From: Moorena sp. SIOASIH | Lineage (GTDB): Bacteria > Cyanobacteriota > Cyanobacteriia > Cyanobacteriales > Coleofasciculaceae | Length of the DNA: 64,000 nt | NCBI RefSeq assembly: GCF_010671925.1 | Contig: NZ_JAAHIH010000001.1 | Location: 805,053 to 869,052 of the forward strand | Reading direction: 5' to 3' | Shown here: piece by piece, positions 1 through 64,000 of the stretch | How positions within the stretch are numbered: the stretch's first letter is position 1 | How the letters are laid out: every line of letters begins with the position of its first letter | Translations under genes and position numbers: made by a program | Notes under the pieces: model-generated | Told to the model about the DNA's origin: nothing | Seen by the model: only the letters and a program-made list of their open reading frames with translations | Databases searched by the model: none

Positions 1-2075
1 TTGGTAATGTTGGTTTAGTGGGTACCCTCATCATTGTTACCCTCTCCACCAGTATTACCTTTTTGACGGCTCTGTCTATTTCTGCGATCGCAACTGACCG
101 CATTGTTAGGGCTGGTGGTGCGTATTACATGATTAGCCGTTCCCTAGGAATTGAAACTGGCGGTGCCGTAGGAATTCCCCTTTACTTTGCCCAAGCTCTC
201 TCAGTCGCCTTATACACTATTGGTTTTGCCGAGAGCGTAGTTCAGACCTTTCCCCACCTCAACCAGCTTTATGTAGCGCTAATTACTACTATTTTAGTGG
301 CAATACTGGCTTTGACTTCCGCTAGCCTCGCCATCCGCATTCAATACTTTATTATGGCTGCGATAGTGCTATCCCTGATTGCTCTGTTCGTCGGTAACCA
401 TGATTACCCTTATGATGTAGCTAATGTTGAGCTGTGGGTGACCTCCAAAGAATCCTTCTGGGGTGTCTTTGCTGTCTTCTTCCCTGCCGTGACCGGTATC
501 ATGGCTGGGGTGAATATGTCCGGTGATCTACGCAACCCCATCCGCGCCATTCCCATCGGTACTCTGGCAGCAGTAGGCACAGGATATGCCGTTTATATGA
601 TCGTACCAATTATTCTATCGATGCGGGTGGGGGGAGATGCCCTAATTGCCAATCCTCTGATTATGAGGCAGATGGCATTTTGGGGTCCGTCAATCCTACT
701 CGGGGTATGGGGTGCTACTCTCAGCAGTGCCTTAGGGAGTATTCTGGGTGCTCCCCGGATTTTACAGGCACTAGCTAGAGATGGGGTATTACCCCGTTGG
801 ATGCGATTTCTAGGTACGGGTAGTGGACGAGATGATGAACCACGGATTGGTACCGCTGTAACGTTGGGAATCGCTACTGCAGCAGTTTGCCTTGGTCAAT
901 TAGATATCATTGCACCAGTGCTAAGTATGTTCTTTCTGACCACCTATCTGGTGTTGAATGTAGCAGCTGCCATTGAGGGCTTTTTGCAAAGTCCTTCGTT
1001 CCGACCCTCCTTTAAAGTTAACTGGTTTCTGTCACTGTTAGGGGCATTGGGTTGCCTGATCGTAATGTTTTTGATCAATGCCTTTGCCACAGTGGCAGCA
1101 GCTGTTATTGTCTTAGGGGTTTACCTTTGGTTACAGCAGCGGGAACTGCGCACGGCTTGGGGGGATGTACGCCGGGGCATTTGGATGGCACTGTTGCGCA
1201 CTGGTATTTTTCAGATTAGTCATCACCCTGATCCCAAAAACTGGCGACCCCACATCTTGGTGCTGTCGGGAGCTCCCACTAAACGATGGTCTTTGATAGA
1301 GTTAGCCGATGCTCTGACCCATAATCGCGGTTTAGTGACCGTTTCGAGTATTTTACCCAGTAGTTCCCATAGTGTTGCTAAGCAGGCAAAGTTAGAACAA
1401 ACCATCAGTGAGTATCTGGAACGGCGTAGTGTACAAGCTCTAGTGCGCTTGGTAACAGCACCGGATCCCTTTACCGGAGCCCGGCAACTGGTGGAAACTT
1501 ACGGTATAGGACCACTAGTTCCCAATACAGTTTTACTGGGGGATAACGAAACCCTTAGCCGTCGCCAGCCTTACTGTCGCTTGATTACTCACATACACCA
1601 GGCAAAGCGTAATGTAGTGATTCTGCGGGAAAATCGGGAGCAGGGTTTCGGTAGTCGTCAACGGATTGATGTTTGGTGGGGCGGTAAGCAAGCCAATGGT
1701 AGCCTGATGTTGCTCCTTGCCTATCTATTGCGCAGTGACCTGAAGTGGCAAAATGCTGAGATTTACCTCAAGTTGGTGCTTCCTAATGAAATAGCAGCTC
1801 AAGCGGCACGGGCAAACCTAAGTAATTGGGTGAAACAGTTGCGGATTGGGGTTGTTTGTCAGGTGCTGGTTTCCGAAGGGCGTTCTTTTAATACTATTCT
1901 TCATGAGTCATCCGCTGATGCTGACTTAATCTTTATGGGTATGGCTATACCAGACGATAAGTTTACTCAATATTACGAAAGCTTACAGCTAAAAACTGCT
2001 GGTCTTCCTACCATTGTGTTTGTACTGGCTGCCCCTGGGTTTGCTTTCCATGAAGTTCTCAGTGAAGATTTGTAG
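1..2075 (+). CDS. Cation:chloride cotransporter of the SLC12/CCC family (amino-acid-permease fold plus a cytoplasmic C-terminal domain). The reading frame is open to the window start, so the 5' end probably lies outside (GTG at 18 is the first possible start).
   Basis: A 685-aa ORF with about 12 predicted TM helices (motifs ...GIETGGAVGIPLYFAQALSVALYTIGFAES...) followed by a ~250-aa soluble C-terminal domain typical of CCC transporters. There is no stop codon upstream in frame. Confidence 0.7.
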   Translation, partial: GNVGLVGTLIIVTLSTSITFLTALSISAIATDRIVRAGGAYYMISRSLGIETGGAVGIPLYFAQALSVALYTIGFAESVVQTFPHLNQLYVALITTILVAILALTSASLAIRIQYFIMAAIVLSLIALFVGNHDYPYDVANVELWVTSKESFWGVFAVFFPAVTGIMAGVNMSGDLRNPIRAIPIGTLAAVGTGYAVYMIVPIILSMRVGGDALIANPLIMRQMAFWGPSILLGVWGATLSSALGSILGAPRILQALARDGVLPRWMRFLGTGSGRDDEPRIGTAVTLGIATAAVCLGQLDIIAPVLSMFFLTTYLVLNVAAAIEGFLQSPSFRPSFKVNWFLSLLGALGCLIVMFLINAFATVAAAVIVLGVYLWLQQRELRTAWGDVRRGIWMALLRTGIFQISHHPDPKNWRPHILVLSGAPTKRWSLIELADALTHNRGLVTVSSILPSSSHSVAKQAKLEQTISEYLERRSVQALVRLVTAPDPFTGARQLVETYGIGPLVPNTVLLGDNETLSRRQPYCRLITHIHQAKRNVVILRENREQGFGSRQRIDVWWGGKQANGSLMLLLAYLLRSDLKWQNAEIYLKLVLPNEIAAQAARANLSNWVKQLRIGVVCQVLVSEGRSFNTILHESSADADLIFMGMAIPDDKFTQYYESLQLKTAGLPTIVFVLAAPGFAFHEVLSEDL

Positions 2076-2165
2076 TATACCAACAGCAATTGAAAATTGT
2101 TAATTGCCAATTGACTATTACTATCAAGTCCGATTAATCACTGCTCAAATATTATCGGAATTTTT

Positions 2166-2224
2166 GGTAATAGATAAGGGATAATTGGTAATCGCCAACT
2201 ACCAATTATCCCTTATCTATTACC
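2166..2224. terminator. Perfect ~25-bp-stem inverted repeat (GGTAATAGATAAGGGATAATTGGTA ... TACCAATTATCCCTTATCTATTACC) between convergent genes; likely a bidirectional terminator hairpin.
   Basis: Palindrome read directly in the sequence. It lies between the stop at 2075 (+) and the stop at 2265 (-) and is followed by a (TATTACC)x3 array. Confidence 0.5.
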
Positions 2225-2264
2225 TATTACCTATTACCCAATCAAGTTCAGGAATTGGCAATGC

Positions 2265-2714
2265 TTAATTTTTGGGTGGCAGTTTAACAATACTTAGCCA
2301 GAAGTTTTCAATTGACTTCAATACTTTAAGAAACTGCTCTAATTCAAGGGGCTTAGTGACGTAGGCATTGGCGTTTAGCTTGTAGCTTGTGAGGATGTCC
2401 TGGTCAGAATCTGAGCTGGTGAGAATAATCACGGGAATCAGACTCAAGTTTGGGTCTGATTTGATCTGTGCTAACACTTCACGACCATCCATCACTGGTA
2501 GATTCAAATCCAGCAAAATTACGTCGGGACGGGGTGCCTTAGTATAAGGGGACTCTCGACGTAGAAATGCCATAGCTTCCTTACCATTGGTAAACGTCTG
2601 GATATTGTTGCGAATATTGCTATTTTGTAAAGTAGCTTTGGTCAGATCTAAGTCACCAGGATTGTCTTCCACTAGCAATATTTCAATCCGCTGACTAGCA
2701 TTTCTATAGTTCAT
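2265..2714 (-). CDS. Single-domain CheY-like response regulator (receiver only).
   Basis: 149 aa with LLVEDNPGD...D(phospho-acceptor)VILLDLNLPVMDG...TSS...KP receiver motifs and no output domain. Confidence 0.85.
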   Translation of the reverse strand: MNYRNASQRIEILLVEDNPGDLDLTKATLQNSNIRNNIQTFTNGKEAMAFLRRESPYTKAPRPDVILLDLNLPVMDGREVLAQIKSDPNLSLIPVIILTSSDSDQDILTSYKLNANAYVTKPLELEQFLKVLKSIENFWLSIVKLPPKN

Positions 2715-3317
2715 AATTACTAAAAAAAAGTTTTTTATGTTGAGATTAAATTAATCAAACTTCCTGGAGTTTAGACTTGATTTATTTTAAAATTAATACC
2801 ACATAGACTTATCGATACTAATTGGGTCGTTATCAGGTTTAATCGTTACTAATAATACCCTTCGTTATTATCGATTAACCATTACAAAATTTTAGAATTA
2901 ATATGTGTAATTTTTTTATAAAATTGCTAGTATTGCCTAATAATTGCGAATATATTCAATATTTTTAATCCTAAATTAATAAGTATTGGTTCAAAAAAGC
3001 TTAGCTGATTAAGGATAAGATAAAAATGCTCTCCACTTAAAGATGGGAGAGTCGATGGTAAATGATAAACGGTGATGGCTATAAAATTGGTATAATTACC
3101 CATTAATCATTACCCATGACCTATTATCCTTTATCCGTAAGGATCACCCTTTAAGGGATTAGCAGTTAACCAGATAGTTTTTATCCTCCCCTCCGGATTT
3201 TGGACAAGTCTTAAAACTATCTATTGACTTTGGGTAATAATCTATCCATCACTACCTATAAATGTAGAAAAATTATGATGAAATTATAGATAGTATTTAT
3301 ACGGATTTTTTTTAGCT

Positions 3318-5336
3318 GTGCCAGAAGCGTCTAAGATGCTATTTAACCTCGAAGCCCCTTTTCAACCAACAGGGGATCAACCCCAAGCTATTTCCCAACT
3401 CACCACTTACCTCAAGGCTGGCAACCGTATCCAAACTCTACTGGGTGCTACAGGAACAGGCAAGACTTTCTCCGTGGCATCGGTAATTGAAAAAGTCGGC
3501 AAACCTACCCTAGTACTTGCCCACAACAAAACCTTGGCTGCCCAGTTATGTAACGAATTGCGGGGGTTTTTTCCCGATAACGCGGTGGAGTATTTCATTT
3601 CCTACTATGATTACTACCAGCCGGAAGCTTATATCCCGGTCACTGACACGTACATCGAGAAAACCGCGTCAATTAATGATGAAATTGATATGCTGAGGCA
3701 CTCAGCTACGCGATCGCTTTTTGAACGGCGGGATGTAATTGTGGTGGCTTCCATTAGCTGTATCTATGGCTTGGGTATCCCCTCAGAATACTTAAAAGCC
3801 TCGATTCCTCTGCGGGTGAATACCGAAGTTGACCAACGCCAACTCTTACGGGATTTAGTCTCAGTACAGTATTCCCGGAATGATTTAGACTTGGGACGCG
3901 GAAGGTTCCGTCTGAAGGGGGATGTTTTAGAAATTGGTCCGGCTTATGAAGACCGAATTATTCGGGTAGAATTCTTCGGAGATGAAATTGATGCTATTCA
4001 CTACGTTGACCCAGTTACGGGTGGGATTTGCCAAAGTGTAGAGGGAGTAAATATTTACCCTGCTCGTCACTTTGTTACTCCCGATGAACGGTTGGAAGAA
4101 GCTTGTAACGCTATTAAGGCAGAACTTGAGGAACGTTTGGCTCAATTGCAGCAAGCTGGGAACTTGCTAGAAGCGCAACGGTTGGAACAGCGTACCCGCT
4201 ATGATTTGGAAATGTTGCTCGAAATTGGTTACTGCAATGGTGTGGAAAACTATTCTCGTCACTTGGCTGGACGCCAGCTTGGGGAACCACCAGAGTGTTT
4301 GATAGATTATTTTCCCGAAGATTGGCTTTTGGTAGTGGATGAATCCCATGTTACGGTGCCGCAAATTCGGGGAATGTACAATGGCGATCGCGCTCGAAAG
4401 CAAGTGTTGATTGACCATGGCTTTCGCTTACCCAGTGCAGCAGATAATCGACCCCTGAAGGCAGAGGAATTCTGGGCAAAGGTGAATCAGTGTATTTTTG
4501 TCTCTGCTACTCCTGGGGATTGGGAGATGGAAGAATCTCAAGGACGAGTCGTGGAACAGATCATTCGTCCTACCGGAGTGCTTGACCCAGAAATCTTTGT
4601 TCGTCCTACAGCAGGTCAAGTAGATGATTTGTTGGCTGAGATTAAGCAGCGGGTGGATTGTCAGGAAAGGGTGCTGATAACAACCTTAACCAAGCGCATG
4701 GCTGAGGATTTGACAGACTATCTGCAAGAACGGGATATTCGGGTAAGCTACTTACACTCGGATATTAACTCTATTGAACGGATTGAAATCTTGCAGGCGT
4801 TGCGCCAGGGTGAATTTGATGTATTGGTTGGGGTTAACTTGTTGCGAGAAGGGTTAGATTTGCCGGAAGTCTCTCTGGTAGCAATTTTGGATGCGGATAA
4901 GGAAGGGTTCCTCAGGGCAGAGCGATCGCTTATTCAAACTATAGGCAGAGCAGCACGTCATGTCCGAGGGCAAGCCATTATGTATGCTGATACCCTTACA
5001 AAAAGCATGAGAAAAGCGATTGATGAGACTAATCGCCGTCGTAAGATTCAAATTGAATATAATATCAAAAATAACATTGTACCACAGCCGATTCGCAAAA
5101 CCGCCAACAATCCGATTTTGACATTTTTGGATGTCTCCCGACGGTTGAATTCCCAACAGTTGGAAGCGGTGTTTGAACAGGTGGATGATGTACCTTTGGA
5201 GAAGATTCCGGAGTTGATTAATCAGTTAGAAGAACAGATGAAGGAAGCAGCAAAGACCTTGGAATTTGAAACGGCAGCCAAGTTACGCGATCGCATTAAG
5301 CAGCTGCGGGATCAACTGCTAGGTAATCGAAGTTAA
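3318..5336 (+). CDS. uvrB: Excinuclease ABC subunit B (UvrB).
   Basis: Walker [10 protein letters not shown], the beta-hairpin region and helicase motifs are present. The C-terminal UVR domain ([14 protein letters not shown]) is also present. Length 672 aa. Confidence 0.95.
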
Positions 5337-5774
5337 ATAAGATTTTTTAGACTAACAGGAGTTGGAGTAATTATTGGTTTAGGGCTATTGAGGCAAGCAG
5401 ACACGCCCTAGAGTATGGGTTTACACTCAATTATATATAGTTTAATATGTAAAGTCAAGTATGTAAAGTTTTGTAACAAAAACCAAAACTCTGCATAAAA
5501 GGGAGGCATTAGCCCTGATTAATACATAGTTTAAAGGAAACTGACATGCTCGATATTTCCCAAAGATTAAACTAAGTGTCCTCATCCCAAAGCGGATTTC
5601 TCCCAAAGAATGAAGCGGTGCGACCCCGGTCGGCTTTCCCGACAAGCGTGAACGCGCACCAAGAGAGCAGTAGAGCTTTGATACCAAACCCGCTCTAGTC
5701 ACTCCCGTTCAATCTAGGTCTACTTTGTTGAAAAGGGTGTATTCGACCCAGATTCCCTATAAATTCCATAACTT

Positions 5775-8700
5775 ATGAGACTAACATTGAGCTGTCTTAA
5801 CCTGTTGACCAAGATCATCGGTAAGGGAAAATGGGCAGCAAGTAAGTTTTTCCTGCTTGTTTGTTCTTCAACCTATTTGACCTGTTGCCCGTTGCCAACC
5901 CCTGTGCAGGCGCAACCGATAGTTGAAGCCAACGATGGTACTGGTACTGTTGTCAACCCTGAGGGTAACCAATTCAACATTGATGGCGGTAAGCTGTCGG
6001 GAGATGGTGCGAATCTCTTTCACAGCTTCCAGAAATTTGGTCTGAGTGAAGGTCAGATTGCCAACTTTCTCTCTAATCCTAATATCGAAAATATCCTAGG
6101 GCGAGTCACTGGTGGTGATGCTTCTGTAATTAATGGCTTAATCCAGGTTACAGGGGGTAATTCCAATTTATTCCTGATCAACCCCGCCGGGATTGTCTTT
6201 GGTGCTGGTGCCAGCATCGATTTACCTGCTTCTTTTACCGCCACCACCGCTACTGGTATTGGTTTTGATGGCGAGTGGTTTAACGCCTTTGGTAGCAATG
6301 ACTATGCTTCTTTGGTAGGCAAGCCCAATACTTTTGATTTTGCTGTTTCCCAACCAGGTGGGATCATCAATTTAGCGGATTTAGCAGTTAAAGAGGGGCA
6401 GAATTTAACCTTAGTAGGTGGTACTGTGATCAGTAATGGCACTCTTACTGCCCCTGGTGGTCAAGTTACTATTGAGGCTGTGCCTGGAAAAAATTTACTC
6501 CGTATTTCCCAGCGAGGTAATATTCTGAGTTTAGAAGTTTCCCCCTCTGCCACTGTTCCCTTCACTCCCCTTTCCCTACCGGAACTGCTGACAGTTGGCG
6601 GCGGTGATGCTACAGCAATTGAGGTAAATCGTGATGGTACCGTACAACTGATCGGTTCTGGTATCCAGGTCGAAGATGGCGATGTGGTGGTGCAGGATAT
6701 CAGTGCTGGTCAGCAAGTAGTTATTGAAGCAGAAGGTAATATTCGGACAGCATCAATTACTTCCGATGGTGGAAGAATTTTCCTCAATAGTAGACAAGGA
6801 GAGATTGATACTAGTAGTGGCACACTGGATTCAACGGCGGTAAGTGGTGATAGTGGAAATATTGACCTGAAAGCAGAAGGTAATATCACTACCGGGAGTC
6901 TCAATGCTTCCAGTAATAATGGTAATGGTGGTGATATTACTGCTGTTAGCGATAGAGGAAGTATTGATACTAGTGCTGGGGTAGTTGATTCTTCCTCTGT
7001 GGAAGGTAAAGGAGGAGAGGTTCAATTATTCGCTACCGAGGGAAGTATTAATGCTGGTGATATAAATGCTGCTAGTAGTAATGGTGAGAGTGGCAATGTT
7101 ACTCTTGTTGCTGGTAGTGACATCAATACAGAAAATGTTACTGGTGGGGAGATTAGTATCATCAGTAGCACGGGTGCTGGAATAGATACTAGTGCTGGTA
7201 AGGAAAAAGATACTTCTACTATTACTTCCATTCTAGGTTTCGGAAAGCAGAATTTCACTACAACAAGTTCAGACTCTCTAGTCTCACAGCCACCTGAACC
7301 TCCACCTTTGGTGGCTATAGAGCCACCCACGATTGAACCTCCTTCAGTCATCGACCCAAAGCCATTACCACCGCTACCACCAGAACCACAGTTAGATAGT
7401 CAACCACTACCACCACCACAACCTCCAACAACAGTAATTCTTGAACCTGTAAATCCTGTAAATCCTTCAAATCCTTCCCCAACAACACCATCAGGAAGGT
7501 CAGACAATCAAAACTCTGCCTTGCCAACCCAGGTTAATCGATCAGATTTGGCGGTCAATCAGAGCAAGAGGTCAAACAAGACTCAAGCAATGGAACTAGA
7601 ACGACTGACAATCCTGGTACTGGAAATTCGAGAGTGTCTGGCAGAAGAACAATTACTCATAAATTCTCAAGGATTTTCATTACAAGTTGCTGCAAAAGAT
7701 TACAATAAAGCGGCCGAATGCTATCATAAAAACTTAGAATTTGCACGAAAATTTGGCGATAAATTGCGAGAAGCAAAAGCTTTACATAACCTCGGAGTAA
7801 CTCACTATATTTTGGGAGACTATGGCAAAGCTATAGACTATCATAAGCAGCATTTTAATCTTGCCCAATCAGACCCAAACTTAAGAAGAAAACCACAAGC
7901 TTTTAGTGGTTTAGGAGCCGCTTATGGCGCAATAGGAAACTATGACAAAGCTATTGAATACTATAAACAGGGTCTAGAACTAGTAAACTCAACCAATGAT
8001 TCTGAGATGGAAAGGAATATAGTAAGCAATCTCGGATTGGCTTACTACGCTAAGAAGCAATATACCAAAGCACTTGAATACAAAGAAAAAAGTTTAGCGA
8101 TCGCTAAAACATCCGATAACCTACCTGGAAAGGCAAGAGCATTATCTAATTTGAGCTTGCTGTACTATACCCTGACCAACTATAACCAAGCAATTGAATA
8201 CTCTCAGCAGAGTTTAGCGATCGCACAAAAACTGCAAGATAACTATGGAGAGTTAGTAGCCCTAGAAAATTTGGGAATAATTTACTATGCTCTAGAAGAC
8301 TACAACCAAGCAGTAAACTACCAACGCCAAAGTTTAAAAATTGCCAAGCAACTAGGTGATCGCCACGCCAAGGGACGAGCTTTAAGCAACTTAGGTGATG
8401 CTCTCTACAAAGCCGGAAATCCTCAAGAAGCAAATGAGGCTCTATTTGCTGCCATTGAAATTTGGGAGTCTTTGCGGTCAAACTTAGGCAGCAATGACCT
8501 TGAGAGAGTATCAATATTTGAAACTCATCAAACAACTTATAGCGCTTTACAAGAGTATTTAGTAGAACGAAAACAATTCAATCAAGCCCTAGAAATTACT
8601 GAAAGAGGAAGAGCAAGAGCTTTTGTTGAACTATTAGCAAGAGGTTTATCAGAGTCTGAACCAAACCTCAAAACTAATAAACCGATTGCCCCTCCGAACA

Positions 8701-9821
8701 TCAAACAAATTAAAAAAATTACCGAAGAACAAAACTCGACAATAGTTTTATACTCTCTTATCAAAGAAGTTGTCGAAGCCGAAGGTGTGCGGCAACTTCA
8801 AGACAAAGAGCTTTACATTTGGGTAATTAAACCTACAGGTAAAATCGCTTTTAGTCAGGTTAATTTAACTAATCTGGAGACATCTCTTGACAAATTGGTT
8901 CGTATCACTCGTAAATCGATTTTTTTCAGAAGAAGCCCAGCCCTAGTTGATTTAGTTCCCAGAGAAAGATTGACTAAAACAGAGAGAGCTGGTCAAACTG
9001 AACGATTAAAACAACTGCATCAACTGCTCATTGAACCAATTGCCGAACTCTTACCTACTAATCCGGAAGCTCGTGTTACCTTTATTCCCCACGAATCTTT
9101 GTTTCTAGTACCTTTCCCAGCACTACAAGACGCTTCTGGTCAATACCTGATCGAAAAACATACTATGCTCACTGCTCCCTCGATTCAGGTGCTGGATTTA
9201 ACTAACCAGCAACGGCAACTGGTTTCTGGAGAAGAGATGCTAGTAATTGGTAATCCCACTATGCCTCAAGGTTTGCCCCCTCTTCCTGGAACAGAAACAG
9301 AAGCGCTAGCGATCGCTGAGATGTTCAATACTCAAGCCCTGATTGGCAATCAAGCCACCAAGAAAGCAGTAGTTGAGCAAATGCCAAGGGCAAAGATCAT
9401 ACATCTAGCTACTCACGGCTTACTGAATGACTTCCAGAGATTAGGTTTACCAGGAGCGATCGCCCTTGCTCCGACTAAAACAGATAAAGGTTTTCTCAGC
9501 GCCAGTGAAATACTCGACTTCAAGCTTAGAGCTGAGTTAGTAGTTTTAAGCGCTTGCAACACTGGTAGCGGTAGAGTTACCAGTGATGGCGTGATTGGAT
9601 TATCCCGTTCTTTAGTTGCTGCTGGTGTACCCAGTGTGGTTGTTTCTCTCTGGAAAGTACCTGATGACTCCACAGCTGACCTGATGATTGAATTCTATCG
9701 CCAGCTACAACAAACACCTGACAAAGCAGTTGCTCTGCGTCAAGCCATGCTTACGACTCTTAAACAGTACCCAAATCCAGTGGAATGGGCGGCTTTTACC
9801 CTGATTGGGGAAGCGGAGTAA
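5775..9821 (+). CDS. Large secreted multidomain protein. It has a signal peptide, an N-terminal TPS/filamentous-haemagglutinin secretion domain, a beta-helix repeat region, a Pro-rich linker, about 12 TPR repeats, and a C-terminal CHAT (caspase-like) protease domain.
   Basis: N-terminal haemagglutination-activity-domain motifs ([12 protein letters not shown]...[14 protein letters not shown]...[30 protein letters not shown]). Repeated ~20-aa G-N-I beta-helix units. A PPEPPPL...PLPPPQPP linker. TPR consensus repeats (AxxxYxxAL..). A CHAT His/Cys dyad (HLATHG ... LSACNTGSG) at the C-terminus. Confidence 0.8.
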
Positions 9822-9890
9822 TCAAGGAGTTGCAGGAGTTCAGAATCACAGAGTTTTGGATTACTATAGTTCCCTAAGGGTGATAAATCT

Positions 9891-10388
9891 TTGCACAATA
9901 ATAAACCGATGAACACTGAGCTCCAATTTCCTTGGCAACAAGACCCAGTAATTCGCCAGAGCGAACGTCTAATCAATAGCTTTCATCATTGGACAGGGCG
10001 TTCTCTAATCGATACCAGTGGCTCACCTATCGAAATTGCACAGGCACTATTTGAAGCTCCCTTTGCCGTCCTCTCTCACAACACTGAATCAGACCCCATT
10101 TACAACTATGGCAATCGGAAAGCTTTGGAATTGTGGGAAATGGATTGGAACCAATTTACCCGAATGCCTTCGAAATATTCAGCTGAGCCGATGGAAAGGG
10201 AGGAGCGCTTACGCCTGCTTAACCAAGTGACAACCCAGGGCTATATTAGCAACTATCAAGGTGTCCGCATTTCTAGCACTGGTAAACGGTTCCAGATTTC
10301 AGATGTTATCGTCTGGAATCTCATTGATGAGGAAAATAAATATTGTGGTCAAGGGGCTACGTTTTCCCAGTGGATACCGATTAATTGA
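9891..10388 (+). CDS. Small PAS-like protein, possibly a MEKHLA-domain protein.
   Basis: 165 aa of the size and type of stand-alone cyanobacterial MEKHLA proteins. It contains a PMEREERL segment resembling the eponymous motif. I cannot confirm without a profile search. Confidence 0.4.
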   Translation: MHNNKPMNTELQFPWQQDPVIRQSERLINSFHHWTGRSLIDTSGSPIEIAQALFEAPFAVLSHNTESDPIYNYGNRKALELWEMDWNQFTRMPSKYSAEPMEREERLRLLNQVTTQGYISNYQGVRISSTGKRFQISDVIVWNLIDEENKYCGQGATFSQWIPIN

Positions 10389-10523
10389 CGATGTCGCGCA
10401 CTTAAATTGTCTATTTTTTGTCTATTTTTGAGTAAGCGGTAAAAACTCCAACGCCCTCTCCCTTGCTCGTTAGCACCCATAGTTTTCGAGCAGGGGGGCA
10501 GATAGAGAAATAATTTTTAGCAT

Positions 10524-10603
10524 TAATAGTGCTAATTTATAGTGCTAATTTATAGTGCTAATTCATAGTGCTAATTCATAGTGCTAATTCATAGTGCTAA
10601 TGT
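10524..10603. repeat. Tandem 13-nt repeats (AGTGCTAATT[T/C]AT) x6.
   Basis: Read directly. An 18-nt perfect palindrome GCTGACAGCTGTCAGC follows. Confidence 0.9.
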
Positions 10604-10883
10604 AAGCTGACAGCTGTCAGCTTAAAACAAACCTCGTTCGCGTAGCTTGCCCATCGCCCATTAGCTGATAGCTTACGTGCTAATTCAGATTAGATGCCTC
10701 ACAGGTTACTTGCCCTTCTTGCAGTATCTTCCCCCACTTCCCGTCTCTTCCCCATCTCCATAAATCATCCCGCTACAATTACAACGCCGTTATTTGGGTC
10801 GGACTAGTCGGGAACTCTATATGTAACTGGTATATCTAACTGGCCTCACAGAAGTCCATGTTGTTCAATGAGTCTAACCCTAA

Positions 10884-13877
10884 ATGATTACAGCTCTAGG
10901 GTATTCCATCACTGAGTCAATCGAATCTGGCACTAGAACTGTACTTGGTATTGCCTATTGGTGGCATGATTTAGCCAAGTCTTACCTAAAGACCTTCCTC
11001 ATCTTGATCACTCATCAAACCGAAAGCCATATTGGGAATGAAAACTATGGAATAAAAACTATGATAAAAGCCAGGCTTGTCGGCAAAACTAGATTGCCCA
11101 AACCATTTGTTTGGACAGTCATTTTTATCTGCATTTTACCCTATCTTCTGCATCAATTAGGGGTTGATTTTAGTACCCATCAGGAACTGTTTGACCTCTC
11201 GGCAGCCTCTGAATGGGAACCCCATCAAATTAATGATGCCATGTACTCAGTCCTGTCCGGAAGTTTTGTACACACACTCCTGGAGTGGAGTGCTGTCTGT
11301 ACAGCGTTTTTTACGGTTTGCTTAGCCTTTACGAACTACAGCATCACTAAAGACCCAATCCTTCCTATCATCGGCGTATCACTTTTTTTTGCTGGTGTGA
11401 TGGATGCCTTTCATACTCTGGCTGCTGACCGCTTAATTGATGCTGTCGCCGATAATCGGAATTTAATTCCATTTACCTGGGCACTCTGTCGGCTTTTCAA
11501 TCCACTAATCCTGATTCTAGGAACTAGCCTTTTCTTAAGGAGAAGCTGGGTAGAAAAAAACCAAACCAGGAGCTTGGGTTTTGTCATTATTGTCAGCTTG
11601 GGGTTTGGGTTGATTGCCTATGGCATAATTCACATCTGTGCAACCAGCGAGATTCTACCGGAAACAACATTTCCCAACTCCATTATCACCCGACCATGGG
11701 ACATCCTGCCATTGCTTCTGTTTATTGCTGCTGGCATTTTTATTTACCCAAGCTTTCACCAACGGTATCCCAGTCTTGTCTCTTACTCCTTAATTGTGAG
11801 TACTATTCCCGATACAGTCGCCCAACTCCACATGGCTTTTGGTTCACAAGCACTGTTCGACAGTCATTTCCAAATCGCCCATTTCCTCAAAATTATTGCC
11901 CACCTTATTCCCCTAGTAGGATTAATACTAGAATCTCAGGGTACTTCTTGTACACTAGATCAGCTCAATAAACGTCTGATAGAAGAGATTGCTAAACAAC
12001 AACAAACAGAGGAAAAATTGCAAAGGTCAATCAAAGAATTATCAGATTTCAAGTATGCTTTAGCTCAAGGATCAATCCTAGCCATTACTGACCAAAAAGG
12101 GGTAATTACCGATGTCAATGAGCGGTTCTGTCAGCTCTCTCAATATTCTAGAGAAGAACTGATTGGACAAACCCATCTACTGATCAATTCCAATTACCAC
12201 CCCAAGGAATTCTTCCGAAACCTCTGGTCAATTATTGCCAGTGGTCAAGTTTGGCGGGGAGAAATTAAAAATAAAGCCAAAGATGGCACCTATTACTGGG
12301 TCGATACCACCATCTTACCTTTCTTGGATGATAGAGACAAACCTTACCAGTATTGGGCGATCAGAACCGATATTAGCGATCGCAAACAAGCTGAGGAAGA
12401 CCTAAAACAGGCAAAAGAAGCAGCAGTTCGCGCTGCGGCGCAAAGCGCAGTTGCCAACCGCGCCAAAAGCGAATTTCTCGCCAACATGAGCCATGAACTG
12501 CGCACCCCTCTCAATGGCATCCTCGGTTACACCCAAATCCTGAAACGCTCCAAAACCTTGACTCCTCAGTCTCTCAAGGGGATTGACATTATCCATCAAT
12601 GTGGTAATCATCTGCTCACCCTGATTAATGACATTTTAGACCTGTCCAAAATTGAAGCTGGTAAAATGGAACTCTACCAGACAGATTTTCATTTTCCGTC
12701 TTTTCTTCAGAACCTGATTGACATCTGCAAAATCCGAGTTCAAAACAAGGACATTTTGTTTACTTACCAACCCCTTTCTGAACTTCCCAACGGCATCCAT
12801 GCTGATCAAAAACGCCTGCGACAAGTGCTGATTAACTTACTGGGTAATGGGATTAAGTTTACTGACACTGGAGAAATTAAGTTTACAGTAAGTGTCCTTA
12901 AATCCAGGGAAAAGGAGAATGGACACATCAACAATAGCCAAGAACTGTTAACAACAATTCGATTTAAAATTGAAGACACCGGTATTGGCATGAGTCCGGA
13001 ACAAATCGAACGGATATTTTTGCCTTTTGAGCAGGTGGGGAATCCCTTAAATAAAGCACAAGGGACGGGATTGGGATTAGCCATTACTCAGAAACTGGTT
13101 CAGATGATGGGGTCTAAGTTAGAAGTAAGCAGCCAGTTGGGCATTGGCACTGTGTTTTGGTTCGATTTGCACTTAAAAGAAACCACAGCTGTATCCAAAC
13201 CCATGACTCCTAACACAGGGATTATTGGCTTCAAAGGTCAGCCACCCACAATTCTGGTGGTGGATGATAAGCAAGAAAATCGCTGGGTGATTGTCAATAT
13301 GCTGGCTCCCCTGGGATTTGAACTAGTGGAGGCTAGCAATGGTCAAGAGGCTTTAGAGGAAGCCACAGCATTTCCACCAGATCTGATTATCACTGACTTG
13401 TTGATGCCACAGATGGATGGCTTTGAGATGATCCGACAGTTACGACAATCCCCCCAATTGCACTCAAAAGTAGTGATTGCGTCTTCGGCTAGTGTATTTG
13501 ACACTGACAAGGAAAAAAGTAGTGAGGCTGGAGCGGATGATTTTCTGCCTAAACCAGTAGAGGCAGAAAAGCTACTAGAGATGTTACAAGTGCATCTGAA
13601 ACTGGAATGGATTTATCAAGCAAAGCAGGAAGGAGGAAGTAGAAAGAAGAAAAACATCTCATCTCAAACCATAGAGATTGTCCCTCCTCCAGTCGAGAAA
13701 CTTTCCCAACTTTACGATCTGGCTAGGGCAGGCTTAATCAATGACCTTTTAAAACAAATCGATAACCTAGAAAAATCCGATCCAAACACTATTGATTTTG
13801 TCCAACATATCCGTGAATTAGCTCAAAATTTTCAGTTGAAAAAAATTCGAGATTTTCTTAAAGACTATATTCAGTGA
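10884..13877 (+). CDS. Hybrid sensor histidine kinase. Order of domains: N-terminal multi-TM (MASE-like) membrane sensor, PAS, HisKA, HATPase_c, REC, then the conserved ~65-aa C-terminal tail. An alternative start is at 11061.
   Basis: [31 protein letters not shown]-box. N/G1/F/G2 boxes ([12 protein letters not shown]...DTGIGM...GTGLGLAI). A receiver domain (VVDDKQENR...[14 protein letters not shown]...KP). The tail EIVPPPVEKLSQLYDLARAGLINDLL...LKKIRDFLKDYIQ. Confidence 0.85.
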   Translation: MITALGYSITESIESGTRTVLGIAYWWHDLAKSYLKTFLILITHQTESHIGNENYGIKTMIKARLVGKTRLPKPFVWTVIFICILPYLLHQLGVDFSTHQELFDLSAASEWEPHQINDAMYSVLSGSFVHTLLEWSAVCTAFFTVCLAFTNYSITKDPILPIIGVSLFFAGVMDAFHTLAADRLIDAVADNRNLIPFTWALCRLFNPLILILGTSLFLRRSWVEKNQTRSLGFVIIVSLGFGLIAYGIIHICATSEILPETTFPNSIITRPWDILPLLLFIAAGIFIYPSFHQRYPSLVSYSLIVSTIPDTVAQLHMAFGSQALFDSHFQIAHFLKIIAHLIPLVGLILESQGTSCTLDQLNKRLIEEIAKQQQTEEKLQRSIKELSDFKYALAQGSILAITDQKGVITDVNERFCQLSQYSREELIGQTHLLINSNYHPKEFFRNLWSIIASGQVWRGEIKNKAKDGTYYWVDTTILPFLDDRDKPYQYWAIRTDISDRKQAEEDLKQAKEAAVRAAAQSAVANRAKSEFLANMSHELRTPLNGILGYTQILKRSKTLTPQSLKGIDIIHQCGNHLLTLINDILDLSKIEAGKMELYQTDFHFPSFLQNLIDICKIRVQNKDILFTYQPLSELPNGIHADQKRLRQVLINLLGNGIKFTDTGEIKFTVSVLKSREKENGHINNSQELLTTIRFKIEDTGIGMSPEQIERIFLPFEQVGNPLNKAQGTGLGLAITQKLVQMMGSKLEVSSQLGIGTVFWFDLHLKETTAVSKPMTPNTGIIGFKGQPPTILVVDDKQENRWVIVNMLAPLGFELVEASNGQEALEEATAFPPDLIITDLLMPQMDGFEMIRQLRQSPQLHSKVVIASSASVFDTDKEKSSEAGADDFLPKPVEAEKLLEMLQVHLKLEWIYQAKQEGGSRKKKNISSQTIEIVPPPVEKLSQLYDLARAGLINDLLKQIDNLEKSDPNTIDFVQHIRELAQNFQLKKIRDFLKDYIQ

Positions 13878-13995
13878 ATTCAGAAGATGCCTTTTTAATT
13901 TCATAACAAGTTATCTGTAGCATATTTTTTAGATTTCAGAGACTAATTACAAACAGTAAGCTTGATGCCATAAGTGACTAAACAAATAAAATTTT

Positions 13996-16215
13996 ATGAA
14001 TAAAAACAAACTAATTAAGACTCTACTAAATCTCCAAAAAACAGTCCATTCTCTGCCCCTAGCACTCACTATTTTTACAGGGGTTATGTTTTCCCTACTA
14101 ACGTTCATGGGAACTTGGAATTTGGAAAACAAAACCATCGAAAAAGAGTTTGAACAAGATGCAACCGATATTGTTTCCTTGCTCCAAAGAAGCCTTGACA
14201 AAAATCTACAACAACTGGAATCGATTGTTGGGGTCTATGCTGCCTCCGAAAAAGTGACTCGTCAGGAATTTCGGACGTTTGTCAAGCCTTACTTGTCAAA
14301 TCATTCAGATATTCAAGCCCTAGAGTGGATTCCTTGGGTACCCCATGAGCAACGAGCCGCTTACGAACAAGCTGCCAAACAGGAGGGTTTTCCTAACTTT
14401 AAAATTATAGAACAGAATCCTCAGGGAGAGCTGATTAAGGCTAAACCCAGAGAAGAGTATTTTCCTGTCTATTTTGTTGAGCCATACCACGATAATGAGA
14501 CAATGTTGGGTTTTGACCTAGCCTCGAATTCTGTCAGTTTGGAAGCTTTGCAATTATCACGAGATAGTGGCAAAGCGATCGCCACCCCACCCATGATATT
14601 AATGCATAAAAGCACCCAGCACCAACTAGGATTCCTAATTTTATGGCCAATTTATCGACAGAATACACCTACTAATTCAGTTATATCCCGTCGCCAAAAT
14701 CTGGAAGGTTTTGCCTCAAGTGCGTTTTTGATTGGAGACGTCGTAGATAGGGCTTTAGAGTATCTACAACCGAGGGGGATTGATGTTTACCTGTTTCACG
14801 AATCTGCGCCAACAGAGGAGCGATTGCTCTATACCTATTCATCTAGTACACCCAAAGCATCAAAGGACTTGAAGGAGGAAGACTTTGCTAGCCTCAGAAA
14901 TGGGTTACACCATACTGTAATTCTTGATGTCTCAGGACAGAAATGGTTGATTCTGTCTAAGCCCAATTCCGAATATATCGGGAGTCGAAGAACCTGGTAT
15001 CCCTGGACTGTTTCGTTGGGGGGACTATTACTTACCATATTGCTGGCTATCTATATTAGCGATCGCATCTCAGCAGTAGCAGCACTGCTCGAGAGTGAAA
15101 GACAGCTAGAACAGCGAGTTGAGCAACGGACAGTGGAACTCCATAAAGCCAAAGAAGCAGCAGTTCAAGCAGCAGTGCAAAGTGAAGCTGCCAACCGTGC
15201 TAAAAGTACATTTCTTGCCAACATCACCCACGAAGTCCGTACTCCCCTCAACGGTATTTTGGGTTACGCTCAAATCCTGAAACAATCAACTAACCTAACG
15301 GCTAGCGACAAGAAAGGTATTGATATTATCGAGCAGTGCGGCTCTAATCTGCTCAGCCTGATCAATGAGATTTTAGACCTCTGTACAATTGAAGCTGATA
15401 AATTAGAACTCCACTCCCAAACGGTTGATTTTGGTACCTTATTGAAGGACATCGTGGAAATTTGTCAGGTGAAAGCAGAACAAAAGGGTATTTCCTATAG
15501 TTACCAAGCAAATTCTCGACTACCTAGAGCAATTAATGTTGACGAAAAACGCTTGCGACAAGTGCTGATTAACTTACTCGACAATGGCATTAAATTTACT
15601 GAAACAGGGGGAGTAACCTTTAAGGTTAGTGTCCTTGAATCAAGGAAAAATGCCAAAAATGAAACAACAAATAAACTCCAACAGATTACCACTATTCGCT
15701 TTCAAGTAAAAGACACGGGTATTGGGATGAATAGCGAGCAATTATCTAAACTATTTTTGCCATTTGAAAAGCTAGATAACACCTCTGGTTATGTGGAAGG
15801 AACTGGACTGGGTTTAGCAATTACTCAGAAACTTGTCAAGATCATGGGTGGCGAGATTAATGTCGAGAGTAACCCAGGCCAAGGTAGTATTTTTACTATA
15901 GATTTAGACGTACAAACTTATCCAGAATCCGATCAAATCAAATTTACTAAAAATCAGCAAAAAATAGTTGATATTCAAGAACAAAATAATAACAGTATAT
16001 CAGTGAAAACAACAGAAATTGTTAGTCCTCCAAAAGAAAAACTAGTCTACCTCTACGATCTGGCTATGTCAGGCTTAATCAATGACCTTTTAGAGGAAGT
16101 CGATCAGCTAGAACAAAATGATGAGATATTTATACCATTTTCCCAAGCTATCCGTCAATTATCCGAAAAATTTCAAATTAAAAAAATTCGAGAATTCATC
16201 AAACAATACCTGTAA
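13996..16215 (+). CDS. Sensor histidine kinase with a periplasmic CHASE domain, HisKA and HATPase_c. It has no receiver domain but keeps the same conserved C-terminal tail.
   Basis: Signal/TM, then a CHASE-like periplasmic domain (...QEFRTFVKPYLSNHSDIQALEWIPWVPHEQRAAYE...), a second TM, the H-box [30 protein letters not shown], and an ATPase domain. The tail EIVSPPKEKLVYLYDLAMSGLINDLL...IKKIREFIKQYL directly follows the ATPase domain. Confidence 0.85.
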   Translation: MNKNKLIKTLLNLQKTVHSLPLALTIFTGVMFSLLTFMGTWNLENKTIEKEFEQDATDIVSLLQRSLDKNLQQLESIVGVYAASEKVTRQEFRTFVKPYLSNHSDIQALEWIPWVPHEQRAAYEQAAKQEGFPNFKIIEQNPQGELIKAKPREEYFPVYFVEPYHDNETMLGFDLASNSVSLEALQLSRDSGKAIATPPMILMHKSTQHQLGFLILWPIYRQNTPTNSVISRRQNLEGFASSAFLIGDVVDRALEYLQPRGIDVYLFHESAPTEERLLYTYSSSTPKASKDLKEEDFASLRNGLHHTVILDVSGQKWLILSKPNSEYIGSRRTWYPWTVSLGGLLLTILLAIYISDRISAVAALLESERQLEQRVEQRTVELHKAKEAAVQAAVQSEAANRAKSTFLANITHEVRTPLNGILGYAQILKQSTNLTASDKKGIDIIEQCGSNLLSLINEILDLCTIEADKLELHSQTVDFGTLLKDIVEICQVKAEQKGISYSYQANSRLPRAINVDEKRLRQVLINLLDNGIKFTETGGVTFKVSVLESRKNAKNETTNKLQQITTIRFQVKDTGIGMNSEQLSKLFLPFEKLDNTSGYVEGTGLGLAITQKLVKIMGGEINVESNPGQGSIFTIDLDVQTYPESDQIKFTKNQQKIVDIQEQNNNSISVKTTEIVSPPKEKLVYLYDLAMSGLINDLLEEVDQLEQNDEIFIPFSQAIRQLSEKFQIKKIREFIKQYL

Positions 16216-16244
16216 CGTAATGGATGCATCTCATATTTGTAAAA

Positions 16245-16312
16245 AAGAAGGGAAGTGTGGGGAGGGTGGGGAGATAGGGAGATGGGGAGATGGGGAGATG
16301 GGGGAGATTTTT
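16245..16312. repeat. GGGGAGAT-type short tandem repeats.
   Basis: Read directly. A similar array occurs at 29650-29690. Confidence 0.8.
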
Positions 16313-16597
16313 ATTAATGGTAATTGTTATAACATGATATTATGCTTCTATTTTTTTGAGTGTTTTTGCATGCATTTAGATGCACCATAAAGTAATTAGA
16401 TAAACCTGGTGAATAACACTATAAATGCCAAGTCAATGAAGCAAGGGAAATTGATAGCAGACTGAAACTGTTACTTGGGTAGCACTGGTTGGGAATTCTA
16501 TAATATAACTATTGTATTTACCACTTTATTTACAACTGTATGTACAACCCCACAATCATTAAATAATTCCCAATAGTTGATTGAGTGATAAAAGACA

Positions 16598-18964
16598 ATG
16601 GCTGCCTCTCCCTTGAGGAGGATATGGAGAAATGATATGACTAAATTAAAAACAGACTCAACCACCGAATCTTCATTGTCAAAGACGGTTTCAACCAACT
16701 CATCCCAACCTTTAACAGGTCCCCTTGTCTGGTTCAGAAAGCAGCTAAATCGCCTTAATATCAGTCAAAAGATTGCCTATGGGTATGGTATTGCCCTTGG
16801 GATTGCTGTTCTGGGAACAACAGTTGGACTCCTTATTGGCAATAACTACCAAAACTATGCCCAGAACTTAAGAGAAGATGCTTTAGAAGAAAGCGAGCTT
16901 CTCATGGAATTGCAACGTCACCTGCTGGAAATACAAATACACCATCAATACTTCGCTGTTTTGTTCCAGCAACCAGACATTTTTAAGGAAGAGTATTCTC
17001 GTTTTAAAAAGCATTCCCGATTAGCCCAGCAAAACTGGTTAGCATTAAAAGAATCTTACAAAAATCCAGAGGTGGATGAGGGATCAGAGGAAGTTGAACT
17101 TTTCAATAACCTTATCAAAAATTATGACAGCCTAATACAAGTATACACCCAACGGGTAGAGGCACTATTGCAGCCAATCGATCCGTCGAATTTGAAGCCA
17201 GAAGAAATCGAGACAGCCCACAAAAATTTTCTAGAGTTAAGCAAGAGTCATTTAGGGCTAAACCTCAGGAGTTTCGTCTATGATCTTGAGGAAATAATAG
17301 AGGAGGTTGAGGAGGAAAGACCACATGCCAAAGCTGTGCTAGATGCTTCTGAAAGGCTTCGGACTCGAATCATTTTGATAACCATGATCCTATCAATTTC
17401 AACCGCAGCCCTATTAGCCTTCTATACCAGTAAAACACTGTTAGCAGCTCAAGAAGTAGAAATCCAACGTCAACAGCTCCTGAGCCAAGAATTACAAGGG
17501 GCTAAAGAAACCGCTGAAATTGCCAACCGTGCTAAAAGTGAGTTCCTGGCCAATATGAGTCATGAACTGCGCACCCCCCTCAATGGCATCCTCGGCTATA
17601 CCCAAATCCTCCAACGCTCTAAAATCATGAGTCCTGAGGAACTCAAGGGCATCCGTGTCATCCACCAATGTGGCAACCACCTACTGACCTTGATTAACGA
17701 TATTTTAGACATTTCTAAAATCGAAGCCAGGAAAATGGAACTGTACCCAAGCAATTTTCATTTTCCCTCCTTTCTAGAAAATCTAGTTGATATCTGCCGT
17801 ATCCGCGCTGATCAGAAGGAAATTTCCTTTAGTTACCAACCCCAGAATCAACTCCCCAATCACATCCATGGCGATGAAAAACGCCTGCGACAAATACTAA
17901 TTAACTTACTGGGTAATGGGATTAAATTTACTGACACTGGAGCAGTCACTTTCAAGGTCAATGTCTTGGAATCAAAGCCCTTAACAACAAAGGAAGACAA
18001 AAAGCCAAACAACCATGGACTGATCAGAACAATTCGGTTTCAAATTGAAGACACCGGTATTGGTATGAGTCCGGAACACATCGAACGCATAGTGTTGCCC
18101 TTCGAGCAGGTGGGGAATCCCTTAAGTCGAGCCGAAGGCACCGGATTGGGATTAGCCATTACTCAGAAACTGCTTGAGATGATGGGGTCTACTTTGGAAG
18201 TGCAAAGCCAACTCGGTGTTGGCAGCGTATTTTGGTTCGATTTGGACTTGCCAGAAGCGACAGGGGTAACTGATGTGATTGTTCCTGATCAGACAATTAT
18301 TGGTTTCCAAGGCAAAGAGCGCAAAATTCTGGTGGTCGATGATAAACCAGAAAATCGCTGGGTACTGGTGAATCTGCTAGCTCCCCTTGGCTTTGAACTA
18401 AAAGAAGCGAGCCATGGTAAAGAAGGTTTAGAGAAAGCTAAACAGTTCCAACCAGATCTGATTATTACTGACTTGTTGATGCCACAGATGGATGGTTTTG
18501 AGATGATCCGACAGTTGCGAGAATCCTCCCAATTCTCATCAGTACCAGTGATCGCTTGTTCAGCCAGTGTGTTTGATGATCACCAGCATCACAGTATTGA
18601 GGCTGGAGCAGATGATTTTCTGCCCAAGCCAGTAGAGTCAAAAAAGCTATTAGAGACGTTACGGGAATATCTGAAACTAGAATGGGTTTATGAAGAAGAA
18701 GAAGATAAAGATACAAAGGTAAGCAGCAAGGCACCCTCCCCCCTCAAAACTGAAAACTCGATGGTGCCGCCCTCAAAAGAAGCACTAGACCACCTGTACG
18801 ATCTGGCGAAGACTGGCTTAATTAGCGAGATTTTAAAACAAGTGGAAATCCTGGAAAAATCTGATGATAAGTTAATCCCGTTCAGCCAACATCTCCGTCA
18901 ATTAGCCGAAGACTTTAACCTCAAGAAAATTCGACAGTTTATTCAGCAATATCGGGATAAATAA
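16598..18964 (+). CDS. Hybrid sensor histidine kinase: TM, a periplasmic four-helix-bundle sensor (CHASE3/4HB-like), TM, HisKA, HATPase_c, REC, and the conserved C-terminal tail.
   Basis: Two TM segments flank a ~200-aa helical periplasmic region. The transmitter, receiver and tail are about 95% identical to those of the 20697-23261 gene. Confidence 0.85.
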
Positions 18965-18976
18965 TAATTATAGCAA

Positions 18977-19347
18977 AGGGAGCAGGGAGTAGGGAGTAGG
19001 GAGTAGGGAGTCGGGAGTAGGTAGTATAGGTAATAAAATTGAATGTAGCTTATAAGTATAATAAACGCAATATTACAATTAACTATTACTAACCAATATA
19101 ACTATTTTTGGTTAGTAAATTTTAAATAACAAATAGTTTATTTTTAGATATTTAAGTAATAAAAAAAAATATTAAATATTATCATGAAATACTGCATCAA
19201 TACAGTGATAACAATCAATTTCAGTACTCAAAGAATGAAATATTATTACTGCTCCCTGCTCCCTGCTCCCTGCTCCCTGCTCCCTGCTCCCTGCTCCCTG
19301 CTCCCTGCTCCCTGCTCCCTGCTCCCTGCTCCCTGCTCCCTGCTCCC
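18977..19347. repeat. Inverted heptamer arrays, (GGGAGTA)n at 18977-19030 and (TGCTCCC)x~14 at 19250-19347, flanking a ~220-bp AT-rich core.
   Basis: Read directly. The two arrays are reverse-complement-related, so the region can fold as a long hairpin or cruciform. Confidence 0.85.
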
Positions 19348-19559
19348 TAAACTCCAATAATTTGTAACTCACCCAAGTAAAAACTGCTGTAATATAACCA
19401 ATGATATCCCATCGAAAAAGTGATGAAATAAACTAGAGATTAAGCTTAAACTGTTATTTTGGTAAGATTAGCTGGGAATTCTATAATATGATTATTGACT
19501 ATTGTGGAATCCCACAACTGTAAACCATTCGCAAGAGCTTATCTTAGTGATAAAAGACA

Positions 19560-19700
19560 ATGGCTGCATCTCTCTTGAGGAGGATATGAATAAATGATAT
19601 GACTAAGTTAAAAACAGACTCAACCACCGAATCTTGATTGTAAAAAACGGTTTCAACCAACTCATCCTAACCTTTAACAGGCTCCCTTGTCTGCTTCAGA
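19560..19700 (+). pseudogene. Degenerate duplicate of the promoter and 5' coding end of the kinase gene at 16598 (a remnant kinase start containing stop codons).
   Basis: 19455-19700 aligns at about 85% identity with 16480-16745 (..GATAAAAGACAATGGCTGC.TCTC.CTTGAGGAGGATATG..ATGATATGACTAA.TTAAAAACAGACTCAACCACCGAATCTT..). The reading frame is broken in the second copy. Confidence 0.55.
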
Positions 19701-19828
19701 AAGGGTCGTGTTGCACTTTTATGCGATTGACTCTAGCACTAGAACCTAAGTTGCTCAAGGCATGTCTGAGGCTGACCAAAAACCCGTGATTATCAAAGGT
19801 AAAATTAATAGTTTATTGGAGATGTCTA

Positions 19829-20689
19829 ATGAAGTTAAATAGCTGGTTCACCCTAGCTCTAGGGACGAGCCTAGCCATGTTGGTAAGCTGCACCCCCAAC
19901 ACCAACCAAGCCACCAATGTCCAACAAGCCCAGCAGGAAATCAAGATTACTGGGGCAGGGAGTCCCTATCCAGCAATGAAGGTATTAGCTACTGCCTATG
20001 AAGCCAAGACTGAAAACACAGTCATTACCTTTTTGCCAAAAAGTCAATCCCCTGGTGGAATCGCTGGCACTAAAGACAAATTGGTTGATATTGGTACTGT
20101 TACCAGGACTTTGAAACCAGAGGAGGATGATGGCTCTTTAGTATATCGGGAAATCGCCAAAGATGGTTTAGTAGTAGCAACTCACCCTAGTGTCGTAGGA
20201 GTAACCAATTTGCAAACCGAACAACTCAAGGCCATCTACAGCGGAAAGGTGACCAATTGGCAAAAGGTAGGGGGACCAGACGCAACAATTATCGTGCTGG
20301 ATCGACATGAAGATGAGTCAGCCAAGAAACTATTGCGGAAATACTATCTTGGATCAGACCTCAAGAATGCTCCAGAAGCAGTGATTTTGCGCCACGAAGC
20401 TGATTTAATTGCAGCGGTCCAGAGTACACCCTACAGCATCGGTGCTTTCTCCCTGGCCTATGCGATCGCTAATCAGCTACCTGTGAACCGCCTCAGTCTA
20501 GATGGCGTGGAACCCACCCCCGAAAACATTAAGTCAGGTAAATATAAAATGGCGCGTCGCCTTGGCATCGTCTACCGCCAGACCCCCTCAGATATCTCCC
20601 AAACCTTTATTGACTTCGCCTTTAGCAAAGAAGGAGGCAACCATCTGCTCGAATCAGGGTTCATACCATCTAGCCAGGAACAGGAGTAG
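19829..20689 (+). CDS. PstS-like (PBP superfamily, phosphate-binding-protein fold) periplasmic substrate-binding lipoprotein encoded immediately upstream of a hybrid kinase.
   Basis: Lipoprotein signal (LAMLVSC). Then [20 protein letters not shown]..., [16 protein letters not shown] and [12 protein letters not shown] motifs typical of PstS/PBP-like_2 proteins. Its stop is 8 nt before the kinase ATG at 20697. Confidence 0.75.
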
Positions 20690-20696
20690 TAGTGAC

Positions 20697-23261
20697 ATGT
20701 TCCGACAGATGTACTCGAAACTTTCCCTCAGAGCAAAAATACTATTGCCGATGCTCTTTGTGTTCCTGGGAATGTGGATAGTAGGAACCTTTAGTTTGGG
20801 CTATTTTTTCACTAAGCGTCTGGAACAGCAAGTGCAAGAGGAGATCGAGGACTTCTCATCCATACAATTGCATGCCTTTGAACAGGAAAAAGAAACTCTA
20901 TTTTTGAAAGCAAGGTGGATAGCTGACAGAGAGGATGTTTCCACATTAGTTGCAGCAGGGAACCGGCAAAAGCTGTTTCAGTATTTACTGCCGATACAGT
21001 TATCTTATCAGCTCGATCTGCTTAAACTCGTAGACAAGAACGGGTCTATATTGCTGGAACTGCGGCAGGCAGACCTTAACCAAGTTGAGCTACTCGACGA
21101 GACAGTCAACCAAGCGGCAAGCATTGGGATGGATTTGTTCGATTTCGTGCCAGCTGAAGACAATGCCCCATCGCTCCTAGTCGGTCTAACCTCGGTGAAG
21201 TCTGCCCAGGAAATCTTAGGGGGAATAATCGTTGGCATTACTATTAGCGATGAATGGCTCGAACAATTACGCCCCCATAGGCACCATCACCTCGTTACCT
21301 TCTATGATTCTCAGGTTACTGCCTCTACCTTAACCGATGCTAAAAATGCTCCTTGGCAGCCACCGCCAATCAAATCCCTACCAGTGCAGGTCACTATTGC
21401 CGAGAAAAACTACATTGCCAAAAGTGTAGAGATCACCGGGATCAATGGTAAGGGGGGCAAACTGGTTTTACTGTACTCCGCCGCACCTCTTGAGCAGGTG
21501 CAGGGAAAGTTGTGGTTCAGTATCAGTGCTTTGTGCTTGCTGGGGTCAGCAATTACCACCGTAGTTGCCAACAGGGTCACTTTCTTGATTACCCGTAACA
21601 TTCAACAAGTAACAGAGGTAGCCCAGCGCGTCACTCAAGATGATAATTTTACTCTACAAGCCCCGATCATATCCCAAGATGAAATAGGAGTCTTAGCCAC
21701 TTCTCTGAATCATCTTATTCAACAAGTAAAGCATCTTTTGGCATCCAAAGAAGCAGAAGTCCAACGTCAACAGCTCCTCAGCCAAGAATTACAAGCAGCT
21801 AAAGAAACCGCTGAAATTGCCAACCGTGCCAAAAGTGAGTTCCTGGCCAATATGAGTCATGAACTGCGCACTCCCCTCAATGGCATCCTCGGCTATACCC
21901 AAATCCTCCAACGCTCTAAAATCATGAGCCCTGAAGAACTCAAGGGCATCCGTGTCATCCACCAATGTGGCAACCACCTACTCACCCTGATTAACGATAT
22001 TTTAGACATTTCTAAAATCGAGGCTAAGAAAATGGAACTGTACCCAACCAATTTTCATTTTCCCTCCTTTTTAGAAAATCTAGTTGACATCTGCCGTATC
22101 CGCGCTGATCACAAAGATATTGTATTTATTTACCAACCCCAAAATCAACTCCCCAATCACATCCATGGCGATGAAAAACGCCTGCGACAAATACTAATTA
22201 ACTTACTGGGTAATGGGATTAAGTTTACTGACACTGGGACAGTGACTTTCAAGGTAAATGTCTTAGAGTCAAAGCCCTTAACAAAAGGAGAAGACAAAAA
22301 ACAAAACAACCATGGAATTTTGAGAACAATTCGGTTTCAAATTGAAGACACCGGTATTGGTATGAGTGCAGAACACATCGAACGCATAGTGTTGCCCTTT
22401 GAGCAGGTGGGGAATCCCTTAAGTCGAGCCGAAGGCACCGGATTAGGATTAGCCATTACTCAGAAACTGCTTGAAATGATGGGGTCTACTTTGGAAGTGC
22501 AAAGCCAGCTCGGTGTGGGCAGTTTATTTTGGTTCGATTTGAAGTTGCCAGAAGCCACAGAAGTAACTGATGCGATCGCTCCTAACAAGACAATTATTGG
22601 TTTCCTTGGCCAAGGCCGCAAAATTCTGGTGGTGGATGATAAACCGGAAAATCGCTGGGTACTGGTGAATCTGCTAGCTCCCCTTGGCTTTGAACTCGAA
22701 GAAGCGAGCCATGGTCAAGAGGGTTTACAGAAAGCCACACAGTTCCAACCGGATCTGATTATTACTGACTTGTTGATGCCACAGATGGATGGTTTTGAGA
22801 TGATCCGACAGTTGCGAGAATCCTCCCAATTCTCATCAGTATTAGTGATCGCTTGTTCAGCCAGTGTGTTTGATGATCACCAGCACCAAAGTAGTGAGGC
22901 TGGAGCAGATGATTTTTTGCCCAAGCCAGTAGAGTCAAAAAAGCTATTAGAGAAGTTACAGGTAAATCTGAAACTAGAATGGGTTTATGAAGAAGAAGAA
23001 GATAAAGATAAAAACCTCACGACCAAGGCACCATCCCCTCTCAAAACTGAAAAGTCGATGGTGCCGCCCTCAAAAGAAGCACTAGACCACCTGTACGATC
23101 TGGCGAAGACTGGCTTAATTAGCGAGATTTTAAAACAAGTGGAAATCCTGGAAAAATCTGATGATAAGTTAATCCCGTTCAGCCAACATCTCCGTCAATT
23201 AGCCGAAGACTTTAAACTCAAGAAAATTCGACAGTTTATTCAGCAATATCGGGATAAATAA
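20697..23261 (+). CDS. Hybrid sensor histidine kinase: TM, a periplasmic Cache-like sensor, TM, HAMP, HisKA, HATPase_c, REC, and the conserved C-terminal tail. The track ORF 20502-23261 overlaps the upstream gene; the likely start is the ATG at 20697.
   Basis: [31 protein letters not shown]1, a ~280-aa periplasmic domain, TM2, a HAMP-like segment, then a transmitter-REC-tail near-identical to the 16598 gene. Confidence 0.85.
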
Positions 23262-23273
23262 TAATTATAGCAA

Positions 23274-23853
23274 AGGGAGCAGGCAGTAGGGAGTAGGGAG
23301 TAGGGAGTAGGGAGTAGGGAGTAGGGAGTAGGGAGTAGGGAGTAGGGAGTAGGGAGTAGGGAACAGGGAACAGGAAAGTGGGAAAAGGGAAAAAATATTG
23401 TTTACCTCATTAGGCTATAAAAAGCTATAAATTCAAAAAATTTATTTATTCATAAATAAATAAATAAAACCAGGCATAAAACTCTATATTGTGTATAGCA
23501 ATCCGTGTAGGAATTGTGAGAATTTTTGTTCCCTACTCCCGTCTTGATGCAGTCGCTCATGGGGGAAACCACGGCAGTCGCTGGGGGAACGGCAGTCGCT
23601 CATGGGGGAGACCACGGCAGACCGCGAGTGGGGGAAACCACGGCAGACCGCGAGTGGGGGGAACCCCCAAGACCGCACTGCCTCCCCAAGACCGCGCTGC
23701 CTCCCCAAGACCGCGCTGCCTCCCCAAGACCGCGCTGCCTCCCCAAGACCGCGCTGCCTCCCCAAGACCGCGCTGCATCGCTACTCCCTACTCCCTACTC
23801 CCTACTCCCTGCTCCCTGTTCCCTGTTCCCTGTTCCCTGTTCCCTGTTCCCTT
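23274..23853. repeat. Complex intergenic repeat island. It contains (GGGAGTA)x~12 at 23274-23376, GC-rich ~29-nt repeats at 23556-23664, a 19-nt unit CCCCAAGACCGCGCTGCCT x6 at 23665-23778, and an inverted (TACTCCC)x3-(CTGTTCC)x6 array at 23779-23853.
   Basis: Read directly. The ORFs predicted on both strands here are repeat translations. Confidence 0.9.
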
Positions 23854-24033
23854 TGCTATAGGATTGATTCATAACTAATCCTACAGGTATATAGTTGCGG
23901 CAGAAGTACTGAATATTATCTTAAAAAAAATCCTACTACAGTTTTTTGTGTAATTAAAGGGAACAATTAAAGGGAAACAGTGAACATAATACTTTTGAAA
24001 AAGTAGCAAAAAATCAACTAGTTAATCGGAGCA

Positions 24034-27000
24034 ATGAAAACTATCAAACAAATTAGCCCTATAGCGGAAATAAACTACTTTCTAGCTATTTTTATACCTT
24101 TAACGATAGGGATAGGAAGTTTTCTAGTGCTCATGCATCGCACCGAGGTTAAGGTTGACACAACAGAAGTCAACCTTAATGAAATCCGTAATGTTGAGAT
24201 GGCAGCTCAACGAGCAGCTAGTGATTTCCATGTCATTGTATCAGACTTGAGATTCCTAGCCAATCAAAATGAGTTACGAGGAATGTTAGATAGCACCAGT
24301 GATGCTCTCCAAGAAACTGAAAAGTGGCGCATGGCTCTTACTCAAGAATATCTGATCCTGCTTCGAGAGAAAGGGCTTTATGACCAAATTCGCTTTCTGG
24401 ATACAACTGGTAAAGAAATTGTTAGAGTCAACTTTAACCAGGGTCAGCCGGTTATTGTGCCTGAGGAACAACTGCAAGTCAAGGCAAATCGTTACTGGTT
24501 TCAAAAAACCTTAGCTTTGCCAAAGGGAGAAATGTTTGTCTCTCCCCTAGACCTGAATGTCGAAAATGGAAAAATTGAACACCCCCTGAAGCCAGTAATT
24601 CGCGTTGGTAGCCCTGTGTTTGACAGTTATGGTCAGAAACGGGGCATCGTCATCATTAACTATTTTCCTAAACATTTCATCAATAGTTTGGAACCCGAAA
24701 ATAACACCTCTTTAGGGGAAATGATGCTGTTGAATGGTGAGGGATTTTGGCTGAAGGGAACCAACCCAGAGGATGAATGGGGATTCATGTATCCTAACCG
24801 CAAAGACCGTACCTTTGCCAAGGCGTTTCCAAAAGCATGGCAACGGATTTCTAAGGCTGATCACGGGCAGTTTGAAACTGCCAACGGTAAGTTTACCTTT
24901 ACCACTGTTCATCCTTTCTACGAGATGCAAACAGCTAAAACTGCTGTACAAAAGCGTTTTTCTGATCTCACTAGGATCGATGCTAACTCCGATACCTGGA
25001 AAATTGTCACCTACATTTCCCCTAAGGTGATAAATAAACGCTCCCGTGATTCCTGGAAGCCGCTAGGGCTGCTTTATGGTAGTTTAGTGGTGCTAATTGG
25101 TATTGGTTCTAGCTTACTAGCACGGGCTAAGGTAGAGCATCAGCACGCAGAAGAGGAACTGGGACTGAGTCAGGAACGCTTGCAGCTAGCCTTAGAAGGA
25201 TCCGGTGATGGACTCTGGGACTGGAACATCACGACTGGAGAGGTTTATTACAGTCCCCGGTGGTTAGAAATGCTGGGCTATGATGTGGATGAGCTACCAG
25301 GATACCTCAGCAGTTGGGAAAAGCTGATACATCCAGAGGATAAACCCTTGGTAAGGTCGTTGCTGAATGCTTGTCTAAAGAACAGTTCGGTTCTCTTTGC
25401 CTGTGACCATAGAGTACGAACCAAATCCGGTCAATGGAAATGGATTGCCATTTACGGTAAAGTGGTTGCTCATGATCACAAGGGCAACCCGAAACGAATG
25501 GCAGGAACCCATAAAGATATTAGCGATCGCAAACAGGCCGAGGAAGAACTGCGGCTGAGCAGAGAACGCTTTCGCACGCTCTATGAAAATACACCAGTTA
25601 TGCTGCATTCGATTGATAGCAATGGCAGATTGCTCAGTGTCAGTAACTACTGGCTTGAGAAGCTAGGCTACGAGCGTAGTGAAGTTATTGGAAGACAATC
25701 CACTGATTTTTTAACAGAATCACCCCAGTACGCCCAAGGGGTGTTTCTGCCTAAATGTTTTGAGACAGAAATGTGCTTGGATGTTCCCTATCAGGTGATT
25801 TGCAAGAATGGAGAAATCATTGACGTGCTTCTTTCCGCTATTGCTGAACAAGATGAGTTAGGTCAGGTGGTTCGGTCTCTAGCGGTTATGGTTGATGTCA
25901 CTGCTCGCAACCGAGCGGAAGCCGCACTGCAACATGCTAAAGAGGCTGCGGAAGTTGCCAATCGTGCCAAAAGCGAATTCCTGGCTAACATGAGCCACGA
26001 ACTAAGAACCCCCCTTAATGGTATCCTTGGCTACACCCAAATCCTCAAAAAGTCCAAAACCATGACCCCTGAGGAACTCAAAGGCGTCCACATCATTCAT
26101 CAGTGTGGTTCACACCTGTTAACCCTAATTAACGACATTCTGGATCTCTCCAAAATTGAAGCCAGGAAAATGGAACTCGTTCCTAGAAATGTTCATTTTT
26201 CCTCCTTTCTGGAAAACCTGGTTGACATCTGCTGTATCCGCGCTGATCAGAAGGACATTGTATTTACTTACCAACCCCTTTCTCAACTCCCCAATGGCAT
26301 CTATGGGGATGATAAACGCCTACGACAAGTACTGATGAACCTGCTAAGTAATGCCATCAAGTTTACCGACTCTGGGGAAGTAACCTTCAAAGTGAGTGTC
26401 CTTGAATCTACGCAAAATGATAACCCCCCATCACCCCCCTCCACCCGACCCTTCACAACGGAGGTAGACAATGGTCAAAAAGAGCTTAAGAAAGAACAAA
26501 GGACAAAAATCCGGTTTCAAGTAGAAGATACTGGGATTGGTATAACCCCAGAGCAATTAGAAACGATTTTTTTGCCCTTTGAGCAAGTAGGAAATCCCTT
26601 TCGCAAAGCAGAAGGGACAGGATTGGGATTAGCGATTACTCAGAAACTCTTGTCCATGATGAACTCTAGCTTAGAAGTAAGGAGCCAGCCCGGAATTGGC
26701 ACTGTGTTTTGGTTTGATTTGGAGTTGCCAGAAGCCACAGAAAGCTTAGATGCCCCAATGGCTTCTCAAACAGGGATCATTGGCTTCAAAGGTAAGGAGC
26801 GGAAAATCCTGGTAGTGGATGATCAATGGGAAAATCGCATGGTTTTGGTTAATCTGCTTGCCCCCCTTGGGTTTGAACTGGTGGAGGCAACCAACGGTCA
26901 AGAGGGTTTGGAGAAAGCTCAGTGTCAGCCTGACGTAATTATTACCGACTTGCTCATGCCAGGGATCGATGGTTGGGAATTAATCCGACAGCTGCGAGAA

Positions 27001-27426
27001 TCCCCCCAATTAAAGTCAGTAGTGGTGATTGCTTGCTCAGCCAGCGTATTTAATACTCACCAACACAAGAGTATTGAGTCTGGGGCGGACGAGTTTCTGC
27101 CCAAGCCAGTAGATTCAGAAAGACTATTCGAGATATTACGGATGCATCTGAGACTGGAATGGGTGTATGAAGGAAAAGAACAAGGAGAAAAGATGATGGC
27201 TGAAAACATCTCATGTCAAACTACAGAGATTATCCCTCCCCCAGCTGAAAAACTTGCTCAGCTCTATGATTTGGCCAGAACAGGCTTAATCAGCGAAATT
27301 TTAGAACAAGTGGATAATCTGGAAAAATCCGATGAAAAATTGGCGATTTTTGCCCAACATATCCAGCAATTCGCTCAAGGCTTTCAGGTCAAAAAAATCC
27401 AAGATTTCATCAAACAATACCTATAA
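24034..27426 (+). CDS. Hybrid sensor histidine kinase: TM, a ~330-aa periplasmic (Cache-like) domain, TM, two PAS domains, HisKA, HATPase_c, REC, and the conserved C-terminal tail.
   Basis: PAS signatures (LALEGSGDGLWDWNITTGEVYYSPRWLEMLGY; RFRTLYENTPVMLHSIDSNGRLLSVSNYWLEKLGY). The H-box [30 protein letters not shown]. The REC and tail ...[26 protein letters not shown]...VKKIQDFIKQYL. Confidence 0.85.
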   Translation: MKTIKQISPIAEINYFLAIFIPLTIGIGSFLVLMHRTEVKVDTTEVNLNEIRNVEMAAQRAASDFHVIVSDLRFLANQNELRGMLDSTSDALQETEKWRMALTQEYLILLREKGLYDQIRFLDTTGKEIVRVNFNQGQPVIVPEEQLQVKANRYWFQKTLALPKGEMFVSPLDLNVENGKIEHPLKPVIRVGSPVFDSYGQKRGIVIINYFPKHFINSLEPENNTSLGEMMLLNGEGFWLKGTNPEDEWGFMYPNRKDRTFAKAFPKAWQRISKADHGQFETANGKFTFTTVHPFYEMQTAKTAVQKRFSDLTRIDANSDTWKIVTYISPKVINKRSRDSWKPLGLLYGSLVVLIGIGSSLLARAKVEHQHAEEELGLSQERLQLALEGSGDGLWDWNITTGEVYYSPRWLEMLGYDVDELPGYLSSWEKLIHPEDKPLVRSLLNACLKNSSVLFACDHRVRTKSGQWKWIAIYGKVVAHDHKGNPKRMAGTHKDISDRKQAEEELRLSRERFRTLYENTPVMLHSIDSNGRLLSVSNYWLEKLGYERSEVIGRQSTDFLTESPQYAQGVFLPKCFETEMCLDVPYQVICKNGEIIDVLLSAIAEQDELGQVVRSLAVMVDVTARNRAEAALQHAKEAAEVANRAKSEFLANMSHELRTPLNGILGYTQILKKSKTMTPEELKGVHIIHQCGSHLLTLINDILDLSKIEARKMELVPRNVHFSSFLENLVDICCIRADQKDIVFTYQPLSQLPNGIYGDDKRLRQVLMNLLSNAIKFTDSGEVTFKVSVLESTQNDNPPSPPSTRPFTTEVDNGQKELKKEQRTKIRFQVEDTGIGITPEQLETIFLPFEQVGNPFRKAEGTGLGLAITQKLLSMMNSSLEVRSQPGIGTVFWFDLELPEATESLDAPMASQTGIIGFKGKERKILVVDDQWENRMVLVNLLAPLGFELVEATNGQEGLEKAQCQPDVIITDLLMPGIDGWELIRQLRESPQLKSVVVIACSASVFNTHQHKSIESGADEFLPKPVDSERLFEILRMHLRLEWVYEGKEQGEKMMAENISCQTTEIIPPPAEKLAQLYDLARTGLISEILEQVDNLEKSDEKLAIFAQHIQQFAQGFQVKKIQDFIKQYL

Positions 27427-27739
27427 CGTAATTAGTTAAGAGGTAAGCCTATGCGCTACAGATGGTGCTACTTTAGGTGCCCTCAGCTAACGCCCTACGC
27501 CCATGCTACCCTTGCCAGCGAGCCAATAGCCTACTTTCCGGCTAAGCAAACGCTCATTGATAATGAGAGCAAAGTTTTAGGGTTTAATGGGATTAACATT
27601 AATAAAATCCTATTTATACGGCTTAACTATTACGACTTAATGCTGATAGCTTTATGGTTAGGTTGATTAGGATTTATTATGAGCATTTAGTAACATTAAT
27701 TGGTTAATTGCTTTGACCACTCTATAAAAAGGTGTAACA

Positions 27740-29230
27740 ATGATCAATGGCCAGAATGAACAACTAATATTAATTGTAGATGATATCGCCACCAATTTAG
27801 AAGTACTATCCACTACATTGATCAGTGCTGGTTTCAAAGTTGCAGTCGCCACTGATGGCGAAAGCGCCATTGAACAGGTTGACTATAAACCGCCGGATCT
27901 GATTGTGTTAGATGTAATGATGCCAGGAATTGATGGATTTGAAACGTGCCATCGGCTGAAGGAAAATCCGTTAACCCGTGAAATTCCCGTGATTTTTATG
28001 ACAGCGCTGAGCGAGACCGTGAACAAGGTCAAGGGTTTTTCTCTTGGAGCAGTGGACTATCTGACCAAACCGATTCAGTCAGAGGAAGTATTAGCCAGAG
28101 TTAGAACCCATTTGCAACTGCAAAGTCAGGCAAAGGCCCTCAAGGAGCAAAATGCCCTTCTTAAAGAGGAAATTGAACAGCGAAGGTCAGCAGAAGCGAG
28201 GTGGCAAAACACCCTAGAACAGCTCGAAGCTGCCCAAAGCCAGATAATCGCCCAAGAAAAACTCGCTGCTCTTGGACAACTGGTTGCAGGAATCGCTCAC
28301 GAAATCAATACTCCCCTGGGAGCAATTCGCTCCTGTGTGGGCAATCTGTCTAACTTCTTCAACGACCACCTCCACCAATTACCCTCATTTTTTCAAGGAC
28401 TCTCGCCAGAACGTCAGTCGGATTTGTTGGCCTTACTCCAATACTCCAGCCGACAGACTACCCCTCTATCTACCCGAGAGCAACGTCAACTCAAACGAAG
28501 GTTGAAAAGCCAACTGGAATCCTACGCTATTGATAAAGCCGTAAAGCTAGCCAATTTATTAGCGGGAATTGGGGTTTATGAGGACTTCGAAGAGTTTTTG
28601 CCTCTCCTGAAAGACCCAGACAACGAAATGATTTTAACCACTGCCTATCAATTAGCTAACCTCTATACCAGTACGCGCAACATTACCACTGCCGTAGAAC
28701 GAGCTACAAAAGTGGTGTTTGCCTTGAAAACTTATGCTCGTTATGACTCTAGTGGGGAAAAGATAGATGCACAGATTACTGACGGGATTGACACGGTCTT
28801 GACTCTTTATCATAACCAACTCAAACATGGCGTAGACGTCTACAGAAACTATGACGATTCTTTGCCAGTTATCCGGTGCTATCCTGATGAACTCAATCAA
28901 GTCTGGACTAATCTGATTCACAATGCCCTCCAAGCCATGGAGAACAAGGGGAATTTAATCATTAATGTCAGGCAGGAAGATGACCAAATCAAGGTCAGCA
29001 TTACTGACACTGGCAAGGGGATTCCTCCTGAAATTCAGCCGAAAATCTTTCAGCCGTTCTTTACCACGAAACCCGCTGGAGAAGGCAGTGGCTTGGGATT
29101 AGATATTGTTAGGAAAATTGTAGAGAAACATCACGGACACATGGAGGTGGAGTCCGTACCCGGTGAAACTACCTTTACAGTTTCCCTACCGATTCAGCAG
29201 CCACACCCGATGGCTGAGGAGGTACATTGA
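27740..29230 (+). CDS. Response-regulator-receiver / histidine-kinase fusion (N-terminal REC, coiled coil, HisKA, HATPase_c).
   Basis: REC motifs (ILIVDD...DLIVLDVMMPGIDG...KP). The H-box AGIAHEINTPLGAI. An ATPase domain (DTGKGIPPEIQPKIFQPFFTTKPAGEGSGLGLDIVRKIV). Confidence 0.85.
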   Translation: MINGQNEQLILIVDDIATNLEVLSTTLISAGFKVAVATDGESAIEQVDYKPPDLIVLDVMMPGIDGFETCHRLKENPLTREIPVIFMTALSETVNKVKGFSLGAVDYLTKPIQSEEVLARVRTHLQLQSQAKALKEQNALLKEEIEQRRSAEARWQNTLEQLEAAQSQIIAQEKLAALGQLVAGIAHEINTPLGAIRSCVGNLSNFFNDHLHQLPSFFQGLSPERQSDLLALLQYSSRQTTPLSTREQRQLKRRLKSQLESYAIDKAVKLANLLAGIGVYEDFEEFLPLLKDPDNEMILTTAYQLANLYTSTRNITTAVERATKVVFALKTYARYDSSGEKIDAQITDGIDTVLTLYHNQLKHGVDVYRNYDDSLPVIRCYPDELNQVWTNLIHNALQAMENKGNLIINVRQEDDQIKVSITDTGKGIPPEIQPKIFQPFFTTKPAGEGSGLGLDIVRKIVEKHHGHMEVESVPGETTFTVSLPIQQPHPMAEEVH

Positions 29231-29730
29231 GATGATGAACCTGAAACTGTTATTTGGACAGGATTGCTGGGGAACTTTATAAGTGTAGCTAGTTATCAGT
29301 GTAGCTAGTTCATAAACAATCGTCCAAGGCAAGAAAACCCGGTCTAGGCAAGAGCGGGGAGTGTCAAAACTGTGGCTAGTTGCAGTCCATGTCATTAAAT
29401 CATCCATAGTAACCAAGAATGATTACACTCCCAGGCTATCGGCTCACTGAGGGAATTTACTAAGCGCCTTAGAACCCTAGTTTATCAAGGGGTGTGTGAG
29501 GCTGACCAGAAATTTGTCATCTTCGATCAAAACCGTAAGATTACTGATGCGATTAGCCCGAAGGGCTACGCTACGCGAACGCGACCTTGCCTACTCAACC
29601 CATCTCGACCGTCTCCCTACCTTTTCATACCAATTTTTCAAAGTAGGACTACAGATATAGATGGAGAAATGGGGAGATGGGGAGATGGCCAGATGAAATT
29701 GATGTGTAGCCGTAATGAGCCAGAATTGGT

Positions 29731-30150
29731 ATGAATTCAATGAGGAAACTAGTCATGTCTGACGCCGTAATTTTATGTGTTGATGATGAAATATCGATCT
29801 TGAAAAGCTTGGAGATGGAACTTCAAGCAGCTTTTGAAGATAAGTATCTCTATGAATTTGCTGAAAGTGCTGATGAAGCCTTGGAAATCATTGATGAACT
29901 CTATGATAATGGAGAGCAAATTCTAATTATTGTCTCCGATTGGTTAATGCCAGGAATGAAAGGGGATCAATTTCTGATTAATGTCCATCACAAATATCCC
30001 GATATTATTAAAGTGATGCTAACGGGACAAGCTGATGACGAAGCGGTTGAACGGGCGCAACAATATGCTAACCTATATCGATGTTTACACAAACCCTGGA
30101 ATACTCAGGAATTAATTTTAACAATTCAGTCTGCTTTAGTCGAATTATGA
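29731..30150 (+). CDS. Single-domain response regulator (receiver only). Its stop overlaps the start of the next gene (ATGA).
   Basis: VILCVDDE...IIVSDWLMPGMKGD...KP receiver motifs. 139 aa. Confidence 0.8.
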   Translation: MNSMRKLVMSDAVILCVDDEISILKSLEMELQAAFEDKYLYEFAESADEALEIIDELYDNGEQILIIVSDWLMPGMKGDQFLINVHHKYPDIIKVMLTGQADDEAVERAQQYANLYRCLHKPWNTQELILTIQSALVEL

Positions 30151-31985
30151 ATCGAACTGCCATTATCTGCGTTGATGACGAACAAACTATCCTAGATAGT
30201 CTGAAGATGGAGTTAGAAACTACTTTGGGAGATAACTATCTGATTGAAATTACCCAAGGTGGGGAAGAAGCTTTAGAAGTATTCTCAGAATTAGTAGAGG
30301 ATAACTATGAAGTTGCGCTGGTTATTTCCGACTACATCATGCCCAATCTGAAAGGGGATGAATTACTCAAGCGCATTCATAATATTTCACCCAAAACCCT
30401 CAAAATTATGTTGACTGGGCAAGCGGATTTGGAAGCGGTGGGAAATGTGATTAACTATGCTAAATTATATCGTTATATCCCTAAACCTTGGCAGGCTGAC
30501 GACCTCAGAATCACGGTAAAAGAGGCATTGTATAGTTATTCTCAGGATAAGGCGCTAGCTGAAAAAAATGCTCAACTCCAGACAATGAATAAAGCGCTAG
30601 AACAATCAAACCGCGAACAAGCTGACTTAATTTCCCAACTCCACGAAAATGAGAATCGCTTGAGGCAGTTCTTAGAAGCTATGCCTGTGGGAGTATGTGT
30701 AACCGATGCCAAGGGTAAGCCTTATTTGATCAATAAAGCTGGACAGCAGATTTCAGACCGAGCCATCATAGAGTCAGCTACAGGGTCACAGTTACAAGAC
30801 ACTTATCAGATTTATCTCGCTGGAACTGAGCAACTTTACCCGAAAGCAGAGAATCCGATTTTGAGGGCGTTGCAGGGGGAGAGTGTAGCAGTTGACGATA
30901 TGGAAATACGCCAACGGGACAAGATGATTCCTGTAGAAGCTTGGGGTACACCTATCTATGATCAAGACGGAAATGTGGCCTATGCGATCGCAGCCTTTCA
31001 AGACATCACCGAACGTAAACGAGCCGAAGCCGAGCGGGAGCGATTACTCGCGGAACTCTCTCAACTGAATCAGGATTTGCAGCAAGCCAATGCCCAACTA
31101 GAAGACTATTCCCACAACTTAGAAGAGAAAGTAGAACAAAGAACCGTCGAATTAAAAGCTGCTCAACAGCAGATTGTTGTCCAAGAAAAACTTGCCTCCC
31201 TCGGGGCGTTAACCGCAGGTATTGCCCATGAGCTCAGAAATCCTCTCAATTTTGTTAACAACTATGCTGAAGGTTCGGTTGAGCTGGTGGAGGAAGCGAT
31301 TGAAGAACTTGACAACCAATCTGAACATCTCGATCCAGACGCTGTAGACTATCTCAAAGAGATTTTAACCGACATCAAAGAAAATTCCCTAGCCATCAAT
31401 AAGCACGGTAACAGAGCCGATGGCATTATTAGCAGTATGATGCTGCACGCACGAAGCGAGAGCTCTCAACATCAACTGACTGACCTCAATGAACTTTTAG
31501 CCGAAGCAGTACAGTTGGTGTATCACAGCAAGCGAGCCTCTGACAATCGCTTCAATATTACGATTGACACAGATTACGATAACTCTATTGAACAATTAGA
31601 GCTAGTATCAAATGATCTCAGCCGCGCCTTCATTAACCTACTTGACAATAGTTGCTATGCGGTTCAAGCCAAACAGCAATCTTATCAGTCAAATCCAGAT
31701 CAGGTGGACGAAGCCTTTACCCCGACATTGCGGGTCAAAACCCAAAATCTGGAGCAGACGGTAGAAATCCGCATCCGTGACAATGGTATAGGGATACCAC
31801 CGAAGATTCAAGAGAAAATTTTCCATCCTTTCTTTACCACTAAACCAACTGGAGAAGGAACAGGATTAGGATTATCAATGACCCATGATATCATCGTCGG
31901 TCAACATGGAGGAACCTTGAAGCTGGAAACTGAAGTGGGAGCGTATAGTGAATTTATCATCACTTTACCTAAACCAGGCGAATAG
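30147..31985 (+). CDS. REC-PAS-HisKA-HATPase_c histidine kinase (receiver-modulated kinase). The start is taken at the ATG at 30147, which overlaps the upstream stop.
   Basis: N-terminal receiver (IICVDDEQT...VISDYIMPNLKGD...KP), a PAS segment (RLRQFLEAMPVGVCVTD), the H-box AGIAHELRNPLNFV, and an ATPase (DNGIGIPPKIQEKIFHPFFTTKPTGEGTGLGL). Confidence 0.85.
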   Translation: MNRTAIICVDDEQTILDSLKMELETTLGDNYLIEITQGGEEALEVFSELVEDNYEVALVISDYIMPNLKGDELLKRIHNISPKTLKIMLTGQADLEAVGNVINYAKLYRYIPKPWQADDLRITVKEALYSYSQDKALAEKNAQLQTMNKALEQSNREQADLISQLHENENRLRQFLEAMPVGVCVTDAKGKPYLINKAGQQISDRAIIESATGSQLQDTYQIYLAGTEQLYPKAENPILRALQGESVAVDDMEIRQRDKMIPVEAWGTPIYDQDGNVAYAIAAFQDITERKRAEAERERLLAELSQLNQDLQQANAQLEDYSHNLEEKVEQRTVELKAAQQQIVVQEKLASLGALTAGIAHELRNPLNFVNNYAEGSVELVEEAIEELDNQSEHLDPDAVDYLKEILTDIKENSLAINKHGNRADGIISSMMLHARSESSQHQLTDLNELLAEAVQLVYHSKRASDNRFNITIDTDYDNSIEQLELVSNDLSRAFINLLDNSCYAVQAKQQSYQSNPDQVDEAFTPTLRVKTQNLEQTVEIRIRDNGIGIPPKIQEKIFHPFFTTKPTGEGTGLGLSMTHDIIVGQHGGTLKLETEVGAYSEFIITLPKPGE

Positions 31986-32125
31986 AGCTTATCATTTCAG
32001 ACTTGAGTATTTCGAACCTGCTTGATCAGGGAAATTAGCATCCTGGTCAAGCTACTACGTTTTCCATAGGTTTTCCCAGTGCCAGCAAATTAATTGACAT
32101 TAAAAATTGCTACTTAGCCTATTAA

Positions 32126-32497
32126 TTAGCTAAAGATATCCTTCAAAATGTCTGCTATTCCCTCTTCTTTATAATCCTTAAATTCACCAGCATCAAACCA
32201 GATACCATAGCATACCGGGCATTTTTCATACCGAATATGAGTCTGTTTTATATCAACCATTTTGGTCAGTTTTGTCTGGCATTTAGGGCAATTGATATCT
32301 CTAATTTCATTAAATTTACTCCCTGTTTTCGGGTCACCTGTATCTATAATCTCGGAACCTTTTATCTCCTTCAACAGTTGAGCTTCCATGGAATCAAACC
32401 AGATCCCTTGACAACTGGTGCAGCGGTCTACAGGAATAGTTGAATACACAACTGCTTCTAAGGTTCCTTCACATTTAGGGCATTTAAGCTGGGTCAT
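32126..32497 (-). CDS. Small protein with two tandem zf-TFIIB-type zinc-ribbon domains.
   Basis: Two copies of the pattern CPKC...(13-15 aa)...(D/E)xCxxCxGIWFDxGE. 123 aa. Confidence 0.6.
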   Translation of the reverse strand: MTQLKCPKCEGTLEAVVYSTIPVDRCTSCQGIWFDSMEAQLLKEIKGSEIIDTGDPKTGSKFNEIRDINCPKCQTKLTKMVDIKQTHIRYEKCPVCYGIWFDAGEFKDYKEEGIADILKDIFS

Positions 32498-32710
32498 TTG
32501 GCTAAACCATCTCTAGGATTTACATATCATACTCGGTAGCCAGACATAATTCAAGTTGACTGTTCAGACCAGGGAACTTTGGATCGGGGATCGGGTATCT
32601 TGGAACAGAAAGGGTTTGAGCAACTTTAAGTTTCTTAACCAATTTAACATAATTAATTTAACATAAATTATGTCCAGTTATTTATTTTATACTTACCAAA
32701 AATAGAGATT

Positions 32711-34285
32711 TTATGATACAGCCAAAACCAGGAGTGACATAATAACTGCGACTGCTCCTAGAACAACTAGTCCCATCTGCCGGAGCAAAAAGACTTCAGC
32801 TCCAGACCACCCAACAGCAGTGGCAGCAATAATAGCGCGAGCAGGTGAAATCATCGTGGCGTGGGCGCTAGCTCCGTTCTGAGCTCCCATCAGCCACTCT
32901 AGTGGTAAGCCAGACTGAATGCTTACCTCTTGTTGTAATTGGGAAAGCAGGGCATTACTCGCAGTATTTGAACCAGTAATCCAGCCTCCTAGAGCAGCTA
33001 ACCAAGGTGCAACCCATATATACTTGTCACCAAGTGTTGCTGCGGCCATGCCTAGACTAGCTATCATGCCACTGGCTTGCATAACTTGAGAGGCTGCTAG
33101 AAAACAGGCGAGTGCTATGGCTCCAGGGATAAATTGTTGCCAAGCTTGTATTGTTATTACTTGCAGTTTGTGTACGACTGTTCCCAAAATTGTGACTGTA
33201 GCCAAAGCTGTCAAAAGTAAATAAAAGCCTGGGTTGTAAAGCAGCGGTAGATTTAGATTGATGGCAGCTATGGATATCACAAAATGGCTCTTCAGCCAAA
33301 TTTTTATAGGAACAACTAAGCGAGAAATCAGCAGAATTGCTGTCAGAATCCCGTAGGGAGCTATTACCTGCCAGAGGGATACTTTAGTAATACCATGCTC
33401 AGCAGAATCATGAGCCGTTTTTTCGGAACTATTACGGGCAGTGTTGACTAGATTTACTGTTCTTTTTCGTTTTGCCTTATGAAATAGCTTATGAAATAGT
33501 TTTCGGTTTGCCCACACCACTAAGAATGACATCACCAGTGTGCTGCCAAGTACACCGGCCAGTTCAACCCCAGGAATCCAACTGAACCCCCAAACTCCTA
33601 TGGTAAGAACCACTCCGGCAGCGATCGCTTCTGGCCATCGGCGTTGCACGGATTTCTTTCCGCCACTCACTGCTAGTGCCACCAGTCCGTAAACTACGGG
33701 CAGAGGAGCAGTCAAAAGAGCAGTACTCGAACCTAGAATACTAGGATCTAGATTAGTTATTTCTGCTCCAAGAACTGTACCTATGGCTAGCCCTCCCCAA
33801 GGTACAGCCATTTGACCCAAAATACCCAGTATAGCTGACTGAGCAGAACTATAACCTAATGCGAGAAACAGTGGAATTACTAAAATCGTACCAACTCCAA
33901 ATCCACTAACTGACTCGGCAAAAGGAGCGAACCCAATCACTAGCAGCAACACCTGTAAGTCTCGCTCAGGAACTAAGCGAGCAATACCCCGTCCTAAAAG
34001 GCTCATACCATCTACAGACTTGAGCAGATAGTAAAGTAGCAAACTTGGAAATAGCACGTAGAACACTGATAGTGATGTCGCAAGTCCCTTGACCAAAGCC
34101 AGTAGTAATTGCCCAGGAAACAAACGAAAAACAGGAAATAGTAGTGTTGAACCTATAGCAGCTATCAAAGTAGCAAGTCCTGCCTGTTGGCTTGGTCGCT
34201 GCAATACCACTAGCATTACTATGGCTACCCACAGGGGCATAGTAGCAATTATGATTTCCAAGACATTTGTCTCCTGTATTAACAA
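32711..34285 (-). CDS. Lactate-permease-like (LctP family) membrane transporter.
   Basis: 524 aa, polytopic. The FAESVSGFGVGTILVIPLFLALGY and PWGGLAIGTVLGAEI segments match the LctP family pattern. Confidence 0.65.
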   Translation of the reverse strand: MLIQETNVLEIIIATMPLWVAIVMLVVLQRPSQQAGLATLIAAIGSTLLFPVFRLFPGQLLLALVKGLATSLSVFYVLFPSLLLYYLLKSVDGMSLLGRGIARLVPERDLQVLLLVIGFAPFAESVSGFGVGTILVIPLFLALGYSSAQSAILGILGQMAVPWGGLAIGTVLGAEITNLDPSILGSSTALLTAPLPVVYGLVALAVSGGKKSVQRRWPEAIAAGVVLTIGVWGFSWIPGVELAGVLGSTLVMSFLVVWANRKLFHKLFHKAKRKRTVNLVNTARNSSEKTAHDSAEHGITKVSLWQVIAPYGILTAILLISRLVVPIKIWLKSHFVISIAAINLNLPLLYNPGFYLLLTALATVTILGTVVHKLQVITIQAWQQFIPGAIALACFLAASQVMQASGMIASLGMAAATLGDKYIWVAPWLAALGGWITGSNTASNALLSQLQQEVSIQSGLPLEWLMGAQNGASAHATMISPARAIIAATAVGWSGAEVFLLRQMGLVVLGAVAVIMSLLVLAVS

Positions 34286-34293
34286 TAGTTAAT

Positions 34294-34519
34294 CGTAAGC
34301 ATTCAGCTAATGCGCTACGCGCACGCTACTTGAGGTGCCGTCAGCCGTCAGCTATCATGCTAATCAACGGGAGGTAGTAAAAAAGCTGGGGGGTGCTGGT
34401 ACGGCTGGTTGAAAATCCCTGCTCGTACTGATCCGACCCTGTGGAGTTAAAGGGCCTGCTAGCACCTCAAGTAGCGTGCGCGCAGCGCATTAGCTGATAG
34501 CTGACGGCTGAATGCTTAC
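34294..34519. mobile_element. MITE-like element, ~226 bp, with ~45-bp terminal inverted repeats (GTAAGCATTCAGC..TAATGCGCTACGCGCACGCTACTTGAGGTGC) around a ~130-bp core.
   Basis: The left arm at 34294-34340 is the near-perfect reverse complement of the right arm at 34463-34519. Related terminal-repeat fragments recur at 10600-10690, 53095-53150, 59095-59215, 61143-61215, 62140-62245 and 62375-62568. Confidence 0.55.
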
Positions 34520-34521
34520 AG

Positions 34522-35337
34522 TTAATCTACTTTTGCTAGCTGGCGGCTATCTAAATTAGGATTCTGAGATAAGTTGATAGCTGGAGCTTGAGACAACAGC
34601 TTTTCGGTGAACTGCATGTCTCTAAACTGCTGTAATTGGTTTAGTTTGATTTCCAACTCATCTATCCTTTGGATAAGTTTATCAACCACATTAGCTACTG
34701 GATCCGGGATGTTACTGTGAGCAAGTGGACTAATCGGTTTGGCGAATTGCCTAACTATTCGTCCCGGAATCCCAACAACAGTGCAGTCATTAGGAACAGA
34801 GCTTAAAACTACTGAGCCTGCTCCAATACGGCTATTGTTACCAATTTCAATGTCCCCAAGAATTTTTGCTCCCGCTCCGACGATTACATTTTTTCCCACA
34901 GTAGGATGACGTTTACCTAGTTGTTTGCCAGTCCCACCTAAAGTAACACCTTGATAAATTAAGGTTCCATCTCCAACGATGGCGGTTTGCCCAATTACTA
35001 CACCTGCACCGTGATCAATAAATATGCCCCGACCAAGGGTAGCACCTGGATGAATGTCAATTCCTGTTAGCCAACGGACAATGTAGGATACGAAGCGAGA
35101 CAGCCAAAATAAACGGTGGCGATATAAGATATGGGCAAAGCGATGAACCGTAACTGCCTGTAAGCCTGGATAGCAAGTTAACACCTCAAGCCAAGAGCAT
35201 GCAGCAGGATCTTTCTCAAACACAGCCTCAAAATCTGCTCGAATAGAATCCCACAAGCCTAAAGTAGATGAAGCTGTGGTTTGGCCATGTTTATTCAAAG
35301 CTTCAAGAGAATGCTTCATTTCTGATTTTTGTTTCAT
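34522..35337 (-). CDS. cysE: Serine O-acetyltransferase.
   Basis: An N-terminal SATase helical domain (VHRFAHILYR), then hexapeptide repeats (HPGATLGRGIFIDHGAGVVIGQTAIVGDGTLIYQGVTLGGTG...IGAGSVVL). Confidence 0.85.
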   Translation of the reverse strand: MKQKSEMKHSLEALNKHGQTTASSTLGLWDSIRADFEAVFEKDPAACSWLEVLTCYPGLQAVTVHRFAHILYRHRLFWLSRFVSYIVRWLTGIDIHPGATLGRGIFIDHGAGVVIGQTAIVGDGTLIYQGVTLGGTGKQLGKRHPTVGKNVIVGAGAKILGDIEIGNNSRIGAGSVVLSSVPNDCTVVGIPGRIVRQFAKPISPLAHSNIPDPVANVVDKLIQRIDELEIKLNQLQQFRDMQFTEKLLSQAPAINLSQNPNLDSRQLAKVD

Positions 35338-35557
35338 TTTGAGTCAAAATAATATAGCAGTTAGCAGTGAGCTATCAGGCATCGGCTTTTTTGCTTTTCC
35401 TTGTCCTATGTGTCGTTCAGGGTTTTCAGGAGTACCTGATTAAATTGCCAACTGCTATAATAAATATCTGAGCAATTTGTGAGGATTTGGTATTTTGAAG
35501 CAGTAGAGTGATTTGATTGATGGACTCTACTTACTTCTATGCCACTCAATTATTCAC

Positions 35558-36274
35558 TCAATTTACAGCTGCCATCTGCTTAGTCATGGCTAATTTGTAG
35601 TTATTCGTCCAAAATGTATCCCAATTATGTTTGGCTTTCTGATAGCCAGCCGTTAAATTATCTACGGTAGATGGATCCGCATCAACTATCTCATTAATGG
35701 CATCTCTGACCTTTTGACGATGGATAATATCAGCTTCACCAACATGAAAGTTCCAAAACTCCCAATCAATGGTGTGTTTGTTTTCTTTGATGTATGGGTT
35801 TTTGACAAGATATTTGTACATAGTAGACAGATAAACTTGGCAAAGACACTCTCCGCCCATGCCACATAATCCAATAACATAGGTGGTAGGCTTGGTTAAA
35901 GTTAGTTGCTTTATCTCATCAAGCAAAATCTTATTTTCTTCGCTAAGAGAGTCTTCAAATAACTCTTGATTTAGACCAATACTTAACAGATATTTATCCC
36001 ATAGTTGGAGATGATTATTTTCATGATCTCCTTCCCCTAACTCTTCTGCTAGTATCTCAGCGGTTAAGCTTTTAAATTTGCCATAAGGAGCTTTGGAAAT
36101 TAGAATTGCCAGATTATCAGGAAACTCTTTGGTAAAATGACGGTACTGGATACATATCTGCTGTAAAGCTGACAGTGGGGCATGTTGTAAATATTGCAGT
36201 TTCTCATCAGCTAGATATTCAGCTTCCAGTCGAGAATGATCTGCCATAGTCCAAAATTCGTCACGAGTTTTCAT
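35558..36274 (-). CDS. Haem-oxygenase-fold diiron protein of the CADD / iron-containing-redox-enzyme family.
   Basis: 238 aa. The segment EILAEELGEGDHENNHLQLWDKYLLSIGLNQELF and a later HVGEADIIHRQ resemble the E..H and HxxE..H metal-ligand helices of CADD-like proteins. This is recalled from memory, not searched. Confidence 0.5.
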   Translation of the reverse strand: MKTRDEFWTMADHSRLEAEYLADEKLQYLQHAPLSALQQICIQYRHFTKEFPDNLAILISKAPYGKFKSLTAEILAEELGEGDHENNHLQLWDKYLLSIGLNQELFEDSLSEENKILLDEIKQLTLTKPTTYVIGLCGMGGECLCQVYLSTMYKYLVKNPYIKENKHTIDWEFWNFHVGEADIIHRQKVRDAINEIVDADPSTVDNLTAGYQKAKHNWDTFWTNNYKLAMTKQMAAVN

Positions 36275-36539
36275 TTTTTTTATCCTTTGTGTGTTTTATC
36301 TTCGCTCTATAACTACCATCAGTCGCTAATCTGAAAATTCCCTGAGTTTTCTCTTAAATTAACTGGTTAATCAGCTGTGAAGCATCTAATTTGAAATGCC
36401 TTATAATTATCAAATTTATATGAAATAGCTTCATGAATTCTACATATAGTTTTTTTTATAGGTATAAATACGCGCTATTTTATTTACAAATAATGGTGAG
36501 CTGATAATTGCTAAAAGCTGTGTAACTTGGCTTTTATAT

Positions 36540-36612
36540 TGCCTATTTCCTATTGCCTATTCCCTATTGCCTATTTCTTATTCCTTATTGCCTATTCCCT
36601 ATTGCCTATTCC
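36540..36612. repeat. (CCTATTG/CCTATTC) heptamer array.
   Basis: Read directly. Confidence 0.85.
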
Positions 36613-36678
36613 CAGCGTGTAGCGCTCTAATAGGTAAATGGCAGTAAAAATCCCACGTGCTTTTAGGCGTGGTAGTGT

Positions 36679-36715
36679 AAAAAAAACCGGCTTCTGCTAG
36701 GAAACCGGGTTTTTC
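36679..36715 (-). terminator. Rho-independent terminator downstream of thiC: stem AAAAACCGG / CCGGGTTTTT, 14-nt loop, U-run.
   Basis: The hairpin sits 27 nt after the thiC stop. The A-run on the plus strand gives a U-run on the minus-strand transcript. Confidence 0.55.
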
Positions 36716-36741
36716 AAAGATTTAGTTTATTGATGATTGAA

Positions 36742-38225
<1,484 letters not shown>

Positions 38226-38359
38226 CTATCACAAAAAAATCCTTCGGATTTAGGATCGCGCTCCTTGCCATAGATTCACACGTGGGGAATCTATGGAATT
38301 CGAGATTATTTAGATTAGCTTATGGAATTTTGAACAGGAATATTTATATCCTTATTCTT

Positions 38360-38413
38360 TTTTAAGATTTAATTTAAAAAGAATACAGGACAGTGCTTAG
38401 TTACACTGTCCTG
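38360..38413 (-). terminator. Hairpin (CAGGACAGTG-loop-CACTGTCCTG) plus a U-rich tract downstream of ftsH.
   Basis: A perfect 10-bp stem about 100 nt after the ftsH stop on the minus strand. Confidence 0.45.
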
Positions 38414-38515
38414 TTACGGTGTTCTATTAAGGTATCCTGTTACGGATGATTAACGGCTCGACGCTATTGTATTCAGCATTGTATTCACCTAGGTGATTGC
38501 CCACATCGCCTTGTG

Positions 38516-40357
38516 TTAAAGAGCGATCGCAGCCATCTTGACATCGTTAGTGCTTAAAATCTCTTGGAGTTCCTCAGCATCTACGGTTTCTTTATCAATC
38601 AGCATTTCAGCAAGCTTATCGAGGATGTGCTTATTGCTAAGAATTACATTCTTAGCCCGTTCGTAGGCTTCATCAACTAGCTTGCGAACCTCTTCATCAA
38701 TGGTTGATGCTGTGGCATCTGAGAAATCCCGGTCTGAAGCAATATCCCGACCTAGGAACATACTGCCATTCTGCCGTCCTAGGGCAACTGGACCAAGGCG
38801 ATCGCTCATACCATAGCGCATTACCATCTGCCGTGCCACCCGAGTCACCTGTTGCAAGTCATTGGAAGCACCTGTGGTCACTTCTTCTTCACCGAAGATA
38901 ATTTCTTCAGCAATCCGACCACCTAAGGCCACTGCCATCTGATTTTGCAGGTAAGAACGGGAAAACATGCCTGAATCCATCCGGTCTTCGCTAGGGGTGA
39001 ACCAAGTCAAACCACCAGCACGACCCCGAGGAATAATGCTAATTTTCTGCACTGGGTCATAATCAGGCATTAAGGCACCCACAAGGGCGTGACCTGCTTC
39101 GTGAAACGCTACTAGGGTTTTCCGTTTCTCGCTCATCACCCGGTCTTTCTTCTCTGGCCCTGCAAGTACCCGGTCAATGGCATCATTCACCTCATCCATC
39201 GAGATTTCGGTTAAGTTGCGACGGGCTGCCAAAATTGCTGCTTCATTGAGCAAGTTGGATAAATCTGCTCCGGTGAAACCAGGGGTCCGACGGGCAATCT
39301 TTTCTAGATCCACATCTTTGGCGAGGGTTTTACCACGAGCATGAACGTTGAGAATTTCCAAACGTCCGGCATAATCAGGACGGTCTACTACTACTTGTCG
39401 ATCAAAACGACCAGGGCGTAGTAGGGCAGCATCAAGAACATCTGGGCGGTTGGTAGCAGCAATAATGATAATACCGGTATTACCTTCAAACCCATCCATT
39501 TCAGTCAGTAACTGGTTAAGGGTTTGCTCCCGTTCATCATTACCACCGCCTAAACCGGCACCCCGCTGACGCCCCACAGCATCGATTTCATCAATAAATA
39601 CAATACACGGAGCATTGTTCTTGGCTTGCTCAAATAGGTCCCGCACCCGAGAAGCACCAACCCCTACGAACATCTCGACGAACTCAGAACCAGAGATGGA
39701 GAAAAATGGAACACCTGCTTCCCCAGCTACTGCACGAGCTAAGAGAGTTTTACCGGTTCCTGGAGGTCCCACGAGCAGGACTCCCTTGGGAATTTTAGCC
39801 CCAATAGCAGTGAAGCGGTCAGCATTTTTGAGGAAGTCTACTACTTCGTTAAGTTCTAGCTTGGCTTGCTCAATACCCGCCACATCCCCAAAGGTTACCT
39901 GAGTTTGGGGTTCCATTTGGACTCTAGCCTTGGACTTGCCAAAGTTCATGGCTTGAGAACCTGGACCATTCTGGGCACGCCGCAGTAATAGAAACAATCC
40001 CACCAAGAGCAGAATCGGGAAGAAGAAGCTGCTTAAGGTCTTGAACCAGAAGCCTTCATCATTCTGGGGTAGAACTGAAATATCTACACCGTTATCATTC
40101 AGAAGGTTGATTAGTTGTGGGTCATTGGGGAGATTGACCTCTACCTGACGACCATCTTGAGCGATCGCGATCGCTTTACTGCGGTCAGCGCTAATTCTAA
40201 CCGTTTCCACTTTGCCGGTCTTGACTTGGCTAATCAGCTGGTCGTAGCGCCACGTATCTCGACTTGGGGACGGTTTGTCCAAAAATGCTGTACCAAGGGC
40301 GATCACTACTATGGCTAGGAGTGCATACAGCCCTGCGTTTCTCCACTTTTTATTCAC
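38516..40357 (-). CDS. ftsH: ATP-dependent zinc metalloprotease FtsH.
   Basis: An N-terminal TM pair, AAA Walker A GPPGTGKT, the SRH, the HEAGH zinc site, and the C-terminal tail. 613 aa. Confidence 0.95.
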
Positions 40358-40531
40358 TCGTTGTTACCTCCATAGATTCGAGGATGTGGCAAATATAGAA
40401 TTTAGCTTCTTATATTAATTTATGTTAACCTTTCTGAGGAAAACTGGGCGGACTTTATCCTAAAACAGCCTTTCTGGAAGCGTTTTATCCCTTGTGATAC
40501 CTAAAAATAGTGTTTCGATGGCTGGTGTGGG

Positions 40532-40561
40532 TTGACCTAGAGCAATGCTTAATATTATAAT
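40532..40561 (+). promoter_or_regulatory. Candidate sigma70-type promoter (TTGACC-N18-TATAAT) for the mtn cluster.
   Basis: Near-consensus -35 and -10 hexamers about 40 nt upstream of the mtnD start. An AGGAGGGA Shine-Dalgarno lies before the ATG. Confidence 0.4.
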
Positions 40562-40598
40562 TTGAGACTTTGGATACCGAACAGCCAACAGGAGGGAC

Positions 40599-41156
40599 AT
40601 GATGGCGGTTTTGCGACTTGAAGATGGTACAACCTATACCGAGCTAAGTGATATTGCCCAAGAATTAGCGCCTCTGAAGGTTCAGCTAAATCACTGGTCT
40701 GTAGGGGACAACCCAGAAATTAAAACCCTTCTAGAGCAAGACACCCTTAGTGATATTGAAAAGGAGACAGTACTTAAAGCTTTAGATAGCTACTTTGAAC
40801 AACTTAAGGAAACCGCTGGCTATCAATCCCGTGACTTAATCGTTCTTTACCCAGACTTACCTAATCTTGATGCCCTCCTTTCCAAATTTAAGGATTGTCA
40901 CTACCATACTGATGATGAAGTGCGCTACATAGTTTCTGGAGAAGGGGTTTTTGGGTTTGTACGTCCTGATGGCAGCCAAATGGAGTTGACTGTGCAGCCT
41001 GAGGAGTACATTAATGTCCCAGCGAATACTGAACATTGGTTTTATCTGACACCATCACGACGGGTTAAAGCTGTGCGCTACTTTATCACTACTGAAGGCT
41101 GGGTTCCGGAGTACACGGGTACAGAAATTCGGATGAAGCCGGTAGTAGCTGTTTGA
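40599..41156 (+). CDS. mtnD: Acireductone dioxygenase (1,2-dihydroxy-3-keto-5-methylthiopentene dioxygenase).
   Basis: ARD cupin signature (CHYHTDDEVRYIVSGEGVFGF...HWFYLT). 185 aa. Confidence 0.85.
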   Translation: MMAVLRLEDGTTYTELSDIAQELAPLKVQLNHWSVGDNPEIKTLLEQDTLSDIEKETVLKALDSYFEQLKETAGYQSRDLIVLYPDLPNLDALLSKFKDCHYHTDDEVRYIVSGEGVFGFVRPDGSQMELTVQPEEYINVPANTEHWFYLTPSRRVKAVRYFITTEGWVPEYTGTEIRMKPVVAV

Positions 41157-41184
41157 GAATATCCGAGTTCATAACTTATTTAAT

Positions 41185-42270
41185 ATGTCCATTGAAGTTG
41201 ACTACCGCTTTCCGACCGGTGTTGATGTGGAAAAACAAGCGAAAGTGATTGCTGTTGGGCAAACCGCAGGCACCTGGAATGCTCGTTTTGCCCATCTCGA
41301 CAATGTGTTTCGCTCCCATCTTGGTACTGTTGTTCAAGGTGTCATTAACCCTGATGGTTCTGGTTTGGCTACCATCCGTTTTCCCGAAGCTAATGTGGAA
41401 AACGATATCCCTACTCTACTAACCATGATTTTTGGCAAATACTCCATGGCAGGACCAGCTAAAGTCATGGCAGTGCGCTTGCCAGAACACTACGGTAGGC
41501 ATCCCAAATTCGGAATTACTGGGATTCGGGAAAGACTAGGAGTAGTTGACCGTCCCCTGATTATGGCAATTTTTAAGCCAGCGTTGGGACTCTCAGCGGA
41601 AGACCATGGAGCGATTTTACAAGAGGTTGCTGGCGCTGGACTTGACATTATTAAAGATGATGAGATTCTGGGGGATTTGGAGATAGCACCAACCCTGAAA
41701 CGTCTAGAAGTCTGCCGTAAGGTACTCGATGAAATAAAACAGCAAACTGGGCGCACTATACTCTATGCCATTAATGTAACTGGTTCGGCTGACAAATTGC
41801 TTGATAAAGCTCATACCTTGGTTAAAGAAGGGGCAAATGCCCTGCTGCTGAATGTCTTGACCTACGGTTTCTCTGTCCTAGAAGCCTTAGCTGCTGATCC
41901 AGAGATTAATGTGCCAATTTTTGCCCATCCCGCCTTAGCAGGAGCGCTATGTGGAGCCCCAAACCACGGGATGGCATACTCAGTGGTTTTGGGAACCCTG
42001 ATGGCTCATTGTGGAGCAGATGCGGTGCTATATCCCGCCCATTATGGTAATTTACCCTTTGACCCAGAGGAGGAAAAGCCAATTCGAGATAGTTTGCGAT
42101 CGCGCAATGTATTTCCTGTCCCCTCCGCTGGCATTCATGCCGGGATTGTGCCTAAGGTTGTAGGAGATTACGGACAAGAGGTCATTCTTAATGCTGGCAC
42201 TGGCATTATGGATCATCCCGATGGTCCTGCTGCTGGCGTTAAAGCATTTTTTAACGCTATACATTCATGA
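41185..42270 (+). CDS. mtnW: RuBisCO-like protein (form IV). Probably the 2,3-diketo-5-methylthiopentyl-1-phosphate enolase MtnW.
   Basis: RuBisCO large-subunit C-terminal barrel motifs (GLDIIKDDE...). It lacks the CO2-fixing active-site context and is clustered with mtnD/mtnX/mtnB. It is 361 aa, shorter than typical RLPs, so the N-terminal domain is reduced. Confidence 0.7.
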   Translation: MSIEVDYRFPTGVDVEKQAKVIAVGQTAGTWNARFAHLDNVFRSHLGTVVQGVINPDGSGLATIRFPEANVENDIPTLLTMIFGKYSMAGPAKVMAVRLPEHYGRHPKFGITGIRERLGVVDRPLIMAIFKPALGLSAEDHGAILQEVAGAGLDIIKDDEILGDLEIAPTLKRLEVCRKVLDEIKQQTGRTILYAINVTGSADKLLDKAHTLVKEGANALLLNVLTYGFSVLEALAADPEINVPIFAHPALAGALCGAPNHGMAYSVVLGTLMAHCGADAVLYPAHYGNLPFDPEEEKPIRDSLRSRNVFPVPSAGIHAGIVPKVVGDYGQEVILNAGTGIMDHPDGPAAGVKAFFNAIHS

Positions 42271-42428
42271 TGGGGTAATGGGGTGATCGGGTGATCGGGT
42301 CATGAAAAGATAGGGTTGATCATACTTATGAGGTACACTTCGGTTTCTTACCCCTACTCCCTAATCCCTACTCCCTACTCCCGCACAACCCCAAGGGCGT
42401 TAGAGAACTGCTATAGTAATCCCTGTAG

Positions 42429-44605
42429 ATTAGAGTCGATGCTGGGGATTAGCCCAGGCACCTCTCCTTCAAAGCCGTGCGTGAAACTTTCGCCTCACAC
42501 GGCTCCTAGATTCTCTCAACCTTTCGGCTTGTCTTTCGACTTGCTCCAGTGAATCTGTTGGTGGCAACTTTGGTGAACAGCCATAAGGTTGTCTCTCTTC
42601 CAGTTGTTATGATTTTCATCGATGTGGTGGAGGTGGACTCTTTCCTCATCTATGAATTTCATTCCACAGTATCCACAGGAATGGTTTTGTTTGGTCATCG
42701 CCTTGGATGTATGATTGTCGTATAGCGCACTGTTTCGTTTGCTCCAATATACTAGGTCTCCGTCATAGGGGGACTTAGTTCCTGTGACCATCTTATGTCC
42801 AAAAAGTTTTGTTTTCACTGCTGGGAAAGCTTTTTTACATAGTTCTTTAGCTTCATGTCGGTTCATTTTCTTTTCCTTTCGGAATTTTCTATTTGCCGCG
42901 TAGTTTAGGAACCATAGGCTATCCCGAGAATTGCTCATATCACACCATTTGTGATAGTTTCGCCATCCTCTTACAATGGGGGCTAACTTCTTTGCTTTGA
43001 CTTTTGCACCATAATTCGAGCTGTTGACTACGGTTTTAATCTTCTCACGTATTTTCCTATGATTGTCCGCTGAGGGCTTACAATGGAATTTTCCGTTTTT
43101 CTTGACCCGCATATGCCAGCCAAGGAAGTCGAATCCGTTTGTCGTTTTAGTTATCTTGGTCTTTTCTTGACTGATTTCAAGACCTCGTTCCTTTAAGAAG
43201 TCTTCTACTTTTTGTAGAATTTTCCTGGCATCATCTTTTGGTTTTAGAAAAATTATCATGTCGTCCGCGTAACGGACTGATGGGTGTATTTTTTCTATTC
43301 CGTCAAGTGCGATGTTGGCTAAAAGTGGGCTGACTATTCCTCCCTGGGGCGTTCCTTGTTCATGGAATTCCGGATTGATGCCAGCTTTTAAACATCTGAA
43401 TATCCCCTTCTTCAGATTAGCTGGGGCTAACAACCTATCCATAATGGATTTATGGGAGATGCGGTCAAAACACTTTTTGATATCTAGCTCGATTACCCTT
43501 TTTGTACTGCCTTTCTTTGCTGCATTCAGGTTGGTGAATACATATTGTTGGGCATCATGCGCACTGCGTCCAGTCCTAAACCCGTAACTCCGAGCGTGAA
43601 AGGTAGCTTCGTGTGCAGGTTCCAAGGCGTATTTCACTAGACATTGCCATGCTCGGTCAGCGATGGTTGGGATTTTCAGCATTCTGATTTTCCCATTCTT
43701 TTTAGGGATTGGTACTGCTCTGAGTCCGCTATGTATCCAGTTATGGCCATATTGGTTTAGCTGTTCCGTTAATTCGATTCGCTGACGGTAATTGAGGCTT
43801 TTTCTTCCATCAATACCAGCAGTGCGTTTTCCCTGATTTAGTTTCGTCACTTGACGGACGGCCAATAGCTGTGCTGAACGGGATTTCATGATCAGTTTCT
43901 GTAGAGACCTGACTTTCCTCAAGTCACCAGCTTGAACCGCTTTATATATTCTTCGTTGTAGGCGGAATAAGTTTTGGCGGAGTTTTTTCCACTTTTGACT
44001 TTTCCATAGTTCGCTATATCTGTTTGACATGCGTCTAACCGTACTCTACGTTTGTTGAACATATTCTGAGAACCCGTGCCCAGTTTTGAGCACATCTTAC
44101 CCGACAGTGGGGATTGAGTCTGGCATGACTTACTGAAGGTTCGACCAGCCTTCAGACCCATTTATCGCTGTCGTTTTTACTCGTTCCGTCTAGTGGATTG
44201 TTTCGGCGATTTAGGTCAGCCCACTTTGCCTATTCCCCTCTCAGAGATTACGGATGTCATGTCAAAAACTCCGTGAGAGTAGAGAATTTCTTCCACATGT
44301 TTTATTCAGGTTGTGGTTGGCTATTTAGACACTTTTATAGGACTACTTAAACCATGTCGCCTCCCCGTTAGCGCCAGTGTTGTTACCTGCTTATGGTCAA
44401 CTGATTGCGCCCTGTTGCCAGCGTCACTCTGGAGGAATGCCGTCCACCTCGGTGTGGCCAGATAGGGAGTCATATGTCTCCTCATAGGATGGACTTTCAC
44501 CATCATCCGCTAGACAGTTAGAACTTTTGAGGTTTTAATTCCTCGCGAGTCCCCCAACCCATACCCCTCTATTCTCTAGAGGCTCCTGATTGGAACGAGC
44601 CGCAC
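42429..44605 (-). mobile_element. Group II intron (IIB-like, with an RT-maturase-HNH intron-encoded protein), copy 1, minus strand.
   Basis: The 5' end is GUGCGGCUCGUUCC (reverse complement of 44592-44605). A domain V hairpin and the domain VI ...CAUCGACUCUAAU 3' end lie near 42429-42500. It encodes an intact intron-encoded protein. Confidence 0.85.
42516..44030 (-). CDS. Group II intron reverse transcriptase / maturase with a C-terminal HNH endonuclease domain.
   Basis: RT motifs including YADDMIIF, a maturase X domain, and an HNH (CGYCGMKF...HLHHID.NH..W...NL...H..CH). Confidence 0.9.
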   Translation of the reverse strand: MSNRYSELWKSQKWKKLRQNLFRLQRRIYKAVQAGDLRKVRSLQKLIMKSRSAQLLAVRQVTKLNQGKRTAGIDGRKSLNYRQRIELTEQLNQYGHNWIHSGLRAVPIPKKNGKIRMLKIPTIADRAWQCLVKYALEPAHEATFHARSYGFRTGRSAHDAQQYVFTNLNAAKKGSTKRVIELDIKKCFDRISHKSIMDRLLAPANLKKGIFRCLKAGINPEFHEQGTPQGGIVSPLLANIALDGIEKIHPSVRYADDMIIFLKPKDDARKILQKVEDFLKERGLEISQEKTKITKTTNGFDFLGWHMRVKKNGKFHCKPSADNHRKIREKIKTVVNSSNYGAKVKAKKLAPIVRGWRNYHKWCDMSNSRDSLWFLNYAANRKFRKEKKMNRHEAKELCKKAFPAVKTKLFGHKMVTGTKSPYDGDLVYWSKRNSALYDNHTSKAMTKQNHSCGYCGMKFIDEERVHLHHIDENHNNWKRDNLMAVHQSCHQQIHWSKSKDKPKG

Positions 44606-44675
44606 TAACACTATTAGAATCCTGAACAGCGACAGTTGTTACTCAGAACTCAGCACTCTTAGACTCAAAACTATT

Positions 44676-45383
44676 GTGAATCGAGTTGTATTCTGCGACT
44701 TCGACGGTACCATTACCGCCGTTGAAACCTTTGTGGGCATGCTCAAACAATTTGCTCCCGAGTTGTCCGCCCAAATTATGCCCCAGCTGTACAGTATGAA
44801 GCTGACTCTAAGGGAAGGTGTGCGCCAGATGTTAGAGTCAATTCCTTCAGCCAGCTATCGTGAAATTATTGCCTAGGCCCAATCCAAACCGATTCGGCCT
44901 GGTTTAGAGCAATTGTTAGACTTTCTTGATACTCAGAATGTCCCTTTTATTGTCGTTTCCGGTGGTTTGCGCTGCATGGTCGAAACGGTTCTGAGTCAGG
45001 GAAGCACGGGGAAAAAACCTTTACTTGAGCCGGTAGCAGCTATTTATGCTGTTGATGTGGAAACGACCGGGGATTTTCTCAAGGTAACCTCTGAGTTTGA
45101 AGGAAATACAGAACTTGTGTCTAAAGTGCAAGTGATGGCACAACACCCGGCTCAAGAGCAGATCGCCATTGGGGATTCGGTAACGGACTTGAATATGAGC
45201 CTGAGAGCCCCCGTAGTATTCGCCCGCGATCGCCTCAGCAAATACCTGGACGAGCGCCAAAAGCCCTACATTCCGTGGGATGATTTTTTTGATGTACAAC
45301 AAAAGCTATCCCAGCGGTGGAACAGTCAACAACTCACCGCTAAGTCTTGTGAGACTATAGCGGGAGCTTGTGAAAGCTCATAG
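44676..45383 (+). pseudogene. mtnX: HAD-family 2-hydroxy-3-keto-5-methylthiopentenyl-1-phosphate phosphatase (MtnX-like) interrupted by an in-frame TAG at 44874-44876.
   Basis: HAD motif I (FCDFDGTIT) lies in the first ORF (44676-44876) and the GDSVTD motif in the second (44913-45383). Both are in the same frame, separated by one TAG codon. The gene is flanked by two inverted group II introns. Confidence 0.65.
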
Positions 45384-45507
45384 TTGACCAGACTAAGACC
45401 GTTCTAATGGTCTACGTTATTCGAGTCATAACACCTGTAGATGCGTGCCAGTCTTCAGCTCTGTTGTTAACAATTAAACATCTGTAGTGAGTTAAGGAAG
45501 TGTTGTT

Positions 45508-47803
45508 GTGCGGCTCGTTCCTAGGAGGAGCCTCCAGAAACTGGAGGGGTATGACTAGGGGGACTCGCGAGGACTATCCCTCAAAAGTTCTAACTGTTCG
45601 TCGGATGCAGGTGAAAACCCTGCCCTTTAAGAGATAAGTGACTCCCTACCTTGGCCACACCGAGCGGGCGGCAACTCCGCAGAGTGACGCTGGCACCAGG
45701 GCGCAATCAGAACCGAAGCAGATAGGTAACACTGGCGCTAATGGGGAGGCGACATGGGTAAAGTAGTCCTAGAAAAATGTCTAACTTCCAAGCCACAATC
45801 TGAAACAAAATGTGCGACTTTATCATTTTATTCTCACAGCGTTCTAACAACGATAGCTGTAATCTCTGAGAAAAGGATAGGCAAATTGGGAACGAAGTTA
45901 CCGCAAGAATAGTGGAGCCTTTATAGTTAGAGGGTTATGGGAAAAAGGGTTAAAAATTTTGTAGTAAGGCTCCACTATTCTAAGGTTTCATCTCCGGACT
46001 GCCCTAAATCCCCAAAACAATCTGACAGACGGAACGAGTAAAAACGACAGCATATTGGGTCTGAGGAGTAGTCGAACCTCAGTAAGTTATGCCAAACCTA
46101 ATCCCCACTGTCGGGTAAGATGCCACCGGAAACTGGTGGCGGGTATCCAGAATACACGAAACTAATGAAGAGCATGGGTAGACACATGTCAAAAAGATAT
46201 AGTGACCTATGGAAAAGCCAAAAGTGGAAACAACTCCGCCGGAATCTTTTCCGCCTACAGAAGCGAGTGTACAAAGCGGTTCGAGATGGTGACCTGAGGA
46301 AAGCTAGGTCTCTACAAAAACTAATTCTGAAATCCCGCTCAGCACAACTGCTGGCAGTCCGTCAAGTGACTCAGCTTAATCAAGGAAAAAGAACAGCCGG
46401 AGTAGATGGGAAAAAATCCCTAACCTACAAAGAACGGTTCGAGGTACTTAAAAGACTAGGCGACCGTGCGGAAAACTGGACGCACCAAGGGTTGAGGGAA
46501 ATCCCAATACCCAAGAAAAACGGGAGCACGAGAATGTTAAAGGTACCGACAATCCAAGATAGGGTATGGCAATGTTTAGCAAAATTCGCCCTTGAACCAG
46601 CCCACGAGGCAACGTTCAGTGCCTTCAGCTACGGGTTTAGGACAGGCAGATGTGCCCAAGACGCACAAAAGCTATTATTCCTAAATTTAAAATCAGATAG
46701 AAATGGCATAAATAAAAGGGTAATCGAGTTAGATATCAAGAAGTGCTTTGACCGCATCTCCCATAGCTCCATTATGGATAGATTGCTAGCACCTGCGGGT
46801 CTGAAACTGGGGATATTTAGATGTCTAAAAGCAGGCATCAATCCGGAATTCTATGATGAAGGAAGAGGCACACCCCAGGGAGGAGTAGTCAGCCCACAAA
46901 AGCGCCAATATTGCACTTGATGGAATAGAAGAAATCAACAAAGGCATCAGAAGCATTAGATATGCGGACGACCTGGTGATTATACTCAAGCCAAAAGATA
47001 ACGCTGAAAAGGTTTTAGAAAAAGTGAAAAACTTCTTAACTCAACGTGGATTAGAAGTAAATCAAGAAAAGACCAAGTTAACCAAAACGACAGACGGATT
47101 TGACTTCCTGGGTTGGAAGTTTCGAGTCCAGAAAAACGGAAAATTCCGGTGCATTCCCTCTGTGGAAAACCACCGGAATATCCGAAAGAAGATTAAAGCC
47201 GTGGTGAATAGCTCGAATTATGGTGCCGAAGTAAAAGCTCAAAAATTAGCCCCAATCGTACGTGGATGGAGGAACTACCATAAAAGCTGCGACATGAGCA
47301 GTTCCCGAGATAGTTTATGGTTCATGAATAAAACCGCAAACCGTAAATTCCGCAAGGAAAAGAAAATGAACCGGCGTAAAGCCAAGGAACTATGCAAGAA
47401 AGGCTTTCCAGCAGTTGGGTACAAACAAAATCAACACGTGAACGTCAAAGGAACTAAGTCCCCGTATGACGGAGACCTAGTCTACTGGAGTATGCGGAAC
47501 TCCGGACTATACGATGGTGCTACCGCCAAAGCTTTGGATAGGCAAAACCATTCCTGTGGACATTGTGGACACAAGTTCTTAAGCAACGAATATGTACATC
47601 TTCATCACATCGATGGAAACCACGACAATTGGAAGCATAAGAACCTAATGGCAGTACACCAAAGCTGTCACCAGATGATTCATTGGAGCAAGCCGAAAGG
47701 CAAGCCTATTGGTTGAGGATACTTAGGAGCCGTATGAAGGGAAACCTTCACGTACGGTTCTGGAGCGGAGGTGCTCCCCGTAATAGGGGACATCGACCGT
47801 AAT
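45508..47803 (+). mobile_element. Group II intron, copy 2, plus strand. It is about 75-80% identical to copy 1 and its intron-encoded protein is frameshifted.
   Basis: The 5' end is GTGCGGCTCGTTCC at 45508. Domain V GAGCCGTATGAAGGGAAACCTTCACGTACGGTTC is at 47727-47760. Domain VI and the 3' end ...CATCGACCGTAAT are at 47803. Confidence 0.8.
46120..47716 (+). pseudogene. Group II intron RT-maturase-HNH disrupted by a +1 frameshift near 46895 (track ORFs 46120-46920 and 46976-47716).
   Basis: The protein reads ...TPQGGVVSPQKRQYCT* in one frame, while ANIALDGIEEINKGIRSIRYADDLVIILKPKD continues in the +1 frame. Compared with copy 1 there is one extra nucleotide (CAAAAGC against CTTTTA). Confidence 0.7.
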
Positions 47804-47867
47804 AACCTAAAAAGCTCTTATAACATTGTCAAGGCAAACTTTACCCACTTGTGGAGTGTTCAAAGTA

Positions 47868-49151
47868 ATGCGAGTTTTCGTGCTAGATAAAAACAAACAA
47901 CCATTAGATCCATGCCATCCAGCACGGGCTAGGGAGTTACTTAAAAAAGGGAGGGCTAAAGTCTTTAAGCGTTATCCATTTACTATAATCATGCAAGACA
48001 GGGATGTTGAGAATTCTGTTACTCATCCACACAGAATCAAGATAGACCCTGGATCTAAAACAACCGGGATTGCCATCGTTCAGAAAAAAACTGGACGGGT
48101 CACAAGCGCCTTGGAAGTTAATCACAGAGGACAGAATATCAAAAACTCTCTGGAATCCAGAAGAGCTTTAAGGCGAGGTAGGCGAAATAGAAAGACTCGT
48201 TACCGCAAACCTCGGTTTCTCAATCGAAAACGCCCAGGAGGGTGGCTGGCTCCATCGCTAATGAGTCGAGTATTTAATATTGAGACTTGGGTAAGACGGC
48301 TAAGGAAGCTGTGCCCAATAACCACCATATCTCAAGAATTAGTCCGGTTTGATACTCAAAAAATGCAAAATCCCGAAATATCGGGTGTAGAGTATCAACA
48401 CGGTGAACTGTTTGGGTTTGAGGTGAAAGAATATCTGCTTGCCAAGTGGGGTTATAGCTGTGTTTACTGTGGAGCAGAGAACGTCCCCTTGGAGGTTGAA
48501 CACATTACTCCAAAATCTATTGGAGGGACTAATAGAGTCAGCAACCTAACCTTGGCTTGCCGACCTTGTAATCAAAAGAAAGGTAGCGATCTGATTGAGA
48601 AATTTTTACGTAAAAAGCCGGAACTTCTAAAAAAAATACTGGCATTGGGTAAATCCCCCTTGAAAGATGCAGCAGCAGTTAACTCAACTCGTTGGGAAGT
48701 ATGGAGGAGGCTGCAACTGACTGGATTACCTGTTGAAACAGGTTCTGGTGGTCTGACTAAGTTCAATCGTAAAACCAGAGAGATTGAGAAAACCCATTGG
48801 ACTGATGCTGCTTGTGTAGGTAAATCCACTCCTCAGACATTACTACTAAATGGAGTGAAACCGCTAATAGTTACAGCTAAAGGTCACGGGGTGCGCCAAA
48901 GATGTCGTCCAAATAAATATGGCTTTCCAAAAGCTCATGCGCCTGCCGCTAAGTTTTTCAAAGGTTTCCAAACGGGCGATATTGTCAAAGCTGATATCAA
49001 AAGAGGGAAGTATGCCGGTCAATACACAGGACGAATAGCAATTCGCCATCGTCCTAGTTTTGCACTCTCTACTCCAGAAAAGAAAATTGATGTACATCCA
49101 AAGTATTTACAAACAATTTTCAAAGCTGACGGCTATGAATACGCGAGTTAA
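47868..49151 (+). CDS. iscB: IscB: OMEGA-system RNA-guided nuclease (PLMP domain, split RuvC, Arg-rich bridge helix, HNH).
   Basis: An N-terminal MRVFVLDKNKQPLDPCHPARARELLKKGRAKVFKRYPFTI (PLMP-type). RuvC-I IDPGSKTTGIAIV. The bridge RRALRRGRRNRKTRYRKPRF. RuvC-II SQELVRFD. The HNH CVYCGAENVPLEVEHITPKSIGGTNRVSNLTLACRPCNQKKG. RuvC-III HWTDAAC. About 427 aa from the ATG at 47868. Confidence 0.8.
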   Translation: MRVFVLDKNKQPLDPCHPARARELLKKGRAKVFKRYPFTIIMQDRDVENSVTHPHRIKIDPGSKTTGIAIVQKKTGRVTSALEVNHRGQNIKNSLESRRALRRGRRNRKTRYRKPRFLNRKRPGGWLAPSLMSRVFNIETWVRRLRKLCPITTISQELVRFDTQKMQNPEISGVEYQHGELFGFEVKEYLLAKWGYSCVYCGAENVPLEVEHITPKSIGGTNRVSNLTLACRPCNQKKGSDLIEKFLRKKPELLKKILALGKSPLKDAAAVNSTRWEVWRRLQLTGLPVETGSGGLTKFNRKTREIEKTHWTDAACVGKSTPQTLLLNGVKPLIVTAKGHGVRQRCRPNKYGFPKAHAPAAKFFKGFQTGDIVKADIKRGKYAGQYTGRIAIRHRPSFALSTPEKKIDVHPKYLQTIFKADGYEYAS

Positions 49152-49159
49152 ATTAATCA

Positions 49160-49290
49160 ATGATTCGCGCTTGGCCTATGGCCACGCGGGGCGCGTTCGC
49201 TGGCCTATGGCCACGCATTCGCGTTCAATTTATTCTCCTGCGGGAATTCCCCTCCCGCTAAAACTAACGTTTATAACGGGAGTCCCCTTC
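49160..49290. repeat. Cluster of short hairpins and direct repeats downstream of iscB; a candidate IS200/IS605-like right-end structure.
   Basis: TGGCCTATGGCCACGC occurs twice (each a 5-bp-stem palindrome). GCGGGAATTCCCCTCCCGC and ACGGGAGTCCCCTTCCCGT are hairpins. Confidence 0.35.
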
Positions 49291-49301
49291 CCGTATTTAA
49301 G

Positions 49302-49985
49302 ATGGTTAATCATGGCTCCTCAATCCGAAATCACCACCAATTACTATCAGCAATTGATCCAAGACCAACTTTAATCAGTGCTGCCAGCCACTTTTATCAA
49401 TTAGGTTGGATGGTGGGCACAGCCGGTAACCTTTCTGCTAAACAGCCCGATGGCAGCTTCTGGATTACTGCGAGTGGATGCCATAAAGGGCAGCTAGGCA
49501 GCAAAGACTTTATTCCCATAGCCACTGATGGCAGGGTGGTAGAAAAACCATCACCTGAATCTCGTCCTTCAGCTGAAACAAGCATTCATCAAAGTATCTA
49601 CTCTTTATTCCCAGATGCTAAAGCCTGTTATCATATTCACACCATTGAGTCGAATTTAGTTTCTGGCTTTACTAAAGAAGATACTCTGCCTTTGCCGCCG
49701 CTAGAAATGCTTAAGGGATTTGGAGTACGGGAGGAGAACCCCCAAGTCACGGTACCAGTATTCGTCAACCATCTGGATGTGTCTCGCATTAGTAGTGAGA
49801 TATGCGATCGCTTTCAGGCTGCACCACCATCAATCAATCTCCTATTAATTCGGAACCACGGTATAACGGTTTGGGCGTCTTCCACCGAACGTGCCCAGAT
49901 CTACTTGGAGTTAGCCGATTATATTTTTCGATATATGGTAGCTGCTCGACAAATTGAGCTTAACACCACTTCCATCAAGAATTAA
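49302..49985 (+). CDS. mtnB: Class II aldolase/adducin-family protein, probably the methylthioribulose-1-phosphate dehydratase MtnB.
   Basis: GTAGNLSAK phosphate-binding motif and HIHT zinc-ligand motif. Located in the mtn cluster. Confidence 0.7.
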   Translation: MVNHGSSIRNHHQLLSAIDPRPTLISAASHFYQLGWMVGTAGNLSAKQPDGSFWITASGCHKGQLGSKDFIPIATDGRVVEKPSPESRPSAETSIHQSIYSLFPDAKACYHIHTIESNLVSGFTKEDTLPLPPLEMLKGFGVREENPQVTVPVFVNHLDVSRISSEICDRFQAAPPSINLLLIRNHGITVWASSTERAQIYLELADYIFRYMVAARQIELNTTSIKN

Positions 49986-50052
49986 CTAAAACAATTACCG
50001 AATTGCTCAATCGGAACAATTCAGCAATTCAGCAATTATTTAAGGCAATTAT

Positions 50053-51147
50053 TTAACCAGACTTGATGGTAGTCCGTATACTGCCCATCACCAAAATCAC
50101 TAGGGTAACTATCGTTAGAGGTACGACAAATGTCATCATGATAGTACTAAACTGTGATAAAGCTTGGTGTTGTGTGGCGTTTAGGAACAAATACAAGGTA
50201 TAGGCACCGTAATAGCTTAAAAAGAGAAATCCCTCCCACCTGGAAATTTGATAGCCAGTAAAGAAAATTGGTAGACAAGCCACCGCCACTGCAATCATTA
50301 CTGGAATATCGAAGTTTAGGGCAGGAGTTGACACCTTTATACCATCAGGCACAATCAAGCTACACATCCCCAGCACCAACAGGATATTAAAAATATTGCT
50401 GCCAATAGCGTTACCTACGGCAAGATCTCGCTGACCACGGACACTGGCAATAATGGAGGTGGCAATTTCTGGAAGAGAGGTGCCAACAGCGATAATGGTT
50501 AAGCCAATAATCAACTCGCTCCAGCCAAAGATCTTGGCCAGAGCAATAGCTCCATCAATCAACCACTGGGAACCTAGTACTAACATTCCTAAGCCGAAAA
50601 CAATCAGCCCTAACTGAGTAACTATCTTTTTAAGGCTAGTACGAGACTGGCGAGATTTGGTTTGAGGGGTATCCTGGCCTGGGATTTCCTGATTTTCTTT
50701 GCGACTCTGAATAATGGTAAATAAAGTATATGCGATCGCGCCAGCCAACAGAATGCTCCCATCAAATCTACCCAGTTGGCCATCCAAGCTCATAAACAAG
50801 AGTAGGAATGATATGCCAATCATCAATGGTACATCTAATCGCACCAACTGCCGGGATACAACCAAGGGTAACATAGTTGCCGATATGCCTAAGATTAGCA
50901 AAATATTGGCAATGTTGCTGCCAACGATGTTACCAAGGGCAATATCCGCTTGTCCTTCATAACTCGACTGCAATACTACGGCTAATTCTGGGGCACTGGT
51001 GCAGTAAGCGACTATAGTCAGCCCGATCACTAAGGGGGAGACACCTGCTACCAACGCCAACTGTGATGCGCCCTTGACCAAGATTTCCGCCCCAACAACT
51101 AAAAGTACAAAGCCAGCAATAAATAAAATGAGAGTGATTATGTTCAT
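50053..51147 (-). CDS. Ca2+/cation antiporter of the CaCA family (YrbG / Na+-Ca2+ exchanger-like).
   Basis: Two alpha-repeat motifs (GNIVGSNIANILLILG and GNAIGSNIFNILLVLG). About 10 TM segments. 364 aa. Confidence 0.85.
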   Translation of the reverse strand: MNIITLILFIAGFVLLVVGAEILVKGASQLALVAGVSPLVIGLTIVAYCTSAPELAVVLQSSYEGQADIALGNIVGSNIANILLILGISATMLPLVVSRQLVRLDVPLMIGISFLLLFMSLDGQLGRFDGSILLAGAIAYTLFTIIQSRKENQEIPGQDTPQTKSRQSRTSLKKIVTQLGLIVFGLGMLVLGSQWLIDGAIALAKIFGWSELIIGLTIIAVGTSLPEIATSIIASVRGQRDLAVGNAIGSNIFNILLVLGMCSLIVPDGIKVSTPALNFDIPVMIAVAVACLPIFFTGYQISRWEGFLFLSYYGAYTLYLFLNATQHQALSQFSTIMMTFVVPLTIVTLVILVMGSIRTTIKSG

Positions 51148-51278
51148 TGGCTGTGTGTGAGTAAGTCATTGACGACGAGTTTACTTGATCAAGTACAAAG
51201 CCAGCAATAAATAAAATGAGAGTGATTATGTTCATTGGCTGTGTGTGAGTAAGTCATTGACGACGAGTTTGCTTCATC
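51103..51278. repeat. Tandem ~88-bp duplication covering the antiporter start codon and its upstream region (copy 1 at 51103-51190, copy 2 at 51191-51278).
   Basis: AGTACAAAGCCAGCAATAAATAAAATGAGAGTGATTATGTTCATTGGCTGTGTGTGAGTAAGTCATTGACGACGAGTTT is repeated with slightly diverged ends. It creates an out-of-frame second ATG and the small ORF 50957-51235. Confidence 0.75.
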
Positions 51279-51540
51279 AATCAGGAAATTTGCTATAACC
51301 TGGGCTTAGCCCTTGTAATTACCTAGGGTTTATTGAAACCGCAAACAACTCAACAATAACACACAGCAAGCCTATTTTTTATGTGTTTATCCAGGTTTAT
51401 TTTTATTGTTTTTTTTGAGGTTTTATATTAAAAATTAATGGTTTATATGCACAAATAACATTAGCACTGGATTAAAAATATAGCCATATCAATATAGCTA
51501 TATCAGGTTAATATATAGCGGTTCTCATATTAATGAGGTA

Positions 51541-51625
51541 CACACACCGATTGTTTCCCTGTTCCCTGTTTATTGTTCCCTGTTTATTGTTCCCTGTTTA
51601 TTGTTCCCTGTTCCCTGTTTACTAT
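51541..51625. repeat. Tandem 14-nt repeats (TGTTCCCTGTTTAT)x3 plus CTGTTCC heptamers.
   Basis: Read directly. Confidence 0.85.
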
Positions 51626-51717
51626 TCCATAAAATGCAAAAAATGTGTACCTCACCTATTTGATTAATACGATAAATTTCAAGTTATATTAACCTGATAA
51701 TTTATTGGCTAATTGCT

Positions 51718-52506
51718 TCATATTTTTCTCAATAAACTCTCTAAAAACAGTTGCTTTAAAGACAAATAGATAAAAGGTGGGATTGTACTGTAGTAGCGGT
51801 TCGAAAGTCTACTTGGCTCTTGAACTAGCCTATACAACCATTCCAAGCCAATTCGCTGGGCGAATCGGGGTGCACGTCGATGAATTCCTGCATAGACAAG
51901 GAAAGCCCCGCCCAAACCAATCATAACTGCTTGGATTTTATCCTTGTGCTGAGCCATCCAGTATTCCTGCTTAGGACACCCTAGAGACACTAGCACCAAC
52001 CCGGCTCCACTGTCATTGACCTTTTGAATCAGCTCACGGTCTTCAGTAGCAGTCAGAGGGCGAAACGGTAATGGTTCCATGCCCGCGATTTGAAGTCTAG
52101 GAAATTCCCGGTTTAGCCTAGCTCGCATGTTGTCAAGAACTCTGGGAGTGGAACCGGCGAAAAATACACTGATGCGACGAGATGGAGCTTGTTGAGCTAG
52201 AGCTAAAAGGATATCTGGTCCTGCAACACGATTTTGGTTATGTATCCCCAGCTGCCTTAACATCCACACTAAAGGCATGCCATCAGGCGTCACAAGGTCT
52301 GCGTTGGCTAGCACAGCTCCCAACTTCTCTGGATACCAGTAAGCTTCCATAAGCATATGGACATTAGCGACGCAGACAATTTTACTTTTGCGTCCGCTAG
52401 CCCATCCCAAAATCTGTTTGATTTGTGCATCAAAGGGTAAAGCAGTTACCGGAGAGGTAATTAGCTTTTTTTGTGGTAATAGAGTGGTTTGTTCAGCTAA
52501 CACCAT
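51718..52506 (-). CDS. WecB/TagA/CpsF-family glycosyltransferase (N-acetylmannosaminyl/uronic-acid transferase type).
   Basis: 262 aa. The VANVHMLMEA...ADLVTPDGMPLVW and GLGCPKQEYW motifs are typical of the family. Confidence 0.8.
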   Translation of the reverse strand: MVLAEQTTLLPQKKLITSPVTALPFDAQIKQILGWASGRKSKIVCVANVHMLMEAYWYPEKLGAVLANADLVTPDGMPLVWMLRQLGIHNQNRVAGPDILLALAQQAPSRRISVFFAGSTPRVLDNMRARLNREFPRLQIAGMEPLPFRPLTATEDRELIQKVNDSGAGLVLVSLGCPKQEYWMAQHKDKIQAVMIGLGGAFLVYAGIHRRAPRFAQRIGLEWLYRLVQEPSRLSNRYYSTIPPFIYLSLKQLFLESLLRKI

Positions 52507-52671
52507 AAGATTTGGTAATGCACGATAAAAATCTTTATTAATTCAGCAAATCTCAATAAGACTGTACTATGTTGCCATTGTGGCAAAAAGTTAGAGCATT
52601 TATAGTGGTTTTACTAGTGCTCATAGTTGATGTTTTTTTTGGTAATGGCTAATGGATAATCGGCAGAAGTA

Positions 52672-53030
52672 TTGAACAGGGAATAGGGAACAGGGAATAG
52701 GGAACAGGAAACAAGTATTTTTCGATAAAAAGGTATCTTTAAATACATTTTTTCTTATTGTCTTGATGCAGTCGTTCATGGTTTCGGTTCTGTGTAGATC
52801 ACCTGCTTCTGCACCTTAAAAGCCCCGTGGGAAAACCCTTTGGGGGCCCTGGCTCTCCCCGCGCTGCATTCCTACTCCCTACTCCCTACTTCCTAAAACC
52901 CAGGACAAAAGTTCCTCACCCAATTGATAACTGCTATAGATATAGCGGTTTGCACTTCAATTAGGTACAAATTTCTGGGTTTGTAGGGAGCAGGGACTTC
53001 GGAGCAGGGAGCGGGGAAGAGGGAAGAAGG
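52672..53030. repeat. Inverted heptamer arrays (GGGAATA/GGGAACA; TACTCCC x3 ... GGGAGCA x3) flanking a ~90-bp core.
   Basis: Read directly. The architecture matches the arrays at 18977-19347 and 23274-23853. Confidence 0.8.
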
Positions 53031-53207
53031 ATAAAATCCTGTGTACTTGATAGTTATGCAAACCGCCGTAATGGGTAATGGGTAATCCCCAGCTGATAGC
53101 ACCTCAAGTAGCGTGCGGGTAGCGCATTAGCTGATAGCTAACAAAGTTAAATAGTAAATTAAAAATTATCCCCTTTGATAGTTTTCTTTAGCTGAATAAA
53201 ATTATTG

Positions 53208-55205
53208 TTAACGTCCGGTATAAAGGGGAATAGCAACCATAGTGCCTGCATCTAGCTGATCCCGTCTTAGGGTCTTCGTCTTTCCCCGTCTAGTTTCCTT
53301 AATCTCGATTGTATAAGTCGATCCGAAAGCAATTTCCCGATAAACTGCTGAGACCGCAGAATCTCGATTAAGTATCACTGGACGCTTGGGGTCATCGACT
53401 CCCTGAGCTGGGTAGAACAGACCACCTAGGATCTCACTCTTTCCACCATTAACAGTAGCAGCTACAGTGGTACCATACTCCGTCTTGTAGCCAAACACCC
53501 AAGCTAGACCACCATCGTTATTGAGTAAGGGTTCCGGTGGGGGAGACTCGCAGTTGAGCTGGCGAGCGTAAACCCTTTGCCCCTTCCTGATTCTGATCCT
53601 AGAGGTCACAACGTCTTCTAAGAACCAAGTCCCAGTTTCGGAGGTGGTTTCCAAGAATGGACTGGAGTGCCGAACCACTACAGGCTGTGACGCAGCATTT
53701 TCCAATGTTCCACCCTGGAAGTTAAATCTTTCCAGGATGACTGGGTGGTCGTGATTCTCAAAACGGAATAATACTTCTGGTGAGCGAACTAAGGAGAAGA
53801 ATCCAATCATCCGATGCACGTTACCTCGCACGATTACAGGCTTGTTAAGGTGATAGTATCCCCAAGGGAAATAAATGGTGGTTTTGCCGGAGTCAATCGC
53901 TTTCTGGATCCCCTCGGAGTCATCGATACCATCATCTCGTTTAGCACCGTAGTCTTCTACATTTGCCCAGTTATTTAGGTCATAGTCCAAGAATTCTGGG
54001 GTCTCCTCAATCGGTAGGTTAAGGCTTGGCTTTGGGGAATCGAAGAGGCTGATAGATGGTGCAGCGATAAACTCTTCTACCTTAGGACCAGCTATCAGTT
54101 TGTCTCCACTCTTGATGGCAGCTTTGTATCCTTCGACACTAACGTTGCGAACCAGGATATTGCTTGTATTTTCAATAGCCACCGCCTGTGGTGACCCGCC
54201 GCGTAATTCTGAATCAATCAGTACAACTGGTCCAATCCAGTCGCCGCCGTTGCTGATAGCAGGAACCGAATTAATACTGGTTAGCTTGCGGATAGCTAAC
54301 ACTAGGTTGTCATTTTTAATACCTACCAGATTTTGGTGTTCCAGTCGGATGTTTTCAAGGGTGACATTGTAGAGAGCCGAGCTCCCCCGGATACCAATGT
54401 CAAAGCCTTTGATAGTAACGTTTTTGATTAGGCACGGTCCTACCTCACGGGTCAAGTTTAAACCAATTGCTCCGATGCCATCACCGGAGACAATGACCAC
54501 ATTTTCCATCGCCCCCGTGTTGCTGGCGTTGAAGTCTACACCAATAGCACCAGAATTACCTTTACCTGTGTCGAAGGTCATGTCGAAGATGTAGTTATTA
54601 TGGGCGCGATTGCCTTTGCCAGTGTCGCGAGTTCCCAGGGAGCCAGGGCGCGTGATCGGTCTGGGCTGCTCAGGATTACCAAAACCTTTGGCTTTGTCCT
54701 TAAGCTTGATCATAGTCTTGTCAGTGCCTTCACCCTGCCAAGTTAGAAATGCCCCAAAAACACCGTTTTTATTCTTCCACTCAATTGAATCACTGACCAA
54801 ATAGGTTCCTGTTGGAAATAACAGGGTGCGATGTTTAGTGAGATTATCCTGAACTGCTCGGCGAATGGCGGCTGTGTCATCGGTAATACCATCACCTTTG
54901 GCACCGTAATCCCGCACATTCACCATGTTCGCATCCAAAGGATAGAGGGGATTCGCTGCTACTGAAGAACTGACCAAGCTGGAAAAGCTAGCAGGTAAGC
55001 CGATCAGCAATAGTAGGGTGCACAGGCTTAGGGAGAAGAACGTGAGCTTGGCTAGGTGCGGACGAATGCCTACTAGATTTTTAAGTCTTTGGGATTGGTA
55101 TTTACGCGCTAGATGTATAAAAAATAACGCTTTTCGGAGCAGTACTGCCAATCCTTTACTGATCATCCAGCGGTAGCCGTTCTTAGTTAATCGTGTTTTT
55201 AGCAT
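53208..55205 (-). CDS. Secreted or anchored tandem right-handed beta-helix protein (pectate-lyase superfamily; glycoside hydrolase family 55-like).
   Basis: An N-terminal TM/signal. Two copies of the beta-helix N-cap motif (VRDYGAKGDGITDDTAAIRRAV and VEDYGAKRDDGIDDSEGIQKAI), each followed by a beta-helix region. 665 aa. Confidence 0.6.
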   Translation of the reverse strand: MLKTRLTKNGYRWMISKGLAVLLRKALFFIHLARKYQSQRLKNLVGIRPHLAKLTFFSLSLCTLLLLIGLPASFSSLVSSSVAANPLYPLDANMVNVRDYGAKGDGITDDTAAIRRAVQDNLTKHRTLLFPTGTYLVSDSIEWKNKNGVFGAFLTWQGEGTDKTMIKLKDKAKGFGNPEQPRPITRPGSLGTRDTGKGNRAHNNYIFDMTFDTGKGNSGAIGVDFNASNTGAMENVVIVSGDGIGAIGLNLTREVGPCLIKNVTIKGFDIGIRGSSALYNVTLENIRLEHQNLVGIKNDNLVLAIRKLTSINSVPAISNGGDWIGPVVLIDSELRGGSPQAVAIENTSNILVRNVSVEGYKAAIKSGDKLIAGPKVEEFIAAPSISLFDSPKPSLNLPIEETPEFLDYDLNNWANVEDYGAKRDDGIDDSEGIQKAIDSGKTTIYFPWGYYHLNKPVIVRGNVHRMIGFFSLVRSPEVLFRFENHDHPVILERFNFQGGTLENAASQPVVVRHSSPFLETTSETGTWFLEDVVTSRIRIRKGQRVYARQLNCESPPPEPLLNNDGGLAWVFGYKTEYGTTVAATVNGGKSEILGGLFYPAQGVDDPKRPVILNRDSAVSAVYREIAFGSTYTIEIKETRRGKTKTLRRDQLDAGTMVAIPLYTGR

Positions 55206-55374
55206 TTTTCAGATACCACTTTATGTCAAAAAAATCACAATATTTAATATTTAATTAATAAATTTTTGTTAAATTTAATTCAAGCCAATCTGGCAACAGA
55301 TCTAAGTAGAACTTGGTTTTAATGAAAAATACTGAATGATATCAAGTCCGGTTAATTACTTTCCAAATAATCCC

Positions 55375-55480
55375 TGAATTTTTGGTAATGAGTAATAGGT
55401 GATGAGTAATCATCAACTAGCAATTACCAATTACTAACTACCAACTAACAATTACTAATTACTAATTACCAATTACCAAT
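55375..55480. repeat. Inverted heptamer arrays (GGTAATG/GGTGATG ... AATTACT/AATTACC).
   Basis: Read directly. Confidence 0.8.
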
Positions 55481-55633
55481 TACCCGCTCAGGAATTATGA
55501 TAATTAGTCAACCGAATTTGATAGGATACATCGATAGGTTTATTCATCCCTTAATTGACAAATAAATAGTAATTGAGTTGAAGTAAAACCTGTTAGTAAT
55601 TTCGTTGTTAGTTATTTGGTTCTCAAGATTCAT

Positions 55634-56485
55634 ATGAAAGTAGCAATTCTTGCCGGGGGTCTCGGTACTCGCCTAGCGGAAGAAACGGACACAAAACCAA
55701 AGCCAATGGTAGCAATCGGAGGGCGACCAATCCTCTGGCATATCATGATGCATTATTACCATTATGGCTTCCAAGATTTTGTGATTGCCCTTGGCTATAA
55801 GGCAGAAGTTATTAAAAAATACATGGTGGACTATTGTTCACTTAATAGTAACTTAACGGTGAACCTTAGCAATGGCAAAGTCATCCAGCACGGTGGTGGA
55901 GCACCGGATTGGACAGTTGATCTCATCGATACTGGTATTCACACCAATACAGGCGGTCGGATCAAACGCCTCGCTCCTTATGTAGGCAATCAGACATTTA
56001 TGCTCACTTGGGGAGATGGGGTTTCTGATGTCAATTTAAATGCGCTCCTGGAATTCCATCGCTCCCATGGCAAATTAGCTACCTTAACTGCAGTACGTCC
56101 ACCTGCACGTTTTGGTTACTTAGAACTAGATGGAAACCAGATTACGGAATTCTCTGAAAAGCCTCAAACCCGAGAAGGCTGGATCAACGGTGCTTTCTTT
56201 GTTTTAGAGCCGGGAGTTTTTGATTATATCGACGGTGATGACACCCAGTGGGAAAAAGCGCCACTGGAGCGACTCGCCAAAGATGGGCAACTGATGGCTT
56301 ATCACCACACTTCATTCTGGCAATGCATGGACACCTTGCGGGACAAGCGCAGGTTAGAAAGTCTGTGGAACAGTGGCAATGCACCTTGGAAAATTTGGGA
56401 GGAAAATAATGCGAGTATTAGTAACTGGTCACAAGGGCTACATCGGCACAGTCATGGTGCCAATGCTACTAGCTCAAGGGTATGA
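55634..56485 (+). CDS. rfbF: Glucose-1-phosphate cytidylyltransferase. Its 3' end overlaps the next gene by 77 nt.
   Basis: MKVAILAGGLGTRL...KPKPMVAIGGRPILWHIM...GYKAEVIKKYMVDY matches the CDP-glucose pyrophosphorylase family. The C-terminus runs about 25 aa past the usual ...APWKIWE end. Confidence 0.85.
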   Translation: MKVAILAGGLGTRLAEETDTKPKPMVAIGGRPILWHIMMHYYHYGFQDFVIALGYKAEVIKKYMVDYCSLNSNLTVNLSNGKVIQHGGGAPDWTVDLIDTGIHTNTGGRIKRLAPYVGNQTFMLTWGDGVSDVNLNALLEFHRSHGKLATLTAVRPPARFGYLELDGNQITEFSEKPQTREGWINGAFFVLEPGVFDYIDGDDTQWEKAPLERLAKDGQLMAYHHTSFWQCMDTLRDKRRLESLWNSGNAPWKIWEENNASISNWSQGLHRHSHGANATSSRV

Positions 56486-57473
56486 TGTATTTGGTCTTGA
56501 TAGCGACTTATTTGAACAGAGTACCTTTGGTGAAGGAATTCGAAAAATTCCAGAGCTAAAAAAGGATATCCGTGACGTTACCGCAACAGAACTAGAAGGA
56601 TTTGATGCTCTAATCCACTTAGCAGGTCTTTCCAACGATCCTCTGGGGAATCTGAATCCTGACTTAACCTATGAGATCAATTATGCTGCTTCAGTTCATT
56701 TGGCTAAGTTAGCCAAAGCCGCAGGCATTGAGCGCTTTGTATTCTCATCATCCTGTAGTAACTATGGTGCTGGCGGTGATGACTGGTTGACTGAGGAATC
56801 ACCCTTCAACCCTGTCACTCCTTACGGCATTTCTAAAGTTCGTGTTGAGCAAGATGTTACTCAGTTAGCGGACGATAACTTTAGTCCTATCTTTCTGCGC
56901 AATGCCACCGCTTACGGTGTTTCCCGCCGTCTGCGCTTTGATCTAGTACTCAATAACTTGGTGGCTTGGGCATTTACCACGGGTCAAGTGTATATCAAGA
57001 GCGATGGCACCCCTTGGCGTCCCATTGTCCATATCGAAGATATTTCCCAAGCATTTATTGCGGTGTTGGAGGCACCTCGTGAGGTGGTACACAATCAAGC
57101 GTTTAATGTCGGACGCAATGAGGACAACTATCGCATTCGAGAGTTAGCGGAAATTGTCAAAGAAACAGTCCCAGGCTGCGAAATTGAATACGCTAAAGAT
57201 GCTGGACCCGATAAGCGCTGTTATCGAGTTGATTGTAGTAAGATTATTCGGACATTACCCAAATTCAAACCCCAATGGAATGCCCGTCGGGGAGCTCAAG
57301 AACTCTACCAGGCTTATCAAACCGTAGGCTTAACCTTGGAAGAGTTTGAAGGACCAAGGTATCAGCGTATTGCTCACATCAAACAATTACTTAGCACTGG
57401 AAGATTAGATCAAACCCTGCGTTGGCGTACCCACCTACCTACATCTCCTAAAATACAAGCCATGAGTGTTTAG
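56409..57473 (+). CDS. NAD-dependent epimerase/dehydratase (extended SDR), probably a CDP-sugar-modifying enzyme.
   Basis: MRVLVTGHKGYIGT Rossmann motif. A catalytic YGISK (YxxxK). 354 aa. Adjacent to rfbF. Confidence 0.75.
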   Translation: MRVLVTGHKGYIGTVMVPMLLAQGYDVFGLDSDLFEQSTFGEGIRKIPELKKDIRDVTATELEGFDALIHLAGLSNDPLGNLNPDLTYEINYAASVHLAKLAKAAGIERFVFSSSCSNYGAGGDDWLTEESPFNPVTPYGISKVRVEQDVTQLADDNFSPIFLRNATAYGVSRRLRFDLVLNNLVAWAFTTGQVYIKSDGTPWRPIVHIEDISQAFIAVLEAPREVVHNQAFNVGRNEDNYRIRELAEIVKETVPGCEIEYAKDAGPDKRCYRVDCSKIIRTLPKFKPQWNARRGAQELYQAYQTVGLTLEEFEGPRYQRIAHIKQLLSTGRLDQTLRWRTHLPTSPKIQAMSV

Positions 57474-57480
57474 GAGTTGT

Positions 57481-57540
57481 TGGGTAATCGGTAATCGGTA
57501 ATCGGTAATCCTAATATAATTACCAATTACCAATTACCAA
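57481..57540. repeat. Inverted heptamers (GGTAATC)x4 ... (AATTACC)x3.
   Basis: Read directly. Confidence 0.85.
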
Positions 57541-57697
57541 AAGGGCGGAAAAATTTGTTGCAGTCACTCTGGAGAATTAGTTAACTTTAATAAAAAGTTG
57601 ACTTTGCTATTGTTATGAATATTTTTTTGTTGCTGATTAACCGTTAATTGCCAACAGTTTACAGTTAACAATTAACAGTCATATTATTAAAATAATA

Positions 57698-58933
57698 ATG
57701 TCTAATTCAATGCCTATTTGCCGTGCTAACAGCACTGATGACTTAGAGTTAATTATTTCCTTCGGTTACACCCCATTAGCTGATGGATTACTTACTAAAG
57801 ACCAGTTAGATAAACCTGAATATACTGCTCCATTGGATCTGGCGTTTTCTCCTAGCAGTGGTTTAGTCCAAATCACCGAAAGTGTACCCCCTGAAATCCT
57901 ATTTTGTCGAGACTACCCCTATTTTTCTTCTGTATCAAAATCGTTACTAAAACACTTTGGAGATAGTGCCAAAGCCATCATTGAGTCAAGACAACTCAAT
58001 AGCAACAGTCTAGTGATTGAAGCAGCTAGTAATGATGGCTATATGCTCAAGAAATTTGTTGAAAAAGGAATTCCGGTGCTGGGAATCGACCCAGCCTCTG
58101 GACCTGCGGAAGCTGCCCAAAAAGCAGGTATTCCTACTCTTTGTACATTCTTTACAAAAGATTTGGCAATAGAGCTACAGTCTCAAGGACGGAAAGCTGA
58201 TGTTTTTCTTGCTAACAATGTCTTGGCTCATGTGCCAGATCTGAATGGCTTTGTAGCAGGGATTGGCGTTCTGCTGAAAGAGACTGGTGTAGCTGTGATT
58301 GAAGTCCCCTATGTGGTTGACTTGGTAGATCACTGTGAATTTGACACTATCTACCATCAGCACTTATGCTATTTTTCAGTAACTGCTTTGGATCGGTTGT
58401 TTAGGAAACATGGTTTATTCCTAAATGACATCCAACGTACTCCAATCCATGGAGGTTCGTTACGCCTATTTGTGGAACCTAAGGAACAGGTTAAGGAATC
58501 TGTAAAATCTCTATTAGCAGAAGAAGTAGCGCGGGGAGTTGACCGCATTGATTACTATCGTGATTTTGCTAATCGTGTCCAGGAAATTAAGCTTTCTTTA
58601 CTGGATATCCTCTGGGATTTGAAGAAACAGGGTAAAAAGGTAGCAGCCTATGGAGCAGCAGCTAAAGCAACTACTCTGCTCAGTTATTTTGGGATTAATA
58701 AAACCCTGGTAGATTATGTAGTGGATTTAAATCCGTTCAAACATGGTCGCTACATGGGCATTAATCATTTACCGATTTTCCCACCATCAAAACTGTTAGA
58801 GGATAAACCAGATTATGTCTTGCTGCTAGCTTGGAATTTTGCTGATGAGATTTTGCAGCAACAGGAAGAGTATCGACAACAAGGAGGTAAATTTATTATT
58901 CCGATTCCACAACCAAAGATTGTTTCAAGTTGA
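57698..58933 (+). CDS. Class I SAM-dependent methyltransferase of the NDP-hexose C-methyltransferase (TylCIII-like) type, with an N-terminal Zn-ribbon domain and a C-methyltransferase C-terminal domain.
   Basis: 411 aa. An N-terminal C..C...PLAD(G) segment, then a SAM-binding VIEAASNDG motif, and a C-terminal domain typical of the ~410-aa sugar C-methyltransferases. Confidence 0.65.
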
Positions 58934-58955
58934 CGGTTGAGGGTTAAGCAAAGTA

Positions 58956-59068
58956 AGCTATCAGCTATCAGCTATCAGCTATCAGCTATCAGCTATCAGC
59001 TATCAGCTATCAGATATCAGCTATCAGCTATCAGCTATCAGCTATCAGCTATCAGCTATCAGATATCA
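58956..59068. repeat. (AGCTATC)x~16 heptamer array, followed by a MITE-like terminal-repeat fragment and (GCTGACC) repeats at 59095-59215.
   Basis: Read directly. Confidence 0.9.
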
Positions 59069-59891
59069 GCGAACAGCGATTAGCGCTACGCGCACGCTAC
59101 TTGAGGTGCTTTCATCTTTCAGCTTATGCGCTATGCGCACACTACTTGATGTGCCAAAGGCCAACGGCTGACCGCTGACCACTGACCGCTGACCACTGAC
59201 CGCTGAATACTTACCCCAAACTTGTATACCTCACCTATTTTATAAATGCTATAATTTAAGTCAGCTTTGTCATACCTCGTAGTGCGGAAGGGTACGGATA
59301 CTTGCCAATTTTCCCTTAGCGAACTTGCGCACTTTCTGATCTGAGTCATGCTCTGCTCTGTCTCGCAATAGTAGTAGAGTTTGGTGATGGTTCTGATAGT
59401 AATCAATGATTGCTGTAAGGGCAATTTGCCGAGGGTTTTCTTCCCGGCGCTGCTTGCGAGAAAAGGGATCATTGACAGCGCGAACGCACAAAAACTCAAA
59501 CATCCCAGGTTCATTTTTCCAACCACAGATTAATTCTGTCATAACTGCTGCTCGCACACGCCAATGCGGATCTGATTCAGCTCGTTGTTGGAGAAAACGT
59601 AAAGTATCTGGGTGATATTTAGAACTACCATTGGTGAACAGTTAAGATGGTGTGTAATTTTTAAATGATCTAGTTACAAATGCTTACTATCAAGTCAATG
59701 CGTTGCTAATTATAGGTTTTGATAACGTTGGTGTTGGCGATCGTAAGCTTGAATTATGCGATTGACCGTAGGTCACGCTACGCGAACGCAAAATAGTAAA
59801 TACAAAAATTTTTTTTTATTGAGCTTACAGAATCGACTAGTATAGCCAGTCCTAATGACAGCACATTTAAATTATAAAACAGTTACTCAAA

Positions 59892-61121
59892 ATGATACAA
59901 CAATCATTGTCCAAAAATTTTGCTCACACACAACCGATTTCATTATCAGAACATATCTGTCCCAACTGTGGAAACCAAGGATTGTCCTTATTTTATGAAG
60001 TACACAACGTACCAGTTCACAGTTGCTTAATGATGTCAACCGAGGAAGAAGCTCTAGACTTCCCTTGCGGTGATGTGGTTTTGGGGTTTTGTGAAGATTG
60101 CGGTTTCATCACTAACGTGTCATTTGACCCTAGGTGGTCAGCTTACGCCCCCAATTATGAAGACCAACAGAGTTTTTCCCCAACCTTCAATCAGTTTGCC
60201 CTTGATCTAGCCAATCATCTGATCGACAAATACGACCTTCATGACAAAGACATTGTAGAAATTGGTTGTAGCAAAGGAGATTTCCTCTTGCTGCTGTGCG
60301 AATTAGGTAACAATCGCGGTGTTGGTATTGACCCGTCTGCTGTACTAGGACGAGTCCAGAGTAAAGCCGCTGACCGGGTTATCTTTATTCAAGACTATTA
60401 CTCAGAGCGCTATGCTGAGTATGTGGGTGATTTTATCTGTTGTCGCCATACCCTAGAGCATATTTATCCTACCGCTGAGTTTATTAGTACCGTGCGCCGC
60501 TCCATTGGCGATCGCCTCAATACCGTTGTGGTCTTTGAGATACCAGATACCATACGAGTACTCAAAGACTTAGCCTTTGAAGACATTTACTACGAACACT
60601 GCTCCTATTTCACCCCTGGATCCCTAGCGCGATTATTCCGTGACTGTGGCTTTGAAGTGACTGACCTGTATCGAGCTTATGGTGAACAATATCTGTTAAT
60701 TGAAACCCGACCTGTCACTATAGCATCTGACAAAGTACATCCTCTGGAAGAAAGTCTTGAGCAACTGACCCAGCATGTCAAACACTTCACCAACGAGATT
60801 AGTAAGAAGCTGGACAATTGGAAGCAGCACTTAGAGCAGATGCATGCTCAAGGCAAGCGTGTTGTAGTTTGGGGTTCGGGTTCCAAGTGTGTGGCTTTTC
60901 TAACCACTCTTGATACCACAGACAAAATTGAATACGTGGTAGACATTAATCCTCATCGTCATGGGAAATTTATCCCTGGCGTTGGTAAAGAAATTATGGC
61001 ACCAGAGTTTTTGAAGGAATACAAACCCGATCAGGTGATTGTCATGAATTCCATATATTGTCATGAAATTCAGCAAATGTTGGATAGGATGGGAGTAACT
61101 ACAGAGGTTATATCTCTATAA
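59892..61121 (+). CDS. Second TylCIII-like sugar C-methyltransferase paralogue (Zn-ribbon, SAM MTase, C-methyltransferase C-terminal domain).
   Basis: 409 aa. CPNCGN...(24 aa)...CEDCGF zinc ribbon. IVEIGCSKGD SAM motif. Same architecture as 57698-58933. Confidence 0.65.
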   Translation: MIQQSLSKNFAHTQPISLSEHICPNCGNQGLSLFYEVHNVPVHSCLMMSTEEEALDFPCGDVVLGFCEDCGFITNVSFDPRWSAYAPNYEDQQSFSPTFNQFALDLANHLIDKYDLHDKDIVEIGCSKGDFLLLLCELGNNRGVGIDPSAVLGRVQSKAADRVIFIQDYYSERYAEYVGDFICCRHTLEHIYPTAEFISTVRRSIGDRLNTVVVFEIPDTIRVLKDLAFEDIYYEHCSYFTPGSLARLFRDCGFEVTDLYRAYGEQYLLIETRPVTIASDKVHPLEESLEQLTQHVKHFTNEISKKLDNWKQHLEQMHAQGKRVVVWGSGSKCVAFLTTLDTTDKIEYVVDINPHRHGKFIPGVGKEIMAPEFLKEYKPDQVIVMNSIYCHEIQQMLDRMGVTTEVISL

Positions 61122-61142
61122 ACATCAGTCATTAGTTATGAG

Positions 61143-61215
61143 GTAAGCATTCAGCCGTCAGCTATCAGCTGATAGCTGATAGCTGATAGCTGATAGCTGA
61201 TAGCTGAATACTTAC
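61143..61215. mobile_element. Miniature palindromic element with GTAAGCATTCAGC ... GCTGAATACTTAC termini around (AGCTGAT)x5.
   Basis: Same terminal inverted repeat as the 34294-34519 element. Confidence 0.5.
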
Positions 61216-61254
61216 ATACGTTAACCAAATCGGTTTATGTGAAAAAATGTTCAA

Positions 61255-62127
61255 ATGATTGCTGATCAACCCCGCTTAAGCATTGGATTACCGGTCTACA
61301 ACGGCGAAGAATTCCTCAGGGAAGCATTAGATTCAATTTTGACTCAGACCTTTGAAGATTTCGAGTTGATCATTTCAGATAACTGCTCGACTGACGCAAC
61401 TGAGGAGATTTGCCGGGAGTATCAGGCTAAGGACAAACGCATTTATTACTACCGCAATCAAGACAATCTAGGTGCTGCCCCAAACTACAATCGTACCGTT
61501 GAGTTGGCTAGAGGTGAATACTTTAAGTGGGCAGCTGATGACGATGTTTGTGCCCCCTCTTTCTTAGCTCGCTGCCTAGAGGTGCTTGACAATGACCCGA
61601 CGGTGATTTTGTCATACCCAAGAACAATATTCACCAAGCCTGATGGACAAAAGTGGTGGGAAGCGAAGTCGGTAGGGAACCTAGATTCAGAGAAACCCCA
61701 TGAACGTTTTCAGGCAGCAATTTCGGATTTCTGGTGCTTGGAGGTTTTCGGACTGATCCGCACGGATGCCCTAAGAAAAACCTCATTGATTTCATCCTAC
61801 TACGGTTCAGATCGGCTGTTGCTGACTCAACTAAGCCTGATCGGGCCCTTGAAAGAAATTCCTGAACCCCTCTTTTTCCGGCGCTGCCATTCAGACCAGT
61901 CAAGTCGGCTATCGGCTCAGGAGCGGGAGGTTTGGATCGATACCAAAGCCTCTATGGGACCGAAATTCCTGCGACCTCGGAATTCGATTGAATTTTTCAG
62001 GGCAGTATTTCAGGCTCCGTTGAACTGGCAGGAACGTATTCGCTGTTTAGGTGTACTTGGGAACTATGTTTTTTCTGCCCAGACTTGGAAAAAATTTTTC
62101 CATCAGAAAGCACCCAGTAAAGTTTAG
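61255..62127 (+). CDS. Family 2 glycosyltransferase (GT-A fold).
   Basis: LSIGLPVYNGEEFLREALDSILTQTFEDFELIISDNCSTD...DD DxD region. 290 aa. Confidence 0.8.
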   Translation: MIADQPRLSIGLPVYNGEEFLREALDSILTQTFEDFELIISDNCSTDATEEICREYQAKDKRIYYYRNQDNLGAAPNYNRTVELARGEYFKWAADDDVCAPSFLARCLEVLDNDPTVILSYPRTIFTKPDGQKWWEAKSVGNLDSEKPHERFQAAISDFWCLEVFGLIRTDALRKTSLISSYYGSDRLLLTQLSLIGPLKEIPEPLFFRRCHSDQSSRLSAQEREVWIDTKASMGPKFLRPRNSIEFFRAVFQAPLNWQERIRCLGVLGNYVFSAQTWKKFFHQKAPSKV

Positions 62128-62129
62128 CC

Positions 62130-62570
62130 GTCAGCGCTCAGCGCTCAGCGGTCAGCCGTTGGCCTTTGGCACATCAAGTAGCGTGCGCCGTTCGCGTAGC
62201 GTGCGCCCATGGGCAATGCGCATAAGCTGAATGCTTAAGTTTAGCAATAACCGAAGGGTTGGATGCTTGCAGGCAAAAGAGTGTTTGTTATTTGTCAATG
62301 TTTCTTTTTTGGTCGCCCCTTTAGGGCAAAATGGCAAATAGCCCAAGAATTTTTATGGTACAAAAAAGGTAAGCATATGCGCTACGCGCAGGCTACGCCA
62401 ACAGCTATCAGCGTGTCGCGTATCAGCTATCAGTTATCAGTTATCAGTTATCAGCGTGTCGCGTATCAGCTATCAGCCAAAGGTCTTTGGCCACGGTACT
62501 TGAGGTGCTTTTGAATAAAATAAGCTGACGGCTGACGGCTGACAGCTGAATGCTTACAAAAAAAGTATGG
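62130..62570. repeat. Cluster of MITE-like terminal-repeat fragments and heptamer arrays: (CAGCGCT), an (AGCTATC/AGTTATC) palindromic array, and a GTAAGCATATGCGCTACGCGCAGGCTACGCC ... GCTGAATGCTTAC element at 62375-62568.
   Basis: Read directly. Same terminal-repeat family as 34294-34519. Confidence 0.55.
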
Positions 62571-62794
62571 GAAGTGAATAGGCTTACCCAAAATTTTTGA
62601 GGATTAATTAATTGTAAGCGTGTTGATAGCGCTTCTCCAATCAGTGAAACACCAATCAGTTGTAGGGGCGCAAATCTTGCGACCGAAAGGTTTGCGCGCA
62701 ATTAGTTGTGGTCGGCAGGGGGACTTCTGATGCTTGCGGAGCTGGAGAGAAGTACCTAGATTACTATCCTGATATCAAGAGAGGTAAAAAAATA

Positions 62795-63763
62795 ATGCCC
62801 AAGTCTTCTCCCCTAGTCAGTATTGGCATGCATGTTTATAATGGTGCGAATTTTATTAAAGATGCTATAGAGGGAATTTTATCTCAGACATTTGAGGATT
62901 TTGAACTAATCATCTCAAATAATGCATCCACGGATAACACTGAGGAAATTTGTCGGGCATACGCTGCTCAAGACCAGCGGATCCATTACTACCGGAATCA
63001 AAAAAATCTTGGTGGTGCCTACAATTACAATCGTGTTTTTGAATTGTCTAGAGGTGAGTATTTTAAGTGGGCAGCTCATGATGATGCTTGTGCACCAGAC
63101 TATCTAGAGCGCTGCATTGAGGTGCTTAATCGGATGCCTTCAGTGGTTTTATGTTATCCTCGGACACTTATCATTGATACACAAGCAAAACCGATCAATC
63201 AGAATTATTCTGATGACCTGAATCTTAATTCCCCAAAACCCGATGAACGCTATCAACGCTTTCTTGATGTTTTATTTCATATTCCTGGTGGACGGGATAA
63301 AATTAGCCCAATTTTTGGATTGATTCGGAAGAGTACTCTGAGTCAGACACCACTAATCGGATCTTACTTTGGTTCGGATTTAGTTCTGATCGGAGAGTTG
63401 GCTCTATTAGGTCAATTTTATGAAGTTCCTGAGTATCTTTTCTGGCGCAGATTTCATAATAAAAGGGCTATGGAAGCCAATCCTACTAATAGTAAACGAA
63501 CAGCTTGGTATGACCCAGCTAAGATAGACAAGATTGTTTTCCCAGTATGGCGGCTTTTCCTAGAGTTTATCGCTTCTATTAATCGGGTTAAACTGAGCTG
63601 GGATGAAAGACTATATTGCTACATACAAATGACAAAATGGTTGTTATTATGGGGCTGGCTCAGGATGGCAAAAAATTTGATATTAGCAACTGCACAAGCT
63701 CTGAATATCACTGATAAAGACTTTTTAAGAAAATTTTTTTTAACCAATAAAATTAGTGTATAG
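62795..63763 (+). CDS. Family 2 glycosyltransferase, a paralogue of 61255-62127. The track ORF starts at 62708; the likely start is the ATG at 62795.
   Basis: VSIGMHVYNGANFIKDAIEGILSQTFEDFELIISNNASTD...YFKWAAHDDACAP is about 55% identical to the upstream GT2. Confidence 0.8.
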   Translation: MPKSSPLVSIGMHVYNGANFIKDAIEGILSQTFEDFELIISNNASTDNTEEICRAYAAQDQRIHYYRNQKNLGGAYNYNRVFELSRGEYFKWAAHDDACAPDYLERCIEVLNRMPSVVLCYPRTLIIDTQAKPINQNYSDDLNLNSPKPDERYQRFLDVLFHIPGGRDKISPIFGLIRKSTLSQTPLIGSYFGSDLVLIGELALLGQFYEVPEYLFWRRFHNKRAMEANPTNSKRTAWYDPAKIDKIVFPVWRLFLEFIASINRVKLSWDERLYCYIQMTKWLLLWGWLRMAKNLILATAQALNITDKDFLRKFFLTNKISV

Positions 63764-63794
63764 CAGTTATCAATTGGCTGAGGTACCTTGTCCT

Positions 63795-63860
63795 GGGTTT
63801 TAGGGAGTAGGGAGTAGGGAGTAGGGAGTAGGGAGTAGAGAGTAGGGAGTAGGGAGTAGC
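63795..63860. repeat. (GGGAGTA)x9 heptamer array; a (AACCTTA)-type array follows at 63940-64000.
   Basis: Read directly. Confidence 0.9.
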
Positions 63861-64000
63861 GGTAATAAAATTGAATGTACTTCATAAGTAAGTATGATAA
63901 ACGGTATATTTACCCTTATTATCCCTTTCTAAGGGAGGCGGTTAACTTTTAAACTTAAACCTTCAACCTTAAACCTTAAACCTTCAACTTTAAAAATTAA

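Follow-up and report, generated by a model that had tools for sequence, protein, structure and literature searches.

The window analysed here, a whole stretch of 64,000 nucleotides from Moorena sp. SIOASIH, encodes an array of five paralogous sensor kinases that carry different sensor domains and end in a common tail. What is this tail, and which regulator could it serve? Hybrid histidine kinases are very numerous in filamentous cyanobacteria, and Hpt domains are detected there only rarely (PMC9953108). In Leptolyngbya JSC-1, 49 hybrid kinases and one unorthodox kinase are found together with no stand-alone Hpt protein (PMC9953108).

The five kinases and their tails

Translation of the open reading frames and alignment show that five of five sensor kinases in the window share the C-terminal tail, with lengths of 66–69 amino acids. 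The alignment is without internal gaps and contains 24 invariant columns, and the other local copies are 46–59% identical to the tail of the first kinase, K1. The initial annotation had placed the kinase ends at 13877, 16215, 18964, 23261 and 27426, in full agreement with the open reading frames. Its module size of about 65 residues also holds. Its start at 13650 does not, as the conserved part opens only at about 13668 with T-I-E-I-V-P-P-P.

10884–27426, + strand: kinase array of five paralogues with different sensor domains and a common transmitter-plus-tail module (ORFs, Pfam, alignment)
13668–13877, + strand: K1 tail; gene 10884–13877, MASE3-PAS-HisKA-HATPase-REC-tail; His975 codon at 13806–13808
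16009–16215, + strand: K2 tail; gene 13996–16215, CHASE-HisKA-HATPase-tail, no REC; Ala718 at the His position
18755–18964, + strand: K3 tail; gene 16598–18964, TM-HisKA-HATPase-REC-tail
23052–23261, + strand: K4 tail; ORF 20502–23261, dCache/HAMP-HisKA-HATPase-REC-tail
27220–27426, + strand: K5 tail; gene 24034–27426, sensor-PAS-PAS-HisKA-HATPase-REC-tail

The true start of K4 is probably the ATG at 20697, behind a PBP-like gene (19829–20689) that sits inside the kinase array.

Pfam assigns HisKA, HATPase_c and Response_reg to K1, K3, K4 and K5, and the internal RECs retain the DD, D, S and K residues. For the CHASE kinase K2, only HisKA and HATPase_c are detected, the latter extending to residue 640 and the tail beginning at residue 672. 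Comparison of the K2 and K1 DNA yields two matching blocks, the kinase core and the tail, with a receiver-sized deletion in between. Pfam and the gap-free alignment thus bear out that the tail is common to all five kinases and is kept by the one without a receiver. The best NCBIfam models for the kinases are TorS, BarA, ArcB and LuxQ, all under their equivalog cut-offs, and the alignments stop short of the Hpt of these proteins. Judged by domain content, K1, K3, K4 and K5 are hybrid histidine kinases with a TorS/BarA/ArcB-like transmitter, and K2 is a kinase of this kind that lacks the REC. The tail is joined to the kinase by a low-complexity linker of 20–30 residues, and its conservation is similar to that of the kinase core.

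A C-terminal domain and its relation to Hpt

An exhaustive HMMER profile search of 1.84 billion proteins, a check of the kind proposed with the initial annotation, retrieves 2,026 cluster representatives with the tail at E ≤ 1e-3, and 239 pass the stricter limit of E ≤ 1e-10. A word-index protein search with the tail profile yields no more than a few fragments. With these numbers of profile matches, the similarity is far beyond chance, and the tail is widespread and not a local feature. Its members come mainly from filamentous cyanobacteria, and at least one belongs to Rhizobiaceae. Among the best 150 representatives, the tail is nearly always located at the extreme C-terminus after HisKA-HATPase-REC; about ten families in this set lack the REC, and thirteen carry tandem tails. 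Survival of REC loss in K2 and in these other families, together with the tandem copies, sustains the earlier view of an independent module that is not an appendage of the REC. Pfam gives no match to the five local tails even at E up to 10, NCBIfam holds no model for the tail, and the sequences in the PDB give no match, so that, as initially noted, no named domain can be assigned. We conclude that a distinct domain of about 65 residues, as yet without a name, forms the C-terminal end of a large TorS/BarA-like transmitter family with the architecture HisKA-HATPase-[REC]-tail. Stand-alone tail proteins were considered and rejected: the short P0078 and P0159 are parts of HK-REC-tail genes broken by frameshifts in fragmented assemblies. 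Next downstream of these frameshifted genes, a REC-HK is again encoded.

Across 100 diverse tails, columns P7, L15, G22, F44 and F55 are at least 90% conserved, and the strongly conserved polar columns include E35, D38 and R49; together with D17 and Q50 these make up a conserved polar face. The histidine that recalls Hpt is not among them. Residue by residue, the local copies are as first described, with His in four of five (H975 in K1, H765 in K3, H896 in K4, H1109 in K5) and Ala718 at the same position of K2. Over 172 family members, however, this column contains E in 42, K in 42, Q in 38, H in only 26 and R in 10 cases, and P0005, the closest representative with the K5 architecture, has Glu. 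No other column of the 172 tails holds a conserved His, and the H-x-x-K-G motif is absent. Column 32, with Asp or Glu in 97 of 172 tails, and column 46/47 are the candidates for the position that corresponds to the Hpt histidine. Neither the five local tails nor any of the 100 diverse tails match the Hpt profile PF01627 at E up to 10. A profile alignment of the tail with five E. coli Hpt domains by hhalign scores 13.0; column-shuffled controls score 9.6 ± 2.0, and 2 of 60 of them equal or exceed the real value. For lack of a conserved His and of a profile match we reject a canonical Hpt, a label that the initial annotation had already withheld from the Q-H-(I/L)-R context.

Two AlphaFold models of the tail predict four helices. 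The predicted helicity agrees with the first description; the size comparison with half an Hpt is somewhat off, since a complete small four-helix bundle is predicted. The predicted bundle is closed and monomeric and not an open hairpin, and its stand-alone fold is predicted with confidence. In structure, the predicted tail comes closest to the RcsD Hpt. Short four-helix bundles such as FliS, which have no contextual or functional link to the tail, also match, and the fold match is not unique to Hpt. The Hpt domains (PF01627) of ArcB, BarA, TorS, EvgS, RcsD and Anabaena CdgK are located, like the tail, C-terminally after the REC of a TorS/BarA-type transmitter, and an all-helical up-down bundle like theirs is predicted for the tail. 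With about 85–120 residues, Hpt is longer than the tail of about 65, and unlike Hpt the tail has no conserved histidine, no H-x-x-K-G motif and no detectable profile similarity, and persists in kinases without a REC as phosphate donor.

The receiver gene downstream

For the comparison of gene neighbourhoods, other genomes were scanned with ten consensus-like tails as queries, and the 80 resulting genome loci contained 82 tail-bearing kinases with enough downstream DNA. For 80 of these 82, the next gene lies on the same strand and encodes a REC-first protein, often with overlapping stop and start codons. REC-HisKA-HATPase proteins account for 71 of the downstream genes and other REC-first proteins for nine, those of the nine scanned with Pfam being REC-GGDEF or REC-(GAF)-PAS-cyclase. 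The sample is phylogenetically redundant, with about 42 of 79 kinases in two groups; counted by distinct kinase groups, 20 of 22 show the pairing. All 80 RECs encoded downstream share 60–74% identity with the REC of the window gene 27740–29230, but only 25–40% with the internal RECs of the kinases. The outputs attached to this partner-type REC vary and include kinase, GGDEF, cyclase and LuxR.

The reciprocal direction was followed in metagenomic RECs with at least about 870 nt of upstream DNA. Of 13 RECs with 60% or more identity to the partner type, 10 have a tail immediately upstream; one of these ten kinases has no REC. Three partner-type RECs with 62–65% identity have no kinase upstream. 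Four more cases with an upstream tail occur at 55–59% REC identity, and none below 55%. Partner-like RECs of 48–55% identity follow HK-REC-REC-Hpt kinases that match PF01627 clearly. Relatives of the partner RECs are thus served by Hpt-bearing kinases, and the tail fills the slot of the Hpt in these related systems. A by-eye likeness of the tail to the extension of about 95 residues that follows the Hpt in these kinases was discarded, as HMM comparison finds none and hhalign scores 12.0 versus 23.6 for the reversed control.

The tail therefore co-occurs strictly with one receiver subfamily, in 80 of 82 cases forward and 10 of 13 in reverse. The REC-less metagenomic kinases L089, L109 and L117 keep the tail and have the partner REC directly downstream. 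Plasmid cases obey the same rule, with a partner REC-HK in Calothrix and a partner REC-LuxR in Peteryoungia. In L013, a REC-HK-REC-tail protein lies between the tail kinase and another partner-type REC. Tandem tails show no correlation with two partner regulators. Co-occurrence does not by itself single out the tail, because the whole transmitter is coinherited, including the DHp, the usual setter of partner specificity.

Downstream of the kinase array, the window contains the following two features.

27740–29230, + strand: REC-HisKA-HATPase, putative common partner of the five kinases; REC at 27767–28105 with Asp58, of the subfamily that trails tail kinases elsewhere
29731–31985, + strand: possible next tier, a REC (29731–30150) overlapping a REC-PAS-HisKA-HATPase gene (30081–31985); RECs not of the partner subfamily

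The gene 27740–29230 directly follows K5. The initial annotation had suggested that the tail may bind a partner, which the comparative evidence favours, and had named the stand-alone regulators at 2265 and 29731, which are both outside the co-occurring subfamily. The REC at 2265 is 27–35% identical to this subfamily and not a member, and the REC at 29731 gives no BLAST alignment of at least 90 residues to it.

Possible roles of the tail

We favour, tentatively and at slightly less than an even chance, an explanation in which the His-less, Hpt-like tail engages the downstream regulator, and the five local sensors converge on one REC-kinase. The tail is inherited with a downstream gene whose product opens with a specific PleD-like receiver, and would act as a His-less Hpt-like adaptor for this receiver. 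It may hold the receiver at the kinase for phosphorylation, most simply directly from the DHp histidine, with the kinase's own REC as a side branch or sink. Such recruitment would provide specificity in genomes crowded with paralogous kinases. For the window, five sensors with different inputs would feed the single REC-kinase 27740–29230, which could pass the signal to a second tier. The domain, its distribution, its predicted fold, the variable His and the gene pairing are observed; receiver binding and this phosphotransfer route are inferred. That the tail is in addition derived from Hpt by loss of the His, and is still needed for signalling from the hybrid kinase to the next receiver, is possible but doubtful.

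The position of the tail after the REC, with a response-regulator gene next, would also fit a shortened working Hpt. In the His-bearing K1, K3, K4 and K5, phosphate would then pass from DHp-His to REC-Asp to tail-His to the Asp of the partner REC, as in ArcB or CdgK. The local distribution of the residue, with Ala in the REC-less copy, agrees with such a relay, as do the His in the Peteryoungia tail and, among the best representatives, a His in 21 of 102 REC-preceded versus 0 of 12 REC-less tails. This last association is not significant, however (Fisher p = 0.12), and we did not retain it. The composition of the His column is the pattern of a variable surface position, down to the Glu of P0005; the motif and any alternative conserved His are missing, and profile similarity to Hpt is nil. 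REC-less kinases retain both tail and partner REC, which excludes a relay via the tail as the general mechanism. We regard a working Hpt as improbable. A functionless remnant of an Hpt would likewise account for fold, position and lost His, and is more improbable still: the five nearly invariant columns, the conserved E35, D38 and R49, and retention in 2,026 clusters and after REC loss indicate purifying selection and not decay.

Two further explanations place the target of the tail elsewhere. The tail could be an intramolecular element that packs on its own DHp/CA or REC and tunes autokinase or phosphatase activity, with no contact to the downstream regulator. It is always fused to this transmitter family and conserved to a similar degree as the kinase core, and coinheritance of the whole transmitter could account for the gene pairing. 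On the other hand, the tail outlasts the internal REC, which thus is not its obligatory target. Its duplication in tandem and a stand-alone fold that is predicted with confidence suggest an autonomous domain on a 20–30 residue linker, and the tail vanishes at just the point where the partner REC becomes divergent and a canonical Hpt appears instead. We consider this explanation unlikely. Gathering of paralogous kinases, five in this case, in one complex or at one cellular site by an oligomerisation or scaffold-binding tail would explain its presence on five adjacent kinases that differ in their sensors. Contacts of this type are often made by small helical bundles, and several tail kinases can occur per genome, with at least four in one Symplocastrum assembly. 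Most loci, however, contain a single tail kinase, the partner REC gene is the only conserved neighbour, with no sign of a conserved scaffold gene nearby, and the predicted bundle is closed. We give this explanation as little credit as the working Hpt.

A receiver-engaging tail has counterparts in well-known proteins. Pseudo-Hpt proteins such as Arabidopsis AHP6 have an Hpt-like fold without the phospho-accepting His and are thought to bind receivers and not to carry phosphate. AHP6 is a stand-alone inhibitor and plainly homologous to Hpt in sequence, whereas the tail is fused to a kinase and its Hpt homology is not demonstrable. CheA P2, one of the regulator-docking modules of kinases, is an accessory domain that concentrates the cognate receiver locally by binding it while itself remaining unphosphorylated, which is the role proposed for the tail. 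Its alpha/beta fold and its location between P1 and the dimerisation domain set it apart, and it has no sequence or fold relation to the tail. Hpt kinases resemble tail kinases in having the cognate response-regulator gene directly downstream. CdgK/CdgS of Anabaena is the characterised Hpt-bearing analogue (PMC9927289); CdgK is not a characterised example of the tail, as it has a normal Hpt with His1757.

With about 2,000 protein clusters, the tail domain identifies one large class of hybrid kinases, and this class is tied to one receiver subfamily with interchangeable outputs: a second kinase, a cyclase for c-di-GMP or cyclic nucleotides, or a DNA-binding domain of the LuxR type. Tail and partner REC together provide a rule for partner prediction in these genomes. 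If the tail is such an Hpt-derived adaptor, hybrid kinases would be wired to their regulators without a phosphorylatable Hpt on a wide scale, which would help to explain the dozens of hybrid kinases in cyanobacterial genomes that have almost no recognisable Hpt. Descent from Hpt with loss of the His would also make the tail a clear example, from bacteria, of the conversion of a phosphorelay domain to a docking module. Its small size allows deletion or exchange of the tail as a test of whether it sets specificity. The window would offer a concrete many-to-one circuit, with five sensors feeding one REC-kinase. A similar layout is known from Hik16-Hik41-Rre17 of Synechocystis, where a sensor kinase signals to a receiver-first second kinase and further to a regulator, a pathway deduced from the transcriptomes of mutants rather than from an analysis of domains (PMC3264485); it mirrors the proposed path from K1–K5 to 27740–29230.

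Conserved C-terminal tail of five sensor kinases

Five sensor kinases are encoded on one strand of the window (ORF calls), with the following Pfam domain orders:

K1, 10884-13877: MASE3-PAS-HisKA-HATPase_c-REC
K2, 13996-16215: CHASE-HisKA-HATPase_c, no REC
K3, 16598-18964: TM-HisKA-HATPase_c-REC
K4, 20502-23261: dCache/HAMP-HisKA-HATPase_c-REC
K5, 24034-27426: sensor-PAS-PAS-HisKA-HATPase_c-REC

In each kinase, the last Pfam domain is followed by a low-complexity linker of 20-30 residues and then by a conserved tail, the copies ending at 13877, 16215, 18964, 23261 and 27426. The tails comprise 66-69 residues, align without internal gaps and share 24 invariant columns; the other four are 46-59% identical to that of K1. 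ORF calls, Pfam and alignment confirm the initial annotation, which described this tail on all five kinases including the receiver-less CHASE kinase K2. Its end positions stand, and the start of the K1 copy is corrected, as the conserved block begins near 13668 and not at 13650. In K2, the domain before the tail is the ATPase domain, with HATPase_c finishing at residue 640 and the tail beginning at 672. Compared as DNA, K2 aligns to K1 over the kinase core and again over the tail, with a receiver-sized gap in between. From this match, K2 looks like a former HK-REC-tail gene whose REC was lost while the tail remained.

K3 and K4 are 93% identical at the DNA level over 1,602 bp (17426-19026 versus 21722-23323). 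This block comprises the entire transmitter, REC and tail and extends about 60 bp beyond the stop codons, whereas the sensor halves are unrelated; the other kinase pairs share 66-75% DNA identity. The pattern points to duplication or gene conversion that was recent and limited to the output half. Directly upstream of K4 and overlapping its longest ORF lies a gene for a periplasmic PBP_like_2 protein (phosphate/phosphonate-binding-like, 19829-20689); the true start of K4 is probably the ATG at 20697. Since a tail kinase on a Calothrix plasmid (L169, 2044-5240) shows the same binding-protein-plus-kinase layout, the binding protein may be the ligand-delivery partner of the sensor.

Relation of the tail to Hpt and other known domains

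No Pfam family matches the five window tails at E up to 10, nor any of 100 diverse tails scanned singly at the same threshold; the histidine phosphotransfer domain Hpt (PF01627) was never hit. NCBIfam likewise lacks a model for the tail. The models that score best on the whole kinases are TorS, BarA, ArcB and LuxQ; all fall under their cut-offs, and their alignments stop before reaching the Hpt that these proteins carry. With the tail as query, profile searches of PDB sequences returned noise only.

AlphaFold2 predicts one compact arrangement of four helices (residues 9-20/21, 24-37, 39-53 and 57-68) from both a 6-sequence and a 100-sequence alignment, with mean pLDDT of 88.1 and 85.5, respectively. 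Foldseek found no PDB match to the predicted tail below E = 1. In hhalign comparisons with the Hpt domains of E. coli ArcB, BarA, EvgS, TorS and RcsD (from NC_000913), the tail profile could not be distinguished from column-shuffled controls. The tail is Hpt-like in predicted shape; the resemblance is weak, and these comparisons gave no signal of homology to Hpt.

The initial annotation had noted a candidate His in four copies and Ala in the CHASE copy, and considered the name Hpt unjustified. K1, K3, K4 and K5 indeed carry His and K2 Ala, and the caution is borne out by the missing PF01627 match and by His in only 26 of 172 aligned tails. The other residues in this column are mainly Glu (42), Lys (42) and Gln (38), besides Arg (10) and Ala (4), and none of the remaining columns contains a conserved His. 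P0005, the best-scoring cluster representative with the K5 architecture, has Glu at this position. Of 102 tails after a REC, 21 have His, and of 12 directly after the ATPase domain, none has it; this difference is not significant (Fisher p = 0.12). Given the variable column, phosphotransfer via this residue is unlikely as a family-wide function. The conserved columns are largely hydrophobic core plus turn residues: P7, L15, G22, F44 and F55 reach 90% conservation or more, and strong conservation is also seen at L18, A19, L34, L51, A52 and I60. Conserved polar residues are E10, D17, E35, D38, R49 and Q50.

Two defining features of the Hpt family were tested and neither was found, and we therefore do not place the tail in this family. 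It occupies the position of the Hpt of related systems and has an Hpt-like predicted fold, but unlike Hpt it lacks the conserved His and is kept where the internal REC is lost. We conclude that this tail is a genuine accessory domain of two-component kinases, strongly conserved and at present without a name, and that it follows a clear partner rule.

Distribution of the tail and its downstream receiver gene

The tail is not restricted to the window locus. When the tail profile was run exhaustively with HMMER against 1.84 billion cluster representatives, 2,026 matched at E<=1e-3, 239 of them also at E<=1e-10. HMMs built from the window's own kinase core, REC and tail served to type the best 150. 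Among these, nearly every full-length protein has the order [variable sensor]-HisKA-HATPase-REC-tail, the tail forming the extreme C-terminus; in about ten the REC is missing (HisKA-HATPase-tail), thirteen carry a tandem pair of tails, and short matches are fragments. Two long-contig candidates for stand-alone tail genes proved to be pieces of frameshifted HK-REC-tail genes.

A genome scan, whose pattern favours consensus-like tails, gave 80 loci, with few exceptions from cyanobacteria: Coleofasciculaceae, Nostoc, Microcoleus, Symplocastrum, Allocoleopsis, Leptolyngbyaceae and Chroococcales. The exceptions are a few MAGs recorded as 'uncultured bacterium' and a single MAG with the label Actinomycetota; the gene layout of the latter is of the Microcoleus/Kamptonema type. 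A plasmid search added Calothrix and the alphaproteobacterium Peteryoungia desertarenae, the latter a clear member (28.7 bits against the 100-sequence profile). By this membership, the family is mainly, not exclusively, cyanobacterial. Two metagenomic HK-REC kinases, each followed by a partner-like REC (50% and 57% identity), have ends of about 90 residues (L133, 4276-4536; L115, 5300-5581) that match the tail profile only weakly, at 15 and 5-7 bits. These ends may be divergent members bridging to non-cyanobacterial lineages.

ORFs in the 80 loci were typed with the same kinase-core, REC and tail HMMs, and 82 tail-bearing kinases had downstream DNA of 1.2 kb or more. For 80 of these 82 the next gene is a same-strand REC-first gene, often at a gap of 0 or -3 nt. 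Of the two exceptions, one is separated from a REC gene by a second tail kinase, and one has nothing downstream. Two orthologue groups dominate this sample; the rule holds for 20 of 22 kinase groups set at 60% identity. REC-HisKA-HATPase proteins account for 71 of the downstream genes. The other 9 are further REC-first genes, REC-GGDEF or REC-(GAF)-PAS-adenylate/guanylate cyclase where Pfam-scanned. All 80 RECs are 60-74% identical to the REC (27767-28105) of 27740-29230, the REC-HisKA-HATPase gene after K5, versus only 25-40% to the internal RECs of the kinases. The remaining RECs above 65% identity in these loci likewise lie downstream of tail kinases. By sequence identity, the downstream RECs are a single subfamily. 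The plasmid kinases obey the rule: that of Calothrix overlaps a REC-HK gene, and that of Peteryoungia a REC-LuxR gene whose REC has the partner signatures MMPG(I/L)DGFETCR and PVIFMT.

Reciprocally, metagenomes were scanned with the partner-REC profile. Among RECs of 60% identity or higher for which about 870 nt or more of upstream DNA is available, 10 of 13 have a tail directly upstream, one of these tails being on a REC-less kinase. Four more cases, two on REC-less kinases, were found at 55-59%, and none below 55%. For three partner-type RECs, no kinase is encoded upstream. Seven partner-like RECs (48-55%) instead follow HK-REC-REC kinases with a canonical Hpt (PF01627, E 1e-9 to 1e-13), an architecture characterised for CdgK/CdgS of Anabaena (PMC9927289). 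HK-REC-REC-Hpt kinases of this kind carry a further helical extension of about 95 residues beyond the Hpt, with a recurring motif (F/Y)(D/Q)(F/Y)xxAxxxL and no Pfam match, at these metagenome loci:

L129, 2150-2824
L120, 5298-5981
L137, 5138-5809
L153, 2811-3617
L146, 3555-4262

It resembles the tail by eye, and profile tests gave noise level.

Proposed circuit and neighbouring genes

The tail is part of a cassette with the layout [any sensor]-HisKA-HATPase-[REC]-tail and then [partner REC]-[any output]. The whole transmitter is inherited together with the tail, and this co-inheritance could also explain the partner pairing. As REC-less kinases cannot relay, their partner REC would have to be phosphorylated directly from the DHp histidine. 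In the simplest model for all members, for which we infer binding and transfer route, the tail would engage the partner REC for docking and specificity, and the internal REC, where present, would be a side branch. In the window, five differently gated sensors would converge on Asp58 of the REC-kinase 27740-29230, which has no tail itself and precedes RECs of a different type (29731-30150 and 30081-31985). For a kinase that acts on a regulator through a REC-kinase, a published precedent, alike in circuit layout, is Synechocystis Hik16-Hik41-Rre17 (PMC3264485). The window ORFs scanned, up to 45.4 kb, include no Hpt gene. The tail bears on the cyanobacterial mismatch between many hybrid kinases and few Hpt domains (PMC9953108). 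At locus L013 (5259-12076), an HK-REC-tail kinase precedes a REC-HK-REC-tail protein that starts with a partner-type REC, and a further partner-type REC gene comes third; this order suggests that tail-mediated steps can be chained.

The RECs at 2265 and 29731, initially proposed as partners, fall outside the co-occurring subfamily, as does that of 30081-31985. The single-domain REC ORF 29731-30150 overlaps the start of 30081-31985 (REC-PAS-HisKA-HATPase) by 70 nt in a different frame; two genes or a wrongly assigned start may explain the overlap. Immediately upstream of K1 and on the same strand, 9891-10388 encodes a 165-residue MEKHLA-domain protein (E 1.5e-59) that may be part of the signalling cluster. 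In the 1,348-residue protein of 5775-9821, a TPS (two-partner-secretion) domain at the N-terminus and a CHAT protease-like domain at the C-terminus occur together with TPR repeats. At 42516-44030 on the minus strand, a reverse transcriptase/maturase of the group II intron type that has an HNH domain adjoins genes for a RuBisCO-like protein and ARD (40599-42270), which are probably methionine-salvage genes.

Follow-up and report, generated by a model that had tools for sequence, protein, structure and literature searches.

Interlocus gene conversion can make bacterial paralogues evolve in concert, classically in tufA/tufB and the rRNA operons, and a prokaryote-wide survey has been reported. In two-component signalling, LuxP-LuxQ, TorT-TorS and ChvE-VirA are binding-protein-dependent sensor kinases, and LuxN/LuxQ/CqsS to LuxU and KinA-E to Spo0F are many-to-one phosphorelays. 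Histidine kinases also undergo lineage-specific expansion with domain shuffling, and how the shuffling comes about was stated to be unclear (Alm et al. 2006, PLoS Comput Biol, PMC1630713). A search of the open-access literature found no described case of concerted evolution or gene conversion of histidine kinases.

We analysed a 64,000-nucleotide stretch of DNA of the marine cyanobacterium Moorena sp. SIOASIH (the window), in which seven two-component genes lie in a row (10884-31985); the cluster also encodes a REC-HK, a lone REC and a REC-PAS-HK. Two of its kinases, HK1 and HK2, resemble the expansions of Alm et al. (2006) in being tandem paralogues with one transmitter and different N-terminal sensors. 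Unlike in those expansions, DNA traces survive here (a dead 5' end, exact homology boundaries, conversion mosaics), and comparison across lineages points to homogenisation of output halves between stable, sensor-defined genes and not to new sensors. As with tufA/tufB and the rRNA operons, paralogues within a genome are closer than orthologues, and mosaic tracts and shared polymorphisms are seen. Here, in contrast, the process affects only one half of each multidomain signalling gene, the remaining halves having no relation to each other, and it recurs with different breakpoints, after the HAMP domain in Moorena and inside it in the distant contig L011. The reading we lean towards, with moderate confidence, is that gene conversion keeps the output halves of two old neighbours evolving in concert, and that a fossil kinase start between them records a partial duplication of HK1. 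The features are as follows.

16462-16514, + strand: HK1 promoter block (TTGGGT, 18 nt, TATAAT), kept in 8 of 8 aligned copies (4 HK1, 4 fossil); 81% identical to 19445-19497
16584-16636, + strand: HK1 5' UTR with a GAGGAGG Shine-Dalgarno-like block; GATAAAAGACAATGGCTGC.TCTC.CTTGAGGAGGATAT is almost unvarying in the 8 copies
16637-18964, + strand: HK1, hybrid histidine kinase of 775 aa (TM, helical sensor, TM, HisKA, HATPase_c, REC, C-terminal tail; Pfam), identical to NEO35449.1 (Moorena sp. SIOASIH)
16637-17437, + strand: sensor region found in HK1 only, weak 4HB_MCP_1/TarH matches
17426-19026, + strand: output module copy 1, from the signalling helix through DHp, CA, REC and tail to the stop codon, plus 62 nt of 3' flank that finish in a GGGAGTA array
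17428-17462, + strand: paralogue-specific 5' edge of the module
18757-18964, + strand: candidate recent conversion tract in this genome (partner 23054-23261)
18977-19348, no strand: heptamer arrays after HK1, (AGGGAGT)x7 at 18977-19026 and inverted (CTGCTCC)x14 at 19249-19348
19445-19497, + strand: fossil copy of the HK1 promoter (TTGGTA, 17 nt, TATAAT at 19459-19487)
19546-19703, + strand: fossil HK1 5' UTR (19546-19589) and dead first ~35 codons (19590-19703)
19704-19828, + strand: leader from the fossil junction to the start of the binding-protein gene, without HK1 homology
19829-20689, + strand: PstS-like periplasmic binding protein (PBP_like_2) of 286 aa, PF12849 at 1.4e-36
20697-23261, + strand: HK2, hybrid histidine kinase of 854 aa (TM, dCache_3-like, TM, HAMP, HisKA, HATPase_c, REC, tail; Pfam), exact match to NEO35451.1
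20697-21734, + strand: sensor and HAMP found in HK2 only (sensor 2), sharing 51-55% identity with the sensors of L010 and L011
21722-23323, + strand: output module copy 2 (BLASTN match to copy 1)
23274-23852, no strand: arrays after HK2, (AGGGAGT)x12.7 at 23274-23362, 26-nt and 19-nt repeats at 23603-23776 and inverted (CTCCCTG)x10 at 23784-23852

A first-pass annotation had described the locus as a recent segmental duplication of about 1.55 kb with sensor replacement. BLASTN of the window recovered both of the matches it reported. The larger pairs 17426-19026 with 21722-23323; across 1602 nt, with a single gap, the identity is 93.2% (108 positions differ), somewhat below the ~95% annotated for 17455-19030 against 21745-23376. 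It crosses the stop codons of HK1 (18964) and HK2 (23261), extends 62 nt beyond them and ends in the GGGAGTA heptamer arrays, its 3' end lying inside the first array after HK1. Over the shared 1527 coding nt, dS is 0.17 and dN 0.046 (dN/dS 0.27), and other same-family transmitters of the cluster reach only 72-76% nucleotide identity. The low dS and the matching non-coding flanks bear out paralogy at the DNA level, beyond the conserved protein domains. The promoter and start copy is also real, but the ~85% identity given for it becomes 79.4% over 281 nt with four gaps (16462-16741 against 19445-19703), with 92% in the core (16584-16741 against 19546-19703).

Between these anchors the two sensors are unrelated, as the annotation had it. 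Pfam agrees with its transmitter and REC in HK1 (HisKA-HATPase_c-REC) and with a PstS-like gene and Cache-like/HAMP sensor in the second copy, the four-helix-bundle match of the HK1 sensor (4HB_MCP_1, E=0.035) and the dCache_3 match of HK2 both being weak. Relatives of the HK1 sensor (416 representatives) are N-terminal in every case and have varied outputs, and HK1 is colinear with its distant orthologue P0170 at 53% identity. HK2 starts at ATG 20697, 8 nt past the stop of the binding-protein gene, is colinear with an 848-aa protein of L010 (54.7% identity) and has TorS, BarA and LuxQ-type hybrid transmitters as top NCBIfam matches, each below cutoff. Sensor 2 is 53% identical in Symploca and 46-47% in L006 and L007. 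The binding protein scores 142.8 against TIGR02136, below the cutoff of 206.6, and matches phosphate-binding proteins in the PDB at ~1e-29. All parts of the locus are under purifying selection (omega 0.11-0.8).

The annotated kinase gene stands, but not its start at 16598: this ATG was ruled out by the L002 orthologue, where a TAG follows the upstream ATG in frame, and the real start is ATG 16637, where the NCBI model NEO35449.1 also begins. The fossil therefore contains ~35 true HK1 codons plus the 5' UTR and promoter. It is a genuine dead copy, as had been proposed. The frame of ATG 19560 meets a TGA at codon 10 and that of ATG 19596 a stop after 12 codons; the same TGA is present in all six Moorena fossils, their indels being independent; and the final 11 codons (PLTGSLVCFRK) match N-terminal residues retained in P0170. 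Its best reading is a record of partial HK1 duplication, and to explain it, a stretch of HK1 DNA must still have been duplicated before Moorena radiated. Across the six genomes, mean pairwise identity is 88% in the fossil promoter against 78% in neighbouring stretches, and 91% in the UTR block against 78% in the dead reading frame; the leader, at 94%, is the most conserved non-coding block among those measured. The fossil promoter is also the top sigma-70-like match in 16200-24100 (10/12). Since the promoter and leader blocks were kept as the coding part decayed, this intact promoter probably drives the PstS-like-HK2 operon and co-regulates it with HK1.

The layout of HK1, fossil, PstS-like gene and HK2 was found in all six Moorena assemblies read, that of the window and five others. 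It is complete in three of the five, namely M. producens JHB and PAL-8-15-08-1 (both closed chromosomes; CP017708.2, CP017599.1) and the metagenome-assembled genome (MAG) SS36440bin_2; HK2 is incomplete in M. bouillonii (scaffold gap) and SIO3H5 (contig end). With the TGA common to six fossils, this contradicts a recent duplication. Nor can an age be read from the likeness of the copies: modules group by genome in three lineages, and dS is unusable for dating because the two copies continue to exchange sequence.

Several observations within Moorena point to this exchange. The two modules have 75 shared polymorphisms against 21 fixed differences, compared with 11-14 shared and 215-222 fixed in an older-paralogue control, the MASE3-kinase. 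By codon position, 15, 10 and 47 shared polymorphisms were observed where 4.2, 1.3 and 20.2 were expected (hypergeometric P 1.6e-6 to 5.7e-12). Between genomes, dS of the module (0.11-0.24) exceeds that of the unique sensor and binding-protein parts (0.07-0.13) in most comparisons, by up to about twofold, and the nearest-neighbour map of the modules is a mosaic of short tracts. Of the 13 differences that are fixed in the ten Moorena copies, 9 lie in the 5' edge (17428-17462), and there HK2 is like the HK2-like protein of L010, and HK1 like the HK1-like one. In the candidate tract at 18757-18964, the two copies of this genome are 99% identical and mutual nearest neighbours over 18757-18906, and there is one mismatch in 150 nt from 18788 onward. 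Derived states private to one genome's two copies were no commoner than in cross-genome control pairs among the ten Moorena sequences, so very recent genome-private conversion is documented only by this 3'-end tract.

Comparison was extended to the distant contigs L010 and L011, whose relation to Moorena is judged solely from sequence distance and HIP1 sites. L010 carries side by side two binding-protein genes, an 848-aa HK2-like and a 746-aa HK1-like kinase, and L011 one binding-protein gene, an 859-aa HK2-like and a 795-aa HK1-like kinase. Their HK2-like proteins have the same dCache-like/HAMP sensor, hybrid transmitter, REC and tail and adjoin the HK1 orthologue; the HAMP-to-transmitter junction is conserved ('SKEAEV' in HK2, 'EKEAEV' in L010). 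The fusion of sensor and output is therefore older than Moorena, which does not support the annotated snapshot of sensor replacement, and HK2 was probably not newly built in this genus. Module amino-acid identity is 91%, 81% and 62% within genomes of the three lineages but 50-57% between genomes, and a tree of the output modules joins the HK1-like to the HK2-like module in every genome, with bootstraps of 100, 100 and 98. Across the lineages, orthologous sensors are 51-55% (sensor 2) and 30-45% (sensor 1) identical. The tract common to the two L011 kinases, 1677 nt at 82.5% identity, begins inside HAMP, a breakpoint different from that in Moorena. Gene order counts against the favoured reading, as HK1 precedes the binding protein and HK2 in Moorena and follows them in L010 and L011; a single rearrangement giving both gene order and fossil was sought and none was found.

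On the molecular level, HK1 and the PstS-like-HK2 operon would be old neighbours with different inputs and concerted output halves (signalling helix, DHp, catalytic domain, receiver, C-terminal four-helix tail). We infer that the tandem direct repeats undergo interlocus gene conversion of the RecA type, limited 5' presumably by the onset of homology right after the HAMP or TM2 helix and 3' by the heptamer arrays, of which this genome has many. A single larger event that preceded the Moorena radiation would have copied HK1 DNA, placing promoter, leader and ~35 codons directly upstream of the binding-protein gene, and may also have overwritten the original hybrid transmitter of HK2; the coding part of the copy would then have decayed and the promoter and leader blocks stayed conserved.

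Alternatively, the whole HK1 unit (~16462-19444) was duplicated in tandem in a Moorena ancestor and the second sensor replaced by a PstS-like gene and a foreign Cache/HAMP sensor, yielding a chimeric kinase whose 93% identity reflects its age. We regard this as rather unlikely, though it explains why the fossil begins at 19445, right after the intergenic region behind HK1, as at a tandem joint, and why fossil and module have diverged to a broadly similar degree (79-92% against 93%, dS 0.17). The whole-module NJ tree within Moorena, with an HK1 clade apart from an HK2 clade on a short internal branch, is likewise compatible with one duplication shortly before the radiation. Sensor 2 elsewhere mostly accompanies non-hybrid transmitters (L006, L007, L012-L016, Symploca), and its presence on a different, non-hybrid transmitter in Symploca counts against a settled ancestral state near Moorena. 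Against this history stand L010 and L011, which already have the binding protein and an HK2-like hybrid beside the HK1 orthologue; moreover, the event is not recent, and divergence is not clock-like, as the surplus of shared polymorphisms and the elevated dS between orthologous modules show.

Improbable to a greater degree are independent expansions in Moorena, L010 and L011, in which a local hybrid transmitter family was duplicated in tandem and each time new copies captured sensor 1 and sensor 2 separately, the within-genome likeness of the output halves reflecting recent common ancestry instead of conversion. In each cluster the hybrid transmitters do group into clades specific to one genome, also where the input is MASE3, PAS or ETR1_N, and histidine kinases are documented to expand, as a rule, with shuffling of domains (Alm et al. 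2006). Yet the same two sensors and a binding protein would have to be captured side by side three times, the lineage-conserved HAMP-to-helix junction would have to arise each time, and the Moorena shared polymorphisms are left unexplained. An assembly artefact, a mis-join or repeat expansion, is conceivable, the window being part of a MAG, and a 100-N gap precisely within the HK2 module of M. bouillonii suggests that the repeat troubles assemblers; it is refuted by the two-copy layout in two closed chromosomes and another MAG, and by copies that differ at 108 positions in genes under purifying selection. Old paralogues alike merely through protein-level constraint or convergence can be dismissed just as firmly, for although DHp, CA and REC are conserved domains and dN/dS is 0.27, synonymous divergence is low, identity continues past the stop and in promoter and leader, and other same-family transmitters are far less alike.

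Returning to concerted output halves, the DHp, REC and tail of HK1 and HK2 are nearly identical, and the two kinases would therefore feed one common, putative downstream partner. As in the LuxU and Spo0F relays, a number of sensors whose outputs have the same specificity would feed into a single pathway; unlike there, convergence is read here solely from these domains, and a search for an HPt domain found none. HK1 would sense another input through its helical periplasmic domain, and the binding protein would bind a putative phosphate-like ligand and signal via the periplasmic dCache-like domain and HAMP of HK2. This arrangement recalls LuxP-LuxQ, TorT-TorS and ChvE-VirA, where the gene of a periplasmic binding protein immediately precedes that of a kinase whose periplasmic domain is Cache/PAS-like; it differs from LuxP-LuxQ and TorT-TorS in that the binding protein is PstS-like, not LuxP- or TorT-like. 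In each of the 16 sensor-2 loci that were read, a homologue of the binding protein, intact or decayed, immediately precedes the sensor-2 kinase.

BLASTN of 16300-19450 against 19400-23950 returned two collinear matches between a unit holding one hybrid kinase (HK1) and a downstream unit holding a PstS-like gene (PBP) and a second hybrid kinase (HK2). The longer joins 17426-19026 to 21722-23323 at 93.2% identity over 1602 nt with one gap. The shorter joins 16462-16741 to 19445-19703 at 79.4% over 281 nt, and a repeat finder resolved it into a core (16584-16741) at 92% and a promoter block (16462-16514) at 81%. The long match covers the output module of both kinases (signalling helix, DHp, CA, REC and tail) and continues for 62 nt beyond both stop codons, reaching GGGAGTA heptamer arrays. 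In the 1527 coding nt that the two copies have in common, mismatches fall 23/23/57 at codon positions 1/2/3, with a dS of 0.17 and a dN of 0.046. As the identity extends over synonymous sites, the 3' flank, the promoter and the leader, the two units form a segmental duplication at the nucleotide level, as the first-pass annotation had proposed, and the likeness of HK1 and HK2 is paralogy of DNA rather than conservation of protein. The main features are as follows.

16637-18964, HK1, hybrid kinase; start ATG 16637, 775-aa product NEO35449.1
19459-19487, promoter TTGGTA-17-TATAAT of a dead copy of the HK1 start (the fossil); best sigma-70-like site in 16200-24100
19829-20689, PBP, PstS-like gene
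20697-23261, HK2, hybrid kinase; start ATG 20697, 8 nt past the PstS-like stop, 854-aa product NEO35451.1

Both kinases carry the Pfam series HisKA (PF00512; HK1 1.8e-20, HK2 1.3e-20), HATPase_c (PF02518; 1.4e-22 and 8.8e-22) and REC (PF00072; 2.7e-27 and 5.9e-25), and thus combine DHp, a GHKL ATPase and a receiver in one polypeptide, as hybrid histidine kinases do; HK2 has a HAMP and a weak dCache_3 match besides. They lie within a run of seven two-component genes, all on one strand (10884-31985); further REC proteins of this cluster are encoded at 27740-29230, 29731-30150 and 30081-31985. An upstream ATG of HK1 is followed by an in-frame TAG in one orthologue. The 8-nt spacing between the PstS-like stop and the HK2 ATG indicates that PBP and HK2 form an operon. 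At 5775-10388, upstream of the kinase run, lie genes for a TPS-TPR-CHAT protein (1348 aa) and a MEKHLA-domain protein (165 aa), which the JHB locus has as well.

The source genome, Moorena sp. SIOASIH, is a metagenome-assembled genome, and the second copy might have been an assembly artefact; the same layout in two closed chromosomes, M. producens JHB (CP017708.2) and PAL-8-15-08-1 (CP017599.1), dismisses this reading. The whole Moorena order (MASE3-kinase, CHASE-kinase, HK1, fossil, PBP, HK2, 1120-aa kinase) is complete in these two and in a third further assembly, the MAG SS36440bin_2, and the layout was present in 6/6 Moorena assemblies read. In SIO3H5, the contig end falls within HK2. In M. 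bouillonii PNG5-198 (L001 11576-11675), a 100-N scaffold gap preceded by non-homologous junk lies exactly within the duplicated module of HK2, where the assembler broke at the repeat; a deletion of ~900 nt in this HK2 is only apparent and corresponds to the gap. The fossil, upstream of PBP, holds stop codons as first described (TGA at codon 10 from ATG 19560; 12 codons and then a stop from ATG 19596). Among the six Moorena genomes, one C-to-G change that creates a TGA is common to all fossils, while the indels are independent. The common TGA makes the fossil older than the divergence of these species (identity of their flanking DNA to the window, 92-97%), and together with the presence of the layout in all six assemblies it contradicts the earlier description of the duplication as recent.

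The pairing of the two kinase genes is older still. An exhaustive search with the HK1 sensor (sensor 1) led to P0170, a protein colinear with HK1 at 53% on the distant contig L010 (ERZ25039505 contig_6782), where the order is PBP, PBP, 848-aa kinase, P0170. The 848-aa kinase is colinear with full HK2 at 54.7%, hybrid transmitter, REC and tail included, and the metagenome contig L011 (Ga0207422_1000118) shows the same order of PBP, an 859-aa HK2-like gene and a 795-aa HK1-like gene. HK2 and the 848-aa L010 kinase have a conserved junction from HAMP to helix (VLATSLNQLIGQVGQLLTEKEAEVERQQ in L010). Nine of the 13 HK1/HK2 differences that are fixed over all Moorena copies fall in 17428-17462, and there each Moorena gene resembles its own L010 counterpart. 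These comparisons with L010 and L011 date to before Moorena both the joining of the HK2 sensor (sensor 2) to a hybrid output and its position next to HK1. Starting from the L010/L011 order, no scheme of one duplication plus deletions led to a fossil-PBP junction lying downstream of an intact HK1. In Moorena HK1, the first ~24 residues (16637-16708) are Ser/Thr-rich and have no counterpart in P0170, the single distant orthologue aligned, from which this N-terminal extension is absent.

Across these lineages, the output modules cluster by genome. A tree built on transmitter, REC and tail joins the HK1-like member to the HK2-like member within Moorena (bootstrap 100, 91% amino-acid identity), within L011 (bootstrap 100, 81%) and within L010 (bootstrap 98, 62%); identity is only 50-57% when modules of different genomes are compared. 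For the sensors, orthology holds across the three lineages (sensor 2, 51-55%; sensor 1, 30-45%). In Moorena, L010 and L011, paralogous modules of one genome are thus more alike than orthologous modules of different genomes, the pattern of concerted evolution; a tree of the whole module restricted to the genus Moorena still splits HK1 from HK2 by orthology. The DNA shared by the two L011 genes (82.5% over 1677 nt) starts inside HAMP, a breakpoint unlike that of Moorena, so that the L011 HK1-like kinase (9631-12018) carries an HK2-type HAMP, and the exchange boundary has shifted in L011 relative to Moorena. The metagenome locus L015 holds a second transmitter (10246-11094; 81% in amino acids to the P0005 type) ~1.6 kb downstream of its PBP/sensor-2 kinase, and may be another case of neighbouring kinases with a common output module.

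Within Moorena, the two copies have exchanged sequence. In the four genomes having both copies, the HK1 and HK2 modules share 75 polymorphisms (sites at which the same alleles occur in both genes) and have 21 fixed differences, compared with 11-14 shared polymorphisms and 215-222 fixed differences for the older MASE3-kinase transmitter used as control. The shared sites number 15, 10 and 47 by codon position, where at most 4.2, 1.3 and 20.2 are expected, an excess at every codon position (hypergeometric P 1.6e-6 to 5.7e-12). Between genomes, dS in the module (0.11-0.24) mostly exceeds that of the unique sensor and PBP parts (0.07-0.13), by up to ~twofold. A nearest-neighbour scan at 150 nt yielded a mosaic: at 18022-18171, JHB HK2 is 99% identical to the HK1 of the window genome, and at 18757-18906, the only such tract in the window genome, its own HK1 and HK2 agree at 99%. 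Derived states that occur in both copies of a single genome and are private to it number one per genome, as many as in control pairs taken across genomes. An argument from 11 genome-private substitutions common to both copies, counted in four sequences, was withdrawn because with ten sequences the count dropped to 1, equal to controls.

For the two output halves, we favour gene conversion over the recent duplication with sensor replacement proposed in the first-pass annotation. Conversion by homologous recombination would act between the tandem direct repeats, bounded on the 5' side by the start of homology and on the 3' side by the common heptamer arrays, and the fossil would be the remnant of one larger duplication of HK1 DNA. 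The HK1 and PBP-HK2 units may be co-regulated, HK2 would sense its ligand by way of PBP, and the almost identical DHp, REC and tail suggest that both kinases converge on one downstream partner. A wider proposal, which we hold only tentatively and judge rather doubtful, is that homogenisation of output halves is selected and recurrent in cyanobacterial kinase clusters, with conversion keeping differently sensing kinases on one partner and boundary shifts occasionally swapping the HAMP or linker. If true, this would be the opposite of the insulation by divergence expected following kinase duplication, and the locus would reveal, in its DNA, the way in which the inputs and outputs of kinases are recombined.

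Gene conversion among bacterial paralogues is well known, and the outputs of duplicated kinases are usually expected to diverge, which prevents cross-talk between pathways. The present locus offers a counter-example from three lineages, in which sequence exchange has maintained the likeness of the output halves between adjacent kinases whose sensors are unrelated. Engineering of chimeric kinases cuts at the signalling helix or HAMP, the same sites at which the breakpoints fall here. Expansion of histidine kinase families with domain shuffling is a known pattern, the mechanism of which was left open (Alm et al. 2006, PMC1630713). In the open-access literature, we found no account of concerted evolution restricted to the output modules of kinases; one myxobacterial study speculated on conversion only as a possibility. 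The synonymous divergence of such paralogues is unusable for dating duplications.

Sensor 2 comprises the first 346 residues of HK2 (TM, dCache-like, TM, HAMP), and its family almost always has a PstS-like gene directly upstream. This gene is intact at 14 loci (Moorena, L006, L007 and L010-L016), and only decayed remnants of it precede the kinase at the two Symploca loci. At the further sensor-2 loci, namely L006, L007 (Calothrix rhizosoleniae), the five metagenome loci L012-L016 and Symploca, sensor 2 is fused to transmitters of two other types, both non-hybrid. The transmitter of the Symploca kinase (L004/L005 10001-11911) is 52% identical to that of the REC-PAS kinase (window 31155-31973) and only ~30% identical to those of other sensor-2 kinases; the same sensor thus occurs on three types of transmitter. 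The transmitter of the REC-PAS kinase was rejected as the lost original of HK2, since a homologue search gave it closer relatives elsewhere (60-65%) and a mosaic gene; we take its link with the Symploca transmitter to hold at subfamily level only. The REC-PAS kinase itself (30081-31985) looks mosaic. Its REC-PAS half finds its counterparts, at 57-60% identity, in adenylate cyclases of 868 aa from Microcoleus and relatives, and its PAS-transmitter half, at 60-65%, in other kinases; relatives over the full length share no more than 45-47%.

PBP scores 127 bits against a cutoff of 27 for the superfamily domain PF12849 (PBP_like_2) and misses the curated PstS family cutoffs (TIGR02136, 142.8 bits vs 206.6; TIGR00975, 36 vs 205). 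The 'ISGSTS' motif of the phosphate-binding protein 4gd5 aligns to 'ITGAGS' in PBP, and, judged from sequence, the ligand may be something other than phosphate. At the loci read, PBP is always paired with a kinase and no pstCAB genes were noted adjoining it. In gene arrangement, the locus agrees with LuxPQ/TorTS-like systems, the gene of a binding protein being conserved immediately before that of a kinase whose sensor is periplasmic; PBP and HK2 may be coupled physically and functionally.

The fossil copies the HK1 promoter, 5' UTR and first ~35 codons. The 11 codons at its end (PLTGSLVCFRK) correspond to HK1 residues of which P0170 retains a part, so the fossil is a decayed HK1 start and not the source of one. 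Mean pairwise identity among the six Moorena genomes is 88% in the promoter block, 78% from there to the leader/Shine-Dalgarno block, 91% in that block, 78% in the dead ORF and 94% in the 125 nt between the junction and the start of PBP. From this profile we infer that the copied HK1 promoter now serves PBP-HK2, and the locus is a case of a promoter that may have reached a new operon aboard a dead gene start. Rfam gave no match in 16000-24100 at E up to 1, and the shared leader thus contains no known RNA element; a terminator scan yielded nothing exceeding shuffled expectation.

A C-terminal tail of ~60 aa (PPxxExLxxLYDLAxxGLI...KKIxxFxxxY) ends five kinases of the cluster, the receiver-less CHASE kinase among them.

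13690-13874, tail copy
16030-16212, tail copy
18780-18961, tail copy
23077-23258, tail copy
27240-27423, tail copy

The tail matches no Pfam family, and its AlphaFold model consists of four short helices (pLDDT ~83). Its identification as an HPt domain was not supported: there was no Hpt profile match at E up to 10, the PDB profile search was empty, and Foldseek of the model against the PDB gave only E above 1, with the RcsD/YojN HPt at a non-significant rank 3.

Each kinase gene is followed by an (AGGGAGT)n array and, 200-400 nt on, by an inverted (CTCCCTG)n array (18977-19348 and 23274-23852); the two might pair into hairpins of great length. Arrays of similar heptamers occur dispersed over the window (16258-16308, 42352, 51555, 52674 and 63801). 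A 19-nt repeat (x5.9) and a 26-nt repeat (23603-23776) occur after HK2 only, and an 88-nt tandem repeat lies at 51103-51280 in two copies of 97% identity.

Follow-up and report, generated by a model that had tools for sequence, protein, structure and literature searches.

The window analysed here is a 64,000-nt stretch of Moorena DNA in which a non-autonomous IscB (ISC-type) element lies between mtnX and mtnB, and a group II intron (copy 2) is in turn inserted in this element. The intron was found to be located inside the IscB omega-RNA gene, in the sense orientation relative to the omega-RNA and iscB. The limits of the element are set by homology with three paralogues (L001, L002 and L016), which begins at 45319-45325 depending on the copy and ends at 49252, with different flanks in each. 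IscB is the sole reading frame of the element besides that of the intron, and no TnpA was found in it. The IscB protein was recognized by Pfam through its RRXRR (251 bits) and HNH domains, matched the solved IscB structures, and was 97% identical to the protein of L001 over residues 1-427. The neighbouring mtnX carries a premature stop codon, and a second intron of the same family (copy 1) is antisense to the mtn genes. The coordinates of all features are collected in Table 1.

Table 1. Features of the interrupted omega-RNA gene and its surroundings (positions in the window).
Feature	Position	Strand	Basis or remark
Putative guide segment, 5' of scaffold and IS left end, in mtnX coding region	45305..45324	+	inferred from layout; length assumed
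Non-autonomous IscB (ISC-type) element, ~1.63 kb without intron	45325..49252	+	between mtnX and mtnB
Omega-RNA (HEARO) 5' exon, 183 nt, profile 1-183	45325..45507	+	Rfam 86.6 bits; nhmmer E 3.8e-41
IBS2 GGAAGT	45496-45501	+	with IBS1, last 12 nt of omega-RNA 5' exon
IBS1 GTTGTT	45502-45507	+	3' end of omega-RNA 5' exon
Group II intron copy 2, 2,296 nt, GTGCG...AAT, IIB-like	45508..47803	+	domain V/VI match; empty-site copies
EBS2 ACTTCC, complementary to IBS2	45784..45789	+	loop-exon pairing
EBS1 AACAAC, hairpin loop, complementary to IBS1	45846..45851	+	loop-exon pairing
108-nt palindromic MITE-like hairpin, intron domain I	45890..45997	+	absent from five other family introns compared
RT/maturase/HNH reading frame, broken	46186..47716	+	ORFs 46120-46920 and 46976-47716
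Intron copy 2 domains V and VI	47725..47803	+	Rfam Intron_gpII 60.3 bits, E 2.3e-09
Omega-RNA (HEARO) 3' exon, 41 nt, profile 184-223	47804..47844	+	nhmmer E 2.7e-4; contiguity in intron-less copies
iscB, 427 aa, RRXRR/RuvC + HNH, intact, full-length	47868..49151	+	Pfam
Group II intron copy 1, 2,177 nt, 74% identical to copy 2	42429..44605	-	antisense to mtn genes

To delimit the omega-RNA gene, the locus was compared with the Rfam model HEARO (RF02033), the IscB omega-RNA family (Weinberg 2009; Altae-Tran 2021). A match was obtained at 45325-45568 with 86.6 bits (E 4.3e-16; gathering score 83) in this interrupted gene, and its alignment was convincing for 45325-45507 only. The tail of the match (45508-45568), a candidate for the 3' end of the omega-RNA, was rejected because it consists of the first 61 nt of the intron, which were made to fit the model by means of many non-canonical pairs. 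Against the full-length model, intron-less copies score 132-149 bits, and those with 89-97% identity to the joined exons 132-145 bits; in the interrupted gene the score is lowered from about 140 to 86.6 bits. The HEARO sequence profile (nhmmer) was found to be broken between positions 183 and 184, with positions 1-183 at 45325-45508 and 184-223 at 47805-47844. The 5' exon is 90-98% identical to six intron-less Moorena copies and 70-80% identical to six more distant ones. The 3' exon lies on the same strand as iscB, and 23 nt separate its end from the ATG of this gene; it supplies the final 3 nt of the stem of the interrupted hairpin, together with the 3' strands of the long-range helices. An earlier note on this DNA had placed the omega-RNA at 45384-45507 plus 47804 onwards; the interruption was thus read correctly, but the scaffold starts at 45325, and its first 59 nt overlap the 3' end of mtnX. 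In IscB omega-RNAs the guide lies 5' of the scaffold, and the putative guide segment was placed according to this layout.

When 45508-47803 was deleted in silico, as the same note had recommended, a full-length and structurally perfect HEARO/omega-RNA was obtained. The joined exons were judged through near-identical intron-less copies, the sequence profile and the counting of base pairs. They are contiguous in six close intron-less copies (L001, L002, L003, L009, L016 and L024), which are paralogous IS copies from other Moorena genomes and not orthologous mtn loci; the identity was 97% over 247 nt with L001 and 89-94% with the other five. Look-ups of the exact IscB (two start codons), MtnB and MtnW proteins, meant to reach sister strains, gave no record. 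These empty-site copies fix the intron boundaries to the nucleotide, with no base missing or extra after removal, and the exact contiguous target site GGAAGTGTTGTT/A (the slash marks the insertion point) is present in all six. The predicted ligated-exon junction reads ...GGAAGUGUUGUU/AACCUAAAAAGC, or GGAAGTGTTGTT/AACCTAAAAAGC when another span is taken. In an RNAalifold consensus from a 13-sequence alignment, 27 of 71 pairs showed compensatory changes; the spliced window sequence forms 71/71 of these pairs, 15 of which straddle the intron. Within the omega-RNA, the insertion point falls in the 3' strand of its second large hairpin. The unspliced transcript cannot form the omega-RNA fold, since the final 41 nt with the long-range closing strands are cut off from the rest. 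The claim that a guide RNA would require splicing was therefore upheld, as nothing else rejoins the two parts of the gene. Judged from its sequence and predicted fold, the joined-exon RNA is a putative guide for IscB binding and DNA cleavage.

The intron itself begins with GTGCG at 45508, 124 nt past the mtnX stop (45383), and ends with ...CGACCGTAAT at 47803, 64 nt before the iscB ATG (47868), where the domain V/VI match also ends; both distances agree with those noted before. The score of domains V and VI (60.3 bits) is close to the maximum in the family, where scores run from 52 to 62 bits, and domains I-III keep 153/163 of the family consensus pairs (family range 151-161). EBS1 and EBS2 together form 12/12 Watson-Crick pairs with the 5' exon. 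In four of five other family introns (L024, L081, L082 and L085) the EBS loops covary with their own, different 5' exons; the exception is copy 1, whose EBS1 pairing is possible only through two G-U wobbles. The combination of EBS2 ACTTCC with EBS1 AACAAC was not found elsewhere in the sequences compared.

These pairings also bear on whether the arrangement could have been produced by assembly, through misplacement of a repeated intron into HEARO sequence. Repeats of this intron family abound in Moorena, and among public contigs many are of intron size (~2.2 kb), indicating that assemblies break at such repeats. However, both junctions are exact, the removal of 45508-47803 restores the intron-less sequence, and EBS1 and EBS2 are specifically complementary to the omega-RNA exon in a combination that is unique, which a misjoin would not give. 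We thus regard an artefact as extremely improbable.

The reading frame of the intron was found to be damaged, in agreement with the earlier note. A +1 frameshift at ~46896-46900 lies upstream of the YADD motif (CCACAAAAGCGCC, as compared with CCACTTTTAGCC in copy 1), and the repaired protein has 509 aa with no further stop codon. Pfam detected RVT_N, RVT_1 and GIIM in it, while the HNH region was visible only by alignment to the intron-encoded protein (IEP) of copy 1. The MITE-like hairpin of 108 nt in domain I had been overlooked previously; relatives of this insertion occur at L024, L082-84, L016 and L002, and its site adjoins the helix 273-277/401-405 of the family consensus. This flanking helix can still form because the terminal GG of the MITE recreates the GGACU strand. 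Copy 2 is therefore a degenerate copy of a bona fide group II intron family, one whose IEP is not intact.

The frameshift and the domain I insertion together could leave copy 2 unable to splice. In such a case the insertion would be a dead end, the omega-RNA of this locus would be permanently destroyed, and IscB would be either useless or loaded with omega-RNAs from other copies in the genome that are intact. The position of the frameshift ahead of YADD and that of the 108-nt insertion beside a domain I helix both point in this direction, and so does the uniqueness of the arrangement in comparison with 160 other IscB loci. As each of the related Moorena genomes has several HEARO-IscB copies, the loss of one copy would be cheap, and the premature stop in mtnX fits a decaying neighbourhood. 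On the other hand, only a single lesion was seen in a reading frame of 509 codons, the ribozyme pairs are kept at the level of the family with a high domain V/VI score within its range, and the helix beside the MITE is still possible. The exon pairs are likewise complete (71/71) and iscB is intact. It has also been reported for the cyanobacterium T. elongatus that IEPs are shared and splice degenerate introns in trans (PMC2882425). Taking both sides together, permanent loss of splicing is a serious contender to which we give somewhat less than an even chance, and the chance that this copy still gives some spliced omega-RNA is roughly even.

Since the maturase of copy 2 is frameshifted, splicing would need a maturase in trans. 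The earlier note had assigned this role to copy 1, and the IEP reading frame of copy 1 (42516-44030; 504 aa, RT/X/HNH) is indeed intact and is the only IEP visible in the window. It is, however, 73% identical to the repaired copy 2 protein, and more than 100 related RT proteins were found in Moorena, the closest of them 90% identical, so copy 1 is neither the sole nor the closest candidate. Maturases are usually most active on their own intron. Copy 1 is thus a possible, unproven source of maturase for copy 2, as far as sequence comparison can indicate. The best solved relative of its IEP was the group IIB IEP TeI4h of T. elongatus (6ME0, E 3.5e-70).

By its sequence relationships, copy 2 is a member of a large Moorena family whose targets have diversified. 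Close relatives were located between PGM and Ham1 genes (L081), in an ORF of unknown function (L085, L086) and ~165 nt upstream of a TnpB gene (L082-L084), and none of these close RT relatives was seen at HEARO. When other loci were surveyed, intron interruption was observed at 0/160 other IscB loci, no HEARO halves more than ~100 nt apart were present among ~150 other HEARO hits, and the exact 5' junction pattern gave 0 matches in metagenome contigs. Six other HEARO copies in Moorena carry the exact homing site, and all six are unoccupied, so regular homing of this intron to HEARO is not demonstrable.

In the omega-RNA fold, IBS1 and IBS2 serve as the 3' strands of a hairpin. Their partner strands belong to the same 5' exon, and this hairpin can therefore compete with the EBS pairing. 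Such mutually exclusive pairings, the sense orientation and the perfect EBS-IBS match would all suit an evolved intron-gated guide RNA, in which splicing is a selected step of maturation or regulation, IscB is switched on only when maturase is present, and folding competes with EBS-IBS pairing in the manner of IStrons; in those group I systems a comparable conflict has been demonstrated (PMC10690162). Against this stand the surveys above, which leave a single case (0/160 IscB loci, no split among ~150 HEARO hits, no junction match in metagenomes), the six identical target sites that are empty elsewhere, the location of the intron relatives at unrelated sites, and the frameshift and MITE in copy 2 itself. 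A selected device of this kind is consequently very unlikely.

We consider it most probable, with a probability of about 0.8, that the nested insertion is real and arose as introns proliferated into mobile DNA, as a by-product and not as an evolved device. According to this explanation, the non-autonomous IscB element would first have landed between mtnX and mtnB, and a Moorena group IIB intron would then have entered the DNA of the omega-RNA, by a presumed RNA-guided retrohoming or retrotransposition. Splicing would restore a canonical omega-RNA to the nucleotide, with a related intron in the genome supplying the maturase in trans. The fuller scenario, in which trans splicing does take place, a working IscB guide exists solely as the spliced product, and a natural 'split' omega-RNA is gated by the shared splicing apparatus while the hairpin and the EBS loops compete for the same 12 nt, is improbable as a whole.

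Should splicing occur, the locus would provide the first natural case of an RNA-guided nuclease with a guide RNA that depends on group II intron splicing, and it would indicate that an omega-RNA tolerates transcription in two pieces and later joining, a point of relevance to the design of split or inducible guides. Without splicing, the locus would be a further example of how proliferating cyanobacterial introns settle safely in IS elements and inactivate them, which is already understood in principle. In comparison with the HEARO/IscB omega-RNA family, the joined exons are a canonical member that matches the full-length profile and is placed directly upstream of iscB; the difference is that the gene is split here by 2.3 kb.

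The earlier note knew of no described case of an intron-interrupted guide RNA or of an intron that had targeted an IS element. For the former this agrees with our literature search, in which we found no report of an omega-RNA gene interrupted by a group II intron, but the latter does not hold, since group II introns nested in cyanobacterial IS200/605-family elements are already documented (PMC2882425, PMC4810608). In T. elongatus the intron targets diversify, with IS elements and other introns preferred (Mohr 2010, PMC2882425), and three introns occupy a conserved site in ISEL1, an element of the IS200/IS605 family (PMC2882425). The Moorena introns share with these a cyanobacterial group IIB family expanded in genomes, EBS and targets that diverged among copies, insertion into IS or other mobile DNA, and degenerate copies relying on the IEPs of relatives, and the copy 1 IEP has its best solved homologue in TeI4h. 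They differ in that the host here is the stretch of an IscB element that codes for the omega-RNA, which makes a structured guide RNA the interrupted product, that only one occupied site was seen and not a conserved multi-copy site, and that Moorena is mesophilic and marine. Kapitonov, Makarova & Koonin (2016, PMC4810608) describe RT-HNH group II introns that reside in IS605 transposons from Anabaena and Nostoc, including PCC 7107. These have in common with our case an RT-HNH group II intron in an IS200/IS605-superfamily element of a filamentous cyanobacterium; they were described for IS605 (TnpB) elements at a time before the discovery of omega-RNAs, and the comparison is drawn here irrespective of position relative to a guide RNA.

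IStrons, IS607/IS605 TnpB elements fused to a group I intron (Zedaveinyte et al. 2023/2024, PMC10690162), likewise place an intron and an OMEGA guide on one transcript with competing structures, the counterpart here being that IBS1 and IBS2 are hairpin strands. This locus was rejected as an IStron, as its intron belongs to group II, is nested within the IS and has relatives that occur independently, away from IS elements. The group I ribozyme of IStrons makes up the ends of the transposon and removes the entire IS from host genes by splicing, whereas here a separate group II retroelement is nested in the omega-RNA. The locus, if spliced, would be the mirror of IStrons, where splicing and guide formation are mutually exclusive: there splicing destroys the omega-RNA, and here it would create it.

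Scanning the window against Rfam gave four matches above the gathering score, and the HEARO match, which represents the IscB omega-RNA, was found to be sound as far as 45507. Its apparent 3′ end (45508-45568) was rejected, as it consists of the first 61 nt of the group II intron designated intron 2 forced onto the model with many non-canonical pairs. When this intron was deleted in silico, six close copies from Moorena proved to have an unbroken counterpart of the joined exons (45325-45507 plus 47804-47867) directly 5′ of their iscB, with 97% identity over all 247 nt to the IscB locus L001 and 89-94% to the loci L002, L003, L009, L016 and L024, in every case ungapped at the junction. The full HEARO model (positions 1-211) scored 132-149 bits in eleven intron-less copies. 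An RNAalifold consensus derived from the 13-sequence alignment A1 contained 71 pairs, with compensatory changes in 27; all 71 were formed by the spliced window sequence, and the partners of 15 lay on opposite sides of intron 2. An iterated nhmmer profile of HEARO split in the window at 183|184 (45325-45508 and 47805-47844). The insertion site was therefore placed between A1 columns 186 and 187, where it interrupts the 3′ side of a hairpin stem (144-152/181-189); the 41-nt 3′ exon holds everything that closes the long-range helices of the omega-RNA. Two of the checks proposed in the earlier note, in-silico deletion and comparison with intron-less IscB loci, thus upheld its suggestion of an intron-interrupted omega-RNA gene, which is real and precisely defined. 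The spacings it gave were also correct, with 124 nt separating the intron from the mtnX stop and 64 nt separating the intron end from the iscB ATG; the scaffold was found to begin at 45325 instead of the 45384 it had suggested.

Features of the window and of related loci (L-numbers denote loci from other genomes)
Feature	Position	Strand	Basis and remarks
TPP riboswitch (unrelated)	38122-38218	-	Rfam, 71.6 bits; just 3′ of the ftsH ORF, same strand
Intron 1	44605 to 42429	-	Read from sequence
Intron 1, domain V/VI	42429-42507	-	Rfam
HEARO (RF02033, IscB omega-RNA)	45325-45568	+	Rfam, 86.6 bits
Intron 2	45508 (GTGCG) to 47803 (...CGACCGTAAT)	+	Read from sequence
Intron 2, domain V/VI	47725-47803	+	Rfam
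iscB	ATG at 47868, 427 aa	+	Pfam RRXRR (251 bits) and HNH domains; solved IscB structures match
MITE-like copies	window 45890-45997; L024:2501-2602; L082/L083:4887-4990; L016:7488-7563; L002:7373-7451		
Unoccupied targets GGAAGTGTTGTTA	L001:5925; L002:5924; L003:5924; L009:5924; L016:5901; L024:5924		

Homology with paralogous copies set the limits of the IS at 45319/45325 to 49252, and the best IscB match among 80 IscB loci of species-representative genomes was 97% identical in protein; the window evidently belongs to a Moorena, a cyanobacterium that is marine and filamentous. The final 59 nt of the mtnX frame (45325-45383) derive from the IS and its HEARO, which means that the IscB element has taken the place of the gene's original 3′ end. 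The mtnX frame (44676-45383) also carries one in-frame TAG (44874-44876) in otherwise unbroken 236 codons, and the mtn (methionine salvage) cluster has been invaded by three mobile elements. Further downstream, at 51123-51260 (-), the 5′ end of a Na+/Ca2+-exchanger-like gene falls within a tandem duplication of about 70 nt; two ORFs there share their first 15 residues (MNIITLILFIAGFVL), and about 18 nt separate the copies. Other HEARO copies had insertions of their own: an identical 24-nt one (GTTCGCGCAAGCGTGTGCTTTGCA) was present in the 3′ tail of L016 and L012 (A1 columns 214-237), and expansions of 40-90 nt occurred in four metagenome loci (L099, L131, L114 and L137), so the omega-RNA gene is a target of other small insertions too. 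In Moorena producens 3L (L004), two near-identical HEARO copies, 3535-3753 (-) and 5757-5975 (+), were divergently arranged about 2 kb apart.

Exon recognition was examined by aligning six introns of the family. In intron 2, EBS2 (ACTTCC, 45784-45789) and EBS1 (AACAAC, 45846-45851) perfectly complement GGAAGT GTTGTT, the 12 nt with which the 5′ exon ends, and in four of the five other introns (L024, L081, L082 and L085/86) the same loops pair with their own, different 5′ exons. This covariation confirmed the EBS assignments and showed that target specificity has diversified within the family. The frameshift-repaired intron-encoded protein (IEP) of intron 2 has more than 100 close relatives, nearly all in Moorena (best 90% identical). 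Close relatives were located between PGM and Ham1 genes, within an unknown ORF and, in one case, some 165 nt 5′ of a TnpB gene, and thus the HEARO insertion is one landing site among many. The intron probably arrived there by RNA-guided reverse splicing into the DNA and was then reverse transcribed. The TnpB-associated relative, found in Moorena MAGs (L082:3971-6254, L083 and L084), has an RT 87% identical to that of intron 2 and broken by a MITE; it lies on the same strand as the TnpB (OrfB_IS605) gene and is a second association of this family with an OMEGA-type element.

The exception in the family was intron 1, whose EBS2 loop mismatches its own 5′ exon and whose EBS1 pairs only by means of two G-U wobbles, which suggests that it sits at an ectopic (retrotransposition) site. 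It is 74% identical to intron 2 over 2.2 kb, so the two are related family members and not copies of each other. With mtnW on one side and mtnX on the other, and in antisense orientation to the two genes, it is unspliceable from the operon transcript. Its IEP is 73% identical to that of intron 2 and, among solved structures, comes closest to the TeI4h group IIB intron protein of T. elongatus (6ME0, E 3.5e-70).

Two lesions count against activity of the intron 2 copy, namely a +1 frameshift at about 46896-46900, 5′ of the YADD motif, and a 108-nt palindromic MITE-like element that is missing in the five other family introns compared. In its favour are the otherwise open 509-codon ORF, a domain V/VI score of 60.3 bits (family members score 52-62, so this copy is near the upper limit) and, with the MITE removed, retention of 153 of the 163 consensus pairs of domains I-III, the range of 151-161 coming from the five relatives that built the consensus. 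In the family consensus fold the MITE adjoins the domain I helix 273-277/401-405; its terminal GG recreates the GGACU strand, so that this helix could still form and the MITE hairpin could protrude from an internal loop. Elements of this kind (about 105 nt, palindromic, with conserved ends GAAGTTACCGCAAGAATAG...CTATTCTAAGGTTTCNTCTCCGG) recur in several Moorena genomes. Some lie in group II introns, two of them interrupting the stretch that encodes the RT, and others immediately follow IscB elements on the 3′ side; in L024 the RT frame appears open across the element.

Transcription running in from mtnX would yield a precursor made up, in order, of the guide region, omega-RNA nt 1-183, the intron, omega-RNA nt 184-224 and iscB. 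The unspliced RNA would lack the 15 pairs, all long-range closures among them, and so would be no canonical omega-RNA; translation of iscB, with its own Shine-Dalgarno sequence (GGAG, 11 nt 5′ of the ATG), would still be possible. Splicing would produce an omega-RNA that could not be told apart from that of intron-less copies and would require a maturase in trans, for which the intron 1 IEP or closer relatives in the genus (up to 90% identical) are candidates; the splicing of degenerate relatives by IEPs has been documented in T. elongatus (PMC2882425). The exon sequences IBS1 and IBS2 double as 3′ strands of an omega-RNA hairpin with 5′ strands in the same exon, so omega-RNA folding and exon recognition by the intron would be expected, as an inference on kinetics, to exclude each other. 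A functional, splicing-dependent omega-RNA at this locus was judged improbable, at roughly one chance in ten.

A group II RT between HEARO and iscB was found in none of 80 genome and 80 metagenome loci, HEARO halves more than about 100 nt apart in none of the approximately 150 of these loci with HEARO detected, and the exact junction pattern in no metagenome contig. The exact 13-nt target was unoccupied in six HEARO copies of four other Moorena genomes. The intron-split omega-RNA is a one-off event rather than a conserved architecture. Its general type is known, in that cyanobacterial group II introns which proliferate and come to lie inside IS200/605-superfamily elements have already been described; RT-HNH introns, for example, have been reported from Anabaena and Nostoc, within IS605 transposons (PMC4810608). 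The statement of the earlier note that no case had been described therefore fails for introns in IS elements but appears to hold for the omega-RNA gene, since full-text searches on group II introns with IscB, HEARO or TnpB turned up no report of one split by a group II intron. A guide-RNA gene as the host sequence appears to be new, on a single occurrence and with an intron copy bearing two lesions. Interplay between an intron and an OMEGA guide RNA has been described for IStrons (PMC10690162); there, however, the ends of the transposon are made by a group I intron whose splicing works against the guide (PMC10690162), whereas here the intron is of group II and splicing would enable it.

Follow-up and report, generated by a model that had tools for sequence, protein, structure and literature searches.

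The window, the whole 64,000-nucleotide stretch of Moorena sp. SIOASIH DNA analysed here, holds a recently inserted, ordinary non-autonomous transposon of the ISC/IS200-IS605 type that encodes a genuine, intact IscB of 427 aa, predicted from its sequence to be RNA-guided. IscB is the ancestor of Cas9, and an IscB accompanied by a HEARO RNA is a known kind of system. The one unusual point, a locus-specific curiosity, is that a group II intron interrupts the gene for the guide RNA. On balance, and with modest confidence, we favour an explanation in which an ISC element inserted at the mtnX/mtnB joint, derives its guide from mtnX, is armed only upon splicing, and homes to the empty joint.

The insertion separates two neighbouring genes of the methionine-salvage operon:

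44676 to 45383, plus strand: mtnX, with an in-frame TAG at 44874-44876 (open reading frame and Pfam)
45325 to 49301, plus strand: whole insertion of 3,977 bp, composed of a 1,681-bp ISC/IscB transposon and a 2,296-nt group II intron (empty-site comparison)
49302 to 49305, plus strand: ATGG target site, the presumed TAM, whose ATG is the mtnB start codon (insertion sites)
49302 to 49985, plus strand: intact mtnB, methylthioribulose-1-phosphate dehydratase (TIGR03328)

Both ends of the insertion are fixed by an empty site. In L081, a 92-95% identical relative reached via the MtnB homolog P0121 (92% identical), homology ends at 45324 and restarts at 49302 with zero duplicated bases, and, as the bases flanking the insertion are different at either end, neither boundary can slide. 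The unoccupied L081 site reads ...GGTGGAACA joined directly to ATGGTTAA, with no target duplication and the joint A/ATGG. The insertion point lies immediately upstream of the mtnB start, at the former overlap of mtnX stop and mtnB start (...GGAACA/ATGGTTAA). A sequence-only reading of this DNA had rightly placed iscB between mtnX and mtnB, while the extent that it gave to the locus, 47804-49300, takes in only the 3' part of the insertion. In the native 1,681-bp element, the HEARO/omega-RNA gene is followed by iscB and then by a hairpin-rich end that abuts ATGG.

The operon carries measurable damage. The gene mtnX no longer has its last two codons and its stop codon, in place of which 19 codons of the element are read as a tail, and the overlap of mtnB with the mtnX stop codon was lost through the insertion. 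In L081, mtnX has a Tyr at the position of the in-frame TAG and ends with ...SQRWNNG before its stop codon. The mtnB product scores 186 bits with TIGR03328 (cutoff 137). Within 44400-49500, predicted promoters and terminators are no more numerous than in shuffled sequence. Exact-protein look-ups returned no identical record for the IscB or the MtnB of the window.

The 5' portion of the insertion is organized around the split omega-RNA gene:

45305 to 45324, plus strand: predicted guide GCTATCCCAGCGGTGGAACA, host DNA from the mtnX 3' end, immediately 5' of the scaffold (HEARO model position 1 at 45325)
45325 to 45507, plus strand: omega-RNA gene exon 1, also the guide-side transposon end (Rfam RF02033; nhmmer profile positions 1-182)
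45508 to 47803, plus strand: group II intron A, 2,296 nt, in sense orientation inside an omega-RNA helix (boundaries, Rfam, relatives)
45784 to 45789, plus strand: candidate EBS2 ACTTCC, complementary to IBS2 GGAAGT at 45496-45501
45846 to 45851, plus strand: candidate EBS1 AACAAC, complementary to IBS1 GTTGTT at 45502-45507
46186 to 47716, plus strand: intron-encoded RT/maturase/HNH gene with one +1 frameshift (Pfam, tblastn)
47804 to 47867, plus strand: omega-RNA gene exon 2, up to the iscB start codon (nhmmer profile positions 183-250, starting exactly at 47804)
47868 to 49151, plus strand: intact iscB open reading frame, 427 aa (NCBIfam, Pfam, and PDB matches)

The omega-RNA gene lies 2.3 kb upstream of iscB because the group II intron splits it. 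An omega-RNA had been anticipated upstream of iscB, and Rfam RF02033 (HEARO) indeed matches at 45325 with 86.6 bits (gathering score 83); the score barely passes because the 3' third is misaligned to the intron (45508-45568). Uninterrupted relatives reach HEARO scores of 132-149 bits. Upon removal of the intron in silico, the omega-RNA aligns end to end with uninterrupted Moorena omega-RNAs (96.8% identity to that of L001), and the nhmmer match covers positions 1-250 with 263.9 bits, compared to positions 1-182 with 188.4 bits for the unspliced sequence. Exon 1 is 92-98% identical to the uninterrupted HEAROs of L001, L002, L003, L016, and L024 and 90% identical to that of L009, while ATAACATTGTCAAGGCAAACTTTAC in exon 2 agrees with the 3' portion of the consensus for HEARO. 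Moreover, the uninterrupted relatives align without gaps across the 45507/47804 junction.

Compensatory changes occur in 31 of the 77 predicted omega-RNA pairs. In the alignment, the intron site is flanked by columns 187 and 188. The helix interrupted there shows 5-6 compensatory changes per pair, and a long-range helix also spans the site. An Rfam search revealed no second HEARO in the window. A segment on the minus strand at 44545-44620, considered as a second HEARO fragment beside intron B, was rejected: what the two regions have in common is the 5' end of the introns themselves, with homology starting 4 nt before GTGCG.

Intron A begins with GTGCG at 45508 and ends with ...TAAT at 47803, and RF00029 (Intron_gpII) matches its domain V/VI at 47725-47803 with 60.3 bits (gathering score 40). 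Both EBS candidates are located in domain-I loops and are perfectly complementary to exon positions -12 to -1; the EBS2 candidate occupies a variable loop whose flanks are conserved with intron B. At the position aligned to EBS1, intron B carries TGACAT, which forms four Watson-Crick and two G-U pairs with GTGTTA, the exon end of intron B. Given the perfect match of the candidate EBS2 and EBS1 to the exon, intron A most likely arrived by retrohoming.

The intron-encoded protein is split over two reading frames. Pfam assigns RVT_N and RVT_1 to one open reading frame and the RVT_1 tail, GIIM, and HNH to the next, and the YADD motif is present. In tblastn with the intact protein of intron B, the alignment runs in frame +1 to 46896 and resumes in frame +2 at 46904; the 7 nt in between, one more than the expected 6, locate the frameshift at 46897-46903. 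The assembly is not frameshift-prone, since all eight host genes of the 17-kb region that shares synteny with L081 are full-length open reading frames. An intact related maturase, the protein encoded by intron B at 42516-44030, lies approximately 1.5 kb upstream of intron A.

The split omega-RNA was seen at one locus only, with no evidence of recurrence. An intron at the same place is absent from all 80 related genome loci, and an exact-match search of metagenomes for the exon-1/intron junction GTTAAGGAAGTGTTGTTGTGCG yielded a single match, unrelated and due to chance. We also considered an intron lineage specialised on omega-RNA genes and rejected it, as L086, L087, and L088 (81-82% identical at the nucleotide level), the closest intron relatives that could be retrieved with the closer maturases P0241 and P0245 left out, reside in unrelated exons.

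In the favoured explanation, read-through of the mtn operon would generate an RNA with the mtnX 3' end as guide at its 5' side, followed by the scaffold. The intron would be spliced out, and the religated scaffold would bind IscB. The resulting complex would recognise the guide match followed by ATGG, that is, the scarless joint left after excision by a trans-acting Y1 TnpA. A cut at the empty mtnX/mtnB joint would then be repaired by recombination from a sister copy, and the element would be retained. Such a retention mechanism, with a shared TAM, has been shown for GstIscB (PMC10055086). The occupied site would be safe because GTCAAC, not ATGG, comes after the guide match. The length of the predicted guide is taken by inference from characterised IscBs; its 16-mer is unique in the window, and the flanks at the guide region differ in all 10 related copies.

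IscB can be translated whether or not the intron is spliced, because the open reading frame lies wholly in exon 2. As the omega-RNA gene is split, the protein would be guidable only if the intron is spliced, and with the intron's own maturase frameshifted, splicing would need a related maturase in trans. We regard such trans-splicing as uncertain and the production of useful amounts of spliced omega-RNA as a roughly even matter. Rather doubtful, and put forward tentatively, is the furthest-reaching reading, a naturally split guide gene whose scaffold exists only after group II splicing. Arming and retention of the transposon would then be gated by an unrelated selfish element and a trans-acting maturase, and the EBS would compete with the omega-RNA helix for the same bases.

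A serious alternative, though we judge it somewhat short of probable, is that a true IscB transposon has been disarmed: the unspliced intron would have killed the omega-RNA, leaving IscB without a usable guide and the copy decaying. The intron sits in a helix that needs the exon-2 bases AAC for closure, but its ribozyme hallmarks and EBS/IBS pairs are intact, and each of the two omega-RNA exons retains 95-98% identity to copies that look functional. The +1 frameshift in the maturase, with the nearest intact maturase only 73-74% identical, also speaks for an unspliced intron, whereas many related maturases are present in Moorena genomes; the maturase gene carries a single lesion, so that any inactivation would be very recent. 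The nonsense codon in the neighbouring mtnX indicates that the locus tolerates damage and no second intron-carrying copy was found, yet the iscB open reading frame and all its catalytic residues are preserved.

Downstream of iscB, the element terminates in a structured end:

49152 to 49301, plus strand: transposon end 3' of iscB, with two TGGCCTATGGCCACGC repeats, each with a GGCC hairpin (fold, repeats)
49240 to 49258: subterminal hairpin GCGGGA..TCCCGC
49276 to 49294: subterminal hairpin ACGGGA..TCCCGT

As DNA, this segment folds into four hairpins with -32.6 kcal/mol (z = -4.85 vs shuffles) and contains two direct-repeat families. Related copies share the terminal hairpin, the last ~48 nt, and the ...CCCGTATTTAAG end; a search for terminal inverted repeats of the element found none. 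The hairpins and repeats bear out the IS200/IS605-type end proposed here earlier, but by the convention of Meers et al. it is the left end of the transposon rather than the right one (PMC10055086).

A Y1 TnpA was matched neither in the window, in agreement with the sequence-only reading, nor in the 80 related loci, by a motif regex and by tblastn with an IS608 TnpA query, a weak test that had no positive control. Excision, and with it the need for homing, would thus depend on a gene not seen in the window. Only ~1.5% of iscB genes lie near tnpA, and solo iscB is the norm (PMC10055086). With no tnpA detected in cis, the element agrees with the non-autonomous class, to which the majority of iscB copies belong.

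Paralogous copies in Moorena genomes (78-97% identical IscB) have unrelated flanks, the same termini, and the same ATGG, which directly follows 11 of 11 copies of the subfamily, the window included. As a second, weaker novelty, the ATGG target of this subfamily would set its copies exactly before start codons. The ATG pattern is confined to the ATGG-target subfamily. Start-codon adjacency as a general property of IscB was rejected, as subfamilies from Scytonema, Tolypothrix, Microcoleus, Thiomargarita, and Chloroflexota end at ...GGTGA-type or other sites and display no ATG pattern.

The sequence-only reading had also suggested recent domestication, in which the host would have recruited IscB, perhaps for control or protection of the methionine-salvage operon, and the element would have ceased to be mobile. 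Its co-orientation within the operon and the transposase-free window are what such a reading can draw on, but the orthologous site is empty in the 92-95% identical relative, paralogous copies at unrelated loci have the very same ends and target, and a solo iscB is typical of the family. Further, the insertion damaged the mtnX C-terminus and removed the mtnX/mtnB overlap with no evident function added. We consider domestication highly improbable.

The protein itself has every part that had been ascribed to it. The frame is open from 47826 to 49151 on the plus strand without interruption, and the ATG at 47868 yields 427 aa. The equivalog model NCBIfam NF040563 (guided_IscB) matches over profile positions 1-314 of 314 with 470.2 bits (cutoff 175), and Pfam RRXRR matches over 1-174 of 174 with 251 bits (6.7e-75), accompanied by HNH_5 and HNH. 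IscB structures in the PDB match the protein with E-values of 1.5e-42 to 1e-23, and residues 1-122 align with 9K30, 9K2Z, and 7XHT, beginning at the very start of their PLMP regions; the N-terminal PLMP-type motif reads QPLDP. It is followed by RuvC-I (D60 in IDPGSKTTG), the Arg-rich bridge segment RRALRRGRRNRKTRYRKPRF at residues 98-122, RuvC-II (E157 in SQELV), the HNH residues H212/N226/N235, and RuvC-III (H310/D313 in HWTDAAC). The RuvC and HNH residues align to the motifs of OgeuIscB, HfmIscB, and TbaIscB, with none substituted in the window. The catalytic positions are invariant in 27 homologs, apart from D60, conserved in at least 90% of them. The dN/dS of 0.05-0.19 indicates purifying selection on the IscB family, which fits a working nuclease. 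The earlier view of an active nuclease draws support from the intact residues and this selection, and is qualified by the split omega-RNA and the frameshifted maturase: the nuclease would be guided only if splicing occurs.

The C-terminal ~105 aa (residues ~322-427), presumably the TAM-binding domain, are conserved within the subfamily and gave no alignment to solved IscBs in a profile search of PDB sequences. An AlphaFold2 model from the 27-sequence alignment (pLDDT 53.4, pTM 0.46) falls below 50 in the C-terminal third and is too poor for use. Consequently, the assignment of ATGG as TAM derives from insertion sites only. That the protein is instead an ordinary or group II intron-related HNH endonuclease, as its Pfam HNH domains and older homolog annotations (McrA or HNH endonuclease) might suggest, is practically precluded by the full-length guided_IscB equivalog and RRXRR matches, the alignment of RuvC I/II/III residues with solved IscBs, and the cognate HEARO RNA upstream.

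The system resembles OgeuIscB (PDB 7XHT, 7UTN) and GstIscB in the domain order from the PLMP-type N-terminus to RuvC-III, in the aligned catalytic residues D60, E157, H212, and H310/D313, in a HEARO scaffold (RF02033) encoded upstream on the same strand with a guide from the flank, and in a predicted target that is the transposon's own empty site. It is ~70 aa shorter than OgeuIscB, and in contrast to known IscBs its third HNH position is Asn (H-N-N). Its presumed TAM, ATGG, and the interruption of its RNA gene by a 2.3-kb group II intron likewise set it apart from known IscB systems. Like the ISC transposons described by Kapitonov et al. (2016, PMC4810608), the native element is non-autonomous, about 1.3-1.7 kb in size, and encodes IscB as its sole product. 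Cyanobacterial ISC1-1_MA has 5'-GTCA termini and an N/ATGA target (PMC4810608). The element of the window shares the 5'-GTCA start, the subterminal hairpins, and the duplication-free insertion just upstream of ATGN, but its target is ATGG instead of ATGA and its end is ...TTTAAG instead of ...CG.

IStrons combine a group I intron with IS200/605/607 elements encoding TnpB, and intron and guide are in conflict there (bioRxiv 10.1101/2023.11.20.567912; PMC13521648). Here, too, intron and guide RNA on one transcript would compete for nucleotides, with IBS1 and IBS2 located in a strand of an omega-RNA helix. While the group I intron of IStrons is integral and co-evolved and frees the host mRNA of the whole element, the group II intron of the window is a secondary invader found in this arrangement at one locus only, and its splicing would make the guide RNA instead of abolishing it. 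In Anabaena and Nostoc, IS605 elements with nested group II introns have been described (PMC4810608, Fig. S9). The window shares with them an RT-maturase-HNH group II intron within an IS200/IS605-superfamily element of a filamentous cyanobacterium; those reports concern IS605 elements generally, whereas intron A lies inside an IscB omega-RNA scaffold, an insertion for which we found no description in the literature searched.

The identification of IscB adds little by itself, as 85%-identical Moorena proteins are already named 'RNA-guided endonuclease IscB' at NCBI and Rfam already includes HEARO. As a natural example the locus is very clean, with an exact empty site, a defined guide, and a target at the ATGG start codon, and it nests three layers of selfish DNA: an intron in a guide-RNA gene, in a transposon, in an operon. 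For annotation, it teaches that an omega-RNA can sit kilobases away from its iscB. If the logic opposite to that of IStron-TnpB interplay holds true, so that splicing makes the guide, the locus would be the group II/IscB counterpart of that group I system. Should the split omega-RNA be spliced and put to use, it would be, to our knowledge, the first known case of a Cas9-family guide RNA that requires intron removal, and would provide a natural template for splicing-gated guide RNAs.

The insertion is delimited by an empty site in a close relative. A 92%-identical MtnB homolog (P0121) led to the metagenome scaffolds L081–L084, whose DNA is 92–95% identical to the window and whose gene order is common with it, from thiC and ftsH through mtnD, mtnW, mtnX, and mtnB to a Na/Ca exchanger gene. 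In L081, homology ends at window position 45324 and restarts at 49302, and the empty site reads ...CCCAGCGGTGGAACA|ATGGTTAATCATGG.... The insertion therefore comprises 45325–49301 (3,977 bp), without target duplication relative to L081, and its ends are unambiguous because the bases differ on each side. Minus a 2,296-nt group II intron (intron A), the element measures 1,681 bp, in the usual size range for ISC elements (PMC4810608). Its first bases, 5′-GTCAAC, coincide with HEARO model position 1, and its last are ...CCCGTATTTAAG.

The following features of the element and its surroundings are referred to below.

47826–49151, + strand: iscB ORF, uninterrupted, 427 aa from the ATG at 47868 (ORF reading)
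42429–44605, − strand: intron B, related group II intron of 2,177 nt in the mtnW-mtnX spacer, antisense to the operon
42516–44030, − strand: intron-encoded protein (IEP) of intron B, RT/maturase/HNH, 504 aa, intact ORF

The protein scores 470.2 bits (cutoff 175) on the guided_IscB equivalog profile (NCBIfam NF040563), which is covered in full, and matches Pfam RRXRR at 174 of 174 positions (6.7e-75) as well as HNH_5 and HNH. With the window IscB as single query, phmmer against PDB sequences retrieves exclusively IscB, IsrB, and small Cas9 chains, the best E-values being 1.5e-42 (TbaIscB), 1e-27 (HfmIscB), and 1e-23 (OgeuIscB); a 27-homolog profile improves those of the PDB IscBs to 1e-50 through 2e-30. 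In alignments to PDB IscBs, the catalytic motifs are occupied by D60 (IDPGS), E157 (SQELV), and H310/D313 (HWTDA), while H212/N226/N235 form an H-N-N variant on the catalytic HNH motif. These residues are invariant across the 27-sequence alignment, except that D60 is retained by at least 90% of the sequences. The sequence-only reading, which called a complete IscB with apparently intact catalytic residues, is thus borne out. The NCBI name “RNA-guided endonuclease IscB” already stands on 85%-identical Moorena homologs. Compared with seven related copies, iscB has a dN/dS of 0.05–0.19; therefore, the protein family is under purifying selection.

Upstream of iscB, the omega-RNA gene is split by intron A. 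The Rfam HEARO model (RF02033, the IscB omega-RNA) matches 45325–45568 (+), 2.3 kb upstream of iscB, and barely passes the gathering threshold (86.6 versus 83 bits); Rfam also places a group II intron domain V/VI at 47725–47803 (+). The 3′ third of the HEARO alignment is an artefact, as GTGCG at 45508 starts a group II intron that ends at 47803. Joined in silico, 45325–45507 and 47804–47867 align end to end and with a gapless junction to Moorena iscB-upstream regions (identity 96.8% to locus L001, 94% to L002, and 89–92% to L003, L009, L016, and L024). Uninterrupted Moorena omega-RNAs reach 132–149 bits on RF02033. A DNA profile built from 12 uninterrupted relatives, with the window left out, matches the spliced sequence with 263.9 bits over positions 1–250, but contiguous genomic DNA with only 188.4 bits over positions 1–182, and the match to positions 183–250 resumes exactly at 47804. 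Compensatory changes are seen at 31 of the 77 pairs in an RNAalifold consensus of 13 omega-RNA sequences. Intron A is inserted between columns 187 and 188; this site belongs to the 3′ strand of helix 145–153/182–190, most of whose pairs carry 5–6 double changes, and is also spanned by the long-range helix 94–104/198–208. Since both helices are interrupted, the scaffold cannot form unless the exons are joined.

Two further observations concern this gene family. An identical 24-nt insertion (TTCGCGCAAGCGTGTGCTTTGCAC) is present in two otherwise different omega-RNA genes, at L016 (5945–5968) and L012, in columns 216–239 of alignment A1 between conserved ATTGTC and AGGCAAAC; both RNAs still score 132–138 bits on HEARO. 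Moreover, the omega-RNA genes of the window and L002/L003 are 92–94% identical, although iscB synonymous sites are near saturation (dS 1.3–1.5, amino acid identity 85%). Judged from these alignments, the omega-RNA would be either far more constrained than iscB silent sites or swapped between copies.

Intron A begins with GUGCG, ends in ...AAU, and matches domain V/VI strongly. Its loops ACTTCC (45784–45789) and AACAAC (45846–45851) are exact complements of exon positions −12 to −1 (GGAAGT, GTTGTT), whereas the aligned EBS1 position in intron B is TGACAT, pairing with its own exon end GTGTTA. This complementarity of each intron to its own exon argues for genuine retrohoming of intron A into the omega-RNA sense strand. 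The intron A IEP contains RVT_N, RVT_1 (YADD), maturase, and HNH domains, but is split by a single +1 frameshift (7 nt at 46897–46903, 6 expected). The two introns are 74–76% identical in DNA and 73–74% in their IEPs. The site of intron B is uninterrupted in L081 (...CCTATAG|TAATACTATTG...), and its antisense orientation means that it is not spliceable from the operon transcript. Its candidate EBS1 pairs with the exon, while no convincing EBS2/IBS2 match was found; given this absence, intron B may be an ectopic insertion.

Related IEPs occur by the dozen in Moorena genomes. The closest retrievable introns to intron A (81–82% nucleotide identity) reside in unrelated exons, none of 80 related IscB loci carries the intron, and an exact-match metagenome scan for the exon/intron junction returned a chance match only. 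Intron A in the omega-RNA thus looks like a one-off event rather than the product of a specialised lineage. A 76-nt hairpin within intron A (45906–45981) is built from a perfect 16-bp inverted repeat (AGAATAGTGGAGCCTT ... AAGGCTCCACTATTCT). It lies in a segment of ~106 nt (about 45890–45995) that is missing from the closest related introns. A segment with 75% similarity occurs in the L024 intron, but at another position (2501–2602), and no other copy of the hairpin was found in the window or the fetched related loci. The intron may thus harbour a small mobile element of hairpin type.

Further copies define target and ends: ten related copies, with unrelated left flanks, all lie directly before ATGG. 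The ATGG target and GTCAAC start resemble cyanobacterial ISC1-1_MA, with its N|ATGA target and 5′-GTCA terminus (PMC4810608). The 150 nt after the iscB stop form four hairpins (z = −4.85). TGGCCTATGGCCACGC occurs twice in this stretch, which also has a related pair of subterminal hairpins, GCGGGA..TCCCGC and ACGGGA..TCCCGT, the latter kept in all related copies. Hairpins and repeats of the proposed IS200/IS605-type end are thus present, but its designation as right end does not stand: following Meers et al (PMC10055086), the omega-RNA side is the right end and the hairpin side by the TAM the left end. As previously noted for the window, no Y1 TnpA was found there or up to 6 kb away from the 80 related loci, by a weak search lacking a positive control. 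Solo iscB is the rule, only ~1.5% of iscB being near tnpA (PMC10055086).

In L024, L001 (7386–7589), and L016, 200–300 extra nt separate the post-iscB region from the terminal hairpin. In L024, the terminal 46 nt and an identical flank are present twice (7703–7748 and 8294–8339), at a spacing of 591 nt; the end and its target have evidently been duplicated as one. At 7 of 10 distinct ATGG-subfamily insertions, the window counted, the target ATG is the start of an ORF of 64 aa or more (random-ATG expectation ~5%; right flanks of L001, L002, L010, L016, L024, and window 49302), for example SecG-like (L001), AroC-like of 370 aa (L010), and mtnB (window 49302). These elements therefore sit exactly before start codons, co-oriented with the gene. 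This adjacency was not seen in other IscB subfamilies and may reflect target preference or survivorship.

The insertion alters the host operon. The L081 mtnX product terminates in ...SQRWNNG*, and the TAA stop shares bases with the mtnB ATG (ATGGTTAA). In the window, an AAT codon of mtnX is split and the frame runs 19 codons into the element (...WNSQQLTAKSCETIAGACESS*), while mtnB retains its ATG, now preceded by element sequence. Further, mtnX contains an in-frame TAG (44874–44876) at a Tyr codon of the 95%-identical relative; together with the altered C-terminus, this suggests a fresh pseudogene. mtnD, mtnW, and mtnB look intact. The remaining eight host genes in common with L081 have full-length ORFs that match or nearly match their L081 counterparts in size, so the lesions are unlikely to be assembly noise. 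Between mtnD and mtnW, L081 (6762–8005) also has a minus-strand TerB-like ORF of 159 aa with no counterpart in the window (41157–41184), and repeats a 69-nt mtnD piece (window 40786–40854) there, at 6982–7050; this adds a further indel polymorphism to the operon.

Elsewhere, a TPP riboswitch (38122–38218, −; 71.6 bits) precedes thiC (36742–38115), an ordinary, expected arrangement. Six large sensor histidine/hybrid kinase genes (MASE3/PAS, CHASE, HAMP, and PAS types), with a PBP-like gene among them, occupy 10884–29230 (+), and a 1,348-aa TPS/TPR/CHAT protein is encoded upstream (5775–9821); all of these look like normal host genes.

The element is co-oriented with the operon, and read-through would therefore yield a guide fused to the scaffold. 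The guide would be the 16–20 nt or so ending at 45324 (GCTATCCCAGCGGTGGAACA), at the 3′ end of mtnX. Spliced omega-RNA with IscB should recognise this sequence followed by ATGG, which would be the scarless donor joint if a trans-acting TnpA excised the element. Once this joint is cut, recombination would restore the element, a mechanism demonstrated for GstIscB and TnpB (PMC10055086). At the occupied locus the guide match is followed by GTCAAC, so this site should not be targeted. IBS1 and IBS2 lie within an omega-RNA helix strand, so intron and scaffold folding would compete for these bases as long as the intron is in place. The identity of all parts is near certain; production of useful spliced omega-RNA is about an even bet because the maturase is broken, and domestication of IscB is unlikely.

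On sequence grounds, the element is an IscB/HEARO member of the ISC group of IS200/IS605 transposons. All sequence-testable defining features of IscB/ISC are present with two exceptions: a cis TnpA, whose absence makes the element non-autonomous, and a C-terminal TAM-binding domain, which stays putative. Group II introns inside IS605 elements are noted in Anabaena and Nostoc (PMC4810608), and a conflict between intron and guide is known in group I IStrons with TnpB (10.1101/2023.11.20.567912); among the open-access and bioRxiv papers searched, no report of an intron within an IscB omega-RNA gene was found. Overall, the element is of a known type and has very sharp boundaries; its one unusual feature is the nested insertion.
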